This document shows positions 1 through 64,000 of a stretch of DNA of 64,000 nt, one piece after another. The stretch is from an uncultured Acidimicrobiaceae bacterium. GTDB lineage: Bacteria > Actinomycetota > Acidimicrobiia > Acidimicrobiales > RAAP-2. The notes under the pieces were generated by a model, which ran no database searches, was not told the origin of the DNA, and saw only the letters and a list, made by a program, of their open reading frames with translations. The position numbers were made by a program, and so were the translations under genes. Position 1 is the first letter of the stretch. The number at the start of each line of letters is the position of its first letter. The DNA is taken from assembly GCA_963783965.1 (NCBI GenBank), contig CAWAPQ010000013.1, positions 367,529 to 431,528 of the forward strand, read 5' to 3'.

Positions 1-562
1 AGGCCGGCGCAGCGTCGGTGTGCGCGGTTGCCTGGCACGTCGCGCCGATCAAGGAAAGCACTGCAATCGGCGTCACGTCCGGCCGGACCGCACCCACTGC
101 CTGCGCCCGCTGCAGGAGCACACCAATGGCTTCGTGCAAACCCTCCTTCACCGGCGCGGCCGCCTCCTCGAACTCCACTCCGGCGCCCATGACCGCGACC
201 ATGAGGTCACGCTTGGCCACGCCCTCCTCGACGACGTGCGTCAGGAAGTCGAAGAACGCGGCCTTCGGATCGTCGGCCTCCGCCAGCGCCTGGGCGTCCA
301 GAGTCAGTGCAGAGAGCCGCTCGAGCAGGACGGCCTCGCAGAGCTTCTCCTTGGTCGGGAAGTGGCGGTAGAGCGTACCCACGCCCACCCCCGCCTTCTC
401 GGCGATCAGGTCGACCGGGACCTCTATGCCCTCGACGGCGAAGACGTTCTCGGCGGCCTCCAGAATGCGGGCCCGGTTACGCAGGGCGTCCGCCCGGAGG
501 GGGCGCGCAGGGACGGCGGCCGGCTCGTCACACCCCGCCTCTACTTTCGAAGTCAGGTCCAC
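1..562 (-). CDS. TetR/AcrR-family transcriptional regulator; C-terminus runs off the window
   Basis: Absent from the ORF track because it has no in-window stop. Reverse-strand translation from GTG 562..560 reads VDLTSKVEAG..RADALRNRARILEAAENVFAVEGIEVPVDLIAEKAGVGVGTLYRHFPTKEKLCEAVLLERL, a canonical TetR N-terminal HTH. GGAGGAG lies 8 nt upstream. The frame stays open to position 1. Divergent from an MFS pump. Confidence 0.85.
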   Translation of the reverse strand, partial: MDLTSKVEAGCDEPAAVPARPLRADALRNRARILEAAENVFAVEGIEVPVDLIAEKAGVGVGTLYRHFPTKEKLCEAVLLERLSALTLDAQALAEADDPKAAFFDFLTHVVEEGVAKRDLMVAVMGAGVEFEEAAAPVKEGLHEAIGVLLQRAQAVGAVRPDVTPIAVLSLIGATCQATAHTDAAPA

Positions 563-582
563 GGAAATCTCTCCTCCCCCCA

Positions 583-612
583 TTGACAAACGGAACTCAG
601 GTTCCGTATAGT
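583..612 (+). promoter_or_regulatory. Putative promoter of the MFS pump (TTGACA-18 nt-TATAGT) with an embedded perfect inverted repeat, the likely TetR operator
   Basis: TTGACA 583..588 and TATAGT 607..612. ACGGAAC-tcag-GTTCCGT occupies 590..607. Locally AT-rich in a GC-rich genome. Confidence 0.5.
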
Positions 613-735
613 CTAAATGGAACCAGAACTCCGATTCCGATTGTAAGCGATCTCAGCCCAGATAACTAGACCCTTCCAGGTCAAGGCGGCGGGCGGAACA
701 GTCGGCACGGAACCTCTTTGGACACGGAGACCACC

Positions 736-2241
736 ATGACAACGACACTCGACCTTCCGGGCCTGGCAAACGAGCCGGCGCCCGATCTCGATCCCAAGCG
801 CTTTCGGGCCCTGGCGATCATCGCCGTGGCCCAGCTGATGGTGGTGCTCGACGCCTCGGTGGTGATCATCGCCCTGCCGTCCGCCCAACGGGCTCTGCAC
901 ATCTCGACGGCCAACCGCCAGTGGATGCTGACGGCTTACACGCTGTCCTTCGCCGGCCTGCTCCTCCTGGGCGGCCGGATCGCCGACTACTTCGGTCGCA
1001 AACGGATGTTCGTCATCAGCCTGGTCGGCTTCGCCGCCGCCTCCGCCCTGGGTGGACTGGCCGAGAACTCGGCCATGCTCTTCAGTGCCCGTGCCCTGCA
1101 GGGGGCATTCGCCGCGATCATGGCGCCTGCAGCCCTGTCGCTGCTCACCGTGGCCTTCACCGAGCCCAAGGAGCGGGCCCGCGCGTTCGCCGTGTACGGC
1201 GGCATCGCCGGCGGCGGAGCGGCCATAGGCCTCATCCTCGGTGGATTCCTGACCGAGTTCGCCTCGTGGCGCTGGACCCTCCTGATCAACGTGCCGATCG
1301 CCATTGTGGCGGCCGTGGCGGCCTTCCGCTCCATTACCGAGAGCCGGGCCTCGGCCAACCACGGCTACGACATCCCCGGCGCCGTGACCGTGACCGGTGG
1401 GCTGCTCGCCCTCGTCTACGGCTTCACAAAGGCTGGGACCGACGGCTGGGGCTCGTCCGTGACGGTCATGCTGTTCGCCGCGGCCGCCGTCCTCCTGGTG
1501 GCCTTCGTGGTCATTGAGCAGCGGGTGCAGCACCCGCTGCTGCCTCTCCGGGTGGTCCTCGACCGCAATCGTGGCGGGTCCTTCCTGGCCTCGCTGCTGG
1601 TGGGCACCGCACTCCTCGGGACCTTCTTGTCGCTGACCTATTACTTCCAGGGCACGCTGCACTACTCGGCCCTGAAGTCCGGGTTCGCCTTCGTGCCGTT
1701 CTCCGTCGGCATCATCGCCGGAGCCACGCTGGCGAGCCGCCTGCTGCCCCGCTTCGGGCCACGGATCGTCATGACCGGCGGGCTCCTGCTCGGCATGGCC
1801 GGATTGTTCCTCTTCGCCACGCTCAGCGTGAGCTCCTCCTACCTGACCGTCGTGCTCCCGGCCGAGGTCATCGTGAGCCTGGGCATGGGCCTGTCGTTCG
1901 TGGCCATGAGCAGCACGGCCCTGATCGGGGTGAGCCCGCAAGATGCCGGTGTGGCCAGCGCCCTGGTCAACGCCACCCAGCAGACCGGCGGCACCATGGG
2001 CGCCGCCCTGATCAACACGATCGCCACGAGCGCCACGGTCTCCTACGTCGCCGCCCATGGGAAGTCGGTGGCCTCGCTCACCGCGGGCTCCATCCACGGC
2101 TATACGACGGCCTTCACCTTCAGCGCCATCGTGCTGGCGGTGGCCGGCGTGAGCGCCTTCGTCCTCATCCGACGGGGCCGACCCGACGTGGCGGACGCCG
2201 TCACGGAGGATGAGTCGACGCTGGTGCTGGCCCCCGTCTGA
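736..2241 (+). CDS. MFS transporter, DHA2 (EmrB/QacA-like, 14-TMS type) drug/H+ antiporter
   Basis: ORF 718..2241. Motifs LDASVVIIALP and GGRIADYFGRKRMF, with many hydrophobic helices. ATG 736 has GGAGA 7 nt upstream; TTG 718 is the longest alternative. Confidence 0.9.
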   Translation: MTTTLDLPGLANEPAPDLDPKRFRALAIIAVAQLMVVLDASVVIIALPSAQRALHISTANRQWMLTAYTLSFAGLLLLGGRIADYFGRKRMFVISLVGFAAASALGGLAENSAMLFSARALQGAFAAIMAPAALSLLTVAFTEPKERARAFAVYGGIAGGGAAIGLILGGFLTEFASWRWTLLINVPIAIVAAVAAFRSITESRASANHGYDIPGAVTVTGGLLALVYGFTKAGTDGWGSSVTVMLFAAAAVLLVAFVVIEQRVQHPLLPLRVVLDRNRGGSFLASLLVGTALLGTFLSLTYYFQGTLHYSALKSGFAFVPFSVGIIAGATLASRLLPRFGPRIVMTGGLLLGMAGLFLFATLSVSSSYLTVVLPAEVIVSLGMGLSFVAMSSTALIGVSPQDAGVASALVNATQQTGGTMGAALINTIATSATVSYVAAHGKSVASLTAGSIHGYTTAFTFSAIVLAVAGVSAFVLIRRGRPDVADAVTEDESTLVLAPV

Positions 2242-2296
2242 GCACGCTTCCGGGCTGGACGCGCCGTTGCCGGGCGCGCCGGCCCGGACCGGGGGT

Positions 2297-2491
2297 TCAG
2301 TCGGCGATGATCTCTATGGCGTACTCGGGACAGTTGGCCACCGCGAGCCGGGCCTTCTCCTCGAGTTCAGCCGGGATCTCGTCCAGGATCACCGACGCCT
2401 GCCCGTAGTCGTCGACGTCGAAGATCTCGGGCGCGAGGCCATAGCAGCGGGCGTGGCCCTGGCACTTCTCGGGGTCGACGCGGATCTTCAT
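2297..2491 (-). CDS. Small ferredoxin (single-cluster, Cx5C..CP type), P450 partner
   Basis: MKIRVDPEKCQGHARCYGLAPEIFDVDD..ANCPEYAIEI. Its ATG 2491..2489 overlaps the P450 stop codon (ATGA). Confidence 0.85.
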   Translation of the reverse strand: MKIRVDPEKCQGHARCYGLAPEIFDVDDYGQASVILDEIPAELEEKARLAVANCPEYAIEIIAD

Positions 2492-3705
2492 GGGAATACG
2501 ACGGGCAGGATACGTGGTCCACGCACCTGTCCGCCCGCCCAGGTGATGTCCGCGCCTTCGGCCAGTGAGAATTCCGGCAGACGGGCCATCCACTCTTCGA
2601 GGGCCACCTGCAGCTCCATGCGGGCCAGATTCGACCCGGCACAGCGGTGGATACCCGAGCCGAAGGCAACGTGGCGGTTGTGGGCCCGGTCCAACTGCAC
2701 GACCTCGGGGTGCTCGAACGCCTCCGGGTCGCGGTTGGCCGCCGGGAAGTTCATCAGGACCTTGTCGCCCGCCTTCATGGGACAGCCGTTGTACTCAATG
2801 TCCTCGGTGACTTCACGGGCCATCGTCACCGGGGCGTAGGCCCGCAGGAGCTCTTCGACCGCCGTCGACATGAGTTCGGGCTCGGCGGCCAGGCGCTTGC
2901 GGTCGTCGGGGTGTGCCGCCAGGTGCCACAACGAGGAGCCGATGGCGCTCCACGTCGTGTCCACCCCGGCTATCAGGACGAGCGCCGCCATGCCGAGCAC
3001 GATGCCGTCGTCGACTGGCTTCCCGTCGACCTCGGTGGTGAGCAACTCGCTCAGGAGGTCGTCTCCCGGGTTTCGGCGCCGCTCCTCCAGCTGAACCAGG
3101 AAGTAATTGAGGAGGCCCTCGGCCCCGTGCTGGCGCCGCTCGGCGTCATCGGCGAACTCGAGCACGTCGCGCACCCAGCCGGTGAAGGTGTCGGACAGGT
3201 CGGTGGAGACACCGAGGATCCGGGCGATGACCCGTACGGGGATCTGCTGCGCGTAGTCGGCGGCGGCATCGGCGCGACCGTTGTCTGCGAACTTGTCGAG
3301 CAGGCCGCGACACAGCTCGCGCGTGAGCGGCACGTAGCTGTCGACCCGCGTGTGCGAGAACCATGGCAACAGCAACCGACGAGTCCACGTATGCAGCGGC
3401 GGGTCCGCCGAAATGGGCGGCAGGCCGTACTCGAGGTTGGGTCCGTCGAAGTTGGCGTTGGGGTCCTCGTCCTCGTCGCCGGGGATGACAGCCACCTTGA
3501 GTGAACTGAAGTGCGCGATGTCATGGGCGATGGCAGTGACGTCGTCATAACGGGTGGGCAACCAGCTGCTCTTGCGACGGTCGGTGTGTGCGATGGGGCA
3601 GCTCCCCCGTAACTCGTCCCAAATGCTGAACGGATCCGTGACATAGCGCGGGTCGAGGACGTCGAAGTCAGTTGCCCAGTCCTGCACGGGCGCGGTATGT
3701 GACAT
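2488..3705 (-). CDS. Cytochrome P450 monooxygenase
   Basis: 405 aa from MSHTAPV (ATG 3705). I-helix AGVDTT, EELLR (ExxR) and heme-thiolate loop FGSGIHRCAGSNLA. The longer track ORF to 4104 is an Arg/Gly-rich extension. Confidence 0.9.
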   Translation of the reverse strand: MSHTAPVQDWATDFDVLDPRYVTDPFSIWDELRGSCPIAHTDRRKSSWLPTRYDDVTAIAHDIAHFSSLKVAVIPGDEDEDPNANFDGPNLEYGLPPISADPPLHTWTRRLLLPWFSHTRVDSYVPLTRELCRGLLDKFADNGRADAAADYAQQIPVRVIARILGVSTDLSDTFTGWVRDVLEFADDAERRQHGAEGLLNYFLVQLEERRRNPGDDLLSELLTTEVDGKPVDDGIVLGMAALVLIAGVDTTWSAIGSSLWHLAAHPDDRKRLAAEPELMSTAVEELLRAYAPVTMAREVTEDIEYNGCPMKAGDKVLMNFPAANRDPEAFEHPEVVQLDRAHNRHVAFGSGIHRCAGSNLARMELQVALEEWMARLPEFSLAEGADITWAGGQVRGPRILPVVFP

Positions 3706-3894
3706 GGGACCCCCTTGGTGCTTCTTCAGGCCACCCGGATTCCTGCACCCTAGTGCGGAGTCGCGGGTCGTCCGCGGCCGGTCCGGGATTCTGACCGCGT
3801 CCTCAGCGGCCGCGCAGTGCAGCCACACACTGGTCGCGCAGGCTCCTGGCACGGCAGAGCGCCGGGTTGCACGCAGAGCAGGAGCCGACACGAT

Positions 3895-4452
3895 ATGACT
3901 GGAAGGACAGTGCAGAAACCCTCCGGAGGCGGCGGCGTCGAACTGCCGAGACCTCGCCGCAGCTCCCGCTGGCGCTGGTCCCGTCCGCGGCGGGCCTTCA
4001 CGGCAGGCGGCGTCTTGGCCGCCGTCCTCGGCTTTGGTCTCGCCACCGGCGCCAACGCCGGCGCGGCCACCACCGCGTCGGGGAACACGGGCACCTCGGC
4101 GCACGGGCGTCCTCCGGGTGGGATGGCCCGGCCCACCGTCTCGGGGAGGATCAGTGCGCTCGCAGGCGATGACATCACGGTGGAGACGAACGCCAACACG
4201 TCGGTCACCGTCGTCTTCGGCTCGAGCACGACGTTCAAGGCGAATCCGGGCCCGAGCGGGGGGACCACGTCCAGCGCGTCCGCGCTCAAGGTGGGTGCCT
4301 ACGTCGGGGTGTGGGGCACCAAGGACAGCGACGGCACCGTCACGGCGACGACCGTCAGGATCGGCCGTCCGCCGCAGATGGGCAAGGGCGGACCCGGTGG
4401 TGGACCCGGTGGTGGAGCGGGCAGGGGCGGCAACCCGCCGTCCGGCGCCTAA
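3895..4452 (+). CDS. Secreted/membrane-anchored protein, DUF5666-like beta domain with a Gly-rich tail
   Basis: From MTGRTVQKP. N-terminal basic region plus hydrophobic helix AGGVLAAVLGFGLATGANA. Repeated ..ITVETNANTSVTVVFG..GTVTATTVRIG pattern. C-terminal GGPGGGPGGGAGRGG. Confidence 0.55.
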   Translation: MTGRTVQKPSGGGGVELPRPRRSSRWRWSRPRRAFTAGGVLAAVLGFGLATGANAGAATTASGNTGTSAHGRPPGGMARPTVSGRISALAGDDITVETNANTSVTVVFGSSTTFKANPGPSGGTTSSASALKVGAYVGVWGTKDSDGTVTATTVRIGRPPQMGKGGPGGGPGGGAGRGGNPPSGA

Positions 4453-5276
4453 CGCGTGACGCGCCGCCCCGCGCGCAGCACCTCGTACTGGCGGTCCTCA
4501 TCGGCGGCCACCAGTCGCTGCGTCGCACCGCCTGGTTCAGGCCGGAGCACGGCGGCCCCGTCCGGCGCGTATTGCACGATGTAGGCCTTGCGCACCTCGT
4601 CGGTCCGGTTGGGGCCGGTCGAGTGCGGCGTCAAGGAAGAGAACACCACAATGCTGCCGGCCTGCACCGGCACTGCGACGGCGTCCGCCGGGTCGCGCAG
4701 GCAGACGAAGCCGATGTCGGAGTACTGGTGGGCCAGGGTGCCGCGCCGGTGCAGCCTCGGCACCACCCACGGGCACCCGTTCTCCTCCGTGGTGTCGGTG
4801 AGCGCCACCCAGCAGGTGAGGTACTGCTGCGGCTCCACGAAGGCGTACCCGTTGTCCTGATGCCACGGGAAGGGGGACTCGGTCCCGGGCTTCTTGTAGA
4901 CCGCCTGGTCCCAGTACAGCCGGACGTCGGGCCCCAAGAGGTCGGCGCAGACTCCGGTCAGCAGCGGGGAGCGTGTGAACTCCCGCAATGCGGGCGACTG
5001 CAGGACCAGGTGGGTCGTGAAGGTGATCTCGTCGGCGCGGGCAATGAAGAAACGCCCGCCCTCCAGCTCGCGTAGCGCGTCGGCCCCGCGTTCCTCGAAG
5101 GGATCGATGGCCGCGATGAGCGCTTCCACCTCGGAGGCTCCGAGCGCGTCCTCCAGCACGAAGAACCCGTCCTCGTCGTACTGGCGGGCCTGCGCCTCGG
5201 TGACGGCCCTGAACGGCCCCGTGTGCTCGTCCCATTCGAAGGACACGTTGAGCTGGTGGGCCGCCGGCGCCGGCAC
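4449..5276 (-). CDS. Phytanoyl-CoA dioxygenase (PhyH) family Fe(II)/2-oxoglutarate oxygenase
   Basis: WHQDNGY (HxD facial-triad region), CWVALTD, SLTPHSTGPN. GTG 5276 lies 2 nt after the upstream crotonase stop. Confidence 0.8.
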   Translation of the reverse strand: MPAPAAHQLNVSFEWDEHTGPFRAVTEAQARQYDEDGFFVLEDALGASEVEALIAAIDPFEERGADALRELEGGRFFIARADEITFTTHLVLQSPALREFTRSPLLTGVCADLLGPDVRLYWDQAVYKKPGTESPFPWHQDNGYAFVEPQQYLTCWVALTDTTEENGCPWVVPRLHRRGTLAHQYSDIGFVCLRDPADAVAVPVQAGSIVVFSSLTPHSTGPNRTDEVRKAYIVQYAPDGAAVLRPEPGGATQRLVAADEDRQYEVLRAGRRVTR

Positions 5277-5278
5277 GC

Positions 5279-6037
5279 CTACATTCCGCCAAACGAAGGG
5301 TCGCGTCGTTCCGCTGCGGCGCGCACGCCCTCGGCGAAGTCGGCCGTGTCGCGCAGCCGGGTCTGCTCGGCACACTCGTGCTCCATGGCGAGGCGCGCCT
5401 CCTCCACCAGGCCCTGGCGCAGCGTGGCCCGGATGGAGCGGACGGCCAGCGGGCCCGCCGCCGCCAACTCCTCGGCGTAGCCGATCGCCCCCGCCAGCAG
5501 ATCGTCCTCCTCCGCCAGTCGGTCACACAGACCGAGCGCCAACGCCTGCTCGCCGCCGATGCGACGCCCCGTCAGCAGGAGATCCGCTGCGGCCTGGCGA
5601 CCGACCGTGGCCGGCAAGGTCACCGTCAGTGCGAAGCCGTGGTGGAACCCCAGGCGGGCGAAGTTGGCACTGAACCGGCTCTGCGCGGTCGCCACGCGGA
5701 AGTCGGCCGAGAGGGCCAGCCCGCAGCCGCCGCCGATGGCGGCTCCTTGCACCGCCGCCACGACGGGCAGCGGGGCGGCAAAGAGGCGCAACGCCGCGCG
5801 GTACAGCGCGGCGATGTCCTGCCCGGCGTTGCCGGCGAAGTCGAGCCCGGCGCAGAAGTGCCGACCCTCCGAGGCCAGCACGAGCGCCCGGCACCAACCC
5901 GAACGGTCCAGATCCTCGTAGGCCGTTGCCACGTCCTCAATGAGCCCGGTGTCGAAGTAGTTGTTGGGCGGCCGTTGCAGGCGCACCACCGCCACGTGCG
6001 CCCCCTGTTGCTCCACGCTGACGTCGGTGCCGCTCAC
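5279..6037 (-). CDS. Enoyl-CoA hydratase/isomerase (crotonase) family protein
   Basis: VSGTDVSVEQQGAHVAVVRLQRPPNNYF..HFCAGLDF..AAVQGAAIGGGCGLAL. GTG 6037 overlaps the GNAT stop (GTGA). The upstream part of the 523-aa track ORF is spurious. Confidence 0.85.
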   Translation of the reverse strand: MSGTDVSVEQQGAHVAVVRLQRPPNNYFDTGLIEDVATAYEDLDRSGWCRALVLASEGRHFCAGLDFAGNAGQDIAALYRAALRLFAAPLPVVAAVQGAAIGGGCGLALSADFRVATAQSRFSANFARLGFHHGFALTVTLPATVGRQAAADLLLTGRRIGGEQALALGLCDRLAEEDDLLAGAIGYAEELAAAGPLAVRSIRATLRQGLVEEARLAMEHECAEQTRLRDTADFAEGVRAAAERRDPSFGGM

Positions 6038-6564
6038 AACGCGATGTCCTCCAGGCTGCGCCAGTAGATCACTGCTTCCTGACCCTCGACGGCGTTGGGG
6101 ATCCGGCCGACCTCGTCGAAGCCGAGTTGACCGTACATGGCGCGGGCGGGATTGGACTCGAAGACCAGGTTGAACATCATGGCGTCGAAACCGAGACGGC
6201 GTGCCTCGTGGAGCGAGTGCTCCACCAGCGACCGCCCCACTCCCGTGCCCCGGTACGGCGCCACCACGAAGTAGCCCGCGTTGGCGATATGGGCGGCCCG
6301 ACCCACGAAGTTGGGCTTGATGTACGACGCCCCAATGAGATATCCGCCGAAGCGGGCCACGGATACGGCCGCAGACCGTCGGATCCAGTAATCGTCGAAA
6401 TCCTCCCGGGTGAGCGGTGGTTGCTGGGGGAATCCCTCGCCCGCGCCGACAATGCGGCTGAATGCCGTGTACAGCTCGTCGTGGTCGTCGGGCGCCGCCT
6501 GGCGGATCTCTACGGGCACGGCACCCACGGTAGTGGTGGCCACCCGTGAATCGACTGATCGCAC
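6034..6564 (-). CDS. GNAT-family N-acetyltransferase
   Basis: ..FVVAPYRGTGVGRSLVEHSLHEARRLGFDAMMFNLVFESNPARAMYGQLGFDEVGR, the acetyl-CoA-binding R/Q-x-x-G-x-G motif region. Confidence 0.8.
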   Translation of the reverse strand: MRSVDSRVATTTVGAVPVEIRQAAPDDHDELYTAFSRIVGAGEGFPQQPPLTREDFDDYWIRRSAAVSVARFGGYLIGASYIKPNFVGRAAHIANAGYFVVAPYRGTGVGRSLVEHSLHEARRLGFDAMMFNLVFESNPARAMYGQLGFDEVGRIPNAVEGQEAVIYWRSLEDIAL

Positions 6565-6599
6565 ACGTGATGCAGCGATGCCGGGTCAGGCCGAACGGG

Positions 6600-7430
6600 T
6601 TACGCGTTGGTCCCGAACCCTGCGGTCCCGATCCCGGGCCGCACTGCCTCAATGGGGTCGCGCAGGTCGTCGATGTAACCCAGCGCGTACGCCCCCCGGT
6701 CGTAGCCCATGACTCGGAGCAGGTCCGTCGGCAGTGTCTCGGCCACCTCGCGGGGCACCGAGAGGTACTGGTTCTCCTCCTGGCGCAGCCACGCCACGTT
6801 GTAGGTGATGTTGAGGCCGATGCGTGCGGCATCTGACCGATTCGCCCCACCGCCGTGGTACACGCTCCCCGAGTAGAAGAGGACCGAGCCCCGGGCCATG
6901 GTGGACGGCTCCGTGTCGTCAGGACCGAAGGACAGCCGGTCTTCGCGTAGGTTGCTGCCCGGCACCACGCGGGTGGCGCCGTTCTCCTCCGTGAAGTCCG
7001 TCAGCGCCCAAATGGTGTTGCACTGGACCTCGTAGCCCGCGGGGAAAGGGAAGAAGTCGAAGGCCCACTGATCGCGGTGGATGGGCTGCGGCGTCTCCCC
7101 CGGCCCGATGGCGATCGCCTGGGTCAGGTGCAACTGGATAGTGGTGGCATGACCCAAGAACGTGCGGGCCGTGCCGAGGGCCAACGGGTGCATGACGAGC
7201 TCGCGGCACCCGGGTGAGCGCGCGATCAGCGAGCCGGTGCGCCGTGTCCGGTCGCCGCTGAAGTCGTCCGGCCCGGTGGGGGTGGCGTCCAGGTACGGAC
7301 GCAGCTCGGACTCGATGCGCTGCAGCAGTGCCTCGGGGGCCACGCCGTCCACGATGGCGGCGCCGTCGCTGCCGACAGCCGCTGCCACCTCGTCCGGGCT
7401 GGCGTCACTCGTCAGATGGACGATGGGCAC
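6600..7430 (-). CDS. Phytanoyl-CoA dioxygenase (PhyH) family Fe(II)/2-oxoglutarate oxygenase
   Basis: 276 aa. QPIHRDQ (HxD), IWALTDFTEENGATRVVPGS, GSVYHGGGANRS. Confidence 0.85.
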   Translation of the reverse strand: MPIVHLTSDASPDEVAAAVGSDGAAIVDGVAPEALLQRIESELRPYLDATPTGPDDFSGDRTRRTGSLIARSPGCRELVMHPLALGTARTFLGHATTIQLHLTQAIAIGPGETPQPIHRDQWAFDFFPFPAGYEVQCNTIWALTDFTEENGATRVVPGSNLREDRLSFGPDDTEPSTMARGSVLFYSGSVYHGGGANRSDAARIGLNITYNVAWLRQEENQYLSVPREVAETLPTDLLRVMGYDRGAYALGYIDDLRDPIEAVRPGIGTAGFGTNA

Positions 7431-7576
7431 GCTCCATCCTCCCCAACGCCCGCCGGCGCGGCAACTCGCCCGGCCCGGCGTCGACGATCCGTCCGGGTCG
7501 GCCGCTTGCGTGATGTCGGCCGCTCGCGTCGGACCCCCGTGCGGGCCGAGGGGCCGGTGACGGGAGCGTCCTCGTC

Positions 7577-8335
7577 CTAAGGACCAGGGAAGACGCCGCG
7601 CAGCCCATTGAGCAGCGCGGCGTCACCCCTGAATGGAGGGGTGTGGTCGGGATCGAGCCGGCCGTAGACCAGCCGGCAGAAGGCCTCGGCGGGAAGCTCG
7701 AGGTCAGGCTGCTGCCCGGGATCGCCGGCCCCCACTGCCACGCCGTCGGTCGAGAGGCGCAGCGCGATGTCACGTCGGGGGCCGGTGGTGTGGATGGCGA
7801 TCGTGCGCTCCTCGCCATTCGGTCTCCCGGTGAACCGCGCAATGAGCGAGAGGTTGTCGATCACGAGAGCCGTCGCGTCCTCAGGCAGACCGACCGACCC
7901 GTCCAACATGACCGCGATGTCCCAGGAGTGGAAGGTGTGCTCGTTGAGCCGCAAGCCGACGAGCTCGTCGAACCCGAGGCTGAGCGGACCCATGGGGAAG
8001 GTCAGCCGCTCCCGTTCGGAGTCGTCGACCCCCTCGTAGGCCTCCATCAGCGCCTCGTCGGCCTCGAGGGCCTCGTCGGCCTGGGCCCGGGGGGTCTTGG
8101 CGTTCCACTCGTCCCACACCGAGGGGTTGAATCCCTCCGGCGTCGTGGTGCCGGCCCGGACGTCCTGCAGTCCGCGCAACGAGATGACTGCGCCTGAACC
8201 GAGATGCGACAGCACCTGGGCGATCGACCAGTCGTCGCAGTAGGACGGCGAGACGATTTGCGCGTCGTCCAACCCACTGGCGAGGTCATGCAAGCGTCCG
8301 ACTGAGGCGCGCAGCGCGCCGACGGGAGTGTCCAT
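7577..8335 (-). CDS. Maleylpyruvate-isomerase-family mycothiol-dependent enzyme (DinB/MDMPI_N domain)
   Basis: N-terminal LRASVGRLHDLASGLDD..SYCDDWSIAQVLSHLGSG, typical of the actinobacterial DinB-like family. Confidence 0.8.
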   Translation of the reverse strand: MDTPVGALRASVGRLHDLASGLDDAQIVSPSYCDDWSIAQVLSHLGSGAVISLRGLQDVRAGTTTPEGFNPSVWDEWNAKTPRAQADEALEADEALMEAYEGVDDSERERLTFPMGPLSLGFDELVGLRLNEHTFHSWDIAVMLDGSVGLPEDATALVIDNLSLIARFTGRPNGEERTIAIHTTGPRRDIALRLSTDGVAVGAGDPGQQPDLELPAEAFCRLVYGRLDPDHTPPFRGDAALLNGLRGVFPGP

Positions 8336-8422
8336 GCGAGCGGTCTACCTGCTGGCGGACCACTCCGATGCGTCGAAACCGTGGGACCGCCGACACCACT
8401 GGAGGCAGCACCGCCCGGTATT

Positions 8423-8455
8423 TAACTTGACAGCTAACTAACTTTTTGGTTAACT
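8423..8455 (+). promoter_or_regulatory. AT-rich island with four TAACT repeats and a TTGACA-17 nt-TTAACT promoter in front of the ArsR gene
   Basis: TAACT at 8423, 8435, 8439 and 8451. TTGACA 8427..8432 and TTAACT 8450..8455. ATG 8464 lies 8 nt downstream of the -10. Confidence 0.4.
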
Positions 8456-8463
8456 ACGTGTCC

Positions 8464-8826
8464 ATGAAGACGCTCGCCGACGACACGCTCACTGCGGCGT
8501 TCGCCGCGCTGGCCGACCCCACCCGACGCGCCATCGTGAGCCGCCTGGCCCGGGGCGACGCCACCGTGACGGAGCTGGCCGCCCCATTTGCCATGTCGCT
8601 GCCGGCTGTCTCCAAGCACCTCAAAGTGTTGGAGCGCGGCGGCCTTATCTCGCGCCGGCGCGACGCCCAATTCCGACCCTGCCACCTGGAAGCCGGCGCG
8701 CTCGACGGCGCATTGGACTGGATCACGACGAACCGGCGCCTGTGGGACGAGCGCTTCGACAAGCTCGACACCCTGCTGGCCGACCTGCAGCCGGTCAAGA
8801 AGCGAACGGGGCGCGCGCGTGGCTGA
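8464..8826 (+). CDS. ArsR/SmtB-family transcriptional regulator
   Basis: FAALADPTRRAIVSRLARGDATVTELAAPFAMSLPAVSKHLKVLERGGLI (wHTH). The track ORF starts at TTG 8446; ATG 8464 is preferred. Confidence 0.85.
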   Translation: MKTLADDTLTAAFAALADPTRRAIVSRLARGDATVTELAAPFAMSLPAVSKHLKVLERGGLISRRRDAQFRPCHLEAGALDGALDWITTNRRLWDERFDKLDTLLADLQPVKKRTGRARG

Positions 8827-9256
8827 GCACGGCGAGCTGCGCTTCAACCGCGTCTTCGACGCGCCGCGCGAGCTCGTCTTCGCGTGCATGACCGATCCCG
8901 AGCATCTCGCCCACTTCTGGGGGCCGAAGGGGGTACGCGCGCCGCGGGACCGCATGACCGTCGACGCCCGGCCTGGTGGAGTCTTCGAGACCGTCATGGT
9001 CAACGATGCCGACGGGAGCGAGTACCCGACCCGGGCCGTGTACGACGAGGTGCGCGCCCCCGAGCTGTTGGTATGGACCGAGTCGCATTCGGGGATGCGG
9101 GTGCGGTCCGAGTTCATCGCGCTCGGCCCGCAGCGCACCGAGGTCAGAATCCACCAGACCTACGTCCCCGAGGCGTTCCTGGTTCCCGAGGTCCGGGCGG
9201 GCTTTCTGTCGTCGCTCGACCGCTTCGAGGCCTATCTCGCCGAGCTGGCCGCATGA
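8819..9256 (+). CDS. SRPBCC-superfamily protein (AHSA1/activator-of-Hsp90-ATPase-homologue-like)
   Basis: VAEHGELRFNRVFDAPRELVFACMTDPEHLAHFWGPKG.. GTG 8819 overlaps the ArsR 3' end by 8 nt. ArsR+AHSA1 is a common pairing. Confidence 0.8.
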   Translation: MAEHGELRFNRVFDAPRELVFACMTDPEHLAHFWGPKGVRAPRDRMTVDARPGGVFETVMVNDADGSEYPTRAVYDEVRAPELLVWTESHSGMRVRSEFIALGPQRTEVRIHQTYVPEAFLVPEVRAGFLSSLDRFEAYLAELAA

Positions 9257-9894
9257 GCGTGGGCACCGCACAGGACATCGCCGAGGAATATGGCGCACTC
9301 GCCGACCTGCTGGAAGCGGCCGGGGACGAGGTGTGGGAGTCACCCTCGCTGTGCGAGGGCTGGCGCACCCGCGAGGTGGTGGCCCACGTGACGATGCCGG
9401 TGCGCTACGACGGCCCCGCGTTCATGGCGGAACTGGAGTCCGCCGGTGGGGACTTCACGCGTCTCTCCAACGAGGTGGCCGCGCGTGACGGCGCGCTCCC
9501 CGCGGCCGTGCTACTGGGCGGCCTCCGCTCCCCCGTGTTGCACGAGTGGCAGCCGCCGGGAGGCGGCGTGGAGGGCGCACTGATCCACTGCGTCATTCAC
9601 GAGCTCGACATCGTGGAGGCCGGGTCCCTGGCGCGGGGCGTACCCGACGACCGCATCCGCTCGGTGCTCGAGCTGGTGCTTCCGGACGACGGCGGCACCG
9701 CCGGTGCCGGTGCGAACCTGTTCGGGGTCGATTTGAGCGACGTGGAGCTCCGAGCGGACGACCTTGACTGGGCCTCGGGCGCGGGTGCACTGGTGACAGG
9801 CCCGGCGCAGGCGCTGGCCCAGGCCGCCTGCGGCCGCCTGCTGCCTCCGGGTCGCCTGCGCGGCGCGGCGGCAGCTCGCTTTACGCAGTCGTAA
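9253..9894 (+). CDS. Maleylpyruvate-isomerase-family mycothiol-dependent enzyme (DinB-like), second copy
   Basis: MSVGTAQDIAEEYGALADLLEAAGDEVWESPSLCEGWRTREVVAHVT. ATG 9253 overlaps the upstream stop (ATGA). Confidence 0.75.
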   Translation: MSVGTAQDIAEEYGALADLLEAAGDEVWESPSLCEGWRTREVVAHVTMPVRYDGPAFMAELESAGGDFTRLSNEVAARDGALPAAVLLGGLRSPVLHEWQPPGGGVEGALIHCVIHELDIVEAGSLARGVPDDRIRSVLELVLPDDGGTAGAGANLFGVDLSDVELRADDLDWASGAGALVTGPAQALAQAACGRLLPPGRLRGAAAARFTQS

Positions 9895-10111
9895 AGGGCT
9901 GCGCCAGCTGGCGGGCCACCAGGCGCGCCGGAGCCGAGCGGGTCGTCACGTGGTCGGCCTGCTCCACCGGGACGGGCCGACCGTGGCGCAAGGGGCAGAC
10001 CCCTTGATCGGGAAGCGGGCCATGCCGGCAAGCACGTCCCACACCGTGAACACGACGCCGAGGTTGGCGTCCTGTACGACGAGAGGGGCGGGTGGGATTC
10101 CCCGCGACCGA

Positions 10112-10519
10112 CTACCCCGAGGTCTCGGGGGGAGCAGGCGGGGCCGCGCCGTCGCGCCAGGTGCGCCACGCCTGGTAGCCCCCCGCCAGATCGGCGGCGT
10201 CGGTGAAACCCAATGCGCGCAGCGAGTCGGCCGCCAGACTGGAGGCGTAGCCGGCCGAGCACACCACCACGACAGGCTGGTCGTAGTCGCTGACCTCGGG
10301 GAGCGCGTGGTCGCCGGTCAGGTCGAAGCGCCACTCGAGCACGTTGCGCTCCACGATCAGCCCGAAACCGAGCTCACCCTCGCTGGCCCGTTGGGCCGCG
10401 GGCCGGATGTCGACTACCAGCGCACCGTTGGCCAGGAGCCCTTCAAGCTCCTCCGGCTCGACCCGCCGGATTCGTCGGCGCGCCTCGGTCAGCAGATCGT
10501 CGGCGCTGCGTGCGGTCAC
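10112..10519 (-). CDS. Rhodanese-like sulfurtransferase domain protein
   Basis: 135 aa. Active-site loop VVVCSAGYASS. GTG 10519 overlaps the upstream stop (GTGA). Confidence 0.85.
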   Translation of the reverse strand: MTARSADDLLTEARRRIRRVEPEELEGLLANGALVVDIRPAAQRASEGELGFGLIVERNVLEWRFDLTGDHALPEVSDYDQPVVVVCSAGYASSLAADSLRALGFTDAADLAGGYQAWRTWRDGAAPPAPPETSG

Positions 10520-11094
10520 CGGGAGGCCGCCGCCGCTCCGCCTGTCCCGACCTCGAGGTCGTCATCGAATTCGCCGCTGCCGTCGGCGGTCCACGCCACT
10601 CCGCGCACGACGAGTTGTCCTCCGTCGACCTCGTAGAACGTCATGGTGGTCAGGGCCGGGCTGTAGACGTGCAGGCTCAGCGCGGGCCCGTCCGACTCGT
10701 TGGTGACATCGTGCACGTGCCCGGCGCCGAATCCGAGCGTGGCGCCTTCGCGGAGCTCGTGGCGGTCGAGCGAGAGCCGGCCCGTATCGTCTCGCCAGGG
10801 CACGGCCTCTACGAGGGACCCGCTGATCACGCTCACTGCTCCGGTCGAACGGCCATGGTCATGGAGCTCCACTTTTCCTCCGCTCGGCCAGGCGATCAGC
10901 CAGGCGTCGAAGTCAGCCGTCCGGGCCATCAGCCGCCACGACCGCCGCTCCATGTCGAGTGCGCCGGGCCAGTGGACGGCGGGGGCCAGGCGGCTCGCCA
11001 CCTCCTGGGCGTTGATGTGAGGGTGCCGCCATGACAGCGCCGCCCCGCCCCCCTCGCCCGGCGTCGTCGGACGACGTCGGGCCGTGGGAACCAT
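10516..11094 (-). CDS. Cysteine-dioxygenase-like cupin
   Basis: WLIAWPSGGKVELHDHGRSTGAVSVISGSLVE..GHVHDV cupin motifs. Translationally coupled to a rhodanese. Confidence 0.6.
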   Translation of the reverse strand: MVPTARRRPTTPGEGGGAALSWRHPHINAQEVASRLAPAVHWPGALDMERRSWRLMARTADFDAWLIAWPSGGKVELHDHGRSTGAVSVISGSLVEAVPWRDDTGRLSLDRHELREGATLGFGAGHVHDVTNESDGPALSLHVYSPALTTMTFYEVDGGQLVVRGVAWTADGSGEFDDDLEVGTGGAAAASR

Positions 11095-11106
11095 CCGGCA
11101 GAGAAT

Positions 11107-11145
11107 AAACCCTAAATCCGACTAAGTCAATCGTATTTAGGGTTT
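11107..11145. promoter_or_regulatory. AT-rich 11-bp perfect inverted repeat in a divergent promoter region
   Basis: AAACCCTAAAT (11107..11117), 17 nt, ATTTAGGGTTT (11135..11145), then TT. Lies between the divergent starts at 11094 (minus) and 11249 (plus). Confidence 0.4.
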
Positions 11146-11248
11146 TTGGGGCTCCCTCCCTGGCCGGAGGGTCAAAACCGGACAAGATGGCGGCGATGCC
11201 TCCCCCGGCCAGGCCCGAAGCCGCAAGACAGCGGCGCGTCGTCCCGAC

Positions 11249-13699
11249 ATGAAGGTCATGGGGACCGCCGCGCCTGCCGCTGCCGCCACGACGTCCGTTC
11301 CCGACGTCGGCCACACGACCTGGAGCCAGCGCGTCCGCTCGCTGGTCCTCGGCCCGCACGGCGGCGGCACCACCCGGCGGCGCGCCTCGGACGCCGTGCG
11401 CGTCGGCATCGCCGCCGTGCTGGTGGTCATCTGCGTCCCGCTGGTACAGGCCAACACCGCGGTCGAGATCCACGTCACCGAGCTCATCACTCCCCCGCCG
11501 ACGGGTATGCAGTGGCTGATCACCGCCCTCTGGTTCGTGGGGTCCATCGGCGTCACGGTGGCCCTGGTCCTGATCGGCCTGCTCGTGCCCAGACTCACTG
11601 CCGTGCGGCAGATGGGTGTCGCCGGGTTGGCTGCGCTCGTCGTCTGTCTCTTGCTGGACGCGCTGTTGGGCCCCGCCGCCGGTCGCCCGCCCATTCCGGA
11701 GTTCTCGGGCTTCGACCCGCGCTTCCCGATCCTGCAGTTGGCCGTCGCCACCGCCGTTGCGTTGGCGGGCTTGCCCTACCTGAGTCGGCCCATGCACCGC
11801 ATCGTCATCGGTGCCATCGCGCTCGCCGGGCTCTGTGCGGTCATCGGCTCCTACGGGCTGCCGCTCGGTGTCATCGCCGCCGTGATCGTGGGGTGGGGCA
11901 CCGCGGCCGCCTGCCATCTGGCCATGGGCGCGCCGAACGGGCTCCCGTCCGCCTCGGAGGTGACCGCCGCCGTGCGAGACCTCCGGGTCGAGGTGGTCGG
12001 GCTGAGCTCCATGGAGCGCCAGGAGTGGGGCGTGGCGTCCTTTGCTGGCGCCGATCCTGACGGGCGAACGATCGAACTGGCCGTCTACGGGCGTGATGCC
12101 GCCGACGCGCAGTGGCTCCGCAAGGTCTGGCGCTTCTGCATCTATCGCGACTCGGGACCGACGCTCATGGTCAACCGGCTCCAACAGGTGGAGCACGAGG
12201 CCTACCTGACCTTTCTGGCCGCCCATGCCGGCGCGCGCGTGCCCGAGATCGTGGCAGCCGGGCGGTGCGGGCCGGCGCACGACGCCGCTCTGATCACCCA
12301 GCTGCCCGAAGGACGCCGGCTCTCCCAGCTGGAGGGAGTGGATGTCAGCGACGGTGAGGTCGACGGCTTCCTGCGCTCGGTGCTCGTGCTGCGCCGGGCC
12401 GGGATCTCGCACGGCGCGCTGAGCCCGGAGACCGTCCTCTCCACGCCCCAGGGCCCGCTGCTGCGCGATTTCCGGCGCGCCTCGTCGTCGGCGCCTCCCA
12501 TGCGCACCGACCGTGACCTCGCCGCAGCGGTAGCGACCGCGGCGGTTGTGGTCGGGATCGAGCGCGCCGTGGCGTCCGCCTGTCGCGTCCTCGACACCGA
12601 GACCGTGGAGGCGGTCCTGACGCGCTTGCAGCGCTCCACGCTCGACCCCGAGACCGAGCGCATGGCCCGGTCACAGAAGGGCTTCCTCAAGTCGCTGCGC
12701 GAGGCGCTGGCATCGGCCGCCGGGGTCGAGGTGCCCAAGCTCGTCGAGGCGAAGCGGATCAGCTGGCCCAACCTCTTGATGGTGGTGGGGAGCCTCGTCG
12801 GCCTGTGGCTGATCATCGGCGTCCTCACCGAGGCGTCGGGCTCATTGAGCGTCATCCGCGACGCAGCCCTGCCGTGGGTCGCCGCTGCCTTCGTCCTGGG
12901 CCAGCTGCCCGTGGTCACGGGGGCGTGGGCCCTGACCGGCGCGGTGATGGGCCCGCTGCCCTTCGGGCGGTGCGTCGCCCTGGAGACCTCCAACATGTTC
13001 ACGTCGTTCGTCGGCGGTGACGCCGCCGTCTTCGGCGTGCGTGTGCGCTTCTTCCAGCGTCAGGGTTTGGACGCGCCGGCGGCCATCAGCTCGGGGGCGA
13101 TCGCCGGCACCGCGAGTTGGGTGGTCAAGGGCGCGCTGTTCCTGATCTGCCTCCCCTTTGCGGTGGGCGACTTCCACAAGCCGACCTCCGGCGAGAGCGG
13201 GAGCCATGAGGACATCGTGTGGATCATCCTGCTCGTCGTCCTGGTCGTTGCCGTCCTCGTGGCCGTGGTGACCCTGGTGCCCCGGGTGCGGCGGATGGCG
13301 AACGAGAAAGCCCGGCCGCACCTGGTCACCATCTGGAAGGACGTCAAGGCGATCGCGGTGGAGCCCCGCAAGATCTTCTATGTCCTGGGCGGGTCCCTGG
13401 GCAGCCAGGTCCTCATCGCGTTCTGCCTCGGGGCGTCCCTGCACTCGGTGGGCGAGCACGCCAGCTTCGCCACCCTCATTGTGGTGCTGACCCTGGCCGC
13501 CATGATCGGTGGCGCCGTTCCGGTCCCGGGCGGCGCCGGCGTCATAGAAGTGGGCCTCATCGCCGGATTGACCGCCGCCGGCATCCCGCAGGACCAGGCC
13601 GTGGCGGCCGTTTTCATCGAACGATTCTGCACCGCGTACCTGCCGCCGATCTGGGGCTGGGCCACCCTGGTCTGGATGCGCCGCAGCGACTACATCTGA
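11249..13699 (+). CDS. Large polytopic membrane protein: N-terminal TM block, central kinase-like (RIO/Kdo-type) domain with degenerate catalytic motif, C-terminal flippase-like (lysyl-PG-synthase TM / UPF0104) domain
   Basis: 816 aa. The central stretch ..QQVEHEAYLTFLAAHAGARVPEIVAAG..LRRAGISHGALSPETVL.. resembles a small-kinase fold. The C-terminal ~330 aa (ISWPNLLMVVGSLVGLWLII..GGAVPVPGGAGVIEVGLIAGL) is typical of flippase-like domains. Start uncertain. Confidence 0.75.
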   Translation: MKVMGTAAPAAAATTSVPDVGHTTWSQRVRSLVLGPHGGGTTRRRASDAVRVGIAAVLVVICVPLVQANTAVEIHVTELITPPPTGMQWLITALWFVGSIGVTVALVLIGLLVPRLTAVRQMGVAGLAALVVCLLLDALLGPAAGRPPIPEFSGFDPRFPILQLAVATAVALAGLPYLSRPMHRIVIGAIALAGLCAVIGSYGLPLGVIAAVIVGWGTAAACHLAMGAPNGLPSASEVTAAVRDLRVEVVGLSSMERQEWGVASFAGADPDGRTIELAVYGRDAADAQWLRKVWRFCIYRDSGPTLMVNRLQQVEHEAYLTFLAAHAGARVPEIVAAGRCGPAHDAALITQLPEGRRLSQLEGVDVSDGEVDGFLRSVLVLRRAGISHGALSPETVLSTPQGPLLRDFRRASSSAPPMRTDRDLAAAVATAAVVVGIERAVASACRVLDTETVEAVLTRLQRSTLDPETERMARSQKGFLKSLREALASAAGVEVPKLVEAKRISWPNLLMVVGSLVGLWLIIGVLTEASGSLSVIRDAALPWVAAAFVLGQLPVVTGAWALTGAVMGPLPFGRCVALETSNMFTSFVGGDAAVFGVRVRFFQRQGLDAPAAISSGAIAGTASWVVKGALFLICLPFAVGDFHKPTSGESGSHEDIVWIILLVVLVVAVLVAVVTLVPRVRRMANEKARPHLVTIWKDVKAIAVEPRKIFYVLGGSLGSQVLIAFCLGASLHSVGEHASFATLIVVLTLAAMIGGAVPVPGGAGVIEVGLIAGLTAAGIPQDQAVAAVFIERFCTAYLPPIWGWATLVWMRRSDYI

Positions 13700-13891
13700 G
13701 TCGGCAACTGCGCGTGAACTGATTCACAAGCTCCGAAGCGGCCACGCGCCGGCATCTGTTGCATTTTCATAGTGCTCCGGTGTCGAACGCTGTAACGTCC
13801 AGGGAATGCCGGGGGGCTGGGTTGGCATGACGGATCACTGGACGCGCGTGACGGGCGCACGCACCGACCCCCACACCGGATAGGCAGCCCG

Positions 13892-14755
13892 GTGGCCGCG
13901 GTCACCGAGTCCCCGGCAACCCCCTCCGAGCAGGAGGGCGCGCCCGGAGACGCGGCACCGCTGCTGGTCGTCAACGAAGTCACCGTCGGATTCGGCGGCC
14001 TGCTGGCGCTCGACGACGTCTCCATGGCAGTCGGTCACGGTGAGGTTGTCGGGGTCATCGGACCGAACGGCGCCGGCAAGACGACCCTCTTCAACGTCAT
14101 CAGCGGATTCGTGCACCCGAGCTCGGGGACGGTCGCCTACCGCGGCAGCGTCCTGCGCCGGCACCATCCTCATGACCTGGCGAAGCTCGGCATCGCCCGC
14201 ACCCTGCAGGGCGTCGGCCTCTGTCCTGGTCTGACCGTGCACGAGAACGTGATGCTCGGCGCGGAACCGAGACTGCACGCTGACCTCGGGTCCGCGTTCC
14301 TGGGCATCTGGCGCTCCAGCCGGGAGGAGCGCACCGTGACGGCGCGGGCGATGGCGATCCTCGACGAGCTCGGCGCGGCCGATTACGCCCGCCGGATGCC
14401 CGCCGCGCTCCCCTATGCCATACAGAAGCGCACCGCGCTGGCCCGCGCACTCATGGCGGAACCGCAGCTGCTGCTCCTCGACGAGCCGGCGAGCGGGCTT
14501 TCGGAGGGCGAAATGGACGCGTTGGGATCGATGGTCCGCGGGCTGACCGAGCGCATGTCCGTGCTCCTCGTGGAGCATCACATGGACCTGGTGATGTCGG
14601 TGTGTGACCGTCTCGTCGTCCTCAACTTCGGCCAGGTGATCGCGGAAGGCACGCCTGCGGTCATCCGCTCCGACGCCGACGTGGCGACCGCCTACCTGGG
14701 CGACCCCGTCCATGAGAGCGCACCGCCCGGGCTACACGAGACCGACGATGCTTGA
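13892..14755 (+). CDS. Branched-chain-amino-acid-type ABC transporter ATP-binding protein (LivG-like)
   Basis: Walker A GPNGAGKTT, signature LSEGE, LLLLDEPASG. N-terminal start uncertain. Confidence 0.9.
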   Translation: MAAVTESPATPSEQEGAPGDAAPLLVVNEVTVGFGGLLALDDVSMAVGHGEVVGVIGPNGAGKTTLFNVISGFVHPSSGTVAYRGSVLRRHHPHDLAKLGIARTLQGVGLCPGLTVHENVMLGAEPRLHADLGSAFLGIWRSSREERTVTARAMAILDELGAADYARRMPAALPYAIQKRTALARALMAEPQLLLLDEPASGLSEGEMDALGSMVRGLTERMSVLLVEHHMDLVMSVCDRLVVLNFGQVIAEGTPAVIRSDADVATAYLGDPVHESAPPGLHETDDA

Positions 14756-15455
14756 GGTCCGCGACCTCAGCGTGTCCTACGGCGCGGTGCGGGCACTGCG
14801 CTCGGTCTCCTTCGAGGCGGAGGCGGGTGCGGTCACCGCCGTCCTGGGGGCCAACGGCGCCGGGAAGACCACCCTCCTGCGGACCATCTCTGGACTGGTC
14901 AAGCCACTCGACGGCTCCGTGCGGTTCGACGGCGACCCGCTGTTGGGGCGCCACGTGGAGTCCATCGCGCGGCTGGGGGTGGCTCACGTACCCGAGGGTC
15001 GGGGGGTGATCGAGGAGCTCACGGTCGAGGAGAATCTCCGGCTGGCCACCCTCTGGAGCCTGCACAAGAAAGAACGCCAGGGTGCCATCGCGGAGATCCT
15101 CGAGCTCTTCCCCCGCCTACAGCCGTTCCGGCGCCGGCATGCGTCCACTCTCTCGGGGGGCGAGCGCCAGATGCTCGTGCTGGGCCGGGCCCTCATCTCC
15201 CGGCCCCGCCTGCTCCTGCTCGACGAGCCGAGCCTCGGGCTCGCTCCGCTGGTGACCGCGCAGCTGATGGCGCTGCTGCGGGAGCAGACCGAGAGCAAGG
15301 ACATCACCGTGGTGCTGGTCGAGCAGAACGCCCGCAGCGCGCTGTCGGTGTCGCACCACGCCGTCATCCTCAACCTCGGCCAGGTGGTCGTCTCCGACGA
15401 CGCCGCCGCTGTGGCCGCCGACGACGCACTCCGTCACCACTATCTGGGGTTCTAG
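14748..15455 (+). CDS. Branched-chain-amino-acid-type ABC transporter ATP-binding protein (LivF-like)
   Basis: MLEVRDLSVSYGAVRAL..GANGAGKTTLL..LSGGERQML..LLLLDEPSLGL. ATG 14748 overlaps the LivG-like 3' end. Confidence 0.9.
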   Translation: MLEVRDLSVSYGAVRALRSVSFEAEAGAVTAVLGANGAGKTTLLRTISGLVKPLDGSVRFDGDPLLGRHVESIARLGVAHVPEGRGVIEELTVEENLRLATLWSLHKKERQGAIAEILELFPRLQPFRRRHASTLSGGERQMLVLGRALISRPRLLLLDEPSLGLAPLVTAQLMALLREQTESKDITVVLVEQNARSALSVSHHAVILNLGQVVVSDDAAAVAADDALRHHYLGF

Positions 15456-15459
15456 CGCC

Positions 15460-16338
15460 GTGAGCCTGTTCCTCGACTACACGCTCGACGGCATCGCCAA
15501 CGGCATGGTCTACGCCACGCTGGCGCTCGCTCTGGTTCTCATCTACCGGGCGACGCGGATCATCAACTTCGCCCAGGGGGCGGCGGGCATGCTCACCACG
15601 TTCATTGCGTTCAGCCTGCTGTCGCGCGGCCTCGGGTACTGGTGGGCCTTCGTGTTGGTGCTCATCATCGGATTCGCCCTCGGGGCGGTGACCGAACGCG
15701 TGCTGATCCGCCCGCTCCACGGCAAGTCCGAGCTGAATCCCGTCATCGTGACCATCGGGTTGCTGGTTGTCTTCGAGGGGCTGGCGGGAGCGATCTACGG
15801 CAACGCGAGCCGCGGCTTCCCGGCCGCCTTCTCCCAGCGCGGCTTGAAGGTGGGCGGGACCACCATCGCCTTCTCCCACTTCGACCTCTTCATCCTCATC
15901 GCCGTCCTCGCGCTCATGGCCGGGACCCTGGTCCTGTTCCGCTACACGGCGCTGGGCCTCCGCATGCGGGCATCGGCCTTCCACCGCGAGATCGCGCGGC
16001 TCCTCGGGGTGCGCGTCGGCATTCTGCTGACCCTCGGGTGGGGCCTGGCGGGCATCGCCGGCTCCCTGGCCGGCCTGCTGGTGGCGCCGACGAGCGCGTT
16101 CGGGCCGTACTACATGGACCTGATCCTCGTGTACGGCTTCACGGCCGCCGTCATCGGCGGCCTCGAGAGCCCCGTGGGCGCGCTGGTCGGCGGGCTCATT
16201 TCGGGGTTGTGCATCTCGTACGTCGGAGGGTACCTCGGTTCGGGCCTCGAGCCGCTCGGCGCGCTGGCCCTTCTCATGGTCGCGCTGATGGCCCGGCCCG
16301 AGGGCATCTTCGCCCGGCCTGCGGCGCGGAGGGTCTGA
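15460..16338 (+). CDS. Branched-chain-amino-acid-type ABC transporter permease (LivH-like)
   Basis: 292 aa. LDYTLDGIANGMVYATLALALVLIYRATRIINFAQG, the typical LivH N-terminus. Confidence 0.9.
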   Translation: MSLFLDYTLDGIANGMVYATLALALVLIYRATRIINFAQGAAGMLTTFIAFSLLSRGLGYWWAFVLVLIIGFALGAVTERVLIRPLHGKSELNPVIVTIGLLVVFEGLAGAIYGNASRGFPAAFSQRGLKVGGTTIAFSHFDLFILIAVLALMAGTLVLFRYTALGLRMRASAFHREIARLLGVRVGILLTLGWGLAGIAGSLAGLLVAPTSAFGPYYMDLILVYGFTAAVIGGLESPVGALVGGLISGLCISYVGGYLGSGLEPLGALALLMVALMARPEGIFARPAARRV

Positions 16339-16339
16339 C

Positions 16340-17452
16340 GTGGCCACTGTCGACCGCGTCCGCGCGCTGCGCCTGCCCCGTCAACCGCTGCTCCGCCACC
16401 TCCCCGTCGCGCTCGTCGCCGGCGTCGTGCTCTACGAGGTCACGCTGCGCCTGAACTCGTACAACGACTATCAGGTCGGGGAGATCGCCTCGTACGTTGT
16501 CGCGCTGGTCGGACTGAGCCTGCTGACGGGCAGCAACGGACAGATCTCCCTCGGCCACGGCGCGTTCATGGCGGTGGGCGCCTACACCATGGCCCTGCTG
16601 ATGAACCACACCCAGGGGAACTTCATCCTCGAGCTGGCCGCCGCGACGGCCGTGGCTGCGGCAGCCGGTCTGGTGATCGGCCTGCCCGCCACTCGGCTGA
16701 AGGGCCCGTACCTGGCGGGCATGACGCTGCTGTTCGCTCTGGCCGTCCCGTCCATCGCCGACAAGTGGCCGAACACGTTCGGGGGTGACCAGGGACTGAC
16801 GACGACCGTCCCGACGGCACCGGGCTCGCTGACCGCCGAGCAATGGCTGGCCCAGATTCAGATCCTCGGGGCACTGATCGTGATGGTCCTGCTGGCCAAC
16901 TTGATGTGGAGCCGCTACGGCCGGGCCTTCCGGGCCGTGCGCGACGACGAGATCGCGGCCTCGCTGACGGGGATCCACATTGTGCGCACGAAGGTGATGG
17001 CCTTCACGATCAGCGCGGGGTGTGCCGGCCTCGGTGGGGCGCTGCTCGGCCTCTCGACAGGCGTGGTGAACACCGGAGAGTTCCCGCTCACCCTGTCGAT
17101 CCAGCTGCTGGCGGCCATGGTGCTCGGCGGCACGGGGACGTTGATCGGCATGGTCTGGGGCGGGATCCTGCTGGTCTATCTGCCCCAGTGGTCGACCTCG
17201 CTCTCCAACGGCTTCAACCTGGGCAGCGGGGCGAACGCCTACCTCGCCACGATCATCTTCGGCGTGGTGCTGATTGTGGCGATGCTGGTGGCGCCCAACG
17301 GGATTCAAGGCGGGCTGCGCTGGCTGTGGGGCCATCGACCGCGGCCGGGTGGCTCCGTTCCCGCCGTACCCAGCGAGATCTCGACAGCGGACAAGAGCAA
17401 CGCAACAGAAAGGAACAGGAGGAGCGATGCAAAGACGAGCGTGGAAGCCTAA
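16340..17452 (+). CDS. Branched-chain-amino-acid-type ABC transporter permease (LivM-like)
   Basis: 370 aa. LLTGSNGQISLGHGAFMAVGAY, the LivM signature. Starts 1 nt after the LivH-like stop. Confidence 0.9.
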   Translation: MATVDRVRALRLPRQPLLRHLPVALVAGVVLYEVTLRLNSYNDYQVGEIASYVVALVGLSLLTGSNGQISLGHGAFMAVGAYTMALLMNHTQGNFILELAAATAVAAAAGLVIGLPATRLKGPYLAGMTLLFALAVPSIADKWPNTFGGDQGLTTTVPTAPGSLTAEQWLAQIQILGALIVMVLLANLMWSRYGRAFRAVRDDEIAASLTGIHIVRTKVMAFTISAGCAGLGGALLGLSTGVVNTGEFPLTLSIQLLAAMVLGGTGTLIGMVWGGILLVYLPQWSTSLSNGFNLGSGANAYLATIIFGVVLIVAMLVAPNGIQGGLRWLWGHRPRPGGSVPAVPSEISTADKSNATERNRRSDAKTSVEA

Positions 17453-18822
17453 GGGGTGGGCCCTGTGGGCCCGCGCCCTTGTTGCCGGTTGCCTCGGGCT
17501 GATGCTCGGGGTCACGCTGCTGCCGGCGACCGCGGGCGCAGAGAGCACACCCGGCGTGACGTCGACGTCCATCACCATCGGTGCGACGGTCCCCCTGACC
17601 GGCCCTGCCGCGCCGGGCTACGACGAGATCGCCCCCGCCATGAACGCGCTGTTCAGCTGGGTCAACGCGCATGGTGGCGTCGACGGCCGCAAGATCCACT
17701 ACACGTACCTCGACGACGGCTACAACCCGGCCAACACCGCCACGCTGACCCGCAAGCTCGTGCTGCAGGACAACATCTTCGCCGACGTCGGGTCGCTCGG
17801 AACGCCGACTCAGTCGGCGGTGCAGGGCTTCCTGAACGCCCAGAAGGTGCCGCAGCTCTTCATCGAATCGGGCTGCAACTGCTGGAGTAACTCGAAGTTC
17901 CCCTACAGCCTCGGTTGGCAGCCCCCCTACACCGTGGACGGAAAGATCCTCGGGGCCTACATCAAGGCGAATTTCGCCGGAAAGAAGATCGGCTACCTGT
18001 CCCAGGACGACGAGTTCGGACAGGACGTCGTGAAGGGCCTCGACATGGAGATCCCCTCCTCAGACGTGGTCTCGCGACAGACCTACGACGCGGCGACGCT
18101 GGCCGGTCCGCTGTCCAACCAGATGGCGGCGCTGAAGGCGGCGGGTGCCCAGGTGGTCGTGCTGGCCACCATCCCGGCCGCCACGGCGCTGGCGATGCTC
18201 CCCGCCGCGGTCATCGGCTACGCCCCGCAGTACGTGGTGGACAACGTCGGTGCCGACGCGCCGACGGTGGGGCCGCTGCTCGCCTCGTTCACCCAGAAGG
18301 GCGGTGGAACGGCCGCCCAGGCGCAGGCGGCCGGAGGCCTGCTCAACGGGGTCATCACCGATGCGTACTTCGCCCCCGAGTCCGACACGTCCAACTCGTG
18401 GGTGCAGACGGAGAAGAAGATCCTGCAGCAGTACGCACCCTCGCTCTACGCCAAGTCGGGGCTGGACGGGAACACCCAGTACGGCATCGCGCTCGGCCTA
18501 TACCTTCGTCCAGGCGCTGCAGAAGGCCGGGAAGAATCTCACCCGCCAGAGCCTCCTCGATGCCATCAACAAGGACGGGAAGAGCTTCGTGACCCCGGGG
18601 TTCGTTCCGCTCTCGTACTCGAGCTCGGTGCACTTCGGGTTCGAGGGCGAAGAGGTCGTCAAGTTGGAGAGCTCGGCCCCTCCCGCCGTCACACCGACCG
18701 GCACGTGGATCGGCAGCGTCGCCGTCACTCCGGTTGAGCAGACGAGTCCCGGTGCCGGCCCGATCCACAAGTACACCGGTCCCACCTCGGTCCCGCCCAA
18801 GAATCTGGCCGCCACCGGCTGA
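17427..18822 (+). pseudogene. Liv-type periplasmic substrate-binding (lipo)protein gene interrupted by a +1 frame change near 18492..18496
   Basis: ATG 17427 with AGGAGGAG upstream, then a signal-like WALWARALVAGCLGLMLGVTLLPATAGA. Homology runs to ..GNTQYGIAL in frame 0, then continues as AYTFVQALQKAGKNLTRQSLLDAINKDGK.. in the +1 frame (ORF 18145..18822). The frame-0 continuation is Arg-rich nonsense. Confidence 0.8.
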
Positions 18823-18836
18823 CCGCCCGGCGTCTC

Positions 18837-18866
18837 CGGCGGCGGAGGGTCACCCCTCCGTCGCCG
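18837..18866. terminator. GC-rich 13-bp-stem hairpin between convergent genes (possible bidirectional, tail-less terminator)
   Basis: CGGCGGCGGAGGG-tcac-CCCTCCGTCGCCG, with one G-T wobble on the plus strand. No U-tract. Confidence 0.4.
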
Positions 18867-18901
18867 GCGCGCCCACGGCGAGGACGGGCGCACGCGAACG
18901 G

Positions 18902-19534
18902 TCAGCTGGTCCAGCCGTCCGTGGCGGGACTCGTCGTGGCCGTCCCCGTCCCACCCCCCGTCGCGGTGATCCCGGTCAACGACGGCATGGAGAAATAGGT
19001 GTTGGCGCACGCCAGCGGTGCCGACAGGCTCATGAGGGCGGCATCGCTCAACGTGACGATCAGGGGGTTGTTGGCCTTGCCACTCGCGGCCACCGTGAGT
19101 GGAGTCGTGAGGGTGTGGCTGCTGCCGCTCGTGGCCGTCGAGAAGTTCCAGGTGACGTCGCTCGGGGAGGTGGAGAGACAGCCCGCTTGCGTCGTCGTCA
19201 ACGCGCTCGATGTGTACCCCGTGGCGTACGTCGTGTTCGTCGGCAGCTGCACGGCCGTGATGGTGACCGGGTACGGGTTGGCGTTGGCGATGCTCACCAC
19301 GACGTCGCCGCTGTCGCCGGGGTCGAGCAGGTCACCTGCGGCCGGACTCGACATCGCCGTGATGGTCACCTTCGAGATGGTGGCCGACTGGGCCTCACCC
19401 GAGGAGTTGCTCGTCAGGCCAACGACCCAGTTGGTCGCGGCGTAGGCGGCCGCCCCCGCCAGCACCATGCCGAGCGTGATGGAAGCCGCCTTGAACACCC
19501 ACTGGAACCGCCACGCCTTCGCATGCTGCGCCAC
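18902..19534 (-). CDS. Hypothetical secreted/anchored Thr/Ser-rich protein (TasA/camelysin-like beta-rich architecture suspected)
   Basis: The track ORF extends to TTG 19600. GTG 19534 gives VAQHAKAWRFQWVFKAASITLGMVLAGAAAYAATNW.. (basic n-region plus hydrophobic helix). The rest is T/S/A-rich with the motif LLDPGDSGDVVVSIANANPYPVTITAV. Confidence 0.5.
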   Translation of the reverse strand: MAQHAKAWRFQWVFKAASITLGMVLAGAAAYAATNWVVGLTSNSSGEAQSATISKVTITAMSSPAAGDLLDPGDSGDVVVSIANANPYPVTITAVQLPTNTTYATGYTSSALTTTQAGCLSTSPSDVTWNFSTATSGSSHTLTTPLTVAASGKANNPLIVTLSDAALMSLSAPLACANTYFSMPSLTGITATGGGTGTATTSPATDGWTS

Positions 19535-19681
19535 CGCTTCCCCGCCCCGTCCGTCTCGCCCTCGTGCTGCCTCTGACCCAAACAAGCGTTTCAGAAACAA
19601 CCCTGGGATGGGACTGAGATACGCGCAACCCTGGTTGTGTCACCCGAGGCCGACGGCGCCCGGAGGGCGAGAGAAGCGGCG

Positions 19682-20887
19682 TCAGGCGGCGAAGGGCAGC
19701 TTCATGACCTCCGCGAGATTGCCGCCCATGACCTTCGCCATCTCCTCGTGCGACAAGCCCTCGAGCTCGTCGACGTAGGACAGCGGCTCCGACATGCCTT
19801 CGATGTGCGGGTAGTCCGATCCGAACACGACGCGGTCGGCGCCCACCAGATCAATGAGGCCGCGCGGGTCCTCCTCGTGGAACGGGTGGATCCAGATGTT
19901 CCGCTTGAGCACCATGAGGGGATCCTCGTCGTAGATCGCCGGCTCGTGCGCGTACGAGCGGCCCATGGCGTCAATGAGCGGGCGCACCCACGCCGAGCCG
20001 TTCTCCACGGGGAGGATGCGCAACGTCGGGAACCGGCTCAGCAGGCCGTGCCCGATCAACGACGCCACGGTGTCGAAGATGCCCCGGCCCTGCGTGTGCG
20101 CGATGTCCATGAAGGCCGACTTGCCTCCCGCGAACGGAAGGTGCTCCCCGCCGTGGGTGCCTTCCCACTGGTTGTAGTAGCGGGTGAGGCCGTCGTCGGA
20201 GGCATGCATGCCAACCGTGACGTCCAGCTCGGTCACCCGCTGCCAGAACGGGTCGAACTCGGGGAGCGCGAACGAGCGGTAGCCCCGGTAGCCCGGCACC
20301 GGGGCGGGCCTGATGAGGATCAGCTTCGCCCCCCGCTCGACGACCCATTCGAGCTCCTTGATCGCCTCGTCGACGATGGGCAGCGTGATCACCGGCGACG
20401 CGAAGATCCGGCCCTCGTAGTTGAACGTCCAATGCTCGTGCATCCACTGGTTCAGCGCGTGGACCACGACGTGCGTGGCAATCGGGTCGTCGGCCAGGCG
20501 CTCCTCGAGCAAGCTGGCCAGTGTCGGCCACATGAGGGCACGGTCGAGGCCGAGCTCGTCCATGAGGGCGAGCCGCGGCTCGGGCGAGAAGAACGCCTCG
20601 GGCGAACGGATCGGGTCCCCCATCAGCTCGCGGCGGCTCTTTCCCTCGGGATTGCCGTACTTGAAGAGCTCCTCGGACGCACCCGGTCGGCCGACCACGT
20701 TGAAGGTCGGGTTCGGGATGTACTCGGAGATCACGTTGCGCACGGCGATTTTGGTGCGCCCGTTGACCTCCACGTACTTGATCAGCCCGGCGTACTCGGG
20801 AGGCAGGAACTTCGTGAAGGCGTCCGTCGTCTCGTACATGTGGTTGTCGGCGTCGAAGACGGGAAAGTCGACAATGGGCTTGGGCAT
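19682..20887 (-). CDS. Amidohydrolase_2 (ACMSD/metal-dependent hydrolase) family protein
   Basis: MPKPIVDFPVFDADNHMYE..VVFGSDYPHIEG. ATG 20887 is preceded by GGAGGTGG. Confidence 0.85.
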   Translation of the reverse strand: MPKPIVDFPVFDADNHMYETTDAFTKFLPPEYAGLIKYVEVNGRTKIAVRNVISEYIPNPTFNVVGRPGASEELFKYGNPEGKSRRELMGDPIRSPEAFFSPEPRLALMDELGLDRALMWPTLASLLEERLADDPIATHVVVHALNQWMHEHWTFNYEGRIFASPVITLPIVDEAIKELEWVVERGAKLILIRPAPVPGYRGYRSFALPEFDPFWQRVTELDVTVGMHASDDGLTRYYNQWEGTHGGEHLPFAGGKSAFMDIAHTQGRGIFDTVASLIGHGLLSRFPTLRILPVENGSAWVRPLIDAMGRSYAHEPAIYDEDPLMVLKRNIWIHPFHEEDPRGLIDLVGADRVVFGSDYPHIEGMSEPLSYVDELEGLSHEEMAKVMGGNLAEVMKLPFAA

Positions 20888-21052
20888 GACCACCTCCGGG
20901 AGGACGGAACCGCAGTGCGTGGCATCCACGTGGCGAGCGGCTCGTTTTCAACTTCGACGTCAATATTACAGGATGGAGCGGAGCGGACACAATCGTGACG
21001 GTGGCGACCCCCTCCCGCCGTGGAGGCGGTATCTGGCACGAGGAGAGGGACC

Positions 21053-21068
21053 ATGCAAAGCTTTGCAT
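21053..21068. promoter_or_regulatory. 16-bp perfect palindrome ATGCAAAGCTTTGCAT (LacI-type operator candidate) overlapping the uxaC start
   Basis: Read directly. The same 14-bp core TGCAAAGCTTTGCA recurs at 46357..46370. Confidence 0.5.
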
Positions 21069-22477
21069 CGATGCTCCACCCGGACCGCCTCCTGCCCGCC
21101 GACCCGGGAGTCCGCCGGATCGCCCGGGCCCTGTACGACGGGACGAAGCCCCTTCCCATCGTGAGTCCCCACGGCCACTGCGACCCTGTGGCACTGGCCG
21201 ACGACATCCCGTTCGACAGCCTCGCGACCGAGCTCGTGACGAAGGACCACTACATCCTGCGCATGCTGTACAGCCAAGGTGTGTCCCTCGAGGCACTCGG
21301 CGTACCCCGGCGCGACGGCACACCGGTCGTCACGGACGGAAGGCAGATTTGGCGCGAACTGGCAGCGCGTGCTCCGCTGTTCCGCGGCACGCCGTCGAAG
21401 CTGTGGCTCGACCACACGCTGCAGGAGGTGTTCGGCGTCCAGGAGCCGATCGACGCCAAGAACGCCGACGCCGTGTACGAGACGATCTCGGCCCGCCTGG
21501 CCGAAGAGAGCTTCCGACCACGTGCGCTCTTCGAACGCTTCGGCATCGCCTTCCTCGCCACGACCGACGGCGCCCTCGACCTTCTCGAACCGCATGTGCA
21601 GCTGCGTCAATCCGGTTGGGCGGGACGCGTCGTGCCGACCTTCCGCCCGGACGATGTCATCGACCCTGATCGGCCCGCCTTCCAGGCGCGCGTGGCAACG
21701 CTCGGCGAGCTGACAGGTGAGGACACCGCGACCTGGTCCGGCTACCTCGACGCGCTCCGGAGCCGGCGGGCCTCGTTCGTCGCGGCGGGCGCGACCGCTT
21801 CGGACCACGGGCACGCGTCCCCCGTCACGGCCGATCTTTCACCGACAGAAGCAGAAGCTCTGTTTACGCGCGTGATGGCGGGCAGGGGACAACCGGGCGA
21901 CGCCGATTTGTTCCGCGGTCAGATGCTGGTCGAAATGGCGGCGATGAGCCTGGACGATGGTCTCGTGCTGCAAATCCACGCCGGTGCGTGGCGCGACCAC
22001 AATCCGACGGTGGCGGCCCGCTTCGGCCCCGACCAGGGCGCCGACATTCCGAGGGGGGTCGACTACGTGGACGGCCTCAAACCGCTGCTCGACCGGTTCG
22101 GCAACGAGCAGGGGCTGACCGTCGTCGTCTACACCCTCGACGAGACGACCTACAGCCGCGAGCTGGCGCCGCTGGCCGGGCACTATCCGGCACTGCGCCT
22201 TGGGCCTCCGTGGTGGTTCTTCGACAGCCCCGAAGGCATCCGCCGCTTCTACCGCTCGATCGTCGAGACGGCCGGATTCGCCAACACCGTCGGCTTCAAC
22301 GACGACGCCCGGTCCCTGCTGAGCATCCCGGCCCGCCACGACGTGGCCCGGCGGCTCAATGCCGGCTACCTGGCCGAGCTGGTGGCGGAGCACCGAATGT
22401 CGGAGGAGGACGCCGCGGACACCGCGGAGGACTTGGCCCTCAACCTCGCCTGTCGGGCTTTCCGGGTCGATCGATGA
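21053..22477 (+). CDS. uxaC: Glucuronate isomerase (uronate isomerase)
   Basis: 474 aa. ..LPIVSPHGHCDP..KDHYILRML..LQIHAGA..LGPPWWFFD.. is collinear with UxaC. GGAGAGGGA lies upstream of ATG 21053; ATG 21071 is an alternative. Confidence 0.9.
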   Translation: MQSFASMLHPDRLLPADPGVRRIARALYDGTKPLPIVSPHGHCDPVALADDIPFDSLATELVTKDHYILRMLYSQGVSLEALGVPRRDGTPVVTDGRQIWRELAARAPLFRGTPSKLWLDHTLQEVFGVQEPIDAKNADAVYETISARLAEESFRPRALFERFGIAFLATTDGALDLLEPHVQLRQSGWAGRVVPTFRPDDVIDPDRPAFQARVATLGELTGEDTATWSGYLDALRSRRASFVAAGATASDHGHASPVTADLSPTEAEALFTRVMAGRGQPGDADLFRGQMLVEMAAMSLDDGLVLQIHAGAWRDHNPTVAARFGPDQGADIPRGVDYVDGLKPLLDRFGNEQGLTVVVYTLDETTYSRELAPLAGHYPALRLGPPWWFFDSPEGIRRFYRSIVETAGFANTVGFNDDARSLLSIPARHDVARRLNAGYLAELVAEHRMSEEDAADTAEDLALNLACRAFRVDR

Positions 22478-22992
22478 CGCGCGTGGTGCTCGTCGGACTG
22501 ATGGGGTCCGGCAAGTCCACCGTCGGCGCGCTGGTCGCCGAGCGGACCGGCAGGGCGTTCGTCGACGTCGACGTGGTCATCGCCCAGGAGACGGGCAAGA
22601 CCGTCCGCGCCCTCTGGGAGGAGGGCGGCGAAGCTGCCTACCGCCACCTCGAATCGGAGGCCGTGCTGCGAGTCCTGCGCGACGACACGCCCTCGGTACT
22701 GGCAGCCCCCGGGGGTGCCGTGCTCGATCCGCGCCTGCGCGCCGCCCTCACCGGGAACCTCGTCGTCTGGCTGCGGACCAGTCCGACGACACTGGCGGCT
22801 CGGGTCCGGCCCGGGGATCACCGACCCCTCCTCGGGGACCAGCCCGCTGAGACCCTGGCCGCCATGGCGGCGGCGCGGTCGAACCTCTACGAAGAGGTGG
22901 CGACCGCCACCATCGACACTGACGGCCGCACCGCGGCGGAGATCGCGGAGGACGTCATCGGACTGCTCGCAGGCAGCCCGGCGGACACCTGA
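22474..22992 (+). CDS. Shikimate-kinase-family (SKI) P-loop kinase, translationally coupled to uxaC
   Basis: MTRVVLVGLMGSGKSTVGALVAERTGRAFVDVDVVIAQETGKTVRALWEEGGEAAYRHLE.. closely resembles AroK. The usual GGG substrate loop reads APGG. ATG 22474 overlaps the uxaC stop (ATGA). Confidence 0.8.
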   Translation: MTRVVLVGLMGSGKSTVGALVAERTGRAFVDVDVVIAQETGKTVRALWEEGGEAAYRHLESEAVLRVLRDDTPSVLAAPGGAVLDPRLRAALTGNLVVWLRTSPTTLAARVRPGDHRPLLGDQPAETLAAMAAARSNLYEEVATATIDTDGRTAAEIAEDVIGLLAGSPADT

Positions 22993-23011
22993 CCGACGAA
23001 ACGGGGACCAC

Positions 23012-24829
23012 ATGCTTCGACCACAGGACGGCAGCACCCGCGAGACCAAGCGGCTCGACGGGATCTGGTCCTTCAGCCCGGACAGTGCCGGGGTCGGTCG
23101 CTCCGAGGGTTGGTTCCGCGCCGCCCTCCCCGAAGGTCGTCGGATGCCGGTGCCGAGCAGCTTCAACGACGTGCTGGCCGATCCGCAGGTGCACGACCAT
23201 GTCGGTGACGTCTGGTACCAGCGCAACGCCTTCATCCCGCGCGGCTGGGCCGGACAGCGCATCGTCCTCCGATTCGATGCCGCCACGCACCGCGCCACCG
23301 CGTGGGTCGGGGACTCCTGCGTCGGCGACCACGAGGGCGGCTACACGCCGTTCGAGATTGACGTCACCGCTTTCGTAGTGCCGGGCGAGGAGTGCCGGTT
23401 CACCGTGGTCGTCAACAACGAGCTCACGTGGGAGTCCATTCCTCCGGGAGTCGTGGAGGTGCTGCCGGACGGGACCCGACGGCAACGGCAGTACCACGAC
23501 TTCTTCAACTACGCCGGCCTGCACCGCAGCGTCTGGCTCTACGCGACCCCCCGCGCGCACGTCGATGACGTGACTGTGGTCACCGACCTCGACGACGGGG
23601 TCGGTGTCGTCCGCTACGACGTCGGCGTCGCAGGAGGCGGCTCCCAGGCCGTCCGTGTGCGGCTCCGCGACGCCGGCGGCGTCGTGGTCGCCGAGGCGGA
23701 AGGGGCTGACGGTGTCCTCCGTGTGGCCGAGCCGGAGCTGTGGGGGCCGGGGCGGGGATACCTCTACGACCTGGAGGTCGAGCTCGTCGTCGTCGACGAC
23801 GACGATGACGCCGTCGTCGACCGCTACACGCTCCCGGTCGGCATCCGCACCGTGCGGGTCGAGGGCACGCAGTTCCTCATCAACGACGAGCCCTTCTACT
23901 TCCGGGGCTTCGGCAAGCACGAGGACCTCAACGTGCACGGCCGCGGCCACGACGACGCGGCGATGCTGCACGACTTCTCGCTCCTCGCGTGGATCGGCGC
24001 CAACTCCTTTCGGACCTCCCACTACCCCTACGCCGAGGAGGTGCTCGAACAGGCCGACCGCCAAGGCATCGTCGTCATCGACGAGACGGCTGCGGTCGGG
24101 CTCAACCTTGGCGTCGGAGGAGGAATGTTCCTCGGTGGCCCGAGGACGACCTTCTCGGAAGAGACGGTCAGCGCAGCCACGCAGCTGGTGCACCGTCGGG
24201 CCATTGAGGAGCTCATCGCACGGGACAAGAACCATCCGTGCGTCGTCTTGTGGAGCCTGGCCAACGAGCCCGAGTCCCACACCGCCGCCGGCCGCACCTA
24301 CTTCGAGCCTCTGTTCCGGGCGGCCCGGGAGGCTGATCCGAGCCGTCCGGTCGGATTCGTCAACATGATGTTCGCGCTCCCCGGCACCTGCACGGTGACC
24401 GAACTGGCGGATGTCGTGATGATCAACCGCTACTACGGCTGGTACGTCGAGCCCGGCGACCTCCTGGCGGCGGAGCGAGGTCTCGAGGCAGAGCTCCGGG
24501 CCTGGGCCGCCACGCACGCCAAGCCCATCATTGTGACGGAGTACGGAGCGGACACGATGTCGGGACTCCACACGACGGACGGCAGCATCTGGAGCGAGGA
24601 GTACCAGGTGGCACTGCTCGAGACCTATCACCGCGTCTTCGATCGCACGGAGGCAGTGGTGGGCGAGCACGTCTGGAACTTCGCGGACTTCGCCACGGGG
24701 CCGTCCTTCATGCGTGTCGACGGCAACAAGAAGGGCGTGTTCACCCGGGATCGGCGGCCGAAAATGGCCGCACATTACCTGCGGCGCCGGTGGACCGGCG
24801 CTCCCTGGCGCGTGTCGTCGAATGCCTGA
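23012..24829 (+). CDS. uidA: Beta-glucuronidase (GH2)
   Basis: MLRPQDGSTRETKRLDGIWSF.. is collinear with E. coli GUS (MLRPVETPTREIKKLDGLWAF..). WSLANEPE (acid/base), VTEYGAD (nucleophile), NKKGVFTRDRRPK. Confidence 0.95.
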   Translation: MLRPQDGSTRETKRLDGIWSFSPDSAGVGRSEGWFRAALPEGRRMPVPSSFNDVLADPQVHDHVGDVWYQRNAFIPRGWAGQRIVLRFDAATHRATAWVGDSCVGDHEGGYTPFEIDVTAFVVPGEECRFTVVVNNELTWESIPPGVVEVLPDGTRRQRQYHDFFNYAGLHRSVWLYATPRAHVDDVTVVTDLDDGVGVVRYDVGVAGGGSQAVRVRLRDAGGVVVAEAEGADGVLRVAEPELWGPGRGYLYDLEVELVVVDDDDDAVVDRYTLPVGIRTVRVEGTQFLINDEPFYFRGFGKHEDLNVHGRGHDDAAMLHDFSLLAWIGANSFRTSHYPYAEEVLEQADRQGIVVIDETAAVGLNLGVGGGMFLGGPRTTFSEETVSAATQLVHRRAIEELIARDKNHPCVVLWSLANEPESHTAAGRTYFEPLFRAAREADPSRPVGFVNMMFALPGTCTVTELADVVMINRYYGWYVEPGDLLAAERGLEAELRAWAATHAKPIIVTEYGADTMSGLHTTDGSIWSEEYQVALLETYHRVFDRTEAVVGEHVWNFADFATGPSFMRVDGNKKGVFTRDRRPKMAAHYLRRRWTGAPWRVSSNA

Positions 24830-25772
24830 CGACCAGCTCCCCGTAGAGCTCCCTCCTCGCGGGTGCTTCGCCGAGCATCGCCATGGCCGCGGCACCGACC
24901 TCCCCGGAGGGCAGGCGGATGGTCGTGAGCGGAGGGGCGACCATGGCTGCCATCGGCACGTCGTCGAAACCCACCACGCTGACGTCACGGGGGACGGAGA
25001 TCCCGAGAGCGGTCAACCCGGCGATGACCCCGAGCGCCATCTGATCGTTGAACGCCAGCACCGCCGAGACGCCGCTGGCAGCGATGTCGGGCACCACGCT
25101 CGCCGTGGCCTCGAACGTCGGCTCGCCCACCGAGAGCTCGACCACCGCGATCCCACTGGACCGACCGTTCCGCCGCACCGCGGTGCGGCGCTCGCCGGCC
25201 GCCCACGACCCATTGGGCCCACCGAGATACGCCAACCGTGTGTGACCGAGCCCGGCCAGATGTATGAGGGTGTCGCTGACCGCGGGTGCGGTGCGGAGGA
25301 GAACGGAGGCATGCTCGCGCACGGGGCGGTTGACGAAGACCGCCGGCGTCGACCCCAGGGAGCCGAGGGTGCGATGCAGGCGGCGCGGCGACACGATGAT
25401 GAACCCGTCGACCTCCCGGGACAGGGACTCCGCCGCTCGCACCTCCTCACCCGGGTGCTCGCCGGTGTCTACGAGGAGCACCTGCAGCTCGGCCTGCCGC
25501 GCCGCGCGCTCGACGGATCGGACCACCGCAGCGAAGTGCGGATTGGTGATGTCGGGAACGATGACGGCGAGATTGCCCGTCCGGCCGGTGATCAAGCCAC
25601 GGGCCGCCCGGTTCGGAACGAAGCCGAGCGCGCGTACAGCTTCTTCGACCTTGCGGCGGGTTTCGGGAGCGACCTTCTCGGGCACGTTGATGGTGCGAGA
25701 CACCGTGGCCGCATGCACGCCGGCGCGGGCGGCGACATCGAGGATCGTCGCTCGTTGCTCGCGCCGCACCAC
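24741..25772 (-). CDS. LacI-family transcriptional regulator
   Basis: ATILDVAARAGVHAATVSRTINVPEKVAPETRRKVEEAVRALGFVPNRAARGL HTH, then a periplasmic-binding-like core ending ..LVVRHST. GTG 25772 or 25769. The 3' end overlaps uidA convergently. Confidence 0.9.
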   Translation of the reverse strand: MVRREQRATILDVAARAGVHAATVSRTINVPEKVAPETRRKVEEAVRALGFVPNRAARGLITGRTGNLAVIVPDITNPHFAAVVRSVERAARQAELQVLLVDTGEHPGEEVRAAESLSREVDGFIIVSPRRLHRTLGSLGSTPAVFVNRPVREHASVLLRTAPAVSDTLIHLAGLGHTRLAYLGGPNGSWAAGERRTAVRRNGRSSGIAVVELSVGEPTFEATASVVPDIAASGVSAVLAFNDQMALGVIAGLTALGISVPRDVSVVGFDDVPMAAMVAPPLTTIRLPSGEVGAAAMAMLGEAPARRELYGELVVRHSTTRARERRSTGAAGNVRPFSAADPG

Positions 25773-25813
25773 GCCCGACCCTACACGGCGACCTACGGGA
25801 CCCCAGGGGAAGG

Positions 25814-27199
25814 ATGACCGGCACGCGCCAGCAACGCCTGAGCGCGCGCACGGTGCTGCACGCGCGTGCGGGCACGCTGCCGGACTACGACAGGGCCGGG
25901 CCACCCGTCATCGCCCACCTCGGTTTCGGCGCCTTCGCCAGGGCCCACCTGGCGGTCTACGCTGACGCACTCCTCCGGCGCGGTCATCCCGCGCTGATCA
26001 GCGGTGTCTCCCTCAGGAGCCGGCGGGCGCAGCAGCAACTCGAGCCGCAGGACGGTCTCTTCACCGTCGCCGTGCGGGAGCCGGGTGAGGAGACGACACT
26101 CCAGGTGATCGGTGCACTGACCTCCATGACGACCGGGCCCGCGGCGGCGCTCGAGGCGATGACGTCACCGACCACATCGCTCGTCACGGTGACCATCACT
26201 GAGAAGGGCTACGAAGACAGCGTCGACAGGCCGACGACCTCAGGAGGAGCGCCCGGCACGGCGGCGCTCATCGCCCAGGCGTTGGCCCAGCGCCGCCGGG
26301 AGGGAGCGGCGCCTCCGGTCTTCGCATCGCTCGACAACCTTCTGGACAACGGCGGCGTGCTGCGGGCGCGGGTCCTCCGGGCAGCCGAGGCCATCGATCC
26401 CGCCCTGGCGGCGTGGATCGCCGACGAGGTGTGCTTCCCCAGCTCGGTCGTCGACCGCATGGTTCCTGCGCCCACCGAAGCCAGTCGGAAGGACATCGCC
26501 GACGAGCTCGGGCTCGTCGACGAGGCTGCCGTCGCCACGGAACGCCACCGTTCCTGGATCATGCGGTCGGTCGGCGGGTTGGATCGCCTCGGCGAGGTCG
26601 GCGTGGAGCTGGTCGACGACATTGATCCCTTCGAGCGCCGCAAGCTCTGGCTCCTCAACGAACCGCACTCCGCCGCGGCGTACGGCGGCCTGCTGACCGG
26701 GTGCGCCACCATCGCAGCGGCCGTGGCAGATCCCGTCGTCGCTCGCTTCGTACGGGCGCTCGTCGAACAGACGCTCGAGGTGGCCGCGCTGCCGCCAGCG
26801 CTGCAGCCCGCGGCATTCGCCGACGACGCGTTGCGGAGATTCGCCAACCCGGCTCTGGGCCACACCTGCGTCCAGGTCGGCGCCGACGGATCGAGCAAAT
26901 TGCCCCAGCGCCTGCTCCCCGTCGTGGCGGCCCGACGGGCCAGGTCGCTCGACACCACAACGTTCGCCATCGTGGCGGCCATCTGGATCGCCGGCGTGGC
27001 GGGCGTGGAGGTGCGTGGCGTGGCGCTTCCCCGCCTGCAGGATCCGATCGCCGAGGATCTCCGTGCCGCCGCCCGGTGCGGCGCGCTCGGGGAGCTCAGT
27101 CGCCGCGCCCTCGGGCACACCGCGTTCGCCGCCGAGGTCGCGTCCATGCTGCAGCGGTTGACCACAGAGGGACCGAGGGTGTTGGGGGGTGGGGAGTGA
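25814..27199 (+). CDS. Mannitol-dehydrogenase-family oxidoreductase (fructuronate/tagaturonate-reductase-like)
   Basis: IAHLGFGAFARAHLAVY, TITEKGY, VDRMVP, LNEPHSAAAY motifs of the long-chain mannitol DH family. Start may be somewhat downstream. Confidence 0.85.
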   Translation: MTGTRQQRLSARTVLHARAGTLPDYDRAGPPVIAHLGFGAFARAHLAVYADALLRRGHPALISGVSLRSRRAQQQLEPQDGLFTVAVREPGEETTLQVIGALTSMTTGPAAALEAMTSPTTSLVTVTITEKGYEDSVDRPTTSGGAPGTAALIAQALAQRRREGAAPPVFASLDNLLDNGGVLRARVLRAAEAIDPALAAWIADEVCFPSSVVDRMVPAPTEASRKDIADELGLVDEAAVATERHRSWIMRSVGGLDRLGEVGVELVDDIDPFERRKLWLLNEPHSAAAYGGLLTGCATIAAAVADPVVARFVRALVEQTLEVAALPPALQPAAFADDALRRFANPALGHTCVQVGADGSSKLPQRLLPVVAARRARSLDTTTFAIVAAIWIAGVAGVEVRGVALPRLQDPIAEDLRAAARCGALGELSRRALGHTAFAAEVASMLQRLTTEGPRVLGGGE

Positions 27200-28449
27200 C
27201 GGTGACGCTGGGGGGGCCCGGACGGGTGCTCGAACCCGAGGCGGTTCGCTCGTTCGTGCGCGCCGAGGTCGCCGCACTGGACCTGGCCGGTCGCTCCCTG
27301 TGCGTGGTCATCCCCGACGCCACCCGGAACTGCCCGCTGCCCCTGCTCCTCCGGGCCATCGAAGAGGGAGCCGGCGGACGGACGAGTGCACTGACCGCGG
27401 TGATCGCCCTCGGCACCCACGCACCCATGTCCGACGACGCCGTGGCCGCGTTGGTCGGGCCGGCCTCCCTTCACGTCCGCAACCATGCGTGGTGGGAGGA
27501 CGACACCTTCACGCACGTCGGCTCGTTGTCGGCGGAGCTGGTCGTGGAGCTCTCGGGCGGCCGGCTTCATGACCCGATCGACGTCCGGCTCAACCGGCTC
27601 GTTGTCGAGAGCGACGTGACGCTGCTCGTCGGCCCGGTGTTGCCCCATGAGGTCATCGGCTTCTCGGGAGGGAACAAGTACCTGTTCCCCGGGCTGTCCG
27701 GCCAGGAGATGATCGACGTGACGCACTGGCTCGGGGCGCTGATCACGAGCAGCGAGATCATCGGCACGCGTGGGGTCACGCCCGTGCGGGCACTGGTCGA
27801 GGCGGCGGCCGAGCTGGTGCCCGGCGAGCGCCACGCCCTGTGCGTCGTCGTGGACCACGACAGTGGCGGCCTGGAGTCGTTGTCCTTCGGGGACCCGTTC
27901 GGCGCCTGGGCGGCCGCGGCCGAGGTGGCGGCGGAGACGCACGTCATCTATCTCGACCGCCCGGTGCGGAGGGTGCTCTCCCTCGTCCCCACGCGGTACC
28001 CGGACCTGTGGACGGGGGCCAAGGGCTTCTACAAGGTGGAGCCGGTGGTGGCCGACGCGGGCGAGGTCGTCCTGTACGCGCCGCACATCACCGAGATCGC
28101 GGCGATGCACCCGCGCCTCATGGAGATCGGCTACCACTGCCGCGACTTCTTCCTGGCCCAGTGGGACCGCTACCGCGACGTCCCGCTGGGCGAGCTGGCG
28201 CACTCGACCCATCTGTTCGGCGCCGGGACGTACGACCCCGTGGGCGGGGAGCGCCAACGGGTCCGGGTCACCCTGGCCACCGGCATCCCCGAGGACGTCG
28301 TGCGGCGGGCGAACCTCGGCTACCTCGCGCCCGACGCCGTCGAGCCCTCAGCATGGGCTTCCGATCCCCATGCGCTGGTCGTGCCCGATGCCGGCGAGGT
28401 GCTCTACCGGCTCCGGACAACCCCACCGGCGGGCTACTCGCCGGGATAG
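27196..28449 (+). CDS. LarA-like (lactate-racemase family, DUF2088) putative nickel-pincer-dependent 2-hydroxyacid racemase/epimerase
   Basis: 417 aa. VVIPDATRNCPLP, IALGTHAP, PHEVIGFSGGNKYLFPG and IDVTHW align with the LarA catalytic/cofactor motifs. GTG 27196 overlaps the upstream stop (GTGA). Confidence 0.8.
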   Translation: MTVTLGGPGRVLEPEAVRSFVRAEVAALDLAGRSLCVVIPDATRNCPLPLLLRAIEEGAGGRTSALTAVIALGTHAPMSDDAVAALVGPASLHVRNHAWWEDDTFTHVGSLSAELVVELSGGRLHDPIDVRLNRLVVESDVTLLVGPVLPHEVIGFSGGNKYLFPGLSGQEMIDVTHWLGALITSSEIIGTRGVTPVRALVEAAAELVPGERHALCVVVDHDSGGLESLSFGDPFGAWAAAAEVAAETHVIYLDRPVRRVLSLVPTRYPDLWTGAKGFYKVEPVVADAGEVVLYAPHITEIAAMHPRLMEIGYHCRDFFLAQWDRYRDVPLGELAHSTHLFGAGTYDPVGGERQRVRVTLATGIPEDVVRRANLGYLAPDAVEPSAWASDPHALVVPDAGEVLYRLRTTPPAGYSPG

Positions 28450-29405
28450 ACGACGCCGAGCTCGGCCCGGATGGCATCGAGGGTCGTGGCCAGGGCGATG
28501 GACTCGTCCAAGGGGACCACACTGCTCTCGGTCCGGCCTTCGGCGAGGCAGCGATGCACCTCGTCGATCTCGAAACGGAGCCCGTTGCCTTCGTACGAGG
28601 CGTCGATCCGCTCGACTCCGGCCGCGCTCGAGACGGTGAGGGCGTTCGGACAGTGCATCATTGCCGGGAGATCGATGACGCCATCGGTCCCCGCGATCCG
28701 GGCGGTGCAGGGCATGGCGACCCGCAAGGCGGCCTTGACCACACCCAACCGGTCCTCCGTGTGGTGCAGGAGCGCGGTGACCACCTCGTCGACACCCGTC
28801 TCGCCCACCACCCCGTCGGCGACGACGCGCTCGATCGGCCCCAGGACCAGCGTGCAGAGCTGCACGGGGTAGATCCCGAGGTCGAGCAGCGCCCCTCCGC
28901 CCAGCTCACGAGCGAAGTGCCGGTGATCGGGATCCACCGGCCGGCGGAACCCGAAGTCCGCCTCCACGAGGAGGGGCTCACCGATGCGACCCTCGCCGAG
29001 AACATCGACGAGTGCGCGGTAGGCGGGAAGGAACCTGCTCCAGATGGCCTCCATGAGGAAGAGTCCCCGGCTGCGGGCCTCCTCCGCCATGCGTGCCCCC
29101 TGGCGGGCGTTGAGTGCGAACGGCTTCTCGCACAGGACGTGCTTCCCGGCCTGCAGGAGGGTGATGGTGTCGACCTCGTGACGCGAGTGCGGGGTCGCGA
29201 CGTAGACGACATCCACGTCGGGGTCGCCGGCGAGCGCGTCGTAGTCGCCGTACCGGGTCGGGATGTCGAACCTGTCGCCGAACGCGTCGGCCCGCTCGGC
29301 CGAGCGCGAGGCCACGGCCGTGATGGTGCCCCCCTCGGCCCACTGCATCGCCTCGGCGAAGCCCGCGGCGATGATGCCCGGCCCGATCACGCCCCAGCGG
29401 ATCAC
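28434..29405 (-). CDS. Gfo/Idh/MocA-family NAD(P)-dependent oxidoreductase (dimeric dihydrodiol / sugar 1-dehydrogenase-like)
   Basis: VIRWGVIGPGIIAAGFAEAM..HVLCEKPFALN.. from GTG 29405. The rest of the 866-aa track ORF is spurious. Overlaps the LarA-like 3' end by 16 nt (convergent). Confidence 0.85.
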   Translation of the reverse strand: MIRWGVIGPGIIAAGFAEAMQWAEGGTITAVASRSAERADAFGDRFDIPTRYGDYDALAGDPDVDVVYVATPHSRHEVDTITLLQAGKHVLCEKPFALNARQGARMAEEARSRGLFLMEAIWSRFLPAYRALVDVLGEGRIGEPLLVEADFGFRRPVDPDHRHFARELGGGALLDLGIYPVQLCTLVLGPIERVVADGVVGETGVDEVVTALLHHTEDRLGVVKAALRVAMPCTARIAGTDGVIDLPAMMHCPNALTVSSAAGVERIDASYEGNGLRFEIDEVHRCLAEGRTESSVVPLDESIALATTLDAIRAELGVVYPGE

Positions 29406-29477
29406 CGCGGGACCCCTTCGCCGACGGCCATCCGGCCTCGCATCGGGCCCGTTCCGGAGGCAGGAGACTTCACTGTC

Positions 29478-29491
29478 TGATAACGCTATCA
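29478..29491. promoter_or_regulatory. LacI-type operator candidate TGATAACGCTATCA in the oxidoreductase/xylA divergent region
   Basis: Near-palindrome (6 of 7 arm pairs) with a CG centre. 12/14 identical to TGTTATCGCTATCA at 40120..40133. Confidence 0.5.
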
Positions 29492-29570
29492 TCGGCCACT
29501 GCCTGGGACAACGCGGCGGTGACGGTGGCGGCTCGACGGGGTGCCGGGTGGAAGCCACGACAGGAGGACC

Positions 29571-30728
29571 ATGACCGATCTCTTTGTGCCGCGACCCGAA
29601 GACCACTTCACTTTCGGGCTCTGGACCGTGGGCAACCCCGGCCGTGACCCGTTCGGCGCCGAGGTGCGCGCGCCACTCGACCCGGTCGATTCCGTGCACC
29701 GTCTCGCCGAGCTGGGCGCCTACGGCGTCAGCTTCCACGACAACGATCTCGTCCCGTACGGCTCGTCGCCCAACGAGCGTGACGAGATACTGAAGCGCTT
29801 TCGCCGCGCGCTCGACGCCACCGGGATGCACGTTCCCATGGTGACGACGAACCTCTTCTGGCGGCCGGTGTTCAAAGAGGGCGCGTTCACGGCCAACGAC
29901 CCGCTCGTGCGCCGACTGGCCGTCAAGAAAGCCTGTGAAGCGACCGAGCTCGGTGCCGAGCTCGGTGCCGAGATCTTCGTCCTCTGGGGTGGCCGGGAGG
30001 GAATGGAGGCCGAAGCCGCCAAGGACGTCCGGCTGGCCCTGGACCGCTACAAGGAAGCGATCGATCTCGTGTGCGATCACATTGCGGCGCGGGGCCTTCG
30101 CCTGCGTCTTGCGCTGGAGCCCAAGCCGAACGAGCCCCGCGGCGACATCCTCCTCCCGACCGTGGGCCATGCGCTCGCCTTCATCGGGTCGCTCGAGCAT
30201 CCGGACATGGTCGGGCTGAACCCGGAGTTCGCGCACGAGACCATGAGCGGCCTCTCCTTCTCGCAGGCCGTGGCGCAGGCGTTGTGGCAGGGCAAGCTCT
30301 TCCACATCGATCTCAACGCGCAGCGGATCGGCAAGTTCGACCAGGACTTCCGCTTCGGTTCCGAGGGGATCCGCGATGCCTTCTACGTCGTCAAGCTGCT
30401 GGAGGACGCCCGGTGGGACGGCATGCGGCACTTCGACGCCCACCCGTACCGCACCGAGGATGCCGACGGCGTATGGGACTTCGCCCGCGGCTGCATGCGC
30501 ACGTACCTGATATTGGCGGACAAGGCCCGGCGCTTCCACGAAGACGCCGACATCCGGGAGGCCCTCCGGGTGGCAAAGGTGGCCCAGCTGGGTGAACCGA
30601 CGGCCCCGGCCGGCGGCCTCGACGAGCTGCTGGCCGCGCAGTACGACGAGGACGCGCTGGCCGCGCAGGGCTACGGCCACGAACAGCTGGACCAGCTCGT
30701 CACCGAGTTGCTGCTCGGGGCCCGGTAG
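29571..30728 (+). CDS. xylA: Xylose isomerase (class I, actinobacterial type)
   Basis: [52 protein letters not shown] lies upstream of ATG 29571. Confidence 0.95.
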
Positions 30729-32149
30729 TGCCCCTGGTGGTCGGGGTCGACTCCTCGACGTCGGCCTGCAAGGTCCAGGTACGCGACGCCGACAGCGGTG
30801 CAGTGGTGGCGTCGGGTCGGGCGACCCACCCTTCGACGTCGCCTCCCCGTAGCGAGCAGCACCCCTCGCAGTGGGAGGCCGCATTCCACGCGGCAAGCGC
30901 TCAGGCGGCCCTCCCGGCCCGGGAGACGCCGTCGGCCATTGCCATCGCCGCACAACAACACGGCCTGGTCGTCCTCGACGCAGACGGCGAGGTGCTCCGT
31001 CCCGCCAAGCTCTGGAACGACACGGAGTCCGCACCCGATACCGCCACGCTCCTCTCCGCCCTGCCGGGCGGCCCGGCCGGCTGGGCCACTGCCTGCGGCA
31101 GCGTGCCGCTCCCGAGCTTCACCATCACCAAGCTGCACTGGTTGCGCCGCTGTGAGCCGGAGGCCTTCACGCGTGTTGCCTCCGTCCTGCTGCCGCACGA
31201 CTGGCTCACGTTCCGCCTCACCGGCCGTCCCACCACCGACCGGGGCGACGCCTCGGGCACCGGGTACTGGTCGCCGCGCGGGGACCGCTACCGGGACGAC
31301 CTCCTCCGTCTCGTCAGCAGCGACATCGACTGGGACTCGGTGCTCCCCGAGGTCCTCGCTCCGGACGCCATCGCCGGGGAGTGGCGGGGCGCCGGGATCA
31401 CCGTCGCTCCCGGGACGGGCGACAACATGGCGGCCGCCCTCGGCCTGGGCCTCCGCCCCGGGGACCTCGCCCTGAGCCTCGGGACGAGCGGCACCGCCTT
31501 CACGGTCGCCGACGAGCCGACCGAGGACCCCACGGGAACGGTCGCCGGCTTCGCCGATGCGACGGGGCGCTTCCTGCCGCTCGTCTGCACCATGAACGCC
31601 ACCAAGGTGACCGGCGCCGTGGCCCGTCTGCTCGGCGTCGATCAGGCGCAGCTCGACGCGCTGGCGCTCGAGGCGCCGCCCGGTGCGGGCGGGCTGGTGC
31701 TCGTCCCGCACCTCGACGGCGAACGCACTCCGAACCGGCCCGGTGCGACCGGGACAGTGACGGGACTGCGCACCGACGTGACCCGGGCCCAACTGGCCCG
31801 GGCGGCGATTGAAGGTGTGGTGTGCAACCTGCTGGCCGGAGCCGACGCGCTCGGGCCGGCGAGCCCGCAAGGCACGGTGTTCCTGGTCGGCGGCGCGGCC
31901 CGGAGCCCGGCCTACCGGCGCATCGTCGCGGACCTCACGGGGCGACCCGTTCGGGTCCCGGCCGACGACGAGCTCGTGGCGGCCGGCGCAGCGGTCCAGG
32001 CCGCCGCGGTGCACCACGGTTGCGACTTCGCGCAGGTGGCGGCGGCGTGGGGACTCGGGCGCGGCGAGACCGTCGAGCCGGACGACTCGGTCGACCGCGT
32101 CGCCGTCCGCGCTTCCTACGCCGCCGCGGCGGAGGCGGCCGTGCCATGA
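30728..32149 (+). CDS. xylB: Xylulokinase (FGGY family)
   Basis: VVGVDSSTSACKVQV..PGTGDNMAAALG..GGAARSPAY. GTG 30728 overlaps the xylA stop. Confidence 0.9.
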   Translation: MPLVVGVDSSTSACKVQVRDADSGAVVASGRATHPSTSPPRSEQHPSQWEAAFHAASAQAALPARETPSAIAIAAQQHGLVVLDADGEVLRPAKLWNDTESAPDTATLLSALPGGPAGWATACGSVPLPSFTITKLHWLRRCEPEAFTRVASVLLPHDWLTFRLTGRPTTDRGDASGTGYWSPRGDRYRDDLLRLVSSDIDWDSVLPEVLAPDAIAGEWRGAGITVAPGTGDNMAAALGLGLRPGDLALSLGTSGTAFTVADEPTEDPTGTVAGFADATGRFLPLVCTMNATKVTGAVARLLGVDQAQLDALALEAPPGAGGLVLVPHLDGERTPNRPGATGTVTGLRTDVTRAQLARAAIEGVVCNLLAGADALGPASPQGTVFLVGGAARSPAYRRIVADLTGRPVRVPADDELVAAGAAVQAAAVHHGCDFAQVAAAWGLGRGETVEPDDSVDRVAVRASYAAAAEAAVP

Positions 32150-33624
32150 CCTACCGCAACCCCGTCATTCCGGGCTTCCATCCCGACCCGAGCGTGTGCC
32201 GGGTCGGAGACGAGTACTTCTTGGTGACCTCCTCGTTCATCCTCTCCCCCGGCGTCCCTGTCTTCCGGTCCTCGAACCTGGTGGAGTGGACGCAGATCGG
32301 CAACGTGCTCGAACGCCCATCGCACCTCGACCTCGCGTCGACCTGGAACTGGTCGTCGCTCGGCATCTACGCCCCGACCATCCGCTACCACGACGGCACG
32401 TTCTTCATGATCACCACCAACGTCGGCTCCGCGGGCGTGCGGACGTTTCTCGTCATGAGCGAAGACCCCGCCGGACCGTGGTCGGATCCCGTCCCGGTGC
32501 CGGTCCCCGGCATCGACCCCGACCTGGCCTGGGACCACGACGGGAACTGCTGGGTGCACTTTTCGGGCCTCGGCGGCATCGCCCGCTCCCGCATCAATGT
32601 CAGCACCGGCGCCCTGGTGAGCACGCCGGACCTCACGTGGTCGGGCACCGGGCTGCAGTACCCCGAGTCACCACACCTCTACGAGCGCGACGGACTCTGG
32701 TACCTCCTCATCGCCGAGGGAGGGACGTACGCCGGGCACAGCGTCTCGGTCGCCCGCGGCCCGTCCCCGCTCGGGCCCTGGGAAGGATCGCCGAGCAATC
32801 CGATCCTCTCGCACCGCAGCACCGACTCGCCGATTCAGAACACCGGCCACGGCGACCTGGTGGAGGCCATCGACCGATCGTGGTGGATGGTCTTCTTGGG
32901 TGTGCGACCCAGGGGCATCGGACCCACCTTCCACACGCTCGGCCGCGAGACCTTCCTCGTGCCGGTGCAGTGGCACGACGGTTGGCCGGTACCGGCCGAT
33001 CCCGCGTTGGAGATGACCGCCACGACTCCCGGACTGGTCGAGAGCGTGCAGGCTCAAGGGCGGGAGGACTTCGACGCGCCCACCCTGGGGCCCATCTGGG
33101 TCGGCCTCCGCCGATCCCCCGCGATGATGAGCTCGCTCACGGACCGCCCCGGCTGGCTCGTCCTGCACGGTGGCGAGGCCACGCTTGACGACCCGGAGCC
33201 GACGTTCGTCGGGCGCCGGCAACTCCATCATCACTGCCGGGTCAGCGCGCGCGTCGACGCCGCACCGGCCACGGAGGCCGGGGTAGCCGTCTGGTTGGAC
33301 GGAGGTGCGCACTACGAGGTCGCCGTCCGGGGCGACCGCGTCGTCGCCCTGGCCCGCATCGGATCGGTCCATTCCGTCGTCGGATCGGCACCGCGTCCGG
33401 TGGGCCCCGTGGTGCTGAACCTCGAAACAGGTCCTGACCCGTACGGACCCGACTCGGTCTCACTCGGATTCGACGACGGCTCGGGCACCACACGGACGTT
33501 GGCTCGCCTGGACGGCCGCTACCTCTCCACAGAGGTGACGGGAGGGTTTCTCGGCCGCGTGATCGGGATGTACGCCGTCGGCGGGAAAGCCGCCTTCGAA
33601 TGGTTCGACTACGGAGAGGCGTGA
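32146..33624 (+). CDS. GH43 beta-xylosidase/alpha-L-arabinofuranosidase
   Basis: MTYRNPVIPGFHPDPSVCRVGDEYFLVTSSF..YAPTIRYHDGTFFM..ESPHLYERDGLWYLLIAEGG. ATGA overlap with xylB. Confidence 0.9.
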   Translation: MTYRNPVIPGFHPDPSVCRVGDEYFLVTSSFILSPGVPVFRSSNLVEWTQIGNVLERPSHLDLASTWNWSSLGIYAPTIRYHDGTFFMITTNVGSAGVRTFLVMSEDPAGPWSDPVPVPVPGIDPDLAWDHDGNCWVHFSGLGGIARSRINVSTGALVSTPDLTWSGTGLQYPESPHLYERDGLWYLLIAEGGTYAGHSVSVARGPSPLGPWEGSPSNPILSHRSTDSPIQNTGHGDLVEAIDRSWWMVFLGVRPRGIGPTFHTLGRETFLVPVQWHDGWPVPADPALEMTATTPGLVESVQAQGREDFDAPTLGPIWVGLRRSPAMMSSLTDRPGWLVLHGGEATLDDPEPTFVGRRQLHHHCRVSARVDAAPATEAGVAVWLDGGAHYEVAVRGDRVVALARIGSVHSVVGSAPRPVGPVVLNLETGPDPYGPDSVSLGFDDGSGTTRTLARLDGRYLSTEVTGGFLGRVIGMYAVGGKAAFEWFDYGEA

Positions 33625-34631
33625 CGGGCGACGCGCCGAACCGCCGTCCCGTCATGGCTGACGTCGCCGCCCGGGCCGGCGTGTCCGTCATGACCGTGTC
33701 CCGCGTGCTGAACGGGTTCGCCGGTGTGACCGAGGAGACCCGACTGCGGGTCGAGGAGGCCGTTGCGTCGCTCGGGTACCACGCCAACACCGCGGCACGG
33801 GTGCTGGCCGGCGGCCGCTCACGCACCCTGGGGGTGATGGCCGTCGAGACCGAGCAGTTCGGCCCGTCCCACATGCTCTTCGCCATTGAGGCGGCGGCCC
33901 GCCGGGCCGGCCACGCCGTGACCTTCGTGACGCTGAACCGAAACGGCAGTGACATGGAGGCGACGCTCGACCAGCTGCGGGCCTCGCACGTGCAGGGGGT
34001 CATTGTGGTCGCACCCGTTCGGCGTGTCGTGGAGGCGGCGACCCGGCTTGAGGGCGACATGCCCCTCGTCGTCGTCGGGGGTGACCCCGCCATCGGCGCG
34101 CCCACCGTCACCATCGACCAGGTGGGCGGCGCCCGCATCGCCACGCGCCATCTCCTCGACCTCGGGCACGGCACGGTCCACCACGTGGCCGGCCCGCAGA
34201 CCTGGATCGATGCCACCGCCCGCCTGCGGGGCTGGTCGGATGCGCTGCGCGAGTACCCCGCTCCCGGAGGCCGCTCGGTGGCCGGGGACTGGAGTGCACG
34301 CCGCGGCTACGAGGCCGGCCTGCGCCTGGCCGGGGAGGCGGACGTCACGGCCGTCTTCGCCGCCAACGACCAGACGGCGCTCGGGGTGATCAGAGGCTTG
34401 CGCGATGCCGGTCGCCGGGTGCCCGAGCACGTGAGCGTGATCGGATTCGACGACACGCCGGAGTCGGGGTACTACCTGCCGCCCCTGACGACGGTCCGCC
34501 AGGATTTCGGGGAGGTCGGGCGCCGCAGCGTCGAGCTCCTGTTGTCGCTCTTCGACGGCGAGCTGGTGGAGCGTCATGTCGTCGTCCCGGCGGCACTGGT
34601 TGAACGGGCCAGCACGGCGCCGCCGCGCTGA
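33621..34631 (+). CDS. LacI-family transcriptional regulator (last gene of the xyl operon)
   Basis: VMADVAARAGVSVMTVSRVLNGFAGVTEETRLRVEEAVASLGYHANTAARVL. GTG 33621 overlaps the GH43 stop (GTGA). Confidence 0.9.
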   Translation: MTGDAPNRRPVMADVAARAGVSVMTVSRVLNGFAGVTEETRLRVEEAVASLGYHANTAARVLAGGRSRTLGVMAVETEQFGPSHMLFAIEAAARRAGHAVTFVTLNRNGSDMEATLDQLRASHVQGVIVVAPVRRVVEAATRLEGDMPLVVVGGDPAIGAPTVTIDQVGGARIATRHLLDLGHGTVHHVAGPQTWIDATARLRGWSDALREYPAPGGRSVAGDWSARRGYEAGLRLAGEADVTAVFAANDQTALGVIRGLRDAGRRVPEHVSVIGFDDTPESGYYLPPLTTVRQDFGEVGRRSVELLLSLFDGELVERHVVVPAALVERASTAPPR

Positions 34632-35738
34632 TCAACGGATCAGCGCATCCACGTCGTCCAACGCCCCGGGCTCACAGGCGACCACGACGGTGCCCCCGCA
34701 GCCGCCCCCACTGGAGCGGGCGCCGTAGACGCCGGGCCGGGACAACGCCTCCTCGACGATCGCCGTGGCCGCCGGATGGCCGAGCCCCATGGCGTCATAC
34801 CCGTCCTGGCTCGCGGCCATCAGGGGCCCGAGCCGCGCCGGCGACGGCACCTCGCCGGCCAACGCGGCCAGCGCGTCCACCGCACGCACGTGCTCCTCGA
34901 CGCCGAACGACGCCGCCGCACGGACTGGGTACGTCTCGTCCGGTCGTACGACCGTCACGTCGTCGTCGGTCGTGCCCCAGCGATTGAGGAAGGAGGCTCC
35001 ATCCATCGTCGCCGGGAGGCCCTCCACAGCGGCGCGCGGCAGCTCGCTCACCCATGACCAGGTGCGGCCGGCCGCTTCCTCGAGCACGCGCTTGCCCATG
35101 AAGGCCGCCGCCCGTGCCCGCGCGTACGGCGCGCCGTCCACGTTGTGCGAGATTCCCGTCGGCCACCCGACGACCTCGAGCCCGGGCGGCAGGGGGACCG
35201 GGTCCGCCACCGAAGCCGGCCGGCACAGTATCGGCAGCACTGCTCCGGGTGTCCCGAGCGCCACCGCCACCTGATCCATGATGCCGCAAGGCGCGCCGAC
35301 GACATGGTTCTCGGCCTCCTGACACAGCGCGGCGACACGGAGAGGGTCCGCGCCCGCCGCGCCGAGCGCGCGCGCCGTGGCCACCTCGAGCGCCGCGCTT
35401 GATGCCACGCCCACCGATGCCGGGAGATCCGACGTGACGTCGAGCCGCACGCGGGGCGGCGCAATCACACCGTGGCGCAGGAGCACAAGGGCGACCCCGA
35501 CGACGTAGTGCGTCCACCGGGGACACGCGGCCAGCTGCCGGCGGACATCCTCGTAGGCGAGCCCGGCCAGGTCGACGAGCTCGGCCAACGAGAAGCTGAC
35601 CGGGCCCACGACGAAGGCGTCGTCGGGAGTCGCGACCACCTCGGTCCCCTGCCGGGTCGGCATCTCGAGCACGAGCGCCCCCGAGTAGTCCGCCACGCCA
35701 CCGAGAAGGTCGAGACGCCCTGACGCGCTACCCCGCAC
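34632..35738 (-). CDS. GHMP-family anomeric sugar kinase (arabinokinase-like rather than classical GalK)
   Basis: VRGSASGRLDLLGGVADYSGALVLEMPT.. in place of the GalK GEHxDY signature. GHMP motif SDLPASVGVASSAALEVA, C-terminal SSGGGCGG. GTG 35738 overlaps the upstream gene by 11 nt. Confidence 0.8.
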   Translation of the reverse strand: MRGSASGRLDLLGGVADYSGALVLEMPTRQGTEVVATPDDAFVVGPVSFSLAELVDLAGLAYEDVRRQLAACPRWTHYVVGVALVLLRHGVIAPPRVRLDVTSDLPASVGVASSAALEVATARALGAAGADPLRVAALCQEAENHVVGAPCGIMDQVAVALGTPGAVLPILCRPASVADPVPLPPGLEVVGWPTGISHNVDGAPYARARAAAFMGKRVLEEAAGRTWSWVSELPRAAVEGLPATMDGASFLNRWGTTDDDVTVVRPDETYPVRAAASFGVEEHVRAVDALAALAGEVPSPARLGPLMAASQDGYDAMGLGHPAATAIVEEALSRPGVYGARSSGGGCGGTVVVACEPGALDDVDALIR

Positions 35739-36651
35739 CCAGCCCGTCCACCAACTCCGCCAACACCGGACCGATGCGCTCAGCCAACGCCCGGTTCGCG
35801 TAGCCGACCCAGGCCACCGGCGAGACGTTGTCCAGCGGGACCGCAAGCGGACCACCCCAGGGGTCGGTGACCACGCCCCCGACCTCTTCGAGGAGCAAGG
35901 CGGTGCACACGTCGTAGGGATGGCAGGCCAGACCGTCGTTCGTGACCAACGGGCGCAGATCGGCGACGAAACGGTCGCGCCCTGTGATCAGCTCGTGCAG
36001 TTGGCCCCCGGTCGAGAGGTACTCGTCGTCGAAGACGTGCTGCTCGCCGAGCCGCTCGAACAGCTGCGCCTCCAGTCCGGCGAGGGTCGTCTTGCCGGGC
36101 AGGAAGAATTTCGCCAGCCCAGCGAAGCTGTGGGCGAGATCCGTCGCCGTGGACGGCCGCACACCCAGCGCCACGCGGCCGCCGCGAGCGAGGTCGACCC
36201 GTTCGCCGTGCAGGCCCCCGCCGCGGGTGGCGCTCAGCTGATCGGCCGCCCCCTGCTTGACAGTGGGAAGTTCGGTCATGGCCGCCGCGACGACGTCCGC
36301 CAGCGTGCCGCCCGGCGGTGCCACTGCGGCCAGACACCAGGCCGGCCGCTTGTCGTACATCAGACCGCGCGTGCCGTCGATGGTGTCGACGATGACCGTC
36401 CAGGCCGCCTCGCCGCCGACGAGCACGGGGTGGTCGAGTCCCTCCGAGACCACCATGACATCGCGCCAGTACTGCTCGAACCAGCGCAGCAGTGCGTCGT
36501 CGGCGACCCGGTCGATGGCGTAGATCGTGTCGGCCACGCTCTCCCCCGACACCGCTGCCATGTCCATGCCCCGGGACGCCACGACCAGGTCGCGCACGTG
36601 CTCGCCCAGCGCGCAGAGCAGGCGACGGGCTTCTTCAGGCGATGGCGGCAC
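35728..36651 (-). CDS. Inositol-monophosphatase/FBPase-fold family phosphatase-like protein
   Basis: WTVIVDTIDGTRGLMY (DPIDGT-type motif) and HPYDVCTALLLEEVGGVVTD (WD-x-AAG-type motif). GTG 36651 overlaps the GalT-like 3' end by 17 nt. Confidence 0.75.
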   Translation of the reverse strand: MPPSPEEARRLLCALGEHVRDLVVASRGMDMAAVSGESVADTIYAIDRVADDALLRWFEQYWRDVMVVSEGLDHPVLVGGEAAWTVIVDTIDGTRGLMYDKRPAWCLAAVAPPGGTLADVVAAAMTELPTVKQGAADQLSATRGGGLHGERVDLARGGRVALGVRPSTATDLAHSFAGLAKFFLPGKTTLAGLEAQLFERLGEQHVFDDEYLSTGGQLHELITGRDRFVADLRPLVTNDGLACHPYDVCTALLLEEVGGVVTDPWGGPLAVPLDNVSPVAWVGYANRALAERIGPVLAELVDGLGAG

Positions 36652-37618
36652 GAAGCTCCTCGGCCCTCTCGTCGGGATCCGACTCGTTGGTCATGGAGCC
36701 GCCGCCGACCTCGGGCCCGGCCAGGTACTTGCGCAGGCCGGGAGCCCGGAGGGGCGGGTGGAGCTCCAGATGGAAGGGGTAGTGCGGATGGTCGCCCACC
36801 GGGGCCTGGTGCACGGCCAGGACGTAGGGCAGCCGGAAGCCCCAGAGGGCGTCGTAACGCCGCACCACATCGCGCAGGACGAGTGCGAGTGAACGGCACT
36901 GGTCCTCGTCGAGGTCGACAAGTGAGGTCAGGGGACGCCGGGGCAGGATGAGCACCTCGTAGGCGTACTGGGCGAACCAGGGCACGCAGGCGAAGAAGTG
37001 GTCACCCTCGCTGACGATCCGAGGGCCGTCCGCCTCCCGGTCGATCACGTCGGCGAGCAGCGAGCGCCCGGTCCGCTCGTGGTGCGCGCCGGCCACCGCC
37101 GCCTCCCGCGCCATGGTGGCGTAGACCATCGATCCGGCGTAGATCTGGCAGTGCGGGTGGGGATTGGACGTGCCGACCATGGCGCCACGATTCTCGAAGA
37201 TGTACACGTGCGCCACACCGTCGAGTGTCTGGAGCACCTCCGTCCGGCTGCGCCAGGTGGCGACGATGGCCGCCATCTCGTCGTCGGTCAGCTCGGCCAG
37301 GGACCGGTCGGGATCGTGGTGGTAGCAGACGACCTCGGCCGTGCCGAGCGCGCGGCGCGTCCGGTAGACGTCGTCCCCGTGCGCTGGTTCCGGTGCGTCG
37401 GCCGAAAAGACGGGGAGGTCGTTCGTGAACCAGTACACGCCGCGATAGTCGGGGTTGGTCCCGTGGAGGCGCGTGCCGAGGGGCGCCAGGGCGTTGTGGG
37501 CGGGAACAGGCGGCTCCTCCGGCGCGACGATCTCGCCGATCCAGGGGCGGGCCTCCCGGTGGGAGGTGAAGAGGATCCACTCGCCGCGAAACGGGTGCCA
37601 GCGCAACTCCCAGGTCAT
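36635..37618 (-). CDS. galT: Galactose-1-phosphate uridylyltransferase-like (HIT superfamily, GalT class I)
   Basis: ELRWHPFRGEWILFTSHREARPW..NPDYRGVYWFTNDLPVF..IFENRGAMVGTSNPHPHCQIY (HPHxQ active site). GGAG lies 7 nt upstream of ATG 37618. Confidence 0.85.
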   Translation of the reverse strand: MTWELRWHPFRGEWILFTSHREARPWIGEIVAPEEPPVPAHNALAPLGTRLHGTNPDYRGVYWFTNDLPVFSADAPEPAHGDDVYRTRRALGTAEVVCYHHDPDRSLAELTDDEMAAIVATWRSRTEVLQTLDGVAHVYIFENRGAMVGTSNPHPHCQIYAGSMVYATMAREAAVAGAHHERTGRSLLADVIDREADGPRIVSEGDHFFACVPWFAQYAYEVLILPRRPLTSLVDLDEDQCRSLALVLRDVVRRYDALWGFRLPYVLAVHQAPVGDHPHYPFHLELHPPLRAPGLRKYLAGPEVGGGSMTNESDPDERAEELRAAIA

Positions 37619-37636
37619 GGCCGACTCCGGACCCGT

Positions 37637-40093
37637 TCAGCCCCGGGCATCGATCTCGACCCGTTGTGATGGGCAGCCCTCCGTGGTGGCGCTGAGGGTG
37701 ATCCGCCCCTCGCCGGCGGGGCGGACGATGGCGAGGGCGCGGCCACCGAACGTCGTGCACCCCGTCCCGGTGAAACTCTCCTCGGACGCCGGGTTCGCAC
37801 TGCCCAGTCCCTGCAGGACGCCGGGGCCGTCGACCTGCACCTCTATCCACCGGTCGCGCGCCACGTGGAGCACTCCGTGGTCGTCAACGAGGCAGAGGGT
37901 CACGTAGGCCAGGTCCTCGGGATCGGCCGCAATGACGGCGCGATCGGCGGTCGCGTCGAGCCGCACCTCCCCGGTGGCGGAGGCGAGCGCGGTGCGGCCG
38001 ATCTCTGTCCCGTCTCGCCAGGCCACGGCCTCCAACCGGCCCGTTTCGTATGTCGTCTCGAATGTCGACCGGTAGCGCTGCGACGCCCCGCTCGCCTGTC
38101 GGCCGACCGGGCGGCCGTTCAGCAGCAACTCGACCTCGTCGGCGTCGGCGTAGACCTCCACGGTCACCGGCGCGCCCTCGTGCCCGACCCAGCTCCAGCT
38201 CGACACGACGTCGCTCCAGGACCACGGCGTGCCCGACGCCGCCTCACCGTGGTGCACCGGCGACCGCACGGCCAGGTAGGGGTCAGACCGCAACCCGAAC
38301 ACGATCTCGCGGTAATACGACTGGGGACGGCGGTAGCCGGTGATGTCGATGTCCCCGCACCAGGCGGTCCGGTACGGGTACTCGCCGTGGAACGACTGCA
38401 TGCCCTGCGCCGGATCGGGCGTGCCGTAGACCGTGCGCCCGATCCCGGCCTCACCGAGGTAGTCCCAGCCGGTCCAGGTGAAGTCGCCGATGACGTGGGG
38501 GTACCTGCGCACCGCGGCCCAACCTCTGTCGATGGCCGGGGGATGGGTCTCGCTGCCGACGATCACCCGGTTCGGGTAGAGGTCCCCGTCGGTGGCGAAC
38601 CGGGTCTCCATGTAGTTGTAGCCGACCACATCGAGGTACGAAGCAGTCTGGGCCGAGTTCCTCGCCACGACGGGCGCACGCATGAGGTCGTTGAGCCGGT
38701 CGGCGATCTGGGTCATCGCCGTGTTCACGCCCGTCCCGGCATCCGGCTCCTCGGTTGCGTTGTCGCGTCCCTCGGCGAGCCGGGCGAAGAGCTCGGACCC
38801 GCCGACCAGCAGCCCGCTGATGGCCTCGGTCACGAAGCGCGAGGCGTCGAGCGAGCGGATCTTCTCGGCCAGCGCACGTCCGACACGGGCACCCATCGGT
38901 GTCCCCGCCTCTGGGATCTCGTTGCCGATGCTGTAGAGGATGACGCTCGGGTGGTTGATGTCCTTGCGGACCATGGCCTCCACGTCCGCCTCCCACCAGT
39001 CGGGGAATCGCAGCGCGTAGTCGTGCTCGCTCTTTGGTTGTGTCCACATGTCGAAGGTCTCGTCCATGACGAGCACGCCGAGCCGGTCGCAGGCACGGAG
39101 CATGGGTTTGCTGAGGGGATTGTGGGCGCTCCGGATGGCGTTGAACCCGGCTTCCTTGAGCAACTCGACACGGCGCTCCTCTGCACGCCCGACGGTGGCC
39201 GCACCGAGCGGGCCGTTGTCGTGATGGACGCACGCCCCGCGGAGGAGCACCGTCTCGCCATTGATGCGGAGGCCTCGCTCCGGGTCCACGTTCAGCGACC
39301 GAATCCCGAACGTCGTCGATTCCTCGTCGAGGACGTGATCGCCGTCCAGCAAGGACGCCCGACAGACGTAGAGGTACGGATGTTCTGGACCCCACCGGTG
39401 CGGACGTCGCACACGCAACCGCTGCCGCGCGGTGAGGACGTCGCCTGGCACGGTCGTGATCGGCGCCTCGGCTTCGGCCACCACGTTGCCCTCTGCGTCG
39501 ACGATCTCGAATCGCAGGTCGGCGTTCGACATCCCGGTCGACTGGTTCCGCACCTCTGCGCTCACGGCCACCGACGCCAGGTCGTCGTCGATCTCGGGCG
39601 TGAGCAGCTGCAGACCGCCCGGCACCAGGTGGACCCGTCCGCCCTGGAGCAGCCAGACGCTGCGGTAGAGGCCGCCCCCCGAGTACCAGCGGCTGTCGTC
39701 GTGGGCGCAGGCCTCGACCTTGACCTCATTGGGCTGGCCGGAGCGCAGCAGGTGGTCGATCTGCACGGTGAAGTCCGAGTAGCCCCCCGGTCGGTGGGCG
39801 ACCAAGGCGTCGTTGACCCGGACCCGTGCGTCGCGGTAGACGCCCTCGAATTCCAGGACGACGGCGCTCCCGGGCTCGTCGGTCGACAGCTCGAACGACT
39901 TCTTGTACTCCCAGTTCCCGCTCGGGAAGTAGGCCGTCGCCGCGTGCCCGGACGGCGAGCGTTCGGTGCCGAGCATGGCGTCGTGGGGCAGGGTCACCTG
40001 TGCCGGCGCCGAGCCCGCTCCGGCGATCAGCTCGGCAAAGGAGTTCGCCTTGGCTCCGACCGTCCAGCCGTCATTGAATGGGGTACGACGCAT
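37637..40093 (-). CDS. GH2 glycoside hydrolase (beta-galactosidase-like, with C-terminal DUF4982-type domains)
   Basis: 818 aa. FNDGWTV, GGLYRSVWL, NAIRSAHNP, ILYSIGNEIPE (acid/base region). Confidence 0.9.
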   Translation of the reverse strand: MRRTPFNDGWTVGAKANSFAELIAGAGSAPAQVTLPHDAMLGTERSPSGHAATAYFPSGNWEYKKSFELSTDEPGSAVVLEFEGVYRDARVRVNDALVAHRPGGYSDFTVQIDHLLRSGQPNEVKVEACAHDDSRWYSGGGLYRSVWLLQGGRVHLVPGGLQLLTPEIDDDLASVAVSAEVRNQSTGMSNADLRFEIVDAEGNVVAEAEAPITTVPGDVLTARQRLRVRRPHRWGPEHPYLYVCRASLLDGDHVLDEESTTFGIRSLNVDPERGLRINGETVLLRGACVHHDNGPLGAATVGRAEERRVELLKEAGFNAIRSAHNPLSKPMLRACDRLGVLVMDETFDMWTQPKSEHDYALRFPDWWEADVEAMVRKDINHPSVILYSIGNEIPEAGTPMGARVGRALAEKIRSLDASRFVTEAISGLLVGGSELFARLAEGRDNATEEPDAGTGVNTAMTQIADRLNDLMRAPVVARNSAQTASYLDVVGYNYMETRFATDGDLYPNRVIVGSETHPPAIDRGWAAVRRYPHVIGDFTWTGWDYLGEAGIGRTVYGTPDPAQGMQSFHGEYPYRTAWCGDIDITGYRRPQSYYREIVFGLRSDPYLAVRSPVHHGEAASGTPWSWSDVVSSWSWVGHEGAPVTVEVYADADEVELLLNGRPVGRQASGASQRYRSTFETTYETGRLEAVAWRDGTEIGRTALASATGEVRLDATADRAVIAADPEDLAYVTLCLVDDHGVLHVARDRWIEVQVDGPGVLQGLGSANPASEESFTGTGCTTFGGRALAIVRPAGEGRITLSATTEGCPSQRVEIDARG

Positions 40094-40119
40094 GGACCGG
40101 CATCCTACGCCACCAGGGA

Positions 40120-40133
40120 TGTTATCGCTATCA
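40120..40133. promoter_or_regulatory. LacI-type operator candidate TGTTATCGCTATCA, 27 nt upstream of the GH2 start
   Basis: 12/14 identical, in the same orientation, to the site at 29478..29491. AT-rich spot in the GH2/esterase divergent region. Confidence 0.45.
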
Positions 40134-40260
40134 TGCGCCGACCGACCCGGGGCGCCGAGCCTGCCCGCGCAGGCCGCCGGAGTCGGGGCGCAGTGTTACC
40201 TTGACCGCAACAGCGACCCCGCCCGCACCGGGCGGCGGCGCTGCGGGACAGGAGGTGCGC

Positions 40261-40980
40261 ATGGCGACCTATGTGCTCGTGCACGGCGGCGGCCACGGGG
40301 GCTGGTGCTATCAGCGGGTCGCCCGACTCCTGCAGGCAAAGGGCCACGTGGTCTACGCGCCCACCATGACGGGATTGGGCGAACGGGCGCACCTGCTGAA
40401 CGCCGAGGTCGACCTGGACCGACACATCGAGGACATGGCCGCCGTGTTGCAGTTCGAGGACCTGCGCGACGTCATTCTGGTTGGACACAGCTACGGCGGG
40501 ATGGTCATCACGGGCACAGCCGACCGCGTGCCGGACCGGATCGGCCGTCTGGTGTTCCTCGACGCCGCCAACCCCGTCAACGGCCAGTCACTTGTCGACG
40601 TGGCGGGTCCCGTCATCGGCGCCGTCCGCCCATTCGGCGAGACCGTCGATGGGATGGAGCTCGTGCTGCTCCCGGCGCCCGATGCCGGTCTGCTCTACGG
40701 CGTCACCGACCCGGCAGACCTGGCCTGGATGGCCGAGCGCCTGACGGCGCACCCCTGGAAGTGCTTCGAACAATCGTTGGATCTGACCAACGAGGCCGCT
40801 CTCTGGGCCATTCCCCAGTTCCACATCGTGTGCACGTCGACGCTGGCGACCAGGGACCCTGGCCTCATTGCGACCGCCCGAGCCGAGGGCCGGCTCTGGG
40901 ACATCGACACCGGCCATGACCTCATGATCACCGAACCGGAGAAGGTCGCGGACGCATTACTGCAGGTCGCAGTGGCCTGA
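40261..40980 (+). CDS. Alpha/beta-hydrolase (SABP2/methylesterase-like)
   Basis: MATYVLVHGGGHGGWCYQRV..VILVGHSYGGMV (GxSxG nucleophile elbow)..TGHDLMITEP. Confidence 0.8.
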   Translation: MATYVLVHGGGHGGWCYQRVARLLQAKGHVVYAPTMTGLGERAHLLNAEVDLDRHIEDMAAVLQFEDLRDVILVGHSYGGMVITGTADRVPDRIGRLVFLDAANPVNGQSLVDVAGPVIGAVRPFGETVDGMELVLLPAPDAGLLYGVTDPADLAWMAERLTAHPWKCFEQSLDLTNEAALWAIPQFHIVCTSTLATRDPGLIATARAEGRLWDIDTGHDLMITEPEKVADALLQVAVA

Positions 40981-41064
40981 CTGTCATCACACGCTCCGGG
41001 CGTGTATGCCTAGGGATCCGATTTTGGGATCGGACGGCACTTTTGGGGAGGGATGGTCTGCACC

Positions 41065-42321
41065 ATGGGGAAATTGTCTGGTAGGTACAGGGGCCGGTTG
41101 GGGCTGGCGGCTCTCGCGTGCACCGCGGGCGTCGGGGTCACGAGCCTGGCTGGCGGAGTTGCGAGCGCAGGGGCTTCGGGGTCGCCCATCACAATCGTGA
41201 TGATCACCTCGCTGACAGGTGAAGGGTCGTCGGAATTCAGCCAGGCACCGGCAGGCTTCAATGCCCGCATTGCGCTCCAGAACGCCCAAGGCGGGATCGA
41301 CGGTCACAAAATCAACGGCGTCGTGCTCGACGACCAGACCAGCCCGACGCAGATCGTGACGGCCGCGCAGGACGCCCTCTCGAAGAACCCGGCGGGCATC
41401 GTGTCGATCAGCCCGCTCTACTTCCTGGGCGACAAATACGCACAGCAGGCAGGCGTGCCCGTCACGGGCGGCTTCTTCGACGGTCCGGAGTGGGGCGAGC
41501 AGCCCTTCACCAACATGTTCGCCTCGGACGTGGGGAGCCTCAGCGACAAGTACCCGGTCAACACCGGCATCGGCGCCTTCATGAAGGCGCACGGCGGCAC
41601 GGTCGTCTGTTCGTACGGCTACGGGATCTCACCTTCGTCGAGCCGGTCCGCCATCGGCACGAACCTGTCGTTCGTGCACGCCGGCGGCAAGTCGGGCGTG
41701 CTCGACACCTCTATTCCCTTCGGCTCCGTGGCCATGACGACGCCGGCGCTCGCAGCAAAGCAGAAGGGGTGCGATGCGTACTACGCCGGGCTCGACGACA
41801 ACTCGAATGACGCTCTGGCGACTGCACTGCAGCAGGAAGGCGTCAAGCCGAAGGTCATGGTCTTCCCGACGGGCTACGAGCCCAGCGTGATCGGGACCCC
41901 GGCGTGGAAGGCCGTCCAGGGCGGCTACTTCGAGACCGAGTTCCGGCCGTTCTCACTGCCGAACGCCGGCACGCAGCAGATGCAGTCAGCTCTCGAGAAG
42001 TACGCGCACTTCAGCAAGACCGAGTTCCCGTCCTTCGCCCAGTACGAGTCGTGGCTCGGCGCCGACCTCATGATCAAGGGGCTGCAAATGGCCGGGCCGA
42101 CCGCGTCCCACGCCACCGTGATCAAGGACCTGCGCAGCATTAAGAGCTACAACGGCAATGGGTTGCTCCCGGAGTCCATCAACTACTCCACCGACTTCGG
42201 GAAGGACCTGCCGAAGTCGTGTGGGTGGTACATGAAGGCAGAGAAGAGCGGCTTCGTGGCCGTCTCGAGCCAACCGTATTGCGGGACGGACATTCCGGGC
42301 ACGACCACAGTGCAGGGGTAA
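41065..42321 (+). CDS. Liv-type ABC substrate-binding protein, orphan copy
   Basis: Signal-like GRLGLAALACTAGVGVTSLAGGVASA. By eye about 60% identical to the binding protein at 55888..57168. No adjacent permease or ATPase. ATG 41053 is an alternative start. Confidence 0.85.
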   Translation: MGKLSGRYRGRLGLAALACTAGVGVTSLAGGVASAGASGSPITIVMITSLTGEGSSEFSQAPAGFNARIALQNAQGGIDGHKINGVVLDDQTSPTQIVTAAQDALSKNPAGIVSISPLYFLGDKYAQQAGVPVTGGFFDGPEWGEQPFTNMFASDVGSLSDKYPVNTGIGAFMKAHGGTVVCSYGYGISPSSSRSAIGTNLSFVHAGGKSGVLDTSIPFGSVAMTTPALAAKQKGCDAYYAGLDDNSNDALATALQQEGVKPKVMVFPTGYEPSVIGTPAWKAVQGGYFETEFRPFSLPNAGTQQMQSALEKYAHFSKTEFPSFAQYESWLGADLMIKGLQMAGPTASHATVIKDLRSIKSYNGNGLLPESINYSTDFGKDLPKSCGWYMKAEKSGFVAVSSQPYCGTDIPGTTTVQG

Positions 42322-42358
42322 CGGATCGCGACTGAGCCGGTCCTGGGACGGGCCTGGC

Positions 42359-42556
42359 TCAGTCCACGATGGAGATGGCGTTCTTGGGACACGTCCGCAC
42401 GGCGGCCTCGACCTTCTCGCGCAGATCCTCGGGAGGATTCTCGTCGAGGACGTAGAGGAGGTCGTCGTCCCGGACCTCGAACACCTCGGGCGCCAGACCC
42501 ATGCAGAGGGCGTTGCTCTCGCACAGATCGAAATCAACCACAACACGCATCGGCAT
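42359..42556 (-). CDS. Small ferredoxin (Cx5C..CP type), stand-alone
   Basis: MPMRVVVDFDLCESNALCMGLAPEVFEV..RTCPKNAISIVD. Confidence 0.8.
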   Translation of the reverse strand: MPMRVVVDFDLCESNALCMGLAPEVFEVRDDDLLYVLDENPPEDLREKVEAAVRTCPKNAISIVD

Positions 42557-42676
42557 TACCTCCAACTCCAAAGAAGTCGTTGATCACAAGGGGGAGGCTA
42601 CGCGAAGGAGGAGTGACCTCGGTTCATCGCGGCCCTGGGGAGATCTCGGGAGGGAGCGGCGGCCGCGGGCGGCAGC

Positions 42677-43537
42677 TCAGCCATCCACGACAAACGGGTA
42701 GATGCGGGTGAAGTCCGCGCCCGGCTCCGCCGCGGCGAACCGCCGCCACACCGATTCGGTGACTCTCCCCAGGGTCGCCGGCGCGCCCTCGGCCTCGACG
42801 GCACCGAGATACAGCTTGAGGTCCTTGGCCATCAGCGCGTTGGCGAACCCTGCGGCGTAGACGCCGGTCAGCACGTGGTTCGGGAACTTGTCCCGCGTCG
42901 CGGCGCTCTGTCCGCTGGAGGTGTCAATGACCTCGAGCATCGTCTCCATGTCGAGGCCGACAGAGAGCCCGAACGCGATCGCCTCACTGGTGGCGGCCAA
43001 TGCCGTCGCAGAGAGGAAATTATCGGCCAATTTCAGCGCCTGGGCCATGCCGGGCCGATCGCCAACCCGACGCCGCCGGTCGCTCAGCCCCGTCAGGACC
43101 GGCTCGACCGCCGTGCAGGCCTCGTCCCGACCCGCGTACATCACGGACAGCGTGCGCGCTCGGGCCCCCGCCACGCCGCCGGACACGGGCGCGTCGACCA
43201 GGCCGATGTCCACCGATGAGAGAAGCTCGTCCGTCGTCTGGGCCGCCGCCACCCCGACCGTCGAGGTGTCGACGACATGGCCGACGCGCCGGCGCGGAGC
43301 GGCGGCGATGGCCTGCGCAACCGCCCCGGACGCATTGCCGTCCGGAAGGCTCAGCACGACGACGTCGGCGAGCCCAGCCAGTTGACCGACATCGGCGACG
43401 AACGCAGCGCCGTCGGGGTTCCGCTCTGACCCCGTGATGTCGTGGCACACGACTTCGTGTCCCGCAGCCAGGAGGTTCGCAGCGAGAACGCTGCCCATGT
43501 TGCCCAGGCCGACGAACCCGACCGTCGTCACCGTCAC
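42677..43537 (-). CDS. NAD(P)-dependent 3-hydroxyisobutyrate-dehydrogenase-family oxidoreductase
   Basis: VGFVGLGNMGSVLAANLLAAGHEVVCHD Rossmann N-terminus. GTG 43537 overlaps the CMD stop (GTGA). Confidence 0.85.
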   Translation of the reverse strand: MTVTTVGFVGLGNMGSVLAANLLAAGHEVVCHDITGSERNPDGAAFVADVGQLAGLADVVVLSLPDGNASGAVAQAIAAAPRRRVGHVVDTSTVGVAAAQTTDELLSSVDIGLVDAPVSGGVAGARARTLSVMYAGRDEACTAVEPVLTGLSDRRRRVGDRPGMAQALKLADNFLSATALAATSEAIAFGLSVGLDMETMLEVIDTSSGQSAATRDKFPNHVLTGVYAAGFANALMAKDLKLYLGAVEAEGAPATLGRVTESVWRRFAAAEPGADFTRIYPFVVDG

Positions 43538-43932
43538 GCCTCCGGGTGCTGTGCTGCGTGTTCCTCCGCGCGCTCGGCCAGGAGTGCCCTCCGCGCCGAG
43601 ACCCCCGCCGGCGCGCCGCAGTAGGCGGCGATCTGGAAGAGAAGCTCGTCGAGCTCCTCGTCAGTGACTCCGGTCCGCGACCGAGCACTGACGTGCAATC
43701 GGAATTCGTCCATGCGGCCGAGCGCTGCGGTCATCGCCAGCACCACCAGGCTGCGGTCACGCGTGCTCAGTGCGTCACTGCGGGTCCATACCCCCCAGGC
43801 CATCGACGTGAGGTAGTCGGAGAACTCCCGCATGACCGGGTTGGGGTCGGACGTCTGCGCGTCGACGTAGTCGGCACCCAGCATGGCCCGGCGCATCGCC
43901 TGGGACCTTTCGAACTTCTCGTCCTCCGACAC
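43534..43932 (-). CDS. Carboxymuconolactone-decarboxylase (CMD/AhpD-like) family protein
   Basis: 132 aa. ..FSDYLTSMAWGVWTRSDALSTRDRSLVVLAMTAALGR..EL..H.. CMD-family pattern. Confidence 0.85.
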   Translation of the reverse strand: MSEDEKFERSQAMRRAMLGADYVDAQTSDPNPVMREFSDYLTSMAWGVWTRSDALSTRDRSLVVLAMTAALGRMDEFRLHVSARSRTGVTDEELDELLFQIAAYCGAPAGVSARRALLAERAEEHAAQHPEA

Positions 43933-44126
43933 TGTGCCCTCCTCTTGTCCCGGGGGTCGGCAGTAGCCCTGCCACCGGCACGTTTCTCCTGCTCATCGAC
44001 GGAGAACCTCAATGTACAGGACTGAGAATGAGCGTGCATCCCCGCCGAGCGCGCGCATGCGGCGCAGCCTGGTGGAACGAAGAGGTGACACCACAGGTGC
44101 GCAGGACCGACCTGCTCCGCCGCTGA

Positions 44127-45755
44127 TCAGGCGACGTGGCGCTCGGTGTAGAGCCCGAAGACGGATTCGAGCGCCTGCATCGACTCGCCGACGGTCACGT
44201 GATGGCGTGCTGCCTCAATGAGGGCCGGCATCACGTTGACCTCCGGATCGGACGCGTCCTTGGCGATCCGGGCCAGCGACGCGCGGACCGCGTCGTCGTC
44301 TCGCGCCTGCTTGATCTGCGCCAGACGGACCAGCTGCTCCGTCTCGACATCCCCGCCGATAGAGAGCGTGGACGGCGCGACGCCGTCGTCCTCCACGTAC
44401 CCGTTGACGCCCACCATGGTCCATTCGCCTCGGGCGATCTTCGATTGGAAGGCATACGCCGCGTCGGCGATCTCCGCAATGAACCATCCGTCGTCAATGC
44501 AGGCGATGACTCCCTCGAACATCGACCCCGAGCCGGCCTGGTCCAAGTGCGCGAAGACGTCTTCGGCCTGACGCTCCAACTCGTCCGTGAGCGCCTCGAC
44601 GAACCACGAGCCACCCAGCGGGTCGGCCACATGGACGACGCCCGACTCCTCCGCGATGACCTGCTGCGTCCGCAGGGCCAGGCGGGCCGCGTGCTCGGTT
44701 GGCAGCGCCAGCGCTTCGTCAAAGGCATCCGTGTGCAGGCTCTGGGTTCCGCCCAGGACGCCGGAAAGAGCCTCGAGCGCCACCCGGACCAAATTGACCT
44801 CCGGTTGCTGGGCGGTCAGCGACACCCCGGCCGTCTGGGTGTGGAAGCGCAGCTGGCACGACCGCCCGTCCGCCGCCCCGTAGCGCTCGCGCATGAAGCG
44901 GGCCCAGATGCGCCGGGCCGCCCGGTACTTGGCGATCTCCTCGAAGAAATCGCTGTGGGCGTTGAAGAAGAAGCTGAGTCGCGGCGCGAAATCGTCGACC
45001 GCCATGCCGGCCGCGATGGCAGCCTCGACGTAGGCGAACCCGTTCGCCAGGGTGAAGGCCAGCTCCTGCGCCGCCGTCGAACCAGCCTCGCGGATGTGGT
45101 ACCCCGACACCGAGACGGGATGCCAGCGCGGCAGCTCGGCCGCGCAGAACCGCATGACATCTGTGACGAGCCGGACCGAGGGCCGCGGCGGGAAGACATA
45201 TTCCTTCTGGGCCTGGTACTCCTTCAAAATGTCGTTCTGCAGCGTGCCCGAAAGGGCAGCCCGCTCGACGCCGGTACGGTCCGCCACGCCCACGTACATG
45301 GCGAGCACGGGCGCAGCCGGTGAGTTGATGGTCATGGACGTCGAGACCTTCCCGAGGTCGATGCCGGAGAACAGCGTCTCCATGTCGTCCTGGGTGTCGA
45401 CGGCGACGCCCGCCCGACCCACCTCTCCCCTGGCCCACGGGTCGTCGGAATCACGACCGAGCAGCGTCGGCATGTCGAACGCAGTCGACAGCCCGTCGCC
45501 GCCGGCCCGCAACAGCTCCTTGAAGCGTCCGTTGGTGTCGGCCGCGGTGCCGAACCCGGCGAACTGGCGCATCGTCCACAGGCGGGAGCGATACATGGAG
45601 GCGTAGGGCCCGCGCGTGTAGGGGTACTGACCCGGCAGCTCGGCGCCTTCGGGGCCGTACACGGCCTCCACGGGCACGCCCGACATCGTCTCGAACCGCG
45701 CCTCCCGCCGGGGAGAGCGGTCGAATTCCTCCTGCCAGGTCTTTCGGTCTGCCAC
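44127..45755 (-). CDS. Acyl-CoA mutase large (substrate-binding TIM-barrel) subunit, isobutyryl-CoA-mutase-like; no B12-binding domain
   Basis: 542 aa, collinear with the MCM alpha N-terminal barrel and ending at ..ALESVFGLYTERHVA. RQFAGFG and NDILKEYQAQKEYVFPP carry Phe/Gln where MCM has Tyr89/Arg207. GTG start. Confidence 0.9.
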   Translation of the reverse strand: MADRKTWQEEFDRSPRREARFETMSGVPVEAVYGPEGAELPGQYPYTRGPYASMYRSRLWTMRQFAGFGTAADTNGRFKELLRAGGDGLSTAFDMPTLLGRDSDDPWARGEVGRAGVAVDTQDDMETLFSGIDLGKVSTSMTINSPAAPVLAMYVGVADRTGVERAALSGTLQNDILKEYQAQKEYVFPPRPSVRLVTDVMRFCAAELPRWHPVSVSGYHIREAGSTAAQELAFTLANGFAYVEAAIAAGMAVDDFAPRLSFFFNAHSDFFEEIAKYRAARRIWARFMRERYGAADGRSCQLRFHTQTAGVSLTAQQPEVNLVRVALEALSGVLGGTQSLHTDAFDEALALPTEHAARLALRTQQVIAEESGVVHVADPLGGSWFVEALTDELERQAEDVFAHLDQAGSGSMFEGVIACIDDGWFIAEIADAAYAFQSKIARGEWTMVGVNGYVEDDGVAPSTLSIGGDVETEQLVRLAQIKQARDDDAVRASLARIAKDASDPEVNVMPALIEAARHHVTVGESMQALESVFGLYTERHVA

Positions 45756-45796
45756 GTCCCTACATTACTTCAACGTCAAACTACTTTCCAGCTCCC

Positions 45797-46306
45797 TTAC
45801 TGGAAGTCGCCGGCGGCCCGTCGAAGGTCGGCGAGCAGCGTGAAGAGGCTCGCCACGGCGGGCGGCGAGACGCCGATGTCGGCGAAGACCTCCGCATTCA
45901 TCGCCTCCGTCGCTGCGGCAGCCCGACGCCGCCCCGCCGCCGTGAGGACGGCGAGCGTTCCCCGCCCGTCTTCGGGGTTCGAGCGTCGGGTGACGAGACC
46001 GTCCGCCTCCAGGCGATCGACTGCGTTGGTCACGCTCGCCGCATTGACCTGCAGACGCTCGCCGACCTTGCCCAGGGGCAGGGCTCCCTTGGAGGAGAAC
46101 GACAGCAACATGAGGACCTCGTAGCGCGCAAACGTCAGTCCGAGTGGACGCAGGACGGCATCGGCACGGGCAAGGAAGACCTGCTGCAGCCGCATGATGG
46201 AAGTGACGACCGCCATGCCCGGCGCCTCTTCCGGCCAGCCGTGGGTCCCCCACTGGCGCTCCGCCTCGGCGATCGGATCGAAACGCAGCCGTCGCGGTTC
46301 GGCCAT
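45797..46306 (-). CDS. MarR-family transcriptional regulator
   Basis: LGLTFARYEVLMLLS..LPLGKVGERLQVNAASVTNAVDRLEADGLVTRR wHTH. Confidence 0.85.
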   Translation of the reverse strand: MAEPRRLRFDPIAEAERQWGTHGWPEEAPGMAVVTSIMRLQQVFLARADAVLRPLGLTFARYEVLMLLSFSSKGALPLGKVGERLQVNAASVTNAVDRLEADGLVTRRSNPEDGRGTLAVLTAAGRRRAAAATEAMNAEVFADIGVSPPAVASLFTLLADLRRAAGDFQ

Positions 46307-46356
46307 GGGCGCACGCTAGACGTTCATCCGCTCGCCGGACGGGGGCTCCGGTTTGA

Positions 46357-46370
46357 TGCAAAGCTTTGCA
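46357..46370. promoter_or_regulatory. 14-bp perfect palindrome TGCAAAGCTTTGCA in the MarR/GH1 divergent region (LacI-type operator candidate)
   Basis: Identical core to 21054..21067. Lies 64 nt upstream of the GH1 ATG. Confidence 0.5.
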
Positions 46371-46433
46371 GAGGCCAGGGCGGGCGTGTCACACTGCGGC
46401 CTTCCGGTCAGGCTTGCGACAGGAAGGACCGCG

Positions 46434-47669
46434 ATGGCACGGTTTCCACATGGCTTTCTCTGGGGCGCGGCCACAGCCGGACACCAGGTCGAAGGCGGCA
46501 ACGTCAACGCCGACATGTGGCCGATGGAATGGGCCCAGAACTCGACCTTCAACGAGCCGTCCGGCGACACGTGCGATCACTACCACCGCTATCCCGAGGA
46601 CATCGCGGCCCTCGCCGAGCTCGGACTCACCGCGTACCGCTTCTCCCTCGAGTGGTCCCGGATCGAACCCGAGCCGGGCTTCTATTCGCGGGCCGCGCTC
46701 GACCACTACGGGAGGATGATCGAGAGCTGCCTGCACAACGGCATCACGCCGGTGGTGACCTACAACCACTTCACGGTCCCGCGCTGGATGGCAGGCCGGG
46801 GCGGATGGAGTGCAGATGATGCACCGGCGCGCTTCGCGGACTATGCGGCGCGAGCGACGCAGCACTTCGGCGATCTCCTGTCGTGGGCCTGCACGCTGAA
46901 CGAGCCCAACCTCATGGCCATGATGCGGAGCACCGGCGTCCTGGCCATGGGCGCCGGAGACCGCTCACCGCGCCCCGAGCCTTTCGAATCGGAACGCGGT
47001 GGTGTCGGCGGCTTCGACCCGCGGCACTACCGGATGGGGATTGTGGCGGCCGACCTCGAGCGCATGGCGACGGCCCATCGACAGGCGGTGCAGGCGATCA
47101 AGGCGACGACGGGGGCCATCAAGACGGGGTGGACCCTGGCGCTCGTGGACTTCCAGCCGGCGGAGGGTGGCGAGGAACGGTGGCAGGAGGCACGGCGGGT
47201 GGCCCAGACCGACTGGCTCGCCGTCTCGGCCGACGACGACTTCGTCGGCGTGCAGACGTACTCCCGCGCCCGCATCGGACCGGAGGGGCAGCTGTCCGTG
47301 CCGGACGGGGCCGACACCATGCAGACCGGCTGGGAGGTCTACCCCGAGGCACTGGGACACACGGTCCGCCTCGCCGCGGAACACGCCGGCGTGCCCGTGC
47401 TCGTGACCGAGAACGGGATGGCGACCGACGACGACGCGAGCCGGCTGGCCTACATCCGTGCCGCGCTCGAGGGACTGGCCCGGGCCGTTGCTGACGGGGT
47501 CGACGTGCGCGGCTACCTGCACTGGACGCTGCTCGACAACTTCGAATGGAACGCCGGCTACTCCAAGACGTTCGGCCTCATCGCCGTCGACCGCGAGACC
47601 TTTGCCCGTTCGGTCAAACCCTCCGCCCGCTGGCTCGGTCAGGTGGCCCAGCGCAACGGCCTGGACTGA
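46434..47669 (+). CDS. GH1 beta-glucosidase
   Basis: MARFPHGFLWGAATAGHQVEG..YRFSLEWSRIEP..TLNEPN (acid/base)..LVTENGMAT (nucleophile). AGGAAGGA lies upstream of ATG 46434. Confidence 0.9.
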   Translation: MARFPHGFLWGAATAGHQVEGGNVNADMWPMEWAQNSTFNEPSGDTCDHYHRYPEDIAALAELGLTAYRFSLEWSRIEPEPGFYSRAALDHYGRMIESCLHNGITPVVTYNHFTVPRWMAGRGGWSADDAPARFADYAARATQHFGDLLSWACTLNEPNLMAMMRSTGVLAMGAGDRSPRPEPFESERGGVGGFDPRHYRMGIVAADLERMATAHRQAVQAIKATTGAIKTGWTLALVDFQPAEGGEERWQEARRVAQTDWLAVSADDDFVGVQTYSRARIGPEGQLSVPDGADTMQTGWEVYPEALGHTVRLAAEHAGVPVLVTENGMATDDDASRLAYIRAALEGLARAVADGVDVRGYLHWTLLDNFEWNAGYSKTFGLIAVDRETFARSVKPSARWLGQVAQRNGLD

Positions 47670-47696
47670 TCGCCGTCGCCGCCGTCGGCCGCTCCG

Positions 47697-48884
47697 TCAG
47701 CGTCGGCCGGGCCCGGCAGACCCGTCGACCTCGAACCCGACGCGCTCGATGTCGGGCGCCAACTGCGCCATGTCGAACCCGTACAGGCGCGCCGCGTTCT
47801 CGCACAGGATCTTGCGTGCCACGTCGGCACTGATACTCGGATGCTGCACCAATGCGTCGACCTGGGCGTTGGTCTCGGGGAACACCGATTCGAAGTGCGG
47901 ATAGTCCACCCCGAACATCGCGTTGTCACACCCGATGGCGAACGGCTGGTACTCGGCACTGGGACGGGCCAGCTCCTGGAGCGGAACCTGGTCGTCGGTG
48001 AAGGGCGAGATACCGGCGAAGCAATTGGCCGCCCAGTAGTCACGCGCCGAGCCCGTGAACTGGCGCATGCGCTGCAGCGTGTGAGCCCACCCCGTCCAAT
48101 CGTCCCCCCACTCGAGCCGACGGTCCAGCTTGCGGATCACCGGAGCGATCCAATCCGCCTCGGTCTCTATGAACGCGAGCCGCAGGTCGGGAAAGCGCGC
48201 GAAGACGCCGCCGAGGATCATCTGCCACAGGGAGCGGCCCGAGTAGAAGGAGTGCTCGAGCGCGAGGGTCATGATGGCGGCGAACCCGGGCGGCCCGTAG
48301 GCGGGCGCACCCGACCCCCCGTGCTGACTGATCGGCAGGCCCACGTCCACGCAGGCGGCCCACACCGGGTCGAGCGCAGGGTCGAAGAAGAAGGTCCCAC
48401 CGGGCAACAGGGCGGGCATCATGACGCCGCCCAGGCCGTGCTCCTTGGCCCAGTGGATGTCCGCCACCGCCAGGTCGACGTCGTCGAACGAGACCAGCGC
48501 CTGCCCGGCGCGACGGCCCGGCGTGTGGGCGCAGAAGTCGGCCAGCCAGCGGTTGTAGGCGAGACGCGCCTGCCGGTCGATCTCGGGGTCGGCGAACGAG
48601 CCCACGTCGTCGGCGGGCCTGGACTGGAACGGAAGCCCGTTCGGGAAGAGCACCTCGGCCACCACGCCCTGACTCTCCATGTCCTTGAGGCGCAGGTCCG
48701 AGTCCCACTGCGACGTGGGATCGAGTCCGGCGCTCAGGTTGCCGCTCTCGGGTGCACCCGCCGCTTCCTCCGCGCTCGCCCACGCATCGAAGGCAGGGAG
48801 GAAACGCTGCTCGACGTAGTTCCGGTAGTCGCTCCGTGAAGCCCGGACGTGTCCGTCCACCGAGATGATCGCGGTCTTCGCCAT
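47697..48884 (-). CDS. Amidohydrolase_2 family protein
   Basis: MAKTAIISVDGHV..AMFGVDYPHFES. Shares VFARFPDLR with the partial copy at 63476. Confidence 0.85.
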   Translation of the reverse strand: MAKTAIISVDGHVRASRSDYRNYVEQRFLPAFDAWASAEEAAGAPESGNLSAGLDPTSQWDSDLRLKDMESQGVVAEVLFPNGLPFQSRPADDVGSFADPEIDRQARLAYNRWLADFCAHTPGRRAGQALVSFDDVDLAVADIHWAKEHGLGGVMMPALLPGGTFFFDPALDPVWAACVDVGLPISQHGGSGAPAYGPPGFAAIMTLALEHSFYSGRSLWQMILGGVFARFPDLRLAFIETEADWIAPVIRKLDRRLEWGDDWTGWAHTLQRMRQFTGSARDYWAANCFAGISPFTDDQVPLQELARPSAEYQPFAIGCDNAMFGVDYPHFESVFPETNAQVDALVQHPSISADVARKILCENAARLYGFDMAQLAPDIERVGFEVDGSAGPGRR

Positions 48885-48970
48885 CGTCCCCCCTTTTCCG
48901 CACCGCCCTCAGGCGTGCACAAGGGTCATGCTAACGATTGCACGAGGCGAGAACCAGGGGATGGTGCCCG

Positions 48971-51544
48971 TCAGCCGAGCCCGCACGCGTAGGACGCGGT
49001 CCCCGGCCCTTGCTCACGGACGGAGCCGTCGGGCAACGCGACCTCGGCCGCCGTCCCTGGCGGCGCGGTCACCGTCACGAGAAGGGTCGACCCGTCGAGG
49101 TGCCACGCCGACTCAATGCGGCCGTAGGGCGAGTCATGGACGGCCTCCGCCCAGGTCAGCCCACCCCCGGGCCGGGGCGCCACCCGGAAGCGGCGGTAGG
49201 CGGGGTGACCGTCGAGCAGCGTGATGCCGGCGACGTAGTTGTGCAGGAACGAGATCACGGCGCCCTTGCTGTAGTGGTTCAGGGATTCGTGCGGACGGCC
49301 GTCCTCGTCGATTCCCTCCCACGCCTCCCAGACCGTCGTCGCGCCGCGCTCGACCATCGCCAACCAGGAGGGCGGCGTGTCCTGCAGCAAGAGCTCGTAC
49401 GCCACGGGGAGGTGGCCGTGGTCCGCCAGCACCGGCAACAGGTACGGCGTGGCCAGGAACCCGGTACCAAGGTGCGTGTCGTCCTCGCGGATCAGCTGCA
49501 CCAGCCGCTCCGCCGTCCGCGCGCGCAGCCCATCGGGCACGAGCCCGAAGGCGAGGGCGCGCACGTGATTCGCCTGGGTGTCGGGGGTGAGGGCGCCATC
49601 GGGCCCGATGAACTCGGCGCGCCAAGCGCGGAGCACGTCGGCAGCCAGCTCCTCGAAGCGCGCCGCCTCCGCGTCATGCCCGAGCATCCGACCGATGCGC
49701 GCGGCCAGCGCGGCGGAGTGCTGTAGGAACGCGGTCCCCACCGACCCCTGGTCCTTCTTCACGTGATCATGGGGTTGCGCGCCCGGCTCGAGCCATTCGC
49801 CCCAATGGTACGTCCCGTCCCAGATGAACTCCTCGTGCGGCGCCGGCTCGGGCCGGGCCGCCGCGCGGCTCTCGTGACGGTGCAGGGCCGCCGCCGCCGC
49901 GGCGAAGTCGACCCAGGACACCATGGACGGCCACAGCTCCGCCAGCACGTCGCTGTCGCCGTAAGCGCGCCACATCTCCCAGGGGACCATGACGATGGCG
50001 TCGCCCCACCCCGACGACCCCTGCATGTGCTGCCACAGGCCGGTGCTCTCCATGCGTTGGCGCAGCGGGTCCGGCGAGTAGTTGATGATCCGGCCGTCAG
50101 GGAGCTGCTCGGCCGCGACGTCCCGGAGCCACTTGAGGGAGAACCCCGCGACGTCGTAGAGAAAGGCACCGGTCGGGACGAACAGCTGCCAGTCCCCCGT
50201 CCAGCCGGCGCGCTCGCGTTGCGGGCAGTCCGTCGGGATTTCGCAGGCGTTGTCCCGGAACGACCATTCGGTGATGTCGTGCAGCCGGTTCAACCGCTCG
50301 TCGCTGCAGCGGAACCACCCCGTACGGCGCAAGTCCGTATGGACGACCACTCCAGTGACGTCGTCGGGAGTGAGCCGGTTCGGATGGCCCTCGATGCGCG
50401 CGTACCGGAAACCGTGGGTCGTGTGGCGCGGTTCGAACACCTCGCCGGGCGTGCCGGCGGCCACCACGTGATCGGTCATCCCGACCTTCATGTCGCCACC
50501 GAAGAAGTCGGGCGACAGGTGATCCTGGGTGACGTCGCCCGACGGATCGAGAAACTCGCCGTGGACGATGGTCAGCTCCGTGCCGGTGGGACCGACGTCG
50601 CACAGGCGCAGCCAGCCGTTGATGTTCTGCCCGAGGTCGACCACCTGGCGGTCGGACCCCAGCCGCGTGACGGCGACAGGCGGCAGCTCCTGCACCCTGC
50701 GGGTCGGCGGCGCCGGGGAATAGGCCAGGGACCCGAGGTCGTCGCCGACGACCGTGACGGCCTCCCAGGAGCCCGGGCTTTTCCGATGGTCCTCGCTCTG
50801 CCCCGCCATGAGGTCGGCGCTGAGGAGCGACCCGGTGCCGGATACCCAATCGGGGCCCGACGTGATCACGACGTCGCCGGCGTGGAGCTGGCCCAGGAAG
50901 CCGAGCGTGCCGCCGAAGCCATCGGTGCCCTGGAAGAACCCGGTGCGACCGCGCCACCACCCGTCCGAGAGCACGACCTCCCAGACGTTGTCGCCGGGAG
51001 CCAGCAGCGCGCCGACGTCGTAGACCTGGACGTGCAGGCTCGTCGGGTAGCTCGTGAAGCCCGGCGCCAGCTCGACATCACCGACACGCCGGCCGTTGAG
51101 GAAGGTCTCGTAGACCCCGTGGGCGGTGGCGTAGAGGCGGGCCTCCCGCGTCGGTGCTTTCAGGCGGAATGTGTGGCGCAGCACATGGGCGGACCGGGTG
51201 GTCTCCGCCGGCTCTATCCAGCGAGCGGCCCAGTCGGAAGGGTCGAGCAGTCCGGTCTCGAACCAGGCCGGGGACGACCACTCGCTCTCGGCCCCGCCGG
51301 CACCCCAGCTCTTCACCCTCCAGACGACCCGCTGCCGCGAGCTCAGGTCAGGACCGGGCCACGGGATCAGGACGCTGGCGTCGGACTCGACACGGTCCAG
51401 GACGCGGCCGTCGAGCTCTAGGACGTAGGCCTGCTGCCGCTCTGTGCCGGGCGGCAGCCGCCATGACAGGCGTGGCCGACGATCGCCGAGGCCGAGGACG
51501 GAGGCGCCGAGATGCTCGACCCCGAGGCGGGTGGGCGTGTTCAT
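48971..51544 (-). CDS. GH78 alpha-L-rhamnosidase
   Basis: 857 aa from MNTPTRLGVEHLG..PRLSWRLP..AHGVYETFLNGRRVGD..DCPQRERAGWTGD.. typical of bacterial rhamnosidases. The N-terminal part of the 978-aa track ORF is rejected. Confidence 0.9.
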   Translation of the reverse strand: MNTPTRLGVEHLGASVLGLGDRRPRLSWRLPPGTERQQAYVLELDGRVLDRVESDASVLIPWPGPDLSSRQRVVWRVKSWGAGGAESEWSSPAWFETGLLDPSDWAARWIEPAETTRSAHVLRHTFRLKAPTREARLYATAHGVYETFLNGRRVGDVELAPGFTSYPTSLHVQVYDVGALLAPGDNVWEVVLSDGWWRGRTGFFQGTDGFGGTLGFLGQLHAGDVVITSGPDWVSGTGSLLSADLMAGQSEDHRKSPGSWEAVTVVGDDLGSLAYSPAPPTRRVQELPPVAVTRLGSDRQVVDLGQNINGWLRLCDVGPTGTELTIVHGEFLDPSGDVTQDHLSPDFFGGDMKVGMTDHVVAAGTPGEVFEPRHTTHGFRYARIEGHPNRLTPDDVTGVVVHTDLRRTGWFRCSDERLNRLHDITEWSFRDNACEIPTDCPQRERAGWTGDWQLFVPTGAFLYDVAGFSLKWLRDVAAEQLPDGRIINYSPDPLRQRMESTGLWQHMQGSSGWGDAIVMVPWEMWRAYGDSDVLAELWPSMVSWVDFAAAAAALHRHESRAAARPEPAPHEEFIWDGTYHWGEWLEPGAQPHDHVKKDQGSVGTAFLQHSAALAARIGRMLGHDAEAARFEELAADVLRAWRAEFIGPDGALTPDTQANHVRALAFGLVPDGLRARTAERLVQLIREDDTHLGTGFLATPYLLPVLADHGHLPVAYELLLQDTPPSWLAMVERGATTVWEAWEGIDEDGRPHESLNHYSKGAVISFLHNYVAGITLLDGHPAYRRFRVAPRPGGGLTWAEAVHDSPYGRIESAWHLDGSTLLVTVTAPPGTAAEVALPDGSVREQGPGTASYACGLG

Positions 51545-51675
51545 GTGGGCAGCTCCATGATCCCTTTTGTGCAACATTACAACTTCGAACATCTGGCGTC
51601 GATTGGCTCTCGTGTCCGCAGATGCGGCCGGCTTTACGGTCTTCTTATGGATTCCGAATGCGGGAGCGCGCCTTT

Positions 51676-51816
51676 TGCAACGGTGCTGTAACGACCGGCT
51701 GTCAATGTCGTTGGTAGCGATTCGGCCCCGCGTTCCCCCCCTCACCCCCCGGGGCGGGGTCGCATCGCTCGGACCCACCAGGTGGCACCGTTGCAGCCCC
51801 GCTCCGGCGGGGCTGC
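51676..51816 (+). ncRNA. Candidate structured RNA element (nested helices, C-rich loop, terminal GC hairpin); strand and function uncertain
   Basis: P1 pairs 51676..51686 with 51785..51795 (11 bp perfect). An inner hairpin pairs 51690..51695 with 51707..51712. A 16-bp stem pairs 51716..51731 with 51754..51769 (one mismatch, one G-U on the plus strand) and has the loop GUUCCCCCCCUCACCCCCCGGG. A 10-bp hairpin spans 51793..51816. Confidence 0.25.
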
Positions 51817-51948
51817 GGCGCGCCACGGGCCCGCCGTACCTCACAATCCTGTCATTCCGTCCCGCCTGCGGATGGTGCTCCCCGACGCCCGATTTCGGCC
51901 CGGGCAAAGGTGTCTAACATCGCCGTCAGCGAATCAAAAGGAGGGGCG

Positions 51949-52701
51949 TTGCGGACGGTTGTCGTAGGAGCTTCGAGCGGACTCGGGCGCTGCATCGGCG
52001 TCGGGCTCGCCCAGCGCGGGGCGAAGACCGCCCTGTTGGCCCGCCGGCAGCAGCGACTCGAGGGGGCAGCAAGGGAGGCGGGGCCGGGGACGCTGGCCAT
52101 CACGTGTGACGTGACCAGCACCGAGTCCTGCCAGTCCGCGGTGCGACAGGCCGCCGAGGGTCTCGGGGGCATTGACGCCCTGGTCTACGCACCGGGGATC
52201 GGTCCGCTGGCGCGCCTCGCCGACATGGACGCGGCGACGTGGCGGCAGGTCTTCGACACGAACGTGATCGGAGCGTCACTGGTGACGGCTGCCGCAGTGC
52301 CGTATCTCTCCGAGTCCTCGGGTACAGCCGTCTATCTCTCGTCGGTGAGCGCCTCCCAGACCCCCCCGTGGCCGGGCCTGGGTGCCTACGCGGTCAGCAA
52401 GGCCGCACTGGACAAGCTCGTCGAGGCCTGGAGGGGTGAGCACCCGGCGGTGGGATTCACCCGGGTCGTGGTGGGTGAGTGCATGGGTGGCCAAGGCGAC
52501 TCGACGCCGGGGTTCGCCGACGGCTGGGACCAGGAGCTGGCAGCGGAGGTGATGCCGGTGTGGTTCGCCCGCAACTACATGAGCGGGGCGTTTGTCGGCG
52601 TCGAGGACCTCATCACCGTCGTGGACACGGTCCTGCGTCATGGCGGCGGTGTCGCCATCCCGTCGGTGACGGTGGCCGGTCGCCTCGCCGGGGAGAGCTG
52701 A
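51949..52701 (+). CDS. Short-chain dehydrogenase/reductase (SDR)
   Basis: LRTVVVGASSGLGRCIG..YAVSKAAL. TTG 51949 is preceded by AAAGGAGG 5 nt upstream; the track ORF starts at GTG 51910. Confidence 0.85.
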   Translation: MRTVVVGASSGLGRCIGVGLAQRGAKTALLARRQQRLEGAAREAGPGTLAITCDVTSTESCQSAVRQAAEGLGGIDALVYAPGIGPLARLADMDAATWRQVFDTNVIGASLVTAAAVPYLSESSGTAVYLSSVSASQTPPWPGLGAYAVSKAALDKLVEAWRGEHPAVGFTRVVVGECMGGQGDSTPGFADGWDQELAAEVMPVWFARNYMSGAFVGVEDLITVVDTVLRHGGGVAIPSVTVAGRLAGES

Positions 52702-52718
52702 GTACTTCTCACTTCGGT

Positions 52719-53876
52719 ATGCACGTCGAGCCCTACCCGTACCGAGCGAGCGCATCATGGGAGGGAAAGGTCGTGGCCCGATCCGGCTCGTGCCTCATTG
52801 CGGAGTCGTCCGGGACCCTTCCGGTCCTCTACTTCCCGGCGGCCGAACTCCAGGTGCAGGGGCGCGCGGGGCTGTCCGATCACCTGCGCCCGGCGGACGG
52901 CGAGCCGGGGCTCGCGGACTACGTCGCGTTCGACCAGGACCGGGTCGTGGTCGAGGTCACCGACGAGGACGACGGGGACGAGGAGCGCGATGTCACGGTG
53001 AAGCGGTTTCCCACCTGGGGCGATGCCGCGCACCTCGTGGACGTCATGGACGTCCAACCCACCGACGAGGGGCTCAGCTTCATCACCGTTGCCCGGAGCG
53101 ACGACCGACGCCCCGTCGTCGAGGGCAGCCAGATGCTCGGCCAGGCCATCGTGGCCGCCGGCCGGCATGCCGAGGACCGCCGCGTCGTCGCGGCCAACAT
53201 GATCTTCCTGCGGTCGGCCGATGCCCGTCTGCCGCTGCGCTTGGAACTGGCCGAGCTCAGCTCCGGCCGCACGTTCTCCGGCTTGGCGGTCCAGGTGTTC
53301 CAGCGCGACCGCCTGTGCGCCGCGGGCACGCTGCTGCTCGACGTGCCGTCCGACGACGTCATCCGGCACGCGCCGGACCCTCCGGACGTGGCCGGACCGT
53401 TCGCATGCGAACCGTACGATATGGGCGTGACCGGTCGCGACGTCAGAGTGGTCGACAGCGCCTACTCGAACGATCCCGACGCGCCGGAGGGACCACCCAC
53501 GGTGGACGCCTGGGTGCGCTTCCGCCATCTGCCCGACGATCAGCCCATCCATGCCGGCCTGCTGGCGCAATTCACCGGCCACATGTCGATTGCCGCCGCC
53601 CTGCGCCCCCACGCCGGAGTCAGCCAGGACCAAGCGCACCGGACGCTCTCCATGGCGATCAACAGCATCAGCCTGTCGCTGCACGGTCCGGTCAAGGCCG
53701 ACGACTGGCTGCTCTACCGCCACCTCTCGACGTATGCCGGCGCCGGTACGACCCATGCCGAGAACCGGGTGTACGACCGTGACGGTGCGCTCGTTGCCTC
53801 ATTCTCCGTCGACGCCATGGTGCGGCCGCTCCCCGCGGGAGCCAAGGGCCCCATGGACGCACGTACCGCGCTGTGA
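52719..53876 (+). CDS. Fusion protein: N-terminal degenerate DUF427-like domain plus acyl-CoA thioesterase II (TesB-like double hotdog)
   Basis: N-terminus ASWEGKVVARSGSCLIAESSGTLPVLYFPAAEL..ADYVAFDQDRVVVEV (DUF427 pattern). The rest is collinear with TesB (..NMIFLRSADARLPLRLELAELSSGRTFS..DDWLLYRHLSTYAGAGTTHAENRVYDRDGALVASFSVDAMVR). Confidence 0.8.
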   Translation: MHVEPYPYRASASWEGKVVARSGSCLIAESSGTLPVLYFPAAELQVQGRAGLSDHLRPADGEPGLADYVAFDQDRVVVEVTDEDDGDEERDVTVKRFPTWGDAAHLVDVMDVQPTDEGLSFITVARSDDRRPVVEGSQMLGQAIVAAGRHAEDRRVVAANMIFLRSADARLPLRLELAELSSGRTFSGLAVQVFQRDRLCAAGTLLLDVPSDDVIRHAPDPPDVAGPFACEPYDMGVTGRDVRVVDSAYSNDPDAPEGPPTVDAWVRFRHLPDDQPIHAGLLAQFTGHMSIAAALRPHAGVSQDQAHRTLSMAINSISLSLHGPVKADDWLLYRHLSTYAGAGTTHAENRVYDRDGALVASFSVDAMVRPLPAGAKGPMDARTAL

Positions 53877-54550
53877 GCCTCACGACGGGTCGAGGCCCGC
53901 TCAGCGCCACGCCCGCAGGACGGTTCACGATCCCCATGCCGGAGAACGTGTCATACATCGAACCGTTCCGCCGGCGTGTCAGGGCGAAGAAGGGCGGCCG
54001 GACGGTGATCGACAGCGAGCGCGCCGTACTGATGCACCGGCCCGGTCAGCCGCCCACCTTCGCCTTCCCGGACCACGACATTGCCGGGCTTCCGACGAAC
54101 GACGAGGAAGACGCTCCGGGCTATGTGACAGTGTCGTGGGATGCCGCCGACGCCTGGTTCGAGGAGGACGAACAGATCTTCGGACATCCTCGGAATCCTT
54201 ACCACCGCGTGGACTGTCTGCACTCCCATCGTCACCTGCAAGTGCAGGCCGCCGGCGCCACACTGGTCGACACGACAGAGACCATGGCCGTGTACGAGAC
54301 AGCGCTTGAACCTCGCCTGTACGTCCACCCTCGCCACGTGCAGGCCGAACTGACTCGGAGTCAGCTGGCGACCTATTGCCCGTACAAGGGCACTGCCACG
54401 TATTGGAACGTCGTCGTGGAGGGAGTGCTCCTCACGGACGTCGCCTGGAGTTACGAGGAAGCACTTCCGGAGTCCGCCCCCCTCCAGCATTTGGTGAGCT
54501 TCGATGACCGCCGGGTCTCGGTCAAGCATGACCTCCCGGCCGCCGACTGA
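53873..54550 (+). CDS. DUF427 domain-containing protein (two-repeat type)
   Basis: EPFRRRVRAKKGGRTVIDSERAVLM..WDAADAWFEEDEQIFGHPRNPYHRVD..TYCPYKGTATYWNV..DVAWSYEEALPES. GTG 53873 overlaps the upstream stop (GTGA). Confidence 0.8.
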   Translation: MSLTTGRGPLSATPAGRFTIPMPENVSYIEPFRRRVRAKKGGRTVIDSERAVLMHRPGQPPTFAFPDHDIAGLPTNDEEDAPGYVTVSWDAADAWFEEDEQIFGHPRNPYHRVDCLHSHRHLQVQAAGATLVDTTETMAVYETALEPRLYVHPRHVQAELTRSQLATYCPYKGTATYWNVVVEGVLLTDVAWSYEEALPESAPLQHLVSFDDRRVSVKHDLPAAD

Positions 54551-54638
54551 GAGAGACCAGTGGGGCAGATGCATTCATTCGTGTCGGCCCGCGAGCCGGC
54601 CTCGGTGCACCGGGTGCGCGGAACAAAGGGGATTTTGC

Positions 54639-55478
54639 ATGGTGCTTGAGACACTGTTGTACGAGCAGCAGGACGGTGTCGCCATCGTCACCATGAACCG
54701 CCCCGAGGTCCACAACGCGTTCAACCACCGGATGCAAGCGGAGCTCCACGGATTGTGGCGTCACCTCCGGCGCAACGACGATGTCAGAGCCATCGTCCTC
54801 ACGGGAGCCGGAGACGAGGCGTTCTGCGCCGGGATCGACCGGGACGAGACCATTGAGGAGAGCTATCTCGCCAATGAGGAGAACCGCTACAAAATGCAGG
54901 GCAAGGCGGGTCCCGTCGCGACGCCCTTCATGTACAACGATCCCGGGGTCAACATCAACCCGAAGACGAACGACCTGTGGAAGCCGATCGTCGCCGCCGT
55001 CAACGGGATGGCCTGTGGCGGCGCCCTCTACATGCTCGGGGAGTCGGACATCATCATCGCGGCCGAACACGCGACGTTCTTCGACCCCCACGTGACCTAC
55101 GGGATGGTGGCGGGCTTCGAGTCCACCCACCTGCTCCAGAAACTGCCCCTGGGCGAGGTGCTCCGCGTGATGCTGCTCGGTGCGTGGGAGCGCATGTCGG
55201 CCGAGCGCGCCCACCAGGTGGGGCTGGTCTCCGAGGTCGTGCCGGCAGCGGAGCTCCGCGAGCGGGCCCTCTGGGTGGCGAAGGCCATCGCGTCGGCGCC
55301 GGTCATGGCGGTTCAGGGGACGCTGCGAGCCATCTGGATGACCCATGAGCTCAGCCGGCGCGAAGCCCTCTCACAGGTCTCGACCTTCGTCGCGCTCGGG
55401 ACGCTCTTCGACGACATCGCCGGGGGCCAGGAGATCTTCCGGGAGACCGTGTCCCGCCCTGAGTGGCGGCTCCGCTGA
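54639..55478 (+). CDS. Enoyl-CoA hydratase/isomerase (crotonase) family protein
   Basis: MVLETLLYEQQDGVAIVTMNRPEVHNAF..AFCAGID..AAVNGMACGGALYML. Confidence 0.85.
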   Translation: MVLETLLYEQQDGVAIVTMNRPEVHNAFNHRMQAELHGLWRHLRRNDDVRAIVLTGAGDEAFCAGIDRDETIEESYLANEENRYKMQGKAGPVATPFMYNDPGVNINPKTNDLWKPIVAAVNGMACGGALYMLGESDIIIAAEHATFFDPHVTYGMVAGFESTHLLQKLPLGEVLRVMLLGAWERMSAERAHQVGLVSEVVPAAELRERALWVAKAIASAPVMAVQGTLRAIWMTHELSRREALSQVSTFVALGTLFDDIAGGQEIFRETVSRPEWRLR

Positions 55479-55497
55479 GAGCCTGATTCCTCCATTC

Positions 55498-55842
55498 ATG
55501 ATCGAACAGTTCGACGTTGCGGTCCTCGGAGCCGGCTTCGGCGGCCTCACCTTGGCCCACCGCCTTGCCCAGTAGTTCGTGGCCGACGCTCTCGAAGCCA
55601 CGCGCGCAGCGGGCGCGTCCTCCATTGAGATCTCAGAAGGAGCGATGGACCGCTATGAGCGCGCCCTCGAGCACGACCTCCGCGGGACGGTCTGGGCTCA
55701 GGGTTGCTCGACCTACTTCCACAACGCCGCCGGTCAGATCGTGACGCAACTTCCGCACACCTCGGGGTGGTACGCAAAGGCCAGGAGACAGATCGATCGT
55801 GACGACTTCACCTTCGGTGGTGTGGCCGGCCTGACCTCGTAG
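55498..55842 (+). pseudogene. Relic of a flavin-dependent (FMO/Baeyer-Villiger-type) monooxygenase: N-terminal FAD-binding stub, in-frame TAG, C-terminal tail
   Basis: MIEQFDVAVLGAGFGGLTLAHRLAQ (GxGxxG), TAG at 55573, then in the same frame FVADALE..TVWAQGCSTYFHNAAGQIVTQLPHTSGWYAKARRQIDRDDFTF (typical FMO/BVMO C-terminus). About 400 internal codons are missing. Confidence 0.6.
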
Positions 55843-55887
55843 TCCGAAGCGCAATCGGGTCGACGGCACCGGAGACCCTCGAAAGGG

Positions 55888-57168
55888 TCAGCTCGCCGTC
55901 GACGTCCCGGCCAGGTCCTTCCCGCATGACGGCTTCGACGAAATCGCCGTGAAGTCGGTCGGGCCGGCCTTCATGACCCAGGCGCAGGTCTGAGCCGGGT
56001 CATGCCCGAAGTTGTTGGTGTAGTTCAAGTTGTAGGGCAGCAACCCGTTGGCGTTGTACGCCTTGAGGCTCCGCAGGTTCTTGATCACCGCGGCCTTGGT
56101 CGGGTTGGATCCCGCCATCTGCAGGCCCTTGATCATGAGGTCGGCGCCGGCCCACGACTCGTACTGGCCCAGATTCGGGAACTGGGTCTTGGTGAAGTGG
56201 GCGTACTTCTGCATGGCGGCCTGCATCTGCTGAGTCCCGGCGTTGGGCAGCGACCACGGGCGGAAGGGCGTGAGGAAGTAGCCACCCTGCACGACCTTCC
56301 ACGCCGGGGACTTGATCACGTCAGGCTGGTACCCGCTGGCGTAGATGGCCGTCTTGATCTTCACGCCGGCCTGCTGCAACGCCGTGGCCAGGGCGTAGTT
56401 GGAGTCGGCGTCCATGGCAGGCGAAATAGCGTTGACTCCGTTCTTCTTCGCCACCAGCGCCTCACTGGTGAAGTCGACGCCACCGAAGGGGACGGTGGTG
56501 TCGAGCACGCCGACCTTGCCGCCCGCGTGCTTGAACGAGTCGGCCGTCGCGATGGCGGCCCGGCTCGACGACGGCGAGATGCTGTAGCCGTACGCGCCGA
56601 GGGTGGTGGCGCCCAGCTTCTTGAACAAGTCGCCCAGCTGCGTGTTGACCGGGTACTTGGGGTCGACGCTGCCTTCGTCGGACGCGAACATATTGGTGTT
56701 CGGCTGTGTGCCCCACTCCGGCCCGTCGTCGTAGGTGCCGGTCACGGGCATGCCGGCCTGCTGCGGGTACTTGGCGGCCAGGAACATCAACGGGCTCTGC
56801 GAGACGATCCCGATCGCGCCCTTGGAGATGGCGCTCTGCACGGCGGTGGCGATCTCACTTGGGTTGGTCTGGTCGTCGATGGTGATCCCGACGAGCTTGT
56901 GCCCGTTCACGCCGCCTTGGGCGTTCTGCAGCGCGATGCGCGCGTTGAAGCCCGCCGGAGAGGTCCCGTTCTGGGACCCGCCCTCTCCCGTCAGGTCGGT
57001 GATGTAGGCAATCGTGATCGGCGCCGGCGCTGCGGCGGCCGTCACGGCGGTCGTGCCAACGAGGAGGAGCGGCACGCCGGTCAACATGCCCAGCGCCACG
57101 GGGACGATCGTCGGCAGGCGCCTCCGCGTCGATCCGCCTCGGTTGATGCGTCGTTGCACGGTCTGCAT
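55888..57168 (-). CDS. Liv-type ABC substrate-binding protein
   Basis: MQTVQRRINRGG..signal-like VALGMLTGVPLLLVGTTAVTAAAA. Paralogue of 41065..42321. Last gene of the importer operon. Confidence 0.85.
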   Translation of the reverse strand: MQTVQRRINRGGSTRRRLPTIVPVALGMLTGVPLLLVGTTAVTAAAAPAPITIAYITDLTGEGGSQNGTSPAGFNARIALQNAQGGVNGHKLVGITIDDQTNPSEIATAVQSAISKGAIGIVSQSPLMFLAAKYPQQAGMPVTGTYDDGPEWGTQPNTNMFASDEGSVDPKYPVNTQLGDLFKKLGATTLGAYGYSISPSSSRAAIATADSFKHAGGKVGVLDTTVPFGGVDFTSEALVAKKNGVNAISPAMDADSNYALATALQQAGVKIKTAIYASGYQPDVIKSPAWKVVQGGYFLTPFRPWSLPNAGTQQMQAAMQKYAHFTKTQFPNLGQYESWAGADLMIKGLQMAGSNPTKAAVIKNLRSLKAYNANGLLPYNLNYTNNFGHDPAQTCAWVMKAGPTDFTAISSKPSCGKDLAGTSTAS

Positions 57169-57250
57169 GCCTCCCCGGATCCCCTGCCGGAAGATCCCTC
57201 TCGTGTCGCCGTACACTGAGCCAGCGCTCGTGGGTTGTAATGACCGGTCG

Positions 57251-58000
57251 TTACTGTAGCGAACCCCCAGCCGCCGCAGGGGTCGCCGGCTCGGCGTCGC
57301 CGAGGTAGCGGTCGATGACCTCTTGCCCGGCCTCCGCGGCAGGGCCGAACCAGCCCACCTGGCCCCGCATCAGGATCACGCAGGCGTCCGCCATGGAGAG
57401 GGCACGGTGGACGAATTGCTCGGTCAGAACGATGGTGATCCCCGACCGCCGGGCTTCCTCGAGGGCCTCGAAGACGGACTCGGTCACGATCGGCGCCAGA
57501 CCGAGCGACATCTCGTCGGCGATGATGAGCGTGGGCGAGACGGCCAGCGCCCTGGCCAGGGCCAGCATCTGCTGCTCGCCCCCCGACAGGCTCCCTGCCC
57601 GCTGCCCTCTGCGTTGACCCAAGACCGGAAAGCGGTCGATGGCCCGGTCGATGGCGGCGGCGCGCTCGTGTCGCTTCTCCTGGGCCACCGCCATGCGCAG
57701 GTTGTCGACGACGGACAGGCCCGGGAAGATGCCTCGTCCCTCCGGGATGTAGGTCAACCCGAGCTTTCGAATGCGGTGCGCCGGCTGTCCGGTGATCTCG
57801 TGGCCGTCGAAGAAGACCCGGCCGCTGGTGGTGGGAACCAACCCCGAGACCGCACGCGCCAATGTGCTCTTGCCCGCTCCATTGGCACCCAGGACGGCGA
57901 GAACCGTGCCCGGATCCACCGTGAGGGAAACGCCGAAGAGGGCGCGCGACGACCCGTAGCGAACATCGAGGTTCTCGACGGTGAGGAGAGGATCGGTCAC
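57251..58000 (-). CDS. Branched-chain-amino-acid-type ABC transporter ATP-binding protein (LivF-like)
   Basis: GANGAGKSTL, LSGGEQQML, LIIADEMSLGL. Confidence 0.9.
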   Translation of the reverse strand: MTDPLLTVENLDVRYGSSRALFGVSLTVDPGTVLAVLGANGAGKSTLARAVSGLVPTTSGRVFFDGHEITGQPAHRIRKLGLTYIPEGRGIFPGLSVVDNLRMAVAQEKRHERAAAIDRAIDRFPVLGQRRGQRAGSLSGGEQQMLALARALAVSPTLIIADEMSLGLAPIVTESVFEALEEARRSGITIVLTEQFVHRALSMADACVILMRGQVGWFGPAAEAGQEVIDRYLGDAEPATPAAAGGSLQ

Positions 58001-58863
58001 GCCGAGTTTCCCCCGGTGGGCGCCGGCTCGGCCGGGGGACCCGGCTCCGGGTCGGTGTCGCCCAGGTAGGCGGCCCGCACCGCGGGGTCGTTGCGGATCT
58101 CCTCGGGGCTCCCCACGGCGATGCGCTCACCGAAGTCGAGCACGAAGACGATGTCGGACAGCGACAGCACCGCGGCCACGTCGTGCTCCACCATGATGAG
58201 AGAGACCCGGTGGTCCGGTTGATCGACGATCTGGCGGAAGACCGACAGCAGGTTCTCCGACGCCTTGATGTCGAGGCCCGAGAGCGGCTCGTCCAAGAGG
58301 AGCACGTTCGGCTCGCTGGCCAGTGCCCTCCCGACCTCGACCAGGCGCAGGATGCCGAGCGGCAGCGCCGCCACGGGCGCTTTCTCGACCTTGGTGAGCC
58401 GCAAGAGCTCGAGCAGCTCGTCCACCCGCTCGCTCTCCTCCCGCGAGGGCGGGAGGAGAGAGCGCGGATCGAGCATGTCGCGCCACAGCCGTGTCGGGGC
58501 CGTCCGAGCGCGATGGGCGAGTTGGAGGTGCTCGCGCACGGTGAGACCCATGAAGAGTTCAGGCTGCTGGAACGTCCGCGCCAGACCCTTGCGTGCCCGC
58601 GCCCGGCACGACGCGTTGGTGACGTCGGCCCCGTGCAGATGCACCTTGCCCCTGTTGGGGCGGAGGAGGCCGGACAGGACAGCCAGCAGCGTTGACTTTC
58701 CGGCACCATTCGGCCCGACCAGGCCTGCGATCTGGCCTGGCTGGACCTCGAGGCTCACGTCAGACAGGGCGGTGAGGCCTCCGAAGCGAACGGTGATGTC
58801 GCGCGCCGCCAGGGCGGCGCCCTCGGCTCCGACGGCCCGAGCAGTCTCGCCCGTGGTCGGCAT
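57997..58863 (-). CDS. Branched-chain-amino-acid-type ABC transporter ATP-binding protein (LivG-like)
   Basis: From MPTTGETA (ATG 58863, overlapping the permease stop by 1 nt). GPNGAGKSTLL, LLLLDEPLSGL. Confidence 0.9.
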   Translation of the reverse strand: MPTTGETARAVGAEGAALAARDITVRFGGLTALSDVSLEVQPGQIAGLVGPNGAGKSTLLAVLSGLLRPNRGKVHLHGADVTNASCRARARKGLARTFQQPELFMGLTVREHLQLAHRARTAPTRLWRDMLDPRSLLPPSREESERVDELLELLRLTKVEKAPVAALPLGILRLVEVGRALASEPNVLLLDEPLSGLDIKASENLLSVFRQIVDQPDHRVSLIMVEHDVAAVLSLSDIVFVLDFGERIAVGSPEEIRNDPAVRAAYLGDTDPEPGPPAEPAPTGGNSA

Positions 58864-60875
58864 CACGATATGTGCTCCGCTACGCGTGTCGGCACCGGCC
58901 CGACGTCCGCGGTGGCCAACGTCAGGTCGGCCAGTTCGGCGCCCTGCTGTTGCGGCCGCAGGTGGAGGACGAGACGACGGAGTCGGCGACTCTGCTCGGC
59001 CAGCACGCCGTCGGGGTACTTGGCCGCCGACACCGCGCCGAGACCGAAGAGCACCGGCGTCACGTTCGAGGTCCAGGTCGGTAGGTAGTTCTGGGTGACG
59101 GCAGGGAGCAGGGCCAACGAGACCCCGCCCAGCAGTGCCGCAGCGTTGGAGCGAACGCCCCACGTCACGAGCACGGCCAGCCAGACCACGCCCTCGAAGG
59201 TGGCGAACTCGCTGGGCTGGAAGGTCGTCTGGGACAGGGCGAAGAGACCTCCGCCGATCCCGGCGATCAGTGCTGCGAGCGCCCCGGCAATGACCTTCTG
59301 CTGCACCACGCTGATGCCCGACGTCTTTGCCCCGGCCTCACTCCAGCGCGCCGCGTTGAGAGCCAGGCCGGTGGTCGATCGTCGGAAGTTGACGATGAAG
59401 AGCGCAATGATCACGAAGGCGGCGAGACACAGATAAGCAAAGGCACGATCGGAGGCGGCGAAACCCGGTCGATTGAGCGTAAGACCCAAACCCTGGTTCA
59501 CGAAGGTGGGCAGCGTGAAAACGAGGTTCTCCATCAAGAGCCCGAACGTCAGCGTCACCAGGGCGACGTACAGATCGCCGAGGCGGATGCTGAGCAGGCC
59601 GACGACGACACCCATCGCCAGCGCCACGACACCGCCGGCGAGGACGGCCAACAGAACCGGCCACCCGTGGTTGTTCGCCAGTTGGGCAGTGGTCAGCGCG
59701 CCCACCCCGGCGAAGGTGATCTGACAGAGCCAGAGCATGCCGCCCTCTCCCGTGACGATTGTCCAGGAGAGGAGGATGACCGCGTAGGCGAATCCGGCGG
59801 CCATCACGCCGACCCAGTAGCCCTGCACAATGAGCGGGATGACGCCCACGACCGCGATCAGGAGCACCGGTCCGGCGTAGCGGCCGAAGAATCCGAGGGA
59901 TGCGGACTCGACCACGTTGCTGGTGGACCCCGCCAGACGGCTCTCGCCCTGGGGCGTGATGGCACGGTCGAGCGCGCCACCCCAGCCGTCCGTCTCGCCG
60001 ACTCGACCGCGGCGGAGCAGCTCGTAGACGAGAACGACGGCGACGACAATGAAGGGCACGGCGTCGATGAACTCCGTCGTCCACGAGCTCGAGGGCGGGA
60101 GGTAACCCTCAATGAGCGAGGTGGCGATGCCCATGAGAAGGGCCACGACCACGGCCACCGTCAGGTTCCGCAGCCGCGCTGCCACGACGGCGGCGAACGA
60201 CGCGGCGATGAGGATCGTGAACTTGTCGGGGTCGAGACCGACGATGGGGGCTGCCAGCACTCCGGCCAGCCCGGCAAAGAGGGTGCTGACGGCCCAGACC
60301 CCGACGGAAATGAAGGTCGGATTGGTGCCCGAGAGGTCCGTCATCGCCGGTGAGTCGACCATCGCCCGCACCTTGAGCCCCACGTCGGTGTAGCGCAGGA
60401 TCAGCGCGCCGGCGATCACGGTCGCGAGCACGCAGGCGTAGACGATGACCTGATCGAGCGTGACCGCGACGCCGAAGACCTGGTAGACGGCGACCGGCTG
60501 CGGCGCGAGCCCCGGCGCCGACTGGATGGCCTGGTTGCCGAAGATCAACACGGCCGCCGCCGGGATGGCCACCAGCAGGCCAATCGTCGCCACCACCTTG
60601 ATCATGGGTGAGGACAGGCGCAGATGCCGGAACAGCACGAAGTAGAGGAACACCCCCAACGCAGGCGAGGCCACCACAATGGAGAGGACCGCAGCCGGCA
60701 GGATCGACCAGCTGTGCTGCGTGTTGAGGAAGTAGTAGAAGCGGGCGATGAAGAAGGCCATGGCTCCGAAGGCGAAGTTCAGAATCCCCGACGCCGTGTA
60801 GGTGATGACCAGGCCTGCGGAGCAGATCGCATAGATCCCTCCCAGCACCAGTCCGGCGATCACGAATTGCAGCAT
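58863..60875 (-). CDS. Fused LivH-LivM-type ABC transporter permease
   Basis: 670 aa. The N-terminal half is LivH-like (MLQFVIAGLVLGGIYAICSAGLVITYTASGILNFAFG). The C-terminal half is LivM-like (IVTGEGGMLWLCQITFAGVGA). Confidence 0.9.
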   Translation of the reverse strand: MLQFVIAGLVLGGIYAICSAGLVITYTASGILNFAFGAMAFFIARFYYFLNTQHSWSILPAAVLSIVVASPALGVFLYFVLFRHLRLSSPMIKVVATIGLLVAIPAAAVLIFGNQAIQSAPGLAPQPVAVYQVFGVAVTLDQVIVYACVLATVIAGALILRYTDVGLKVRAMVDSPAMTDLSGTNPTFISVGVWAVSTLFAGLAGVLAAPIVGLDPDKFTILIAASFAAVVAARLRNLTVAVVVALLMGIATSLIEGYLPPSSSWTTEFIDAVPFIVVAVVLVYELLRRGRVGETDGWGGALDRAITPQGESRLAGSTSNVVESASLGFFGRYAGPVLLIAVVGVIPLIVQGYWVGVMAAGFAYAVILLSWTIVTGEGGMLWLCQITFAGVGALTTAQLANNHGWPVLLAVLAGGVVALAMGVVVGLLSIRLGDLYVALVTLTFGLLMENLVFTLPTFVNQGLGLTLNRPGFAASDRAFAYLCLAAFVIIALFIVNFRRSTTGLALNAARWSEAGAKTSGISVVQQKVIAGALAALIAGIGGGLFALSQTTFQPSEFATFEGVVWLAVLVTWGVRSNAAALLGGVSLALLPAVTQNYLPTWTSNVTPVLFGLGAVSAAKYPDGVLAEQSRRLRRLVLHLRPQQQGAELADLTLATADVGPVPTRVAEHIS

Positions 60876-60923
60876 TCCTGCGGACCCCTCCTCACCGGCC
60901 GGCTCCGCCGGGGCGTTTCTGAC

Positions 60924-60935
60924 ATCGACGTCGAT
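60924..60935. promoter_or_regulatory. 12-bp perfect palindrome ATCGACGTCGAT upstream of the fused permease (operator candidate)
   Basis: Lies 49-60 nt upstream of ATG 60875, in an AT-richer patch. Related TTCGACGTCAAT at 20953..20964. Confidence 0.35.
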
Positions 60936-61003
60936 TCAGATACTAACGATGCGGACCGGACCGTGCACGACAGAGGAAAGGCCCTTTGAGCTGGGATGAA
61001 GCA

Positions 61004-62347
61004 TTAGCGAAGGGCATCGGCACTCCTGACCGAGGACCGGCCGAGCAGACCCCGCTCGACGATGTGCGCCGCCGCGTCGACACCGGCGGCCGTGCGCGGC
61101 TGCGCCCCGAAGGCACCCAGGAGTGCCACCATGACCACGGCGTCGATCTCCACGTCACCGAAGCCGCGGTCGCCGAGGACCCGCACCATCCGGCGCCGCC
61201 CCCAGTCCAACGCCGAGGCGGACAGGGAGCGCAGCCTGACATCCTCGAGTGCGGCGCCGACCCAGACACGGATCATCGCCGCCTCGCCCGACTGCGCCGC
61301 GTTGTAGCGCTGGAGCCACCGACGCAATTCGGGACCGTTCTCTGTCGTCAGATCGGGGATCTCGACGAAGGCCTCGGCGACGGCGCGCATGGCCTGCACC
61401 GTGAGCACAATCGCCAGCTCATCCTTGTTCTCGAAGTAGCGGTAGAAGACTCCGTGGGAGACCCCGGCCGCGGCCGCAAGGTCGTCCACCCGGGTGGCGT
61501 GATAACCCCGCTCGACGAACACGTCCCGCCCGTTTTCAACCAGTGCCTTCAAGGCAGCGCGCTTGTCGGTGCCGGATTGGATCGTCTCCTCCTTCTCCAA
61601 CATCGCACGGACTCCGGGCCCGAACGGAACGCGTGGCGGATGAGCGCCGGAGCCGGCGTGCACGTTGACGGCGCTGCGTCCGAAGAGCGACCGGTGCATG
61701 ACATCGGTCATGACGACCTCGACCCGCTCCCTCGAGTAGTCCTCCGGTGCCACGGCGCGCAGGCTGACCGCATCGTCAAGGGACCGGGCGAGACTGCCGA
61801 GCAGGAGCTCGAGCAGCGGACTGAGCTGACGGGCGGGCAGATCGCTGGTCGAAAGCTTCGAGCGGATCCGGGCCACGCTCTGATCGCGGAGGCGCACGAC
61901 CGCGGTGGTCAGGCGGTCGTCACCCGCCAGCGCCGCTGGGAGGGCCTGGAAGATCGGCCCGTAGCGTGCGTGAATGTCCCCGTAGCGGCCCACCCAGGCG
62001 CGGAGGCTCTGCCAGCCCTCGGCCTCCGGCGTGATCGGGTCGATCGCCTCGGTGGATGCGCTGATCTGTCGTGCGACCTGGCCCGCCAGGCTGCTGAACA
62101 CGTCCTCCTTCCCCGAGAAGTACTGGTAAAAGGACACTCTCGAGCAGCTCGCCTGCTCGCTGATGCGGGCGATGCTGCATCGATGAAACCCCTCGTCGCC
62201 GAAGAGCTGCAGGGCGGCATCGAGAATGCGTTGCCGGGTCCGCTGCCCGCGCGCACCTACCCTGGGGTTGTCGGAGAATGGTGCGCGTCGCAGGACCGGT
62301 TCGGCATCCTCGAGCCGGGCGACCGGGGCGGCGCTCTCAGGCGCCAT
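61004..62347 (-). CDS. Tandem (double-domain) TetR-family transcriptional regulator
   Basis: Two complete TetR HTH units in one chain: RQRILDAALQLFGDEGFHRCSIARISEQASCSRVSFYQYFSGKEDVF and ALKALVENGRDVFVERGYHATRVDDLAAAAGVSHGVFYRYFENKDEL. Start taken at MAPESAAP (ATG 62347). Confidence 0.8.
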   Translation of the reverse strand: MAPESAAPVARLEDAEPVLRRAPFSDNPRVGARGQRTRQRILDAALQLFGDEGFHRCSIARISEQASCSRVSFYQYFSGKEDVFSSLAGQVARQISASTEAIDPITPEAEGWQSLRAWVGRYGDIHARYGPIFQALPAALAGDDRLTTAVVRLRDQSVARIRSKLSTSDLPARQLSPLLELLLGSLARSLDDAVSLRAVAPEDYSRERVEVVMTDVMHRSLFGRSAVNVHAGSGAHPPRVPFGPGVRAMLEKEETIQSGTDKRAALKALVENGRDVFVERGYHATRVDDLAAAAGVSHGVFYRYFENKDELAIVLTVQAMRAVAEAFVEIPDLTTENGPELRRWLQRYNAAQSGEAAMIRVWVGAALEDVRLRSLSASALDWGRRRMVRVLGDRGFGDVEIDAVVMVALLGAFGAQPRTAAGVDAAAHIVERGLLGRSSVRSADALR

Positions 62348-62421
62348 CAGGTCACGACCTGCGCTCGCTCTGCAGACGGCCGCCGGCCACCCCAAAGGGA
62401 GTCACCGGTCCCGCGTGCCGG

Positions 62422-63330
62422 TCAGGAGTCGGCTCGGACCTTGTCTTTGAGGGCGGGGACGATCGGCGGTGCGTCCTTCCAGTTCGGGAGGCCGCTGTCC
62501 TCCTTGGCCACGGGGTAGCCGTCGTCGTTGACCTGGGCCCAGTGCGAATGGTTGAGCTCGTGCAGGGTGAAGCAGGCATTGAGCGCGTTGTAGAACCCCA
62601 TGTTGTCCACGCTCTGGTTCACGGCTTCCTTGACCAGCAATGACGTCACCGACGGCAGCACGGCGATCCGCTCGGCGAACTCCTCGGTCCGTTGCGTGAG
62701 GTCCTCGGCCGGAAAGATCTTGCTGACCATGCCGAGGCCATGTGCCTCCTCGGCGTCGATGGAGTCGCCGGTCAGGAGCAGTTCCTTCGCCTTGCGCGGG
62801 CCGAACTCCCACGGGTGGGCGAAGTACTCCGTGCCGCACATGCCCAGGCGCGTTCCCACCACGTCGGCGAAGCGCGTCCCCTCGGCGCAGACGATGAGGT
62901 CGCATGCCCACAGCAGCATCAGCCCGGCCGCATAGACATCCCCGTGCGCCTGCCCGATGGTGATTTTGCGCAGATTGCGCCAACGCCGCGTGTTCTCGAA
63001 GTAGTAGTGCCACTCCTGGAGCATGAGACTCTCAGCACCCTTACGCGTCGCACCATTGATCTTGCGGGTGTAGTGCTGGTTCGGCCCCGGCATGCCTTCT
63101 TCCATGGCGACCTTGGAACCCATGTCGTGTCCCGACGAAAACATCGGACCCATGCCGCCCAGGATGACCACCCGGACCTCGTCGTCTGCCTCCGCTTCGA
63201 GGAACGCGTCGTTCAAATCGACCAGGAGCCCACGGTTCTGGGCGTTGCGCGCCTCGGGACGGTTGAGCATGATGCGCGCCACCTTCCCCGAGTCGAGCGT
63301 CTCGTACGTCACGAATTTGTAGTCAGTCAT
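62422..63330 (-). CDS. Enoyl-CoA hydratase/isomerase (crotonase) family protein
   Basis: MTDYKFVTYETLDSGKVARIMLNRPEARNAQN..FSSGHDMG..AHGDVYAAGLML. AAGGAG lies 8 nt upstream of the ATG. Confidence 0.85.
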   Translation of the reverse strand: MTDYKFVTYETLDSGKVARIMLNRPEARNAQNRGLLVDLNDAFLEAEADDEVRVVILGGMGPMFSSGHDMGSKVAMEEGMPGPNQHYTRKINGATRKGAESLMLQEWHYYFENTRRWRNLRKITIGQAHGDVYAAGLMLLWACDLIVCAEGTRFADVVGTRLGMCGTEYFAHPWEFGPRKAKELLLTGDSIDAEEAHGLGMVSKIFPAEDLTQRTEEFAERIAVLPSVTSLLVKEAVNQSVDNMGFYNALNACFTLHELNHSHWAQVNDDGYPVAKEDSGLPNWKDAPPIVPALKDKVRADS

Positions 63331-63475
63331 AAGGAGGCTCCTTGACGAGTGCAGCGAGTCGTTGCTGAAGTGACCCTACTGTTAGAAACGGCACGGTGCA
63401 CCTTGGGGACGAGGTGACGATGGACCACCCTGCCGACGCGACGCGACGGGCGACCGTGTGACGAACTGACCCGAA

Positions 63476-64000
63476 TCACACTGCTGCTGCGGCCTGCTCC
63501 ACCCGCATGATCCGGGCCAGATTGCCGCCCATGATGTTGCGCACGTCCTCGTCGGAGAGCCCCTCCGGAAGGTGGTCGAGGTAGCTGCACGGCTCGGCCA
63601 GGCCTTCGGGGTGCGGATAGTCCGAACCGAACAGGACGTGGTCGGCGCCGATCACGTCGACGATCTCTCCCAGGTCGTCCTCGTGGAAGGGGCTCACGTA
63701 GACATTGTGCTTGAACTGCTCGACGGGATCGCCGTCGAAGGCATTCGGCATCTTCTTGTAGGTGTCGCCGAGGTGGTTGACGAACCCTCGGATCCACTCC
63801 CCCCCGGCCTCTATGGAGGCCACCCTGAGGTCGGGGAAGCGAGCGAAGACGCCGTGGCAGACGAACGCAGCCATGGTGTCCTGAATCGGCCGATGGCCGC
63901 CGGTCATGTACGTGAAGGAGTCGAGCCGGAAGGGCAGCATTTCGCTCGGGCCGGTCCAGTCGCCCGTGTAGCGCGCGTAGCCACTGTCCGAGGAGTGCAT
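63476..64000 (-). CDS. Amidohydrolase_2 family protein; N-terminus lies beyond the window end
   Basis: ..VFARFPDLRVASIEAGGEWI..VLFGSDYPHPEG..NIMGGNLARIM. Paralogue of 19682..20887 and 47697..48884. Confidence 0.85.
   Translation of the reverse strand: MHSSDSGYARYTGDWTGPSEMLPFRLDSFTYMTGGHRPIQDTMAAFVCHGVFARFPDLRVASIEAGGEWIRGFVNHLGDTYKKMPNAFDGDPVEQFKHNVYVSPFHEDDLGEIVDVIGADHVLFGSDYPHPEGLAEPCSYLDHLPEGLSDEDVRNIMGGNLARIMRVEQAAAAV

Follow-up and report, generated by a model that had tools for sequence, protein, structure and literature searches.

A conserved glucuronide gene cluster of an uncultured Acidimicrobiaceae bacterium with a predicted GntE-type epimerase shunt and a shikimate kinase paralogue

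The Ashwell pathway of Escherichia coli degrades glucuronides through UidA, UxaC, UxuB, UxuA, KdgK, and Eda. For Thermotoga maritima, Rodionova et al. (2012) put forward another route, in which UxaC, UxuB, GntE, and GntK lead to 6-phosphogluconate; that work is cited in later studies (PMC6978723, PMC7583248). The activity of T. maritima GntE was shown by Desguin et al. (2020), where GntE2 (LarAH20, PDB 4NAR) interconverted D-mannonate and D-gluconate in vitro (PMC7583248), and GntE activity was also demonstrated in a further study (PMC11770544). In the galacturonate pathway of Lactobacillus suebicus, a mannonate kinase together with a 6-phosphomannonate 2-epimerase has been demonstrated, with GntK homologues as gene candidates (Valk et al. 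2020, PMC6978723).

A 64-kb stretch of DNA from an uncultured Acidimicrobiaceae bacterium (the window) possesses a gene cluster that would share its first three steps and enzymes with the E. coli pathway. Genes were called by GC3 frame plot and HMM scans (Pfam, NCBIfam), which recovered the six genes of the initial annotation at the positions in Table 1. UxaC (NF002794, 507 bits, cut-off 387) and UidA (NF007538, 877 bits, cut-off 544, alignment beginning at residue 1) both reach equivalog level; an alternative uxaC start is possible at 21071. The LacI-family regulator reached no specific NCBIfam equivalog, and its gene is convergent with uidA, the two overlapping by 89 nt. The neighboring Amidohydrolase_2 gene keeps its position in related loci, divergent from uxaC in every case and with 88-96% identity; the top PDB match of its product is 4DZI, an entry of unknown function.

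Table 1. Predicted features of the glucuronide cluster and its surroundings, in window coordinates.
Feature	Position	Strand	Basis or context
Putative Amidohydrolase_2 protein	19682-20929	-	Pfam PF04909
16-bp perfect palindrome ATGCAAAGCTTTGCAT, over uxaC start codon	21053-21068		Predicted LacI-family operator
uxaC, glucuronate isomerase (glucuronate to fructuronate)	21053-22477	+	Pfam UxaC 233 bits; NCBIfam NF002794
SKI-family kinase, shikimate kinase paralogue, 172 aa	22474-22992	+	Pfam SKI 133 bits
uidA, cytoplasmic GH2 beta-glucuronidase	23012-24829	+	NCBIfam NF007538; three GH2 Pfam domains
LacI-family regulator	24741-25772	-	Pfam LacI HTH and Peripla_BP_3
UxuB-like reductase, long-chain mannitol dehydrogenase family	25814-27199	+	Pfam Mannitol_dh and Mannitol_dh_C
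LarA homologue, GntE-type	27196-28449	+	Pfam Lar_N 77 bits
Second palindrome copy ATGCAAAGCTTTGCAG	46356-46371		Upstream of GH1 glycosidase gene 46515-47669

With moderate confidence, we read these genes as a cluster for the catabolism of beta-glucuronides and glucuronate under LacI control, in which a GntE shunt would replace the dehydratase/KDG branch. Imported glucuronides would be hydrolysed by UidA, glucuronate would be converted to fructuronate by UxaC (both steps predicted from equivalog-level homology), and the UxuB-like reductase would yield D-mannonate. The GntE-type LarA homologue, which is expected to depend on a nickel-pincer nucleotide (NPN), would then epimerise D-mannonate at C2 to D-gluconate, and phosphorylation to 6-phosphogluconate would lead into the pentose-phosphate or ED pathway. 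The kinase of this last step may be the shikimate kinase paralogue of the cluster in most lineages, as suggested by its context, and one encoded elsewhere in lineages without it.

The arrangement was found to be conserved across genomes, a point that the initial annotation had raised. The same gene order and strands occur in about 45 Acidimicrobiaceae/Acidimicrobiales loci, and the arrangement was present at all 11 places that a search with the kinase by itself retrieved. Deletion derivatives have also arisen, consisting of uxaC, kinase, reductase, and epimerase genes, in which uidA and lacI are lost and the kinase is kept. The arrangement is more than a chance juxtaposition.

The reductase is assigned to the conversion of fructuronate to D-mannonate according to family membership and context. 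It shares 37% identity with E. coli UxuB over 410 aa, and its best NCBIfam model is fructuronate reductase (PRK15037, 213 bits), followed by D-arabinitol dehydrogenase (169 bits) and tagaturonate reductase (108 bits). The score lies below the PRK15037 cut-off of 603, which counts against the shunt reading.

The initial annotation proposed that the LarA-like protein is a mannonate/gluconate 2-epimerase, and this assignment has gained good support. Among solved structures, the nearest to it is T. maritima GntE2 (4NAR, E 1e-53 over residues 72-407), with 32% identity over 355 aa and homology across both domains. The NPN-binding residues R44, K161, and H177 (R75, K184, and H200 of LarA) and the catalytic residues D41, H75, H151, and K276 (D72, H108, H174, and K298 of LarA) are all present. 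According to a previous study, GntE specificity is marked by E, V, A, and H at the positions of F175, F176, W358, and T359 in LarA1 (PMC11770544); the homologue carries E152, V153, A335, and H336. None of these residues varies among 40 close homologues, and 10 of 11 distant homologues have them all; the E-V-A-H signature is kept across the 51 aligned family members, with I for V in one. The catalytic, NPN-binding, and signature residues are alike in the homologue and GntE2, at an identity of only 32%. Assignment to LarAH group 18, the putative hexonate epimerases (NCBIfam NF052594), was rejected at 143 bits against a cut-off of 500; the protein is nearer to GntE2 (group 20).

In other phyla, the genes beside epimerase orthologues suggest a link to gluconate and 6-phosphogluconate. 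A Deinococcota locus has the order uxaC-larAH-gntK, and its gntK product passes TIGR01313 (152.7 bits, cut-off 113.75); in two other loci (L047, L051) the orthologue adjoins FGGY gluconokinase-like genes, and in an Atribacterota locus it and a 6-phosphogluconate dehydrogenase gene overlap. In the window, the epimerase start overlaps the reductase stop (GTGA), indicating translational coupling. Among the ORFs scanned there, Pfam detected none of the NPN biosynthesis genes larB, larC, and larE, a point against the shunt reading. Homology, conserved residues, and context together provide good support for an NPN-dependent D-mannonate/D-gluconate 2-epimerase. Also on the opposing side, GntE2 has a high Km for mannonate (17 mM), which leaves some doubt about what this enzyme class truly acts on.

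The claimed absence of uxuA/uxaA, KDG kinase, KDPG aldolase, and a transporter holds within the window. Of its approximately 56 ORFs, about 50 were scanned with Pfam, and none matched a dehydratase for mannonate or altronate, a KDG kinase of the PfkB type, KDPG aldolase, Edd, or a glucuronide transporter of the GPH type; tblastn queries with the E. coli proteins UxuA, KdgK, Eda, and Edd gave no match in the window. Over 53 related loci, UxuA, Eda, and Edd queries found no match either, and KdgK gave only weak matches in two Treponemataceae loci. The locus thus differs from E. coli in lacking the last three enzymes in the window, with UxuA and Eda missing from related loci as well, and in having no UidB/UidC-type transporter. 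The cluster has no linked transporter, which also counts against the shunt reading.

It is conceivable, if very unlikely, that UxuA, KdgK, and Eda encoded elsewhere carry the flux and that the LarA homologue is accessory, working mainly in the reverse direction or on a different aldonate or 2-hydroxy acid derived from uronate, such as an epimer of altronate or idonate. The genome was viewed over 64 kb, T. maritima has both branches, the GntE1 of Corynebacterium glutamicum is suspected of a different native substrate, and the low reductase score would also agree with this scenario. However, no dehydratase or aldolase is linked in about 50 clusters, where KDG kinase is limited to the two weak Treponemataceae matches; the signature residues match GntEs and not other LarA groups, and the neighbors in other phyla argue the same way.

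We judge the isomerase-reductase-epimerase-kinase route to 6-phosphogluconate to be the most probable interpretation. The initial annotation knew of no description of such a route, but it is not new, having been proposed for T. maritima as cited in the later studies; the GntE-type epimerase and the gluconokinase and 6-phosphogluconate dehydrogenase neighbors in other phyla make it plausible. Like the route predicted here, the T. maritima shunt combines an isomerase, a fructuronate reductase, and an NPN-dependent LarA-family C2 epimerase with a kinase leading to 6-phosphogluconate, and its uxuB-gntE genes are reported to adjoin and overlap, as the reductase and epimerase genes do here. The T. 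maritima shunt (UxaC, UxaE, UxuB, GntE, and GntK) differs in including UxaE, which is absent here, and in the kinase family, its kinase being described as a gluconate kinase. The T. maritima gluconate kinase is FGGY-type. In addition, beta-glucuronidase and a LacI repressor belong to the cluster here, unlike in the T. maritima shunt; that organism is a hyperthermophile with an additional UxuA-KdgK-KdgA branch, whereas the present host is an aerobic soil Acidimicrobiaceae.

The start of the kinase gene overlaps the uxaC stop (ATGA), and the gene is translationally coupled to uxaC. Its product has Mycobacterium tuberculosis shikimate kinase (MtSK) as top PDB match (E 2e-26) and scores 119 bits on NF010552 (cut-off 186), where authentic MtSK scores 120; at the sequence level, it resembles shikimate kinases no less than the authentic enzyme does. 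The shikimate-contacting residues of MtSK, D34, R58, E61, G80, G81, R117, and R136, align with D33, R57, E60, G80, G81, and the arginines of HRPLL and AARSNLY, so that every contacting polar residue is kept. The fold, Walker A, DxD, and the equivalents of R58/E61, G80/G81, RPLL, and R136 are common to the kinase and AroK. The initial annotation proposed an SKI-family kinase of the cluster as the gluconate-phosphorylating enzyme, and the presence of such a kinase was confirmed. A GntK/IdnK type was rejected, as TIGR01313 gave 19 bits (cut-off 113.75) through the P-loop only, and BLASTP to E. coli GntK aligned 31 residues, without similarity beyond the P-loop.

The housekeeping AroK of Acidimicrobiales, with which the kinase shares 50-52% identity, is encoded in an aroE-aroC-aroK-aroB-aroQ-efp-nusB operon. 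In contrast, the paralogue lies in a sugar-acid operon, and neither AroB nor AroC was found in the window or related loci, giving no association with the shikimate pathway. Compared with housekeeping AroK, it carries fixed substitutions, mainly in the subdomain that binds shikimate: DVD for DS/TD, W48 for F49, Y56 for F57, and P79 for G/A79 (replaced residues in MtSK numbering). Relatives that include AroK-AroB fusions likewise show the "PGG" and "W/Y" features, so a changed substrate is not proven by sequence. Neofunctionalised shikimate kinase duplicates have been reported as plant SKL1/SKL2 (PMC2593004), and a shikimate-kinase-like homoserine kinase (NCBIfam NF040667) is another.

The relatives fused to dehydroquinate synthase, which share the distinguishing motifs of the kinase, together with the conserved polar residues and the MtSK-like HMM score, would agree with a kinase standing outside the pathway, as a second shikimate kinase or a kinase of another metabolite, the cluster then ending at gluconate and a gluconokinase being encoded elsewhere. 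Its absence from seven related clusters points the same way. We consider this unlikely, since the gene overlaps the uxaC stop codon, was found inside the cluster at all 36 places and at none outside it, and is kept in the minimal four-gene derivatives; moreover, a distinct aroK lies in the aro operon of the order, and control of a biosynthetic kinase by a sugar-acid repressor would make little physiological sense.

Under the shunt reading, the paralogue is a proposed aldonate kinase, with gluconate favored and mannonate less likely. Because it is shikimate-kinase-like and not of the GntK type, this role is drawn entirely from gene context. Of 32 informative Acidimicrobiaceae loci, 25 have the kinase, and two lineages (the L004 group; L020 with L053) lost it and kept the epimerase, which would agree with a step for which a common housekeeping gluconokinase can stand in. 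The same pattern bears on an order resembling that of L. suebicus, which likewise bypasses the dehydratase/KDG branch and leads to 6-phosphogluconate, using one kinase and a single C2 epimerase downstream of mannonate, but with the kinase acting first. Here, the paralogue would make 6-phospho-D-mannonate and the LarA homologue would be a 6-phosphomannonate 2-epimerase yielding 6-phosphogluconate. That order has been demonstrated biochemically in L. suebicus cell extracts (PMC6978723), the Km of GntE2 for free mannonate is poor, and any hydroxy-acid substrate is conceivable for a kinase that is not gluconokinase-type. Nevertheless, it is improbable here: the nearest characterised homologues (GntE2, GntE1, and LarAH15) use unphosphorylated mannonate or gluconate, the Deinococcota orthologue adjoins a gluconokinase passing TIGR01313, and a rare mannonate kinase would cover the seven clusters with epimerase and no kinase worse than a common gluconokinase.

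The regulator is LacI-type, which differs from UidR/UxuR/ExuR of E. coli, and the palindrome over the uxaC start is probably its repressor site, as judged from sequence conservation. At three mismatches or fewer, the palindrome has two matches in the window, with 0.06 expected. At the uxaC 5' end, 41 related loci carry its 14-bp core, TGCAAAGCTTTGCA, unchanged, and one more (L048) has it with one mismatch, which contrasts with a UxaC identity of only 65-90% across related loci. From the second copy, the GH1 glycosidase gene downstream of it may possibly belong to the same regulon.

Taken as a whole, the cluster is conserved in soil actinobacteria and would follow a side route of glucuronide degradation that was already proposed. 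Its sole unusual part would be the kinase, a copy of shikimate kinase in place of a normal gluconate kinase.

The genes of the window, whose G+C content is ~70%, were called from third-position GC frames and checked with HMMs. These calls confirmed the six genes that the initial annotation had placed at 21053-28449, and the families assigned to them are listed below. The kinase start is overlapped by the uxaC stop (ATGA), and the start of the LarA homologue by the reductase stop (GTGA). The uidA and lacI genes are convergent, with 3' ends overlapping by 89 nt (24741-24829); an overlap of ~80 nt is also present in related loci from other genomes (e.g., L001, 7537-7616).

Genes of the glucuronide cluster and their family assignments
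Gene	Position	Strand	Assignment
uxaC	21053-22477	+	NCBIfam glucuronate isomerase equivalog, 507 bits vs cut-off 387
SKI-family kinase, 172 aa	22474-22992	+	Pfam SKI
uidA	23012-24829	+	beta-glucuronidase equivalog, 877 bits vs 544
LacI-family regulator	24741-25772	-	Pfam LacI domains
long-chain mannitol-dehydrogenase family protein	25814-27199	+	best model fructuronate reductase, 213 bits, below cut-off 603
LarA homologue	27196-28449	+	Pfam Lar_N

According to a Pfam scan of ~50 of the ~56 ORFs, the window is a glycoside and sugar utilisation island, which carries GH43, two GH2, GH1, and GH78 genes, xylA/xylB, galT/galK, two HAAT-type ABC systems, and a second LacI gene. No mannonate/altronate dehydratase, PfkB kinase, KDPG aldolase, Edd, GPH-type transporter, or lar cofactor gene was found among the ORFs scanned, and E. 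coli UxuA, KdgK, Eda, Edd, and AroB gave no tblastn match in the window. The lack of a dehydratase, KDG kinase, KDPG aldolase, and transporter (of the GPH type), remarked on initially, therefore holds for the window. The upstream ABC system is absent from related loci, and no transporter is conserved beside the cluster. In the substrate-binding protein gene of a HAAT-type system (17502-18737), the coding frame shifts near 18350-18450 and the Pfam match ends at residue 317 of 411, which points either to a pseudogene with a frameshift or to an error in the assembly of long reads; broken genes also occur in several related MAG loci (e.g., L015, L011, and L038).

With the LarA homologue as query, a search limited to a single genome from each species retrieved 53 loci, mainly from Acidimicrobiaceae MAGs of Danish soils, and tblastn of ten window genes against them revealed one recurrent order: amidohydrolase (-), uxaC, kinase, uidA, lacI (-), reductase, LarA homologue, GFO/IDH/MocA oxidoreductase (-), and then xylAB. 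Conservation across genomes, proposed initially as a check, was thus observed. The kinase as query led to the same cluster in all 11 places, and to the same again in a further search. Three kinds of variants were informative. In seven loci (L004, L005, L024, L031, L032; L020, L053), the kinase is absent and uxaC is directly followed by uidA; 2.9 kb of extra upstream DNA in the L004 group, checked for another kinase or a transporter, is an unrelated insertion coding for TetR, SDR, and P450 proteins. Four other loci (L007, L012, L013, and L035) have the order uxaC-kinase-reductase-epimerase; since the 5' ends of uidA and lacI remain in their spacers (L007:8422-8622, L012:8536-8640; likewise L013 and L035), these are deletion derivatives in which exactly the four metabolic genes were kept. 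As the third kind, in L067-L069, from three independent assemblies, uidA is broken into three ORFs. The glucuronidase, unlike the glucuronate core, appears to be dispensable.

A perfect 16-bp palindrome, ATGCAAAGCTTTGCAT, spans the uxaC start (21053-21068). The window contains one other near-match (46356-46371; 0.06 expected by chance), which lies 25 kb away, upstream of the GH1 gene. In 41 related loci, some of which have lost lacI, the corresponding position carries an identical 14-bp core, and L048 has it with one mismatch; the palindrome TGCAAAGCTTTGCA at the uxaC start is perfectly conserved in 41 loci, while UxaC identity across the palindrome-bearing loci is only 65-90%. The 16-bp palindrome has the form of a LacI-family operator. 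Its recurrence before the GH1 gene and at a few other sites (L017:21040, L045:20890, and L020:17294) suggests a regulon of LacI type wider than the cluster. A second operator was sought in the 41-bp spacer between lacI and the reductase gene, which holds no palindrome; its sole conserved motif, CGACCCTAC, adjoins the lacI start. Scanning 20700-29700 for promoters and terminators gave nothing above shuffled expectation.

An Amidohydrolase_2 protein (19682-20929, minus strand; best PDB match 4DZI, of unknown function) is always encoded divergently from uxaC and is 88-96% conserved, higher than the pathway genes. Its paralogue (47697-48884, minus strand) adjoins the GH1 gene with the second palindrome. 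The Amidohydrolase_2 protein might act in the regulon, e.g., as a lactonase or decarboxylase.

The top solved-structure match of the LarA homologue is 4NAR (E 1e-53; 32% identity over 355 residues), which is T. maritima GntE2/LarAH20 according to Desguin et al. (PMC7583248), who showed that GntE2 loaded with the nickel-pincer nucleotide (NPN) interconverts D-mannonate and D-gluconate. Alignment mapped D41 and R44 (DxTR motif), H75, H177, W272, and K276, as well as H151 followed by E152-V153 (the 'EV' loop of groups 18-20) and the cofactor-tethering lysine K161. GntEs usually have E, V, A, and H at LarA1 positions 175, 176, 358, and 359 (PMC11770544, 2024), and this signature is present as E152, V153, A335, and H336. 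None of the mapped and signature residues varies among 40 close homologues, and 10 of 11 distant ones likewise keep them all. Membership of NCBIfam group 18 was rejected (143 bits vs 500). Gene neighbourhoods in other phyla lead to the same reading: a Deinococcota MAG has the order uxaC, LarA homologue, small ORF, and a gluconokinase passing TIGR01313 (152.7 vs 113.75); an FGGY kinase, with FGGY gluconokinase as best model, adjoins the LarA homologue in two MAGs of Chloroflexota type, Anaerolineales L047 and Anaerolineae L051; and in an Atribacterota MAG, the start of the LarA homologue is overlapped by a 6-phosphogluconate dehydrogenase gene. In Iamiaceae, the reductase gene and uxaC are divergent from that of the LarA homologue. 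Judging from homology and gene context, the LarA homologue is quite probably a GntE-type mannonate/gluconate 2-epimerase, in line with the 2-epimerase assignment first made.

In the Anaerolineae homologue of the epimerase (L051:9908-11179), N, Q, and A replace R44, H75, and the cofactor lysine K161, yet its gene still stands beside the one resembling FGGY gluconokinase. This relative may work independently of NPN or be inactive. In Iamiaceae MAGs, an ORF of 735-746 aa overlaps the stop of the LarA homologue (L028:11206-13443, L027:4783-7014, L030:6934-9174, and L033:11218-13425); its product is apparently co-translated with the epimerase and had no sequence match in Pfam, NCBIfam, or PDB.

The 172-aa kinase is not of the GntK/IdnK type, as it scores 19 bits with TIGR01313 and its similarity to E. 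coli GntK is confined to 31 residues at the P-loop. Among PDB entries, it is closest to M. tuberculosis shikimate kinase (MtSK; E 2e-26), and equivalents are retained of MtSK D34, R58, E61, G80, G81, R117, and R136, which contact shikimate in the MtSK structures. The NCBIfam cut-off was rejected as a test for a true AroK, because authentic MtSK scores 120 bits against 119 bits for the cluster kinase with the same model. An exhaustive search of representatives yielded a smooth gradient of relatives with 40-62% identity, including AroK-AroB fusions. The family of P0246, the best relative outside the cluster, has source names such as Acidimicrobiales, Ilumatobacteraceae, and Rhabdothermincola, and lies in aroE-aroC-aroK-aroB-aroQ-pepP-efp-nusB in 5/5 places looked up; it is the housekeeping AroK of Acidimicrobiales, with 50-52% identity to the cluster kinase. 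These housekeeping kinases (L070-L074) have AAAGG where the textbook motif is GGG, together with DSD, and in L071 aroB and aroQ are separated by an inserted Amidohydrolase_2 gene.

Comparing 117 cluster kinases with 120 housekeeping kinases identified 17 positions fixed differently, seven of which are in the shikimate-binding subdomain or GGG motif. In MtSK numbering, these are T/S33 to V (giving DVD instead of DS/TD), R43 to K, I48 to L, F49 to W, D52 to G, F57 to Y, and G/A79 to P. The 'W/Y' features are also found in some relatives. As a marker of altered specificity, the AAPGG motif (G79 to P) is weakened by representative relatives, including an AroK-AroB fusion, that carry AGG/PGG; only its contrast with the Acidimicrobiales housekeeping family still stands.

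Translational coupling, occurrence only in this cluster, and retention in the four-gene derivatives indicate that the kinase is an operon-dedicated paralogue. The sequence does not reveal which substrate it uses. The kinase has been lost from two lineages in which the epimerase persists, which fits a step that a common gluconokinase could cover, and from this loss we infer that gluconate is favoured over mannonate. Glucuronate would then be converted to 6-phosphogluconate by UxaC, the reductase, the GntE-type epimerase, and the cluster kinase acting on gluconate, a complete route to which we give modest preference. The broader reading, that a shikimate kinase duplicate was recruited to phosphorylate D-gluconate or D-mannonate, replacing GntK non-orthologously, and that the GntE shunt is the sole glucuronate route of these abundant soil Acidimicrobiaceae, with no UxuA-KdgK-Eda branch, is held tentatively, at slightly under an even chance.

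This route had been thought undescribed. However, PMC6978723 and PMC7583248 trace it to Rodionova et al. (2012), who proposed it for T. maritima, where gntE is flanked by the genes for fructuronate reductase and gluconate kinase; the initial proposal is therefore a rediscovery. Of that proposal, the epimerase assignment is well supported, but the novelty of the route does not, and the kinase is not a GntK/IdnK-type enzyme. The reverse order, mannonate kinase followed by 6-phosphomannonate 2-epimerase, was shown in L. suebicus by Valk et al. (PMC6978723), where the genes were not identified. If mannonate were the substrate, the kinase and epimerase of the cluster would fill this gap by giving gene types for that pathway. 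No shikimate-kinase-like gluconate or mannonate kinase in a uronate cluster was found in the literature searched.

The cluster reveals no new pathway logic; its novelty lies in a kinase derived from shikimate kinase, in the host clade, and in the association with uidA under a probable LacI operator. The annotations 'shikimate kinase' and 'lactate racemase' misname two genes in thousands of metagenomic copies. With the kinase, the drawing of a duplicated shikimate kinase into sugar-acid catabolism can be put to a clean test, and the GntE shunt for hexuronates, which depends on the nickel-pincer cofactor, is extended from Thermotoga to widespread uncultured soil Acidimicrobiaceae, where it is tied to glucuronide use.

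Follow-up and report, generated by a model that had tools for sequence, protein, structure and literature searches.

The window, by which we mean the whole 64-kb stretch of DNA analysed here, comes from an uncultured Acidimicrobiaceae bacterium and carries a LarAH gene next to a reductase gene, with four further genes immediately upstream:

21053 to 22477, plus strand: glucuronate isomerase UxaC (NCBIfam NF002794, 507 bits, cutoff 387; Pfam UxaC)
22474 to 22992, plus strand: shikimate-kinase-like small kinase of 172 aa, its ATG overlapping the uxaC stop; the pathway role is only putative
23012 to 24829, plus strand: beta-glucuronidase UidA (NCBIfam NF007538, 877 bits, cutoff 544; GH2 domains)
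24741 to 25772, minus strand: LacI-family regulator, transcribed divergently to the reductase-LarAH pair (on an identical contig, Pfam LacI and Peripla_BP; NCBIfam)
25853 to 27199, plus strand: mannitol-dehydrogenase-family reductase, probably a fructuronate reductase (UxuB-like) (Pfam Mannitol_dh and Mannitol_dh_C)
27196 to 28449, plus strand: LarAH gene, 417 aa, assigned to the GntE type, group 19 (translation, Lar_N, 4NAR match, model and tree)

A first-pass annotation of this DNA had read positions 27196 to 28449 as an open reading frame coupled to the gene upstream, and both points hold. Translation gives 417 aa without internal stops, and the GTG at 27196 overlaps the TGA of the mannitol-dehydrogenase-family gene as GTGA. 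A second in-frame GTG at 27202 would give an alternative LarAH of 415 aa, and a database protein of that length (P0001, 100% identical to LarAH) starts there; the coupling of the reductase with LarAH is kept with either GTG. The reductase itself, whose stop overlaps the LarAH start and for which ATG 25814 is an alternative start, had been described as a fructuronate/mannonate-type enzyme. Its best matches agree with that description, being fructuronate reductase in NCBIfam (213 bits, cutoff 603) and E. coli YdfI in the PDB (4IM7, 202 bits). Its NCBIfam scores all lie below the respective cutoffs, and we count this against the GntE-type pathway considered below. The small kinase matched shikimate kinases best, both in NCBIfam (119 bits, below the cutoff of 186) and in the PDB (the M. 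tuberculosis enzyme, 96 bits). An assignment of this gene as gluconokinase GntK was rejected, as all of its NCBIfam and PDB matches were shikimate kinases and none was a gluconokinase; that the sole kinase of the operon resembles shikimate kinase likewise counts against a GntE-type pathway. UxuA, KdgK and Eda were not found in the 64-kb window by Pfam and NCBIfam scans of candidate ORFs, which had been picked by GC3 bias across its length; this result speaks for the GntE-type pathway. The sequences preceding uxaC and the reductase-LarAH pair were inspected by eye for a shared LacI operator, and no convincing common palindrome was seen.

Homology of the 417-aa protein to lactate racemase LarA had been claimed from its motifs, with an HMM search as a proposed check. 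In that search the protein matched Pfam Lar_N (PF09861/DUF2088) over residues 30-181 with 77 bits, against a gathering cutoff of 23.3 (E = 1.5e-21), and the best match in a PDB sequence search was 4NAR, GntE2 of T. maritima (E = 1e-53). An AF2 model of LarAH (pLDDT 93.2, pTM 0.90) has the two-domain LarA fold. Foldseek superposed this model on 4NAR with a TM of 0.90 and an rmsd of 2.3 A (E = 9e-40), and on the LarA/LarAH2 structures 5HUQ and 9EIA with TM values of 0.70-0.77; all 19 matches with E <= 0.001 (each in fact with E < 1e-13) were LarA-family structures, 4NAR included. The match to the LarA family, by Lar_N, 4NAR and Foldseek E-values, is thus far beyond chance. Aligning the protein by MAFFT with LarA of L. 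plantarum and a set of reference LarAHs gave the residue equivalences below, listed by motif and all on the plus strand:

27304 to 27342: VVIPDATRNCPLP, residues 37-49; D41 corresponds to the catalytic D72 of LarA, and R44 to R75 (NPN binding)
27403 to 27426: IALGTHAP, residues 70-77; H75 corresponds to catalytic H108
27643 to 27693: PHEVIGFSGGNKYLFPG, residues 150-166; H151 corresponds to catalytic H174 and K161 to the NPN-tethering K184; E152/V153, within the motif, are the GntE-type substrate loop
27712 to 27729: IDVTHW, residues 173-178; H177 corresponds to the Ni ligand H200
28006 to 28026: LWTGAKG (helix alpha11); W272, T273 and A275 belong to the group-19 signature, and K276 corresponds to catalytic K298
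28189 to 28218: GELAHSTHLF (helix alpha14 specificity region); A335/H336 are of GntE type, and F341 stands in place of Arg

The first four of these are the motifs originally proposed, and all of them are present and align where they had been placed; K276 was not among them. LarAH is a LarA-superfamily protein in which the catalytic and cofactor signature is complete, comprising all seven catalytic and NPN residues (D41, R44, H75, H151, K161, H177 and K276). Moreover, the catalytic and NPN-binding residues, D41 and R44 among them, are invariant in 80 of 80 relatives. Within the Acidimicrobiia clade, 13 of 13 signature positions are invariant, as against 48% of alignment columns overall (chance estimate, ~8e-5).

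Desguin et al. 2020 (PMC7583248) divided LarA homologues into groups, of which groups 19 and 20 are the GntE D-gluconate 2-epimerases. Phylogenetic placement, another check suggested at the outset, puts LarAH among them: a neighbour-joining tree nests the window clade inside group 19, a group whose bounds in the tree are GntE1 and Trad_0660. LarAH shares 44-59% identity with group 19, 32% with group 20 and 24-28% with group 18. From Dataset S2 of PMC7583248 we took a group-19 signature of 20 positions. LarAH is identical at all of the first 19 (D R H H E V K H V W T A K G L/I A S T H). The 20th, equivalent to LarA I362, is expected to be Arg or Lys and is Phe341 in LarAH. Phe or Tyr occupies it in the window protein and in all 11 Acidimicrobiia-type relatives that are aligned at this site; elsewhere it is Arg in almost all other relatives (the exceptions are C, C, H and F, with one not covered). 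Both GntE1 and GntE2 have Arg there, and the Phe of LarAH is counted against a GntE-type reading. By a published rule, GntE enzymes should carry E, V, A and H where LarA has F175, F176, W358 and T359 (PMC11770544), and LarAH has E152, V153, A335 and H336. Judged by its sequence, then, LarAH is a further member of GntE, LarAH group 19, the D-gluconate 2-epimerases known from earlier work. As group-19 enzymes and their glucuronate-utilisation context have both been published, the finding is in this respect largely ordinary.

The closest characterised enzyme is GntE1 (LarAH19) of Corynebacterium glutamicum (WP_004567503.1), which is 49% identical to LarAH, falls in the same phylogenetic group and differs at just one of the 20 signature positions, so that every catalytic, NPN and E/V/A/H residue is shared. 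LarAH departs from it in having Phe341 for Arg at the last signature position, in being shorter by about 17 residues at the N-terminus and by a loop of 9 residues, and in its partner reductase, which belongs to a different subfamily, is encoded directly ahead of LarAH in the same direction and runs into the LarAH start; at the window locus, lar genes are not adjacent. GntE2 (LarAH20, TM0442) of Thermotoga maritima is the best structural as well as the best PDB sequence match, and shares the catalytic and NPN residues; its overall identity to LarAH is only 32%, however, and about half of the specificity positions differ (E-S in GntE2 for E-V in LarAH, G for A before the catalytic Lys, and N-A-A-V-I-N-R for G-L-A-S-T-H-F). 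Its host is a thermophile. In the account given in PMC6978723, which refers to Rodionova et al. 2012, the GntE2 gene lies between those for fructuronate reductase and gluconate kinase, the kinase partner being described there as gntK. A third comparison is with the putative hexonate epimerases of LarAH group 18 (NF052594), the best NCBIfam match of LarAH (143 bits, against a cutoff of 500). They share the E-V loop and the alpha11 Trp, but are only 24-28% identical and differ in the signature residues of alpha11 and alpha14.

The published gene context of group 19 comprises UxaC, COG0246 dehydrogenases, LacI, GH2 and lar genes (PMC7583248 Table S1). At the window, UxaC, the UxuB-like reductase, LacI and UidA flank LarAH, and lar genes are not adjacent. 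Because GC3-filtered ORF clustering missed many genes, for example the Actinomycetes reductases, neighbour counts in relatives were based on tblastn. A COG0246 dehydrogenase lies near LarAH in 53 of 80 relatives, and UxaC in 50 of 80. The reductase is immediately upstream of LarAH in all 12 Acidimicrobiia-type loci, 11 of which also have the LacI regulator and 8 the small kinase gene; in 10 relatives (Actinomycetes loci), an FGGY gluconokinase-like gene sits in the uxaC-reductase unit. Family membership, intact residues, fold and a conserved gene context are established for LarAH by these observations. Three features set the Acidimicrobiia clade apart, namely Phe or Tyr for the conserved Arg, the shikimate-kinase-like operon gene, and larBCE that are never adjacent.

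The first-pass annotation had suggested an aldonic-acid C2 epimerase. This proposal is supported by analogy, as it is the activity measured in the closest characterised homologues: both GntE1 and GntE2 interconvert D-mannonate and D-gluconate with NPN, acting on the unphosphorylated substrate (PMC7583248). On these grounds LarAH is probably an NPN-dependent hexonate 2-epimerase of the GntE type (group 19) in a glucuronide pathway, and its most likely role there would be the conversion of D-mannonate to D-gluconate. In such a pathway, beta-glucuronidase would free D-glucuronate, UxaC would convert it to D-fructuronate, and the coupled UxuB-like reductase would form D-mannonate, which LarAH would invert at C2. 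The D-gluconate would then be phosphorylated to 6-phosphogluconate and enter the pentose-phosphate or Entner-Doudoroff route, which would stand in for the UxuA/KdgK/Eda branch. By analogy with LarA, NPN would be tethered to K161 with Ni held by H177; a hydride would pass from C2 to the cofactor, leaving a 2-keto intermediate, and return to the opposite face, with H75 and H151 as the acid/base pair. The substrate, the direction of flux and the supply of cofactor from lar genes elsewhere in the genome are what we infer from these comparisons.

A less probable reading, though one with some claim to attention, keeps the same NPN-dependent C2 inversion and assigns LarAH a native substrate other than free D-mannonate. 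This could be 6-phospho-D-mannonate (formed by a kinase acting first, as in Lactobacillus suebicus), an aldarate, or a different hexonate, for example D-altronate or L-gulonate. For D-mannonate the KM of GntE1 is 120 mM, and its authors doubted that mannonate is the native substrate and favoured a mannonate isomer, or a uronic or aldaric acid (PMC7583248); we count both the value and the doubt against mannonate as the substrate of LarAH. The route of L. suebicus likewise links UxaC/UxuB to 6-phosphogluconate without UxuA, KdgK or Eda, in the reverse order of kinase and epimerase: extracts phosphorylate mannonate and then epimerise 6-phosphomannonate, with genes not assigned and no LarA homologue implicated (PMC6978723). 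A kinase gene co-transcribed with uxaC, AroK-like here and of the FGGY type in the Actinomycetes loci, is in keeping with this order, and the clade-specific change of Arg to Phe/Tyr also speaks for a different substrate. On the other hand, GntE1 and GntE2 do accept unphosphorylated mannonate, the GntE specificity residues E, V, A and H are all retained in LarAH, and the kinase of the operon looks like a genuine shikimate kinase. Moreover, the combination of UidA, UxaC and a UxuB-like reductase suggests that what reaches the enzyme is mannonate. The GntE-type conversion of D-mannonate is preferred.

The supply of NPN bears on a second alternative, in which LarAH works without this cofactor since the genome lacks larBCE, and is either an enzyme independent of NPN or a relic that no longer functions. 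The absence of larB, larC and larE from the window had been claimed and is confirmed: Pfam and NCBIfam scans of candidate ORFs across the 64 kb detected no AIRC/LarB, Ni_insertion/LarC or LarE-type PP-loop domain, and tblastn with verified LarB, LarC and LarE gave no match in the window. Nor were lar genes found in the 10 kb past the window's right end, as read from contigs of other samples that share an identical neighbouring protein, and the 12 Acidimicrobiia-type orthologues likewise have no larB, larC or larE within 10 kb. The missing genes at these three places (window, right flank and orthologue loci) are counted against an NPN-dependent reading. Nonetheless, the NPN-binding and catalytic residues have stayed invariant across a clade of 68-86% pairwise identity. 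Separation of LarAH from lar genes is also normal, as of the group-19 genes published so far only about one in three has adjacent lar genes (PMC7583248 Table S1). Among our 80 relatives, larB occurs within 10 kb of LarAH in 26, larC in 26 and larE in 25, all three genes having been confirmed by scores above the cutoffs of NCBIfam equivalog models. The Nakamurella orthologue L062, which has the same Phe variant, adjoins larE-larB-larC. Finally, the lar-gene search at the source was made in a 64-kb window that is <6% of a 1.43-Mb contig. An enzyme or relic without NPN thus seems highly improbable.

Still harder to accept is either of the names carried by homologues, lactate racemase (close homologues are called "nickel-dependent lactate racemase" in JGI automatic names) or uronate isomerase (the PDB sequence file calls the 4NAR molecule "putative uronate isomerase"): LarA of Lactiplantibacillus plantarum (5HUQ) has the same fold (TM ~0.70) and the same D/R/H/H/K/H/K set, but is 16% identical to LarAH and longer by about 30 N-terminal residues, with bulky hydrophobic F175, F176 and W358 where LarAH has E, V and A (a substrate loop of E-V, not F-F, and alpha14 A-H, not W-T), and with the NCBIfam LarA equivalog NF033504 LarAH reaches 58 bits where the cutoff is 460, while 4NAR has since proved to be GntE2, a gluconate 2-epimerase, and the operon already contains a true UxaC.

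A more speculative extension of the GntE-type reading, which we regard as rather unlikely in its entirety, is that the Acidimicrobiia clade forms a distinct GntE subtype. Such a subtype would combine Phe/Tyr for Arg with a LarAH that overlaps a different fructuronate-reductase subfamily, and would have recruited a shikimate-kinase-like enzyme as hexonate kinase in the slot of the Actinomycetes FGGY gluconokinase-like gene. The result would be a self-contained route from glucuronide to 6-phosphogluconate without UxuA, KdgK and Eda.

As the enzyme family, its activity and its gene context have already been published, the gain made here is incremental. If the GntE-type reading is true, a nickel-pincer epimerase would replace the textbook UxuA/KdgK/Eda steps in uncultured soil Acidimicrobiaceae and so direct glucuronides into the pentose-phosphate or Entner-Doudoroff pathway. 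Another actinobacterial class would then join Thermotoga, from which such a pathway is known, and Corynebacterium, for which it has been inferred, and the use of glucuronides in Acidimicrobiaceae would depend on nickel and on the synthesis of NPN.

An open reading frame of 417 residues (27196-28449, +), free of internal stops, encodes the LarA homologue (LarAH). Its GTG start and the TGA stop of the preceding gene share the tetranucleotide GTGA. A second in-frame GTG, two codons downstream at 27202, is the start of P0001, a 100% identical database protein of 415 residues; the reductase and LarAH genes are coupled whichever GTG is used. Because the G+C content of the window is 69%, long spurious open reading frames occur on both strands, and the real gene was recognized by homology, not by length. 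The frame, the GTGA coupling and the four LarA-type motifs quoted in the first-pass annotation were all recovered on translation, the motifs at residues 37-49, 70-77, 150-166 and 173-178.

The sole Pfam match of LarAH was Lar_N (PF09861), which scored 77 bits where the gathering threshold is 23.3. An AlphaFold2 model built from a 20-sequence alignment (mean pLDDT 93.2, pTM 0.90) was matched by Foldseek to 4NAR with a TM score of 0.90 and an rmsd of 2.3 A, and to the holo-LarA and LarAH2 structures with TM scores of 0.70-0.77; every one of the top 19 matches was LarA-family. Fold and Pfam score thus place the protein in the LarA family, as had been proposed. By sequence as well, 4NAR was the closest solved structure (E = 1e-53), followed by LarA-family racemases. 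This molecule, labelled 'putative uronate isomerase' in the PDB sequence file, is GntE2 of T. maritima, a nickel-pincer nucleotide (NPN)-dependent D-gluconate 2-epimerase (Desguin et al. 2020, PMC7583248). The protein passed no NCBIfam model: it scored 143 bits with the best one, that of the group-18 hexonate epimerase (cutoff 500), and 58 bits with that of LarA (cutoff 460). LarAH is 59%, 49% and 45% identical to the group-19 references from Modestobacter marinus, C. glutamicum (the characterized GntE1) and Truepera radiovictrix, respectively. The figure falls to 32% for GntE2 of group 20, to 24-28% for group 18 and to 16% for LarA. In a neighbour-joining tree, the window clade was nested within LarAH group 19. 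LarAH is, as judged from its sequence, a GntE-type protein of this group.

The reference sequences and the 20-position signature in Dataset S2 of PMC7583248 were aligned with the window protein. The first six of the pairs below show that the LarA correspondences drawn earlier from the motifs were correct.

D41, LarA D72, catalytic
R44, LarA R75, NPN binding
H75, LarA H108, catalytic
H151, LarA H174, catalytic
K161, LarA K184, covalent NPN tether
H177, LarA H200, Ni ligand
K276, LarA K298, catalytic

The substrate loop (E152-V153) and the alpha14 residues (A335-H336) together give E, V, A, H, as the GntE rule of PMC11770544 requires, and 19 of the 20 signature positions are identical to the group-19 consensus. 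At the twentieth, LarAH carries Phe341 (codon 28216-28218); Arg stands there in both GntE1 and GntE2 and in nearly every other relative. Phe or Tyr occupies this position in the window protein and in all 11 Acidimicrobiia-type relatives covered there, and Phe recurs in a Nakamurella locus (L062) with larE-larB-larC adjacent. Compared with the group-19 references, LarAH is also ~17 residues shorter at the N terminus and lacks a loop of nine residues.

The gene order was taken from the gene calls of ENA ERZ25039465 contig_21488 (1.43 Mb), with which the window shares 99.9% identity over 21 kb, together with NCBIfam and Pfam scans.

19682-20887, -, Amidohydro_2 (PF04909, Pfam), divergent from uxaC
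21053-22477, +, uxaC, glucuronate isomerase (507 bits, cutoff 387)
22474-22992, +, shikimate-kinase-like kinase of 172 aa, the ATG of which shares nucleotides with the stop codon of uxaC; uidA follows
23012-24829, +, uidA, beta-glucuronidase (877 bits, cutoff 544)
24741-25772, -, lacI-family regulator (Pfam, NCBIfam)
25853-27199, +, mannitol-DH-family reductase (fructuronate reductase 213 bits, below cutoff)
27196-28449, +, LarAH
28434-29405, -, GFO/IDH/MocA oxidoreductase, convergent, overlapping the LarAH 3' end by 16 nt
29571 onward, xylA, xylB, GH43, lacI, galK and galT (NCBIfam, Pfam)

With fructuronate reductase as its top NCBIfam match and E. coli YdfI as its top PDB match, the gene directly before LarAH is probably of the fructuronate/mannonate type, as had been read. 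Its start is ambiguous (25814 or 25853), since a 1-bp deletion at 25829, in the lacI/reductase intergenic region, relative to the ENA contig (L001 position 8627) brings ATG 25814 in frame in the window only. The convergent uidA and lacI-family frames share 89 nt (24741-24829), an unusually long overlap.

The closest match of the 172-aa kinase was the shikimate kinase of M. tuberculosis, and searches of NCBIfam and PDB gave no gluconokinase, which speaks against a gluconokinase assignment. No gene for UxuA, KdgK or Eda turned up among the GC3-bias-selected candidate frames scanned elsewhere in the window.

Several other genes lie nearby. For the Amidohydro_2 protein at 19682-20887, a role as sugar-acid lactonase is possible; six of 12 Acidimicrobiia-type loci have a similar gene upstream of uxaC, and more Amidohydro_2 genes occur at 47697-48908 and 63476-64000. 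The GFO/IDH/MocA gene holds the same position in 11 of these 12 loci; its product most resembles, though weakly, D-xylose 1-dehydrogenase and inositol 2-dehydrogenase, and its neighbours are uronate and xylose genes. After LarAH, a carbohydrate-utilization island (29571-40093) begins with xylA, xylB, GH43 and lacI and continues on the minus strand with galK, an inositol-phosphatase-family gene, galT and a large GH2; a GH1 and an alpha-L-rhamnosidase follow at 46320-51913.

A scan of one genome per species yielded 80 loci with relatives of 54-91% identity, the closest (77-91%) in MAGs of uncultured Acidimicrobiaceae, the family to which the window most probably belongs. By tblastn, UxaC was present in 50, a COG0246 dehydrogenase in 53, LacI in 37, UidA in 20, LarB and LarC in 26 each and LarE in 25; the three lar representatives scored above their NCBIfam equivalog cutoffs. 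The Acidimicrobiia type (12 loci and the window) has uxaC-(kinase)-uidA, a divergent lacI, then co-directional, abutting reductase and LarAH genes; the shikimate-kinase-like gene is kept in 8/12. The Actinomycetes type (41 loci) has a reductase of another subfamily (~33% identical), usually in a uxaC-reductase unit divergent from LarAH. In 10 loci this unit carries instead an FGGY kinase with gluconokinase as top match, and in L057 and similar loci, lacI and larE-larB-larC come after LarAH. The same families are listed in the published group-19 context: LarE 33%, LarB 33%, LacI 24%, UxaC 24%, COG0246 19%, LarC 19% and GH2 14% (Table S1, PMC7583248). Two unusual relatives were also encountered: a distant LarA-like paralogue (L070 7291-8628, -; 28% identical over 272 residues) adjoining the group-19 gene of an uncultured Actinomycetota MAG, and P0156 from the representative library, which appears to be a very large fusion (2030 residues, LarAH-like domain at 1106-1540, 43% identity).

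Besides family, fold and residues, the conserved linkage of LarAH to the first three steps of glucuronide catabolism is established. UidA would free glucuronate, UxaC would convert it to fructuronate, and the reductase would yield D-mannonate; LarAH would then turn this into D-gluconate by inverting C2, with NPN mediating the hydride transfer, and D-gluconate would be phosphorylated to 6-phosphogluconate. The same route was proposed for T. maritima by Rodionova et al., as summarized in PMC6978723 and PMC7583248, and D-mannonate/D-gluconate epimerization was measured for GntE1 and GntE2 (PMC7583248). By analogy, the first-pass interpretation, including a predicted aldonic-acid C2 epimerase, is supported. 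In the main alternative, the chemistry is the same but the native substrate could be 6-phosphomannonate, another hexonate or an aldarate, given the KM of GntE1 for mannonate of 120 mM (PMC7583248), a kinase-first route in L. suebicus (PMC6978723) and the Arg to Phe/Tyr change in the window clade, which may mark a shift in substrate specificity.

As noted earlier, the window contains no larB, larC or larE, according to profile scans of GC3-selected frames and tblastn. Nor was any found in the adjoining 10 kb on the right, for which other-sample contigs with an identical protein were read, or within 10 kb of LarAH in the 12 Acidimicrobiia-type loci. A working NPN enzyme is nonetheless favoured by indirect evidence. 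In the Acidimicrobiia clade (68-86% pairwise identity), only 48% of columns are invariant, but none of the 13 catalytic, NPN and loop signature positions varies (chance estimate ~8e-5); the Phe-variant Nakamurella orthologue adjoins larE-larB-larC; and in published group 19 most LarAH genes stand apart from lar genes (Table S1, PMC7583248). This residue conservation makes an NPN-independent or decayed protein unlikely. The specificity residues and NCBIfam scores contradict the labels of lactate racemase and uronate isomerase that databases give, and so do the later characterization of 4NAR (PMC7583248) and the genuine UxaC in the operon.

The GntE/group-19 family, its activity and its gene neighbourhood were already described in 2020 and extended in 2024. 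The window adds a new member, from a lineage of uncultured Acidimicrobiaceae, with modest features peculiar to its clade.

Follow-up and report, generated by a model that had tools for sequence, protein, structure and literature searches.

Which sugar does an operon serve that sets an inositol-monophosphatase-fold protein among enzymes resembling those of galactose metabolism? Four such genes lie on the minus strand of the window (the whole 64-kb stretch of DNA that was analyzed): a GH2 glycosidase, the first gene of the operon (37637..40093, 818 aa, ATG start; Pfam and NCBIfam); a GalT-like uridylyltransferase of class I, the hexose/pentose-1-phosphate type (36635..37618, 327 aa, ATG start; TIGR00209); an IMPase/FBPase-fold phosphatase (35728..36651, 307 aa, GTG start; PF00459); and an arabinokinase-like GHMP kinase of the GalK fold (34632..35738, 368 aa, GTG start; GHMP N and C domains). 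An earlier note on this DNA had described an 18-nt gap and overlaps of 17 and 11 nt between them, and both the ORF listing and reading of the junctions confirmed this spacing. The gap between the GH2 TGA and galT holds CGGAG. The GTG of the IMPase-like gene, at position 36651, sits 17 nt inside galT and is preceded by GAGGAG, and the kinase GTG, at 35738, lies 11 nt within the IMPase-like gene, a start that agrees with the lengths of kinase homologues (366-369 aa). GC3 was 0.87-0.91 across all four ORFs, and no internal promoter or terminator above chance was detected within the operon. The four genes are best explained as one translationally coupled operon.

The GalT-IMPase-kinase triad was kept in 36 of 37 loci from species-representative Acidimicrobiia genomes, and GH2 lay upstream of it in 31 of the 37. 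Judged by conservation across these loci, the arrangement is far beyond chance. The triad recurs in Acidobacteriota, with orthologues of 44/40/38% identity, and was also found on metagenome contigs (L100, L108, L109, L113, L114, L116, and L122). The phosphatase is missing from one locus (L019) and from some acidobacterial modules, which counts against the reading that we favor below.

The kinase had been called arabinokinase-like rather than a canonical GalK, and both parts of that description were borne out. It reads GRLDLLGGVADYSGALVLEMP, in which GG[VI]ADYSG (GGVADYSG here) stands in for GEHxDY, a motif that we take to be of the same type as that of plant ARA1 (GRLD..GG.ADYSG). It stayed below every galactokinase equivalog cut-off, the best being TIGR00131 (88 bits vs 226.65). 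Structure comparison gave a GalK fold (TM 0.75), and the closest solved structure was the acidobacterial 'AbGHMP' (9ulx; E 9e-56, vs 1e-24 for GalK). Residues aligned to R37, D46, D186, and Y236 of human GALK1 are retained, and E43-H44 is changed to G-V/I; the replacing motif was found in 111/120 and 120/120 homologues. Many homologues bear the name L-arabinokinase from JGI automatic annotation. We propose that the kinase is an L-arabinose 1-kinase.

The GalT-like protein has N and C domains, scores 208 bits with TIGR00209 (cut-off 102), and matches E. coli GalT (1hxq) at E 2.7e-58. The catalytic HPH is kept and the CxxC zinc site is absent. Its C-terminal sugar-binding loop is altered (KYLAGPEVGGGSM): in every module-associated GalT, KYLAGPE[IV]GGG replaces the K311-Q323 loop of E. 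coli GalT, presumably the hexose-binding loop. L-arabinose is galactose minus C6, and the residues assigned as contacts of C6, in GalK as in GalT, follow what we take the crystal structures to show. That the protein exceeds the galT equivalog threshold counts against an L-arabinose reading; a role of the kinase and transferase in an L-arabinose route is moderately supported.

The glycosidase carries GH2 N, Ig, and TIM domains followed by DUF4982 and C5 (Pfam and NCBIfam) and has no signal peptide. The clade to which it belongs has these last two domains and is beta-galactosidase-like; in the PDB, it is most similar to 7rsk/6b6l (1e-143, unnamed GH2), with beta-galactosidases next. Beta-galactosidase and alpha-L-arabinopyranosidase are candidate activities, and since its nearest relatives are beta-galactosidases, galactose is a plausible substrate here, against the L-arabinose reading.

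The surroundings of the module in other lineages point to a different sugar. In Acidobacteriota, locus orders include GH127-GalT-kinase; GH51-GalT-IMPase-kinase-galE-CUT2 ABC transporter...xylB; RG-I lyase-GH51-GH51-GalT-kinase...GH39; and GH51x3-GalT-kinase-GH39. Because the GalT/kinase(/IMPase) genes stand directly behind GH51 and GH127 L-arabinofuranosidases in this phylum, L-arabinose is favored as the non-galactose sugar, in line with the suggestion of the earlier note. In L020, a GH3 directly 5' of galT scored best in NCBIfam with a beta-xylosidase/alpha-L-arabinosidase model, at 720 bits vs a cut-off of 1050. Pentose-type ABC transporters and glycosidases also flank the module. Among the scanned predicted genes of the window, Pfam detected no epimerase, aldose 1-epimerase, AraA, AraB, or AraD, and tblastn with a GalE found no GalE homologue there. 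The claim that galE and a mutarotase are absent holds for the window, but galE adjoins the module in two loci of two phyla (L040 and L020). The epimerase is absent from most Acidimicrobiia loci too, which counts against our reading. No glycosyltransferase or polysaccharide-synthesis genes were found near the module in the window or directly beside it in the annotated acidobacterial clusters. At an orphan-kinase locus (L125), a GT2-domain gene lies about 3 kb away.

We then turn to the adjacent plus-strand operon. It comprises xylA, an actinobacterial-type xylose isomerase (29541..30728; TIGR02631, 570 bits vs cut-off 447); xylB, a xylulokinase (30728..32149; TIGR01312, 419 bits vs cut-off 380); a GH43 of the beta-xylosidase/alpha-L-arabinofuranosidase type with a GH43_C2 domain (32146..33624), whose ATG overlaps the xylB stop (ATGA); and, last, a LacI-family repressor (33600..34631; Pfam LacI and Peripla_BP_3; NF007075, 274 bits, under the 340-bit cut-off). 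The repressor gene converges on the kinase gene with zero bases between them and was found in 23/37 related loci. A LacI-family operator-like palindrome, TGTTATCGCTATCA (40120..40133), lies 27 nt 5' of the GH2 start codon, and a second copy of this LacI type, TGATAACGCTATCA (29478..29491), lies 50 nt 5' of xylA; the pattern gave 4 matches vs 0.63 expected. In about 24 related loci, the GH2-side operator is conserved in its position; L013 and L028 have no GH2, and there it stands directly 5' of galT. The operator 5' of xylA is conserved in about 14-15 related loci. In L018 and L020, xylB precedes the module and shares its strand, and in both phyla the FGGY kinase close to the module is a xylulokinase rather than a ribulokinase. 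The operator that the GH2 operon and the xylA-xylB-GH43-lacI operon share would be best explained if the two formed one LacI-controlled regulon. An arabinose pathway of any kind, if part of an arabinoxylan regulon, should be co-regulated with xylAB too, and to that extent this point counts against the specific route proposed below.

The phosphatase matches PF00459 at 38 bits (cut-off 27), passes no NCBIfam model, and has no PDB sequence match at E<0.1 (phmmer). Both IMPase metal motifs described in the earlier note are present (VDTIDGT and YDVCTALLLEEVGG), together with E70; D47, E70, D89, D92, G93, E127, and D247 are invariant family-wide, among them the metal ligands D89, D92, and D247. The AF2 model (pLDDT 91.9) resembles FBPase I and archaeal IMPase by Foldseek (TM about 0.7; 15-20% identity). 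The family comprises 842 cluster representatives with invariant motifs of its own: TELP, DQY[IL]S.GGQ, DRFVADLRP, and CHPYD. Of the neighbors of its members, only GalK-family kinases and GalT both recur and have a coherent function, and two members, P0256 and P0294, are clean fusions to an arabinokinase-type kinase. In most of 80 sampled metagenome loci, the phosphatase stands alone, as it does in three long-contig loci (an Oleiharenicola isolate, the Chloroflexi Ca. Leptofilum, and one metagenome scaffold), and in Opitutae-like contigs the gene that overlaps with it encodes a kinase satisfying the galactokinase (gal_kin) model. Because most family members are alone or paired with a true galK, the assignment of the phosphatase step is weakened; we propose, with this reservation, that the protein is a sugar-1-phosphate (Xyl-1-P) phosphatase of an uncharacterized family.

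Our tentative reading, to which we give slightly less than an even chance, is that the module is a catabolic Leloir-type route re-tooled for L-arabinose, which it would convert to xylose. The GH2 and xylA operons would serve the use of pentoses from imported hemicellulose fragments, from which GH2 and GH43 would free L-arabinose and xylose. The order sugar, sugar-1-phosphate, UDP-sugar, as drawn in the earlier note, is kept as the natural reading: the GalK-fold kinase would phosphorylate L-arabinopyranose at C1, and the GalT-like enzyme would exchange UMP between L-Ara-1-P and UDP-Xyl to give UDP-L-Ara and Xyl-1-P, a cycle that UDP-Glc could prime. A GalE-type 4-epimerase, encoded elsewhere in the genome here and beside the module in other lineages, would regenerate UDP-Xyl. 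Xylopyranose-1-phosphate is beyond mutase conversion to a metabolizable position, so the IMPase-fold phosphatase would hydrolyze it to free D-xylose, which XylA and XylB would convert to xylulose-5-P. We infer all of these substrates and the direction of flux, above all the substrate of the phosphatase. The route would cost two ATP per pentose vs one for AraBAD, which counts against it.

It is unlikely that the genes form a normal Leloir operon for galactose whose galactokinase has diverged. GH2 would then free D-galactose, the kinase would form Gal-1-P, and GalT would exchange it with UDP-Glc, with GalE and phosphoglucomutase located elsewhere and the IMPase-like protein a general Leloir-associated accessory, as its overlap with a gal_kin-passing kinase in Opitutae-like contigs would suggest. 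The beta-galactosidase likeness of GH2, the equivalog score of GalT, and the GalK fold and catalytic residues of the kinase, whose sugar contacts we take to be intact except for E43-H44, all fit this. The module also shares with the Leloir pathway (GalK, GalT, GalE, and GalM) a GalK-fold anomeric kinase beside a class I GalT with His-Pro-His, an adjoining GalE in L040 and L020, and the scheme of phosphorylation, UMP exchange, and 4-epimerization. However, the kinase lacks the conserved E-H dyad and fails the GalK models, GalT has a rebuilt hexose-binding loop, a phosphatase is inserted, and there is no mutarotase. Orthologous kinase/GalT pairs stand behind GH51/GH127 arabinofuranosidases without a beta-galactosidase, and in the Acidimicrobiia the module has its links with xylA/xylB, not with galactose genes; its predicted end product is free xylose, vs Glc-1-P.

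We also doubt a plant-like salvage of L-arabinose to UDP-L-arabinose for glycan synthesis, in which the phosphatase would be a proofreading device or safety valve against sugar-phosphate toxicity, clearing excess or wrong sugar-1-phosphates. Its precedent is plant ARA1, whose product is L-Arap-1-P, with a UDP-sugar-forming enzyme (PMC5897480). The intermediates L-Ara-1-P and UDP-L-Ara are common to both schemes, as is a GalE-type epimerase: certain UDP-Glc 4-epimerases act in both directions between UDP-Xyl and UDP-L-Arap as well, and alpha-L-Arap is similar to beta-Gal (PMC5897480). Build-up of sugar-1-phosphate is a known toxicity issue (PMC9306886), and a phosphatase found alone or with a galK-like kinase fits a general sugar-1-phosphate phosphatase. 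Fusions of opposing kinases and phosphatases do exist, such as the archaeal NAD kinase/NADP phosphatase. Plant salvage (ARA1, UDP-sugar pyrophosphorylase, and UDP-Xyl 4-epimerase or bifunctional UGE) differs from the module: here the kinase has no counterpart of the N-terminal, glycosyltransferase-like half of ARA1, the transferase that stands in place of the pyrophosphorylase is of the GalT type, a phosphatase is included, and the setting is catabolic and repressor-controlled. The earlier note's idea of salvage fared poorly here: LacI and its operator are shared with xylA-xylB-GH43, the module follows xylB elsewhere, and beside it stand glycosidases, both intracellular and secreted, along with a repressor, transporters, and xylAB, instead of glycosyltransferases. 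A phosphatase coupled or fused 1:1 to a kinase whose product it destroyed would make a futile cycle, and the fusions argue against such destruction. The earlier note's suggestion that the phosphatase acts in proofreading or regulation is possible, but stoichiometric hydrolysis of Xyl-1-P would explain the xylAB tie and the kinase fusions better. Far less probable is a logic of the HddA/GmhB/HddC type, in which the kinase acts at C1 of a sugar phosphate, an FBPase-like enzyme removes the distal phosphate, and the transferase forms a UDP-sugar. The trio of kinase, phosphatase, and nucleotidyltransferase mirrors NDP-heptose synthesis, including its anomeric GHMP kinase, and fructose-1,6-bisphosphatases rank first among the structural matches to the phosphatase; yet these are no better than the IMPase matches, GalK-type kinases use free sugars and this kinase has the GalK fold, arabinopyranose lacks a free primary hydroxyl that could take a second phosphate, and the context is catabolic.

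Some known systems resemble parts of the proposed L-arabinose-to-xylose route. In the bifidobacterial GNB/LNB pathway (NahK, GalT-like LnpC, and GalE-like LnpD), which is Leloir-like, a GalT paralogue and an epimerase handle a non-galactose sugar-1-phosphate from a glycan, and the genes cluster with a glycan-degrading enzyme and a transporter; unlike the module, it uses an APH-type rather than a GHMP kinase and N-acetylhexosamine substrates, has no phosphatase, and leaves its GlcNAc-1-P product phosphorylated. In the Smirnoff-Wheeler pathway, VTC2/VTC5, a GDP-L-galactose phosphorylase of the GalT/HIT superfamily, is followed by VTC4, an IMPase-family L-Gal-1-P phosphatase that yields the free sugar. 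This is the pairing proposed here, and a precedent for IMPase-type hydrolysis of a sugar-1-phosphate made by a GalT-like enzyme, although that pathway is a plant biosynthetic one on GDP-sugars and VTC4 is a canonical IMPase, whereas the module phosphatase belongs to a distinct family without a sequence-detectable solved relative. With the IMPase/FBPase superfamily (SuhB, CysQ, HisN, and class I and IV FBPases), it shares the fold, the catalytic Glu, and metal motifs of the DPxDGT-like and WD/YD kinds, but its identity to any solved member is low, and its family has invariant motifs of its own. The earlier note could match the arrangement to no described pathway, and our literature search likewise found no paper describing one. 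If the proposed route is correct, it would be an undescribed way for soil bacteria to consume the plant sugar L-arabinose.

The four minus-strand genes of the operon encode a GH2 protein (37637-40093, 818 aa), a GalT-like protein (36635-37618, 327 aa), an IMPase-like protein (35728-36651, 307 aa) and a GHMP kinase (34632-35738; 368 aa when counted from the GTG that agrees with homologue lengths). Their junctions read exactly as the earlier note had claimed: GH2 and galT are separated by an 18-nt spacer containing CGGAG, galT and the IMPase-like gene overlap by 17 nt with GAGGAG preceding, and the IMPase-like and kinase genes overlap by 11 nt. All four ORFs have coding-type GC3 values (0.87-0.91) in a window of about 70% G+C, and the families of their products were confirmed by Pfam and NCBIfam. 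The closest relatives of the window are Acidimicrobiia MAGs. A scan for promoters and terminators over 29300-40400 gave nothing above chance. None of the scanned predicted genes of the 64-kb window encodes GalE, aldose 1-epimerase or AraA, AraB or AraD, which bears out the earlier remark that galE and mutarotase are absent. Elsewhere in the window, TetR_N DNA-binding domains occur twice in a 463-aa protein (61004-62395), and a 670-aa protein (58863-60875) is a fused LivH/LivM-type permease with two stretches of BPD_transp_2.

The kinase fell below every galactokinase model, scoring 88.1 bits with TIGR00131 (cut-off 226.65), and reached only 16 bits with PF10509 (cut-off 23). Instead of the GalK signature G-R-x-N-[LI]-I-G-E-H-x-D-Y it has GRLDLLGGVADYSG, with G-V in place of E-H; the lack of GEHxDY reported from the sequence alone thus holds, as the kinase reads GRLDLLGGVADYSGALVLEMP. 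An AF2 model (pLDDT 92) has the GalK/GHMP fold and was matched by Foldseek to human and Pyrococcus GalK at TM 0.75. On alignment to human GALK1, equivalents of R37, D46, D186 and Y236 are retained, and E43-H44 are replaced by G-V; sugar-binding residues are not listed in the GALK1 fragment-screening paper. The nearest solved relative is an acidobacterial homologue, AbGHMP (9ulx), matched at E 9e-56 as against 1e-24 for GalK. Among 120 close homologues, 111 have GG[VI]ADYSG, as do all 120 AbGHMP-type homologues, and the automatic JGI names of kinase homologues are in many cases L-arabinokinase and in others galactokinase. AbGHMP (9ulx/9uly) is identical to P0121, the 'GHMP kinase' of an Acidobacteria MAG, whose gene sits in a GH127-GalT-kinase cluster (L038 8001-9473). 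Because these structures have been deposited, the acidobacterial kinase must be under study, and part of the present picture may be known outside the open literature. The full-text literature searched yielded nothing on AbGHMP or on a bacterial pathway of this type, and no paper describing the gene arrangement, for which the earlier note likewise had no match.

The transferase is a class I GalT. It scored 208 bits with TIGR00209 (cut-off 102.1), contains both GalT half-domains (PF01087 and PF02744), matched E. coli GalT at E 3e-58, and keeps the catalytic His-Pro-His (SNPHPHCQIYA, aligned with SNPHPHGQIWA of E. coli); it lies below the stricter PRK11720 cut-off (255 vs 448). The hexose-binding loop K-F-x-V-G-Y-E...Q (E. 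coli 311-323) is changed to KYLAGPEVGGGSM. Whatever the lineage, every examined GalT that neighbours the kinase or the phosphatase has KYLAGPE[IV]GGG[SN][MF] in place of K311-Q323, the sugar-binding segment of E. coli GalT. The zinc site (E. coli Cys52, Cys55, His115 and His164) is also altered: CxxC is missing from the window GalT and from all Acidimicrobiia orthologues (the related species-level loci L001-L037), and is kept in acidobacterial and other module-associated GalTs.

The IMPase-like protein, encoded between the transferase and the kinase, passed PF00459 (38.1 bits vs a cut-off of 27) and has both metal-binding motifs with which it had been credited. In alignments of 50 and of 44 family members, E70, D89-x-I-D92-G-T and Y-D247 do not vary, the full set of invariants being D47, E70, D89, D92, G93, E127, P129, Y246 and D247. 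Its model (pLDDT 91.9) adopts the alpha-beta-alpha-beta-alpha sugar-phosphatase fold, which Foldseek matched with probability 1.0 and TM 0.64-0.73 to FBPase I, the archaeal IMPase AF2372 and SuhB alike, at 15-20% identity. The protein falls outside the SuhB/IMPase, CysQ, HisN and FBPase I/IV families (top NCBIfam match, 36 bits vs a cut-off of 264), and a phmmer search of PDB found no solved relative at E<0.1. In all likelihood the protein is an active metal-dependent phosphatase.

The phosphatase family comprises 842 representatives at 50% identity. We considered whether it is specific to the module and rejected this, as it stands alone in most of 80 metagenome loci and in three long-contig loci, one each from an Oleiharenicola isolate in culture, a Ca. 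Leptofilum genome (Chloroflexi) and a metagenome scaffold. Only two kinds of neighbour with a coherent function recur in the 80 metagenome loci sampled, GalK-family kinases at 11 loci and GalT at 9. Two proteins, P0256 (767 aa) and P0294 (809 aa, from a low-G+C organism of a further lineage), are clean single-chain fusions of an N-terminal phosphatase with a C-terminal arabinokinase-type GHMP kinase, and their kinase halves carry GRLD..GG..DYSGSL. The other three of the five long proteins weighed as Rosetta-stone candidates (P0385, P0246 and P0277) were discarded as frameshift artefacts with garbled Arg/Pro-rich stretches; long-read MAG loci (L021, L027 and L031-L036) are often frameshifted, with genes split or falsely fused, and fusions were therefore to be judged case by case. 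In four Opitutae-like contigs (L061 4763-6999, L071 2233-4394, L077 and L090 4811-6984), a kinase scoring above the galactokinase cut-off, though with GNHTDY and not GEHTDY, overlaps the phosphatase start by 4 nt. GalT is not adjacent there, and the neighbours, judged from translations, are housekeeping-like (DAHP-synthase-like, YgfZ-like and malate-dehydrogenase-like). In L089 (4742-6978) and L101, a GalT-like gene adjoins the IMPase-like gene with no kinase alongside, indicating that the phosphatase can pair with the transferase alone; further genes of L089 appear from their translations to be sulfatase-like and GDP-mannose-dehydratase-like. Conversely, the phosphatase is missing from the modules of L019, L038 and L126.

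A scan with one genome per species gave 37 loci, nearly all from Acidimicrobiia. The GalT-IMPase-kinase triad is retained in 36 of them, with GH2 upstream in 31. Acidobacterial orthologues of the module share 44%, 40% and 38% identity. Besides the GH127 cluster of AbGHMP, acidobacterial arrangements include GH51-GalT-IMPase-kinase-galE-CUT2 sugar ABC transporter with xylB nearby (L040), RG-I lyase-GH51-GH51-GalT-kinase...GH39 (L126) and a further GH51x3-GalT-kinase-GH39 locus; one acidobacterial kinase is an orphan. More triads lie on metagenome contigs whose composition is different (L100, L108, L109, L113, L114, L116 and L122). Around those of L100, L109 and L113 no carbohydrate theme was seen, the neighbours read from translations including sulfatase-like, PQQ-type and peptidase-like genes. 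Among 126 loci, galE lies beside the module only in L040 and L020, and a GalE query on the window and the Acidimicrobiia loci gave no match except in L020.

The module is linked to xylose catabolism. Within 8 kb on either side of it, xylA is found in 24 of the 37 loci, xylB in 27 and a LacI gene in 23. In the window, xylA (TIGR02631), xylB (TIGR01312), a GH43 gene and a LacI repressor gene form a tightly overlapping plus-strand operon that converges on the kinase; the stop codons of lacI (+) and the kinase (-) abut at 34631/34632 with no intergenic base and no terminator-like structure, and relatives have 10-100 nt at this place. The window has four matches to the LacI-type palindrome TGnnAnCGnTnnCA, where 0.63 would be expected. 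A near-identical pair among them consists of 40120-40133, which precedes GH2 by 27 nt, and 29478-29491, which precedes xylA by 50 nt. Both positions are kept in roughly 15-26 related genomes (loci L001-L037), and in L013 and L028, where GH2 is missing, the palindrome lies directly upstream of galT. These paired, conserved putative operators point to one regulon under the LacI repressor encoded at 33600-34631. More distant relatives that have no LacI gene are wired differently, yet they retain the xylose link: L018 has xylA, a ROK regulator, xylB, GH2, GalT, IMPase and kinase, and L020 has xylB-GH2-GH3-GalT-IMPase-kinase on one strand, with a bona fide galE next, the best match of the L020 GH3 being a beta-xylosidase/alpha-L-arabinosidase, below cut-off.

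Upstream of xylA lie uxaC glucuronate isomerase (21020-22477), a GH2 beta-glucuronidase that passes its equivalog cut-off (22715-24829), a mannitol-dehydrogenase-family oxidoreductase (25814-27199), a LarA-like protein (27202-28449) and, on the minus strand and divergent from xylA, a Gfo/Idh/MocA oxidoreductase (28434-29483). With uxaC, the beta-glucuronidase, the mannitol-dehydrogenase-family enzyme and the module, the island looks like a glucuronoarabinoxylan-utilisation region, from which canonical arabinose genes are absent. Farther along the window are genes for a GH1 protein (46353-47669), an amidohydrolase (47697-48884) and a GH78 alpha-L-rhamnosidase (48971-51907). Another LacI-type palindrome, TGCTAACGATTGCA (48929-48942), precedes the amidohydrolase gene by about 45 nt and is unlike the xylA and GH2 sites in sequence.

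L-Arabinopyranose is galactose minus C6, and UDP-L-Ara and UDP-Xyl are 4-epimers of each other. In plants ARA1 produces L-Arap-1-P, and the interconversion of UDP-Xyl with UDP-L-Arap is within the range of some UDP-Glc 4-epimerases (PMC5897480). The simplest model would be a pentose Leloir cycle, all of whose substrates we infer. The kinase would convert L-Ara to L-Ara-1-P, the transferase would convert L-Ara-1-P and UDP-Xyl to UDP-L-Ara and Xyl-1-P, and GalE would regenerate UDP-Xyl. Since xylopyranose-1-P would lack a mutase route to a metabolisable ester, the phosphatase would have to free D-xylose from it, to be consumed via XylA and XylB. Such a cycle would give the inserted phosphatase a stoichiometric role, and would explain the persistent xylA/xylB wiring with xylulokinase rather than ribulokinase in both phyla. 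Plant ascorbate synthesis offers a precedent in biochemistry, as the GalT-like VTC2 is followed there by the IMPase-family sugar-1-P phosphatase VTC4. We consider that the kinase and transferase probably form a non-galactose, L-arabinose-directed Leloir-type module. The combined statement, an L-arabinose Leloir-type module with a phosphatase feeding XylA/XylB, falls a little short of an even chance, and the full arabinose-to-xylose route with a Xyl-1-P phosphatase is a tentative and rather doubtful proposal.

We keep an ordinary Leloir pathway, acting on galactose, as a rival. By its sequence the operon GH2 belongs to a beta-galactosidase-like clade, far under any equivalog cut-off: its domain set is complete, its best equivalogs are GalB (487 bits) and GalA (445 bits), both with cut-offs of 900 bits, and the nearest structures are unnamed GH2 proteins. 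This resemblance makes galactose plausible, and the operon may handle galactose or both sugars. The module works like the Leloir pathway, yet it is not a canonical member, as its kinase lacks the GalK signature and stays under the thresholds, its transferase departs from GalT at the sugar loop and the zinc site, and the galE and galM expected with galK-galT are not in the window. Plant arabinose salvage has intermediates in common with the proposed cycle and differs in two respects: the window kinase is a GHMP domain alone, without the N-terminal glycosyltransferase-like domain of ARA1 (KEGG K12446), and a pyrophosphorylase acts where the module has a transferase. The bifidobacterial GNB/LNB variant likewise re-uses GalT and GalE paralogues for another sugar.

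Any arabinose route within an arabinoxylan regulon would be expected to show co-regulation with xylAB. There is room, too, for the phosphatase as a safety valve. Its family is far broader than the module, with members that mostly stand alone and, in the four Opitutae-like contigs, overlap a kinase above the galactokinase cut-off, and this breadth, together with the phosphatase-less modules, fits a general sugar-1-phosphate phosphatase. The Xyl-1-P role, for its part, explains why the phosphatase is coupled or fused to a kinase whose product should be spared. An HddA/GmhB-type bisphosphate mechanism has a low probability.

L-Arabinose is among the most abundant plant-derived pentoses, and to our knowledge its established routes are only the isomerase (AraBAD), oxidative and fungal oxidoreductive ones. 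The pentose Leloir cycle, if true, would be one more solution: an undescribed route, driven by ATP, by which L-arabinose is epimerised at C4 to D-xylose via UDP-pentoses and which stands in for AraBAD in Acidimicrobiia, Blastocatellia and other abundant soil lineages. We regard this as possible though unlikely. Equally speculative are the enzymes that it would entail, namely an arabinose 1-kinase, a GalT-type pentose-1-phosphate uridylyltransferase, a GalE-type epimerase and a new IMPase-fold family of xylose-1-phosphate phosphatases. The first two would be useful for UDP-pentose synthesis. Whether or not the phosphatase step is right, an IMPase-fold family of this size, repeatedly paired or fused with anomeric sugar kinases, merits study, and the arrangement is of interest to specialists in carbohydrate metabolism and soil microbiology. 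If the route is true, it would give a function to three families now mis- or vaguely annotated as 'galactokinase', 'galactose-1-P uridylyltransferase' and 'inositol monophosphatase', improve metabolic reconstructions from MAGs, and account for the use of arabinoxylan and pectic arabinan by widespread, poorly cultured soil phyla.
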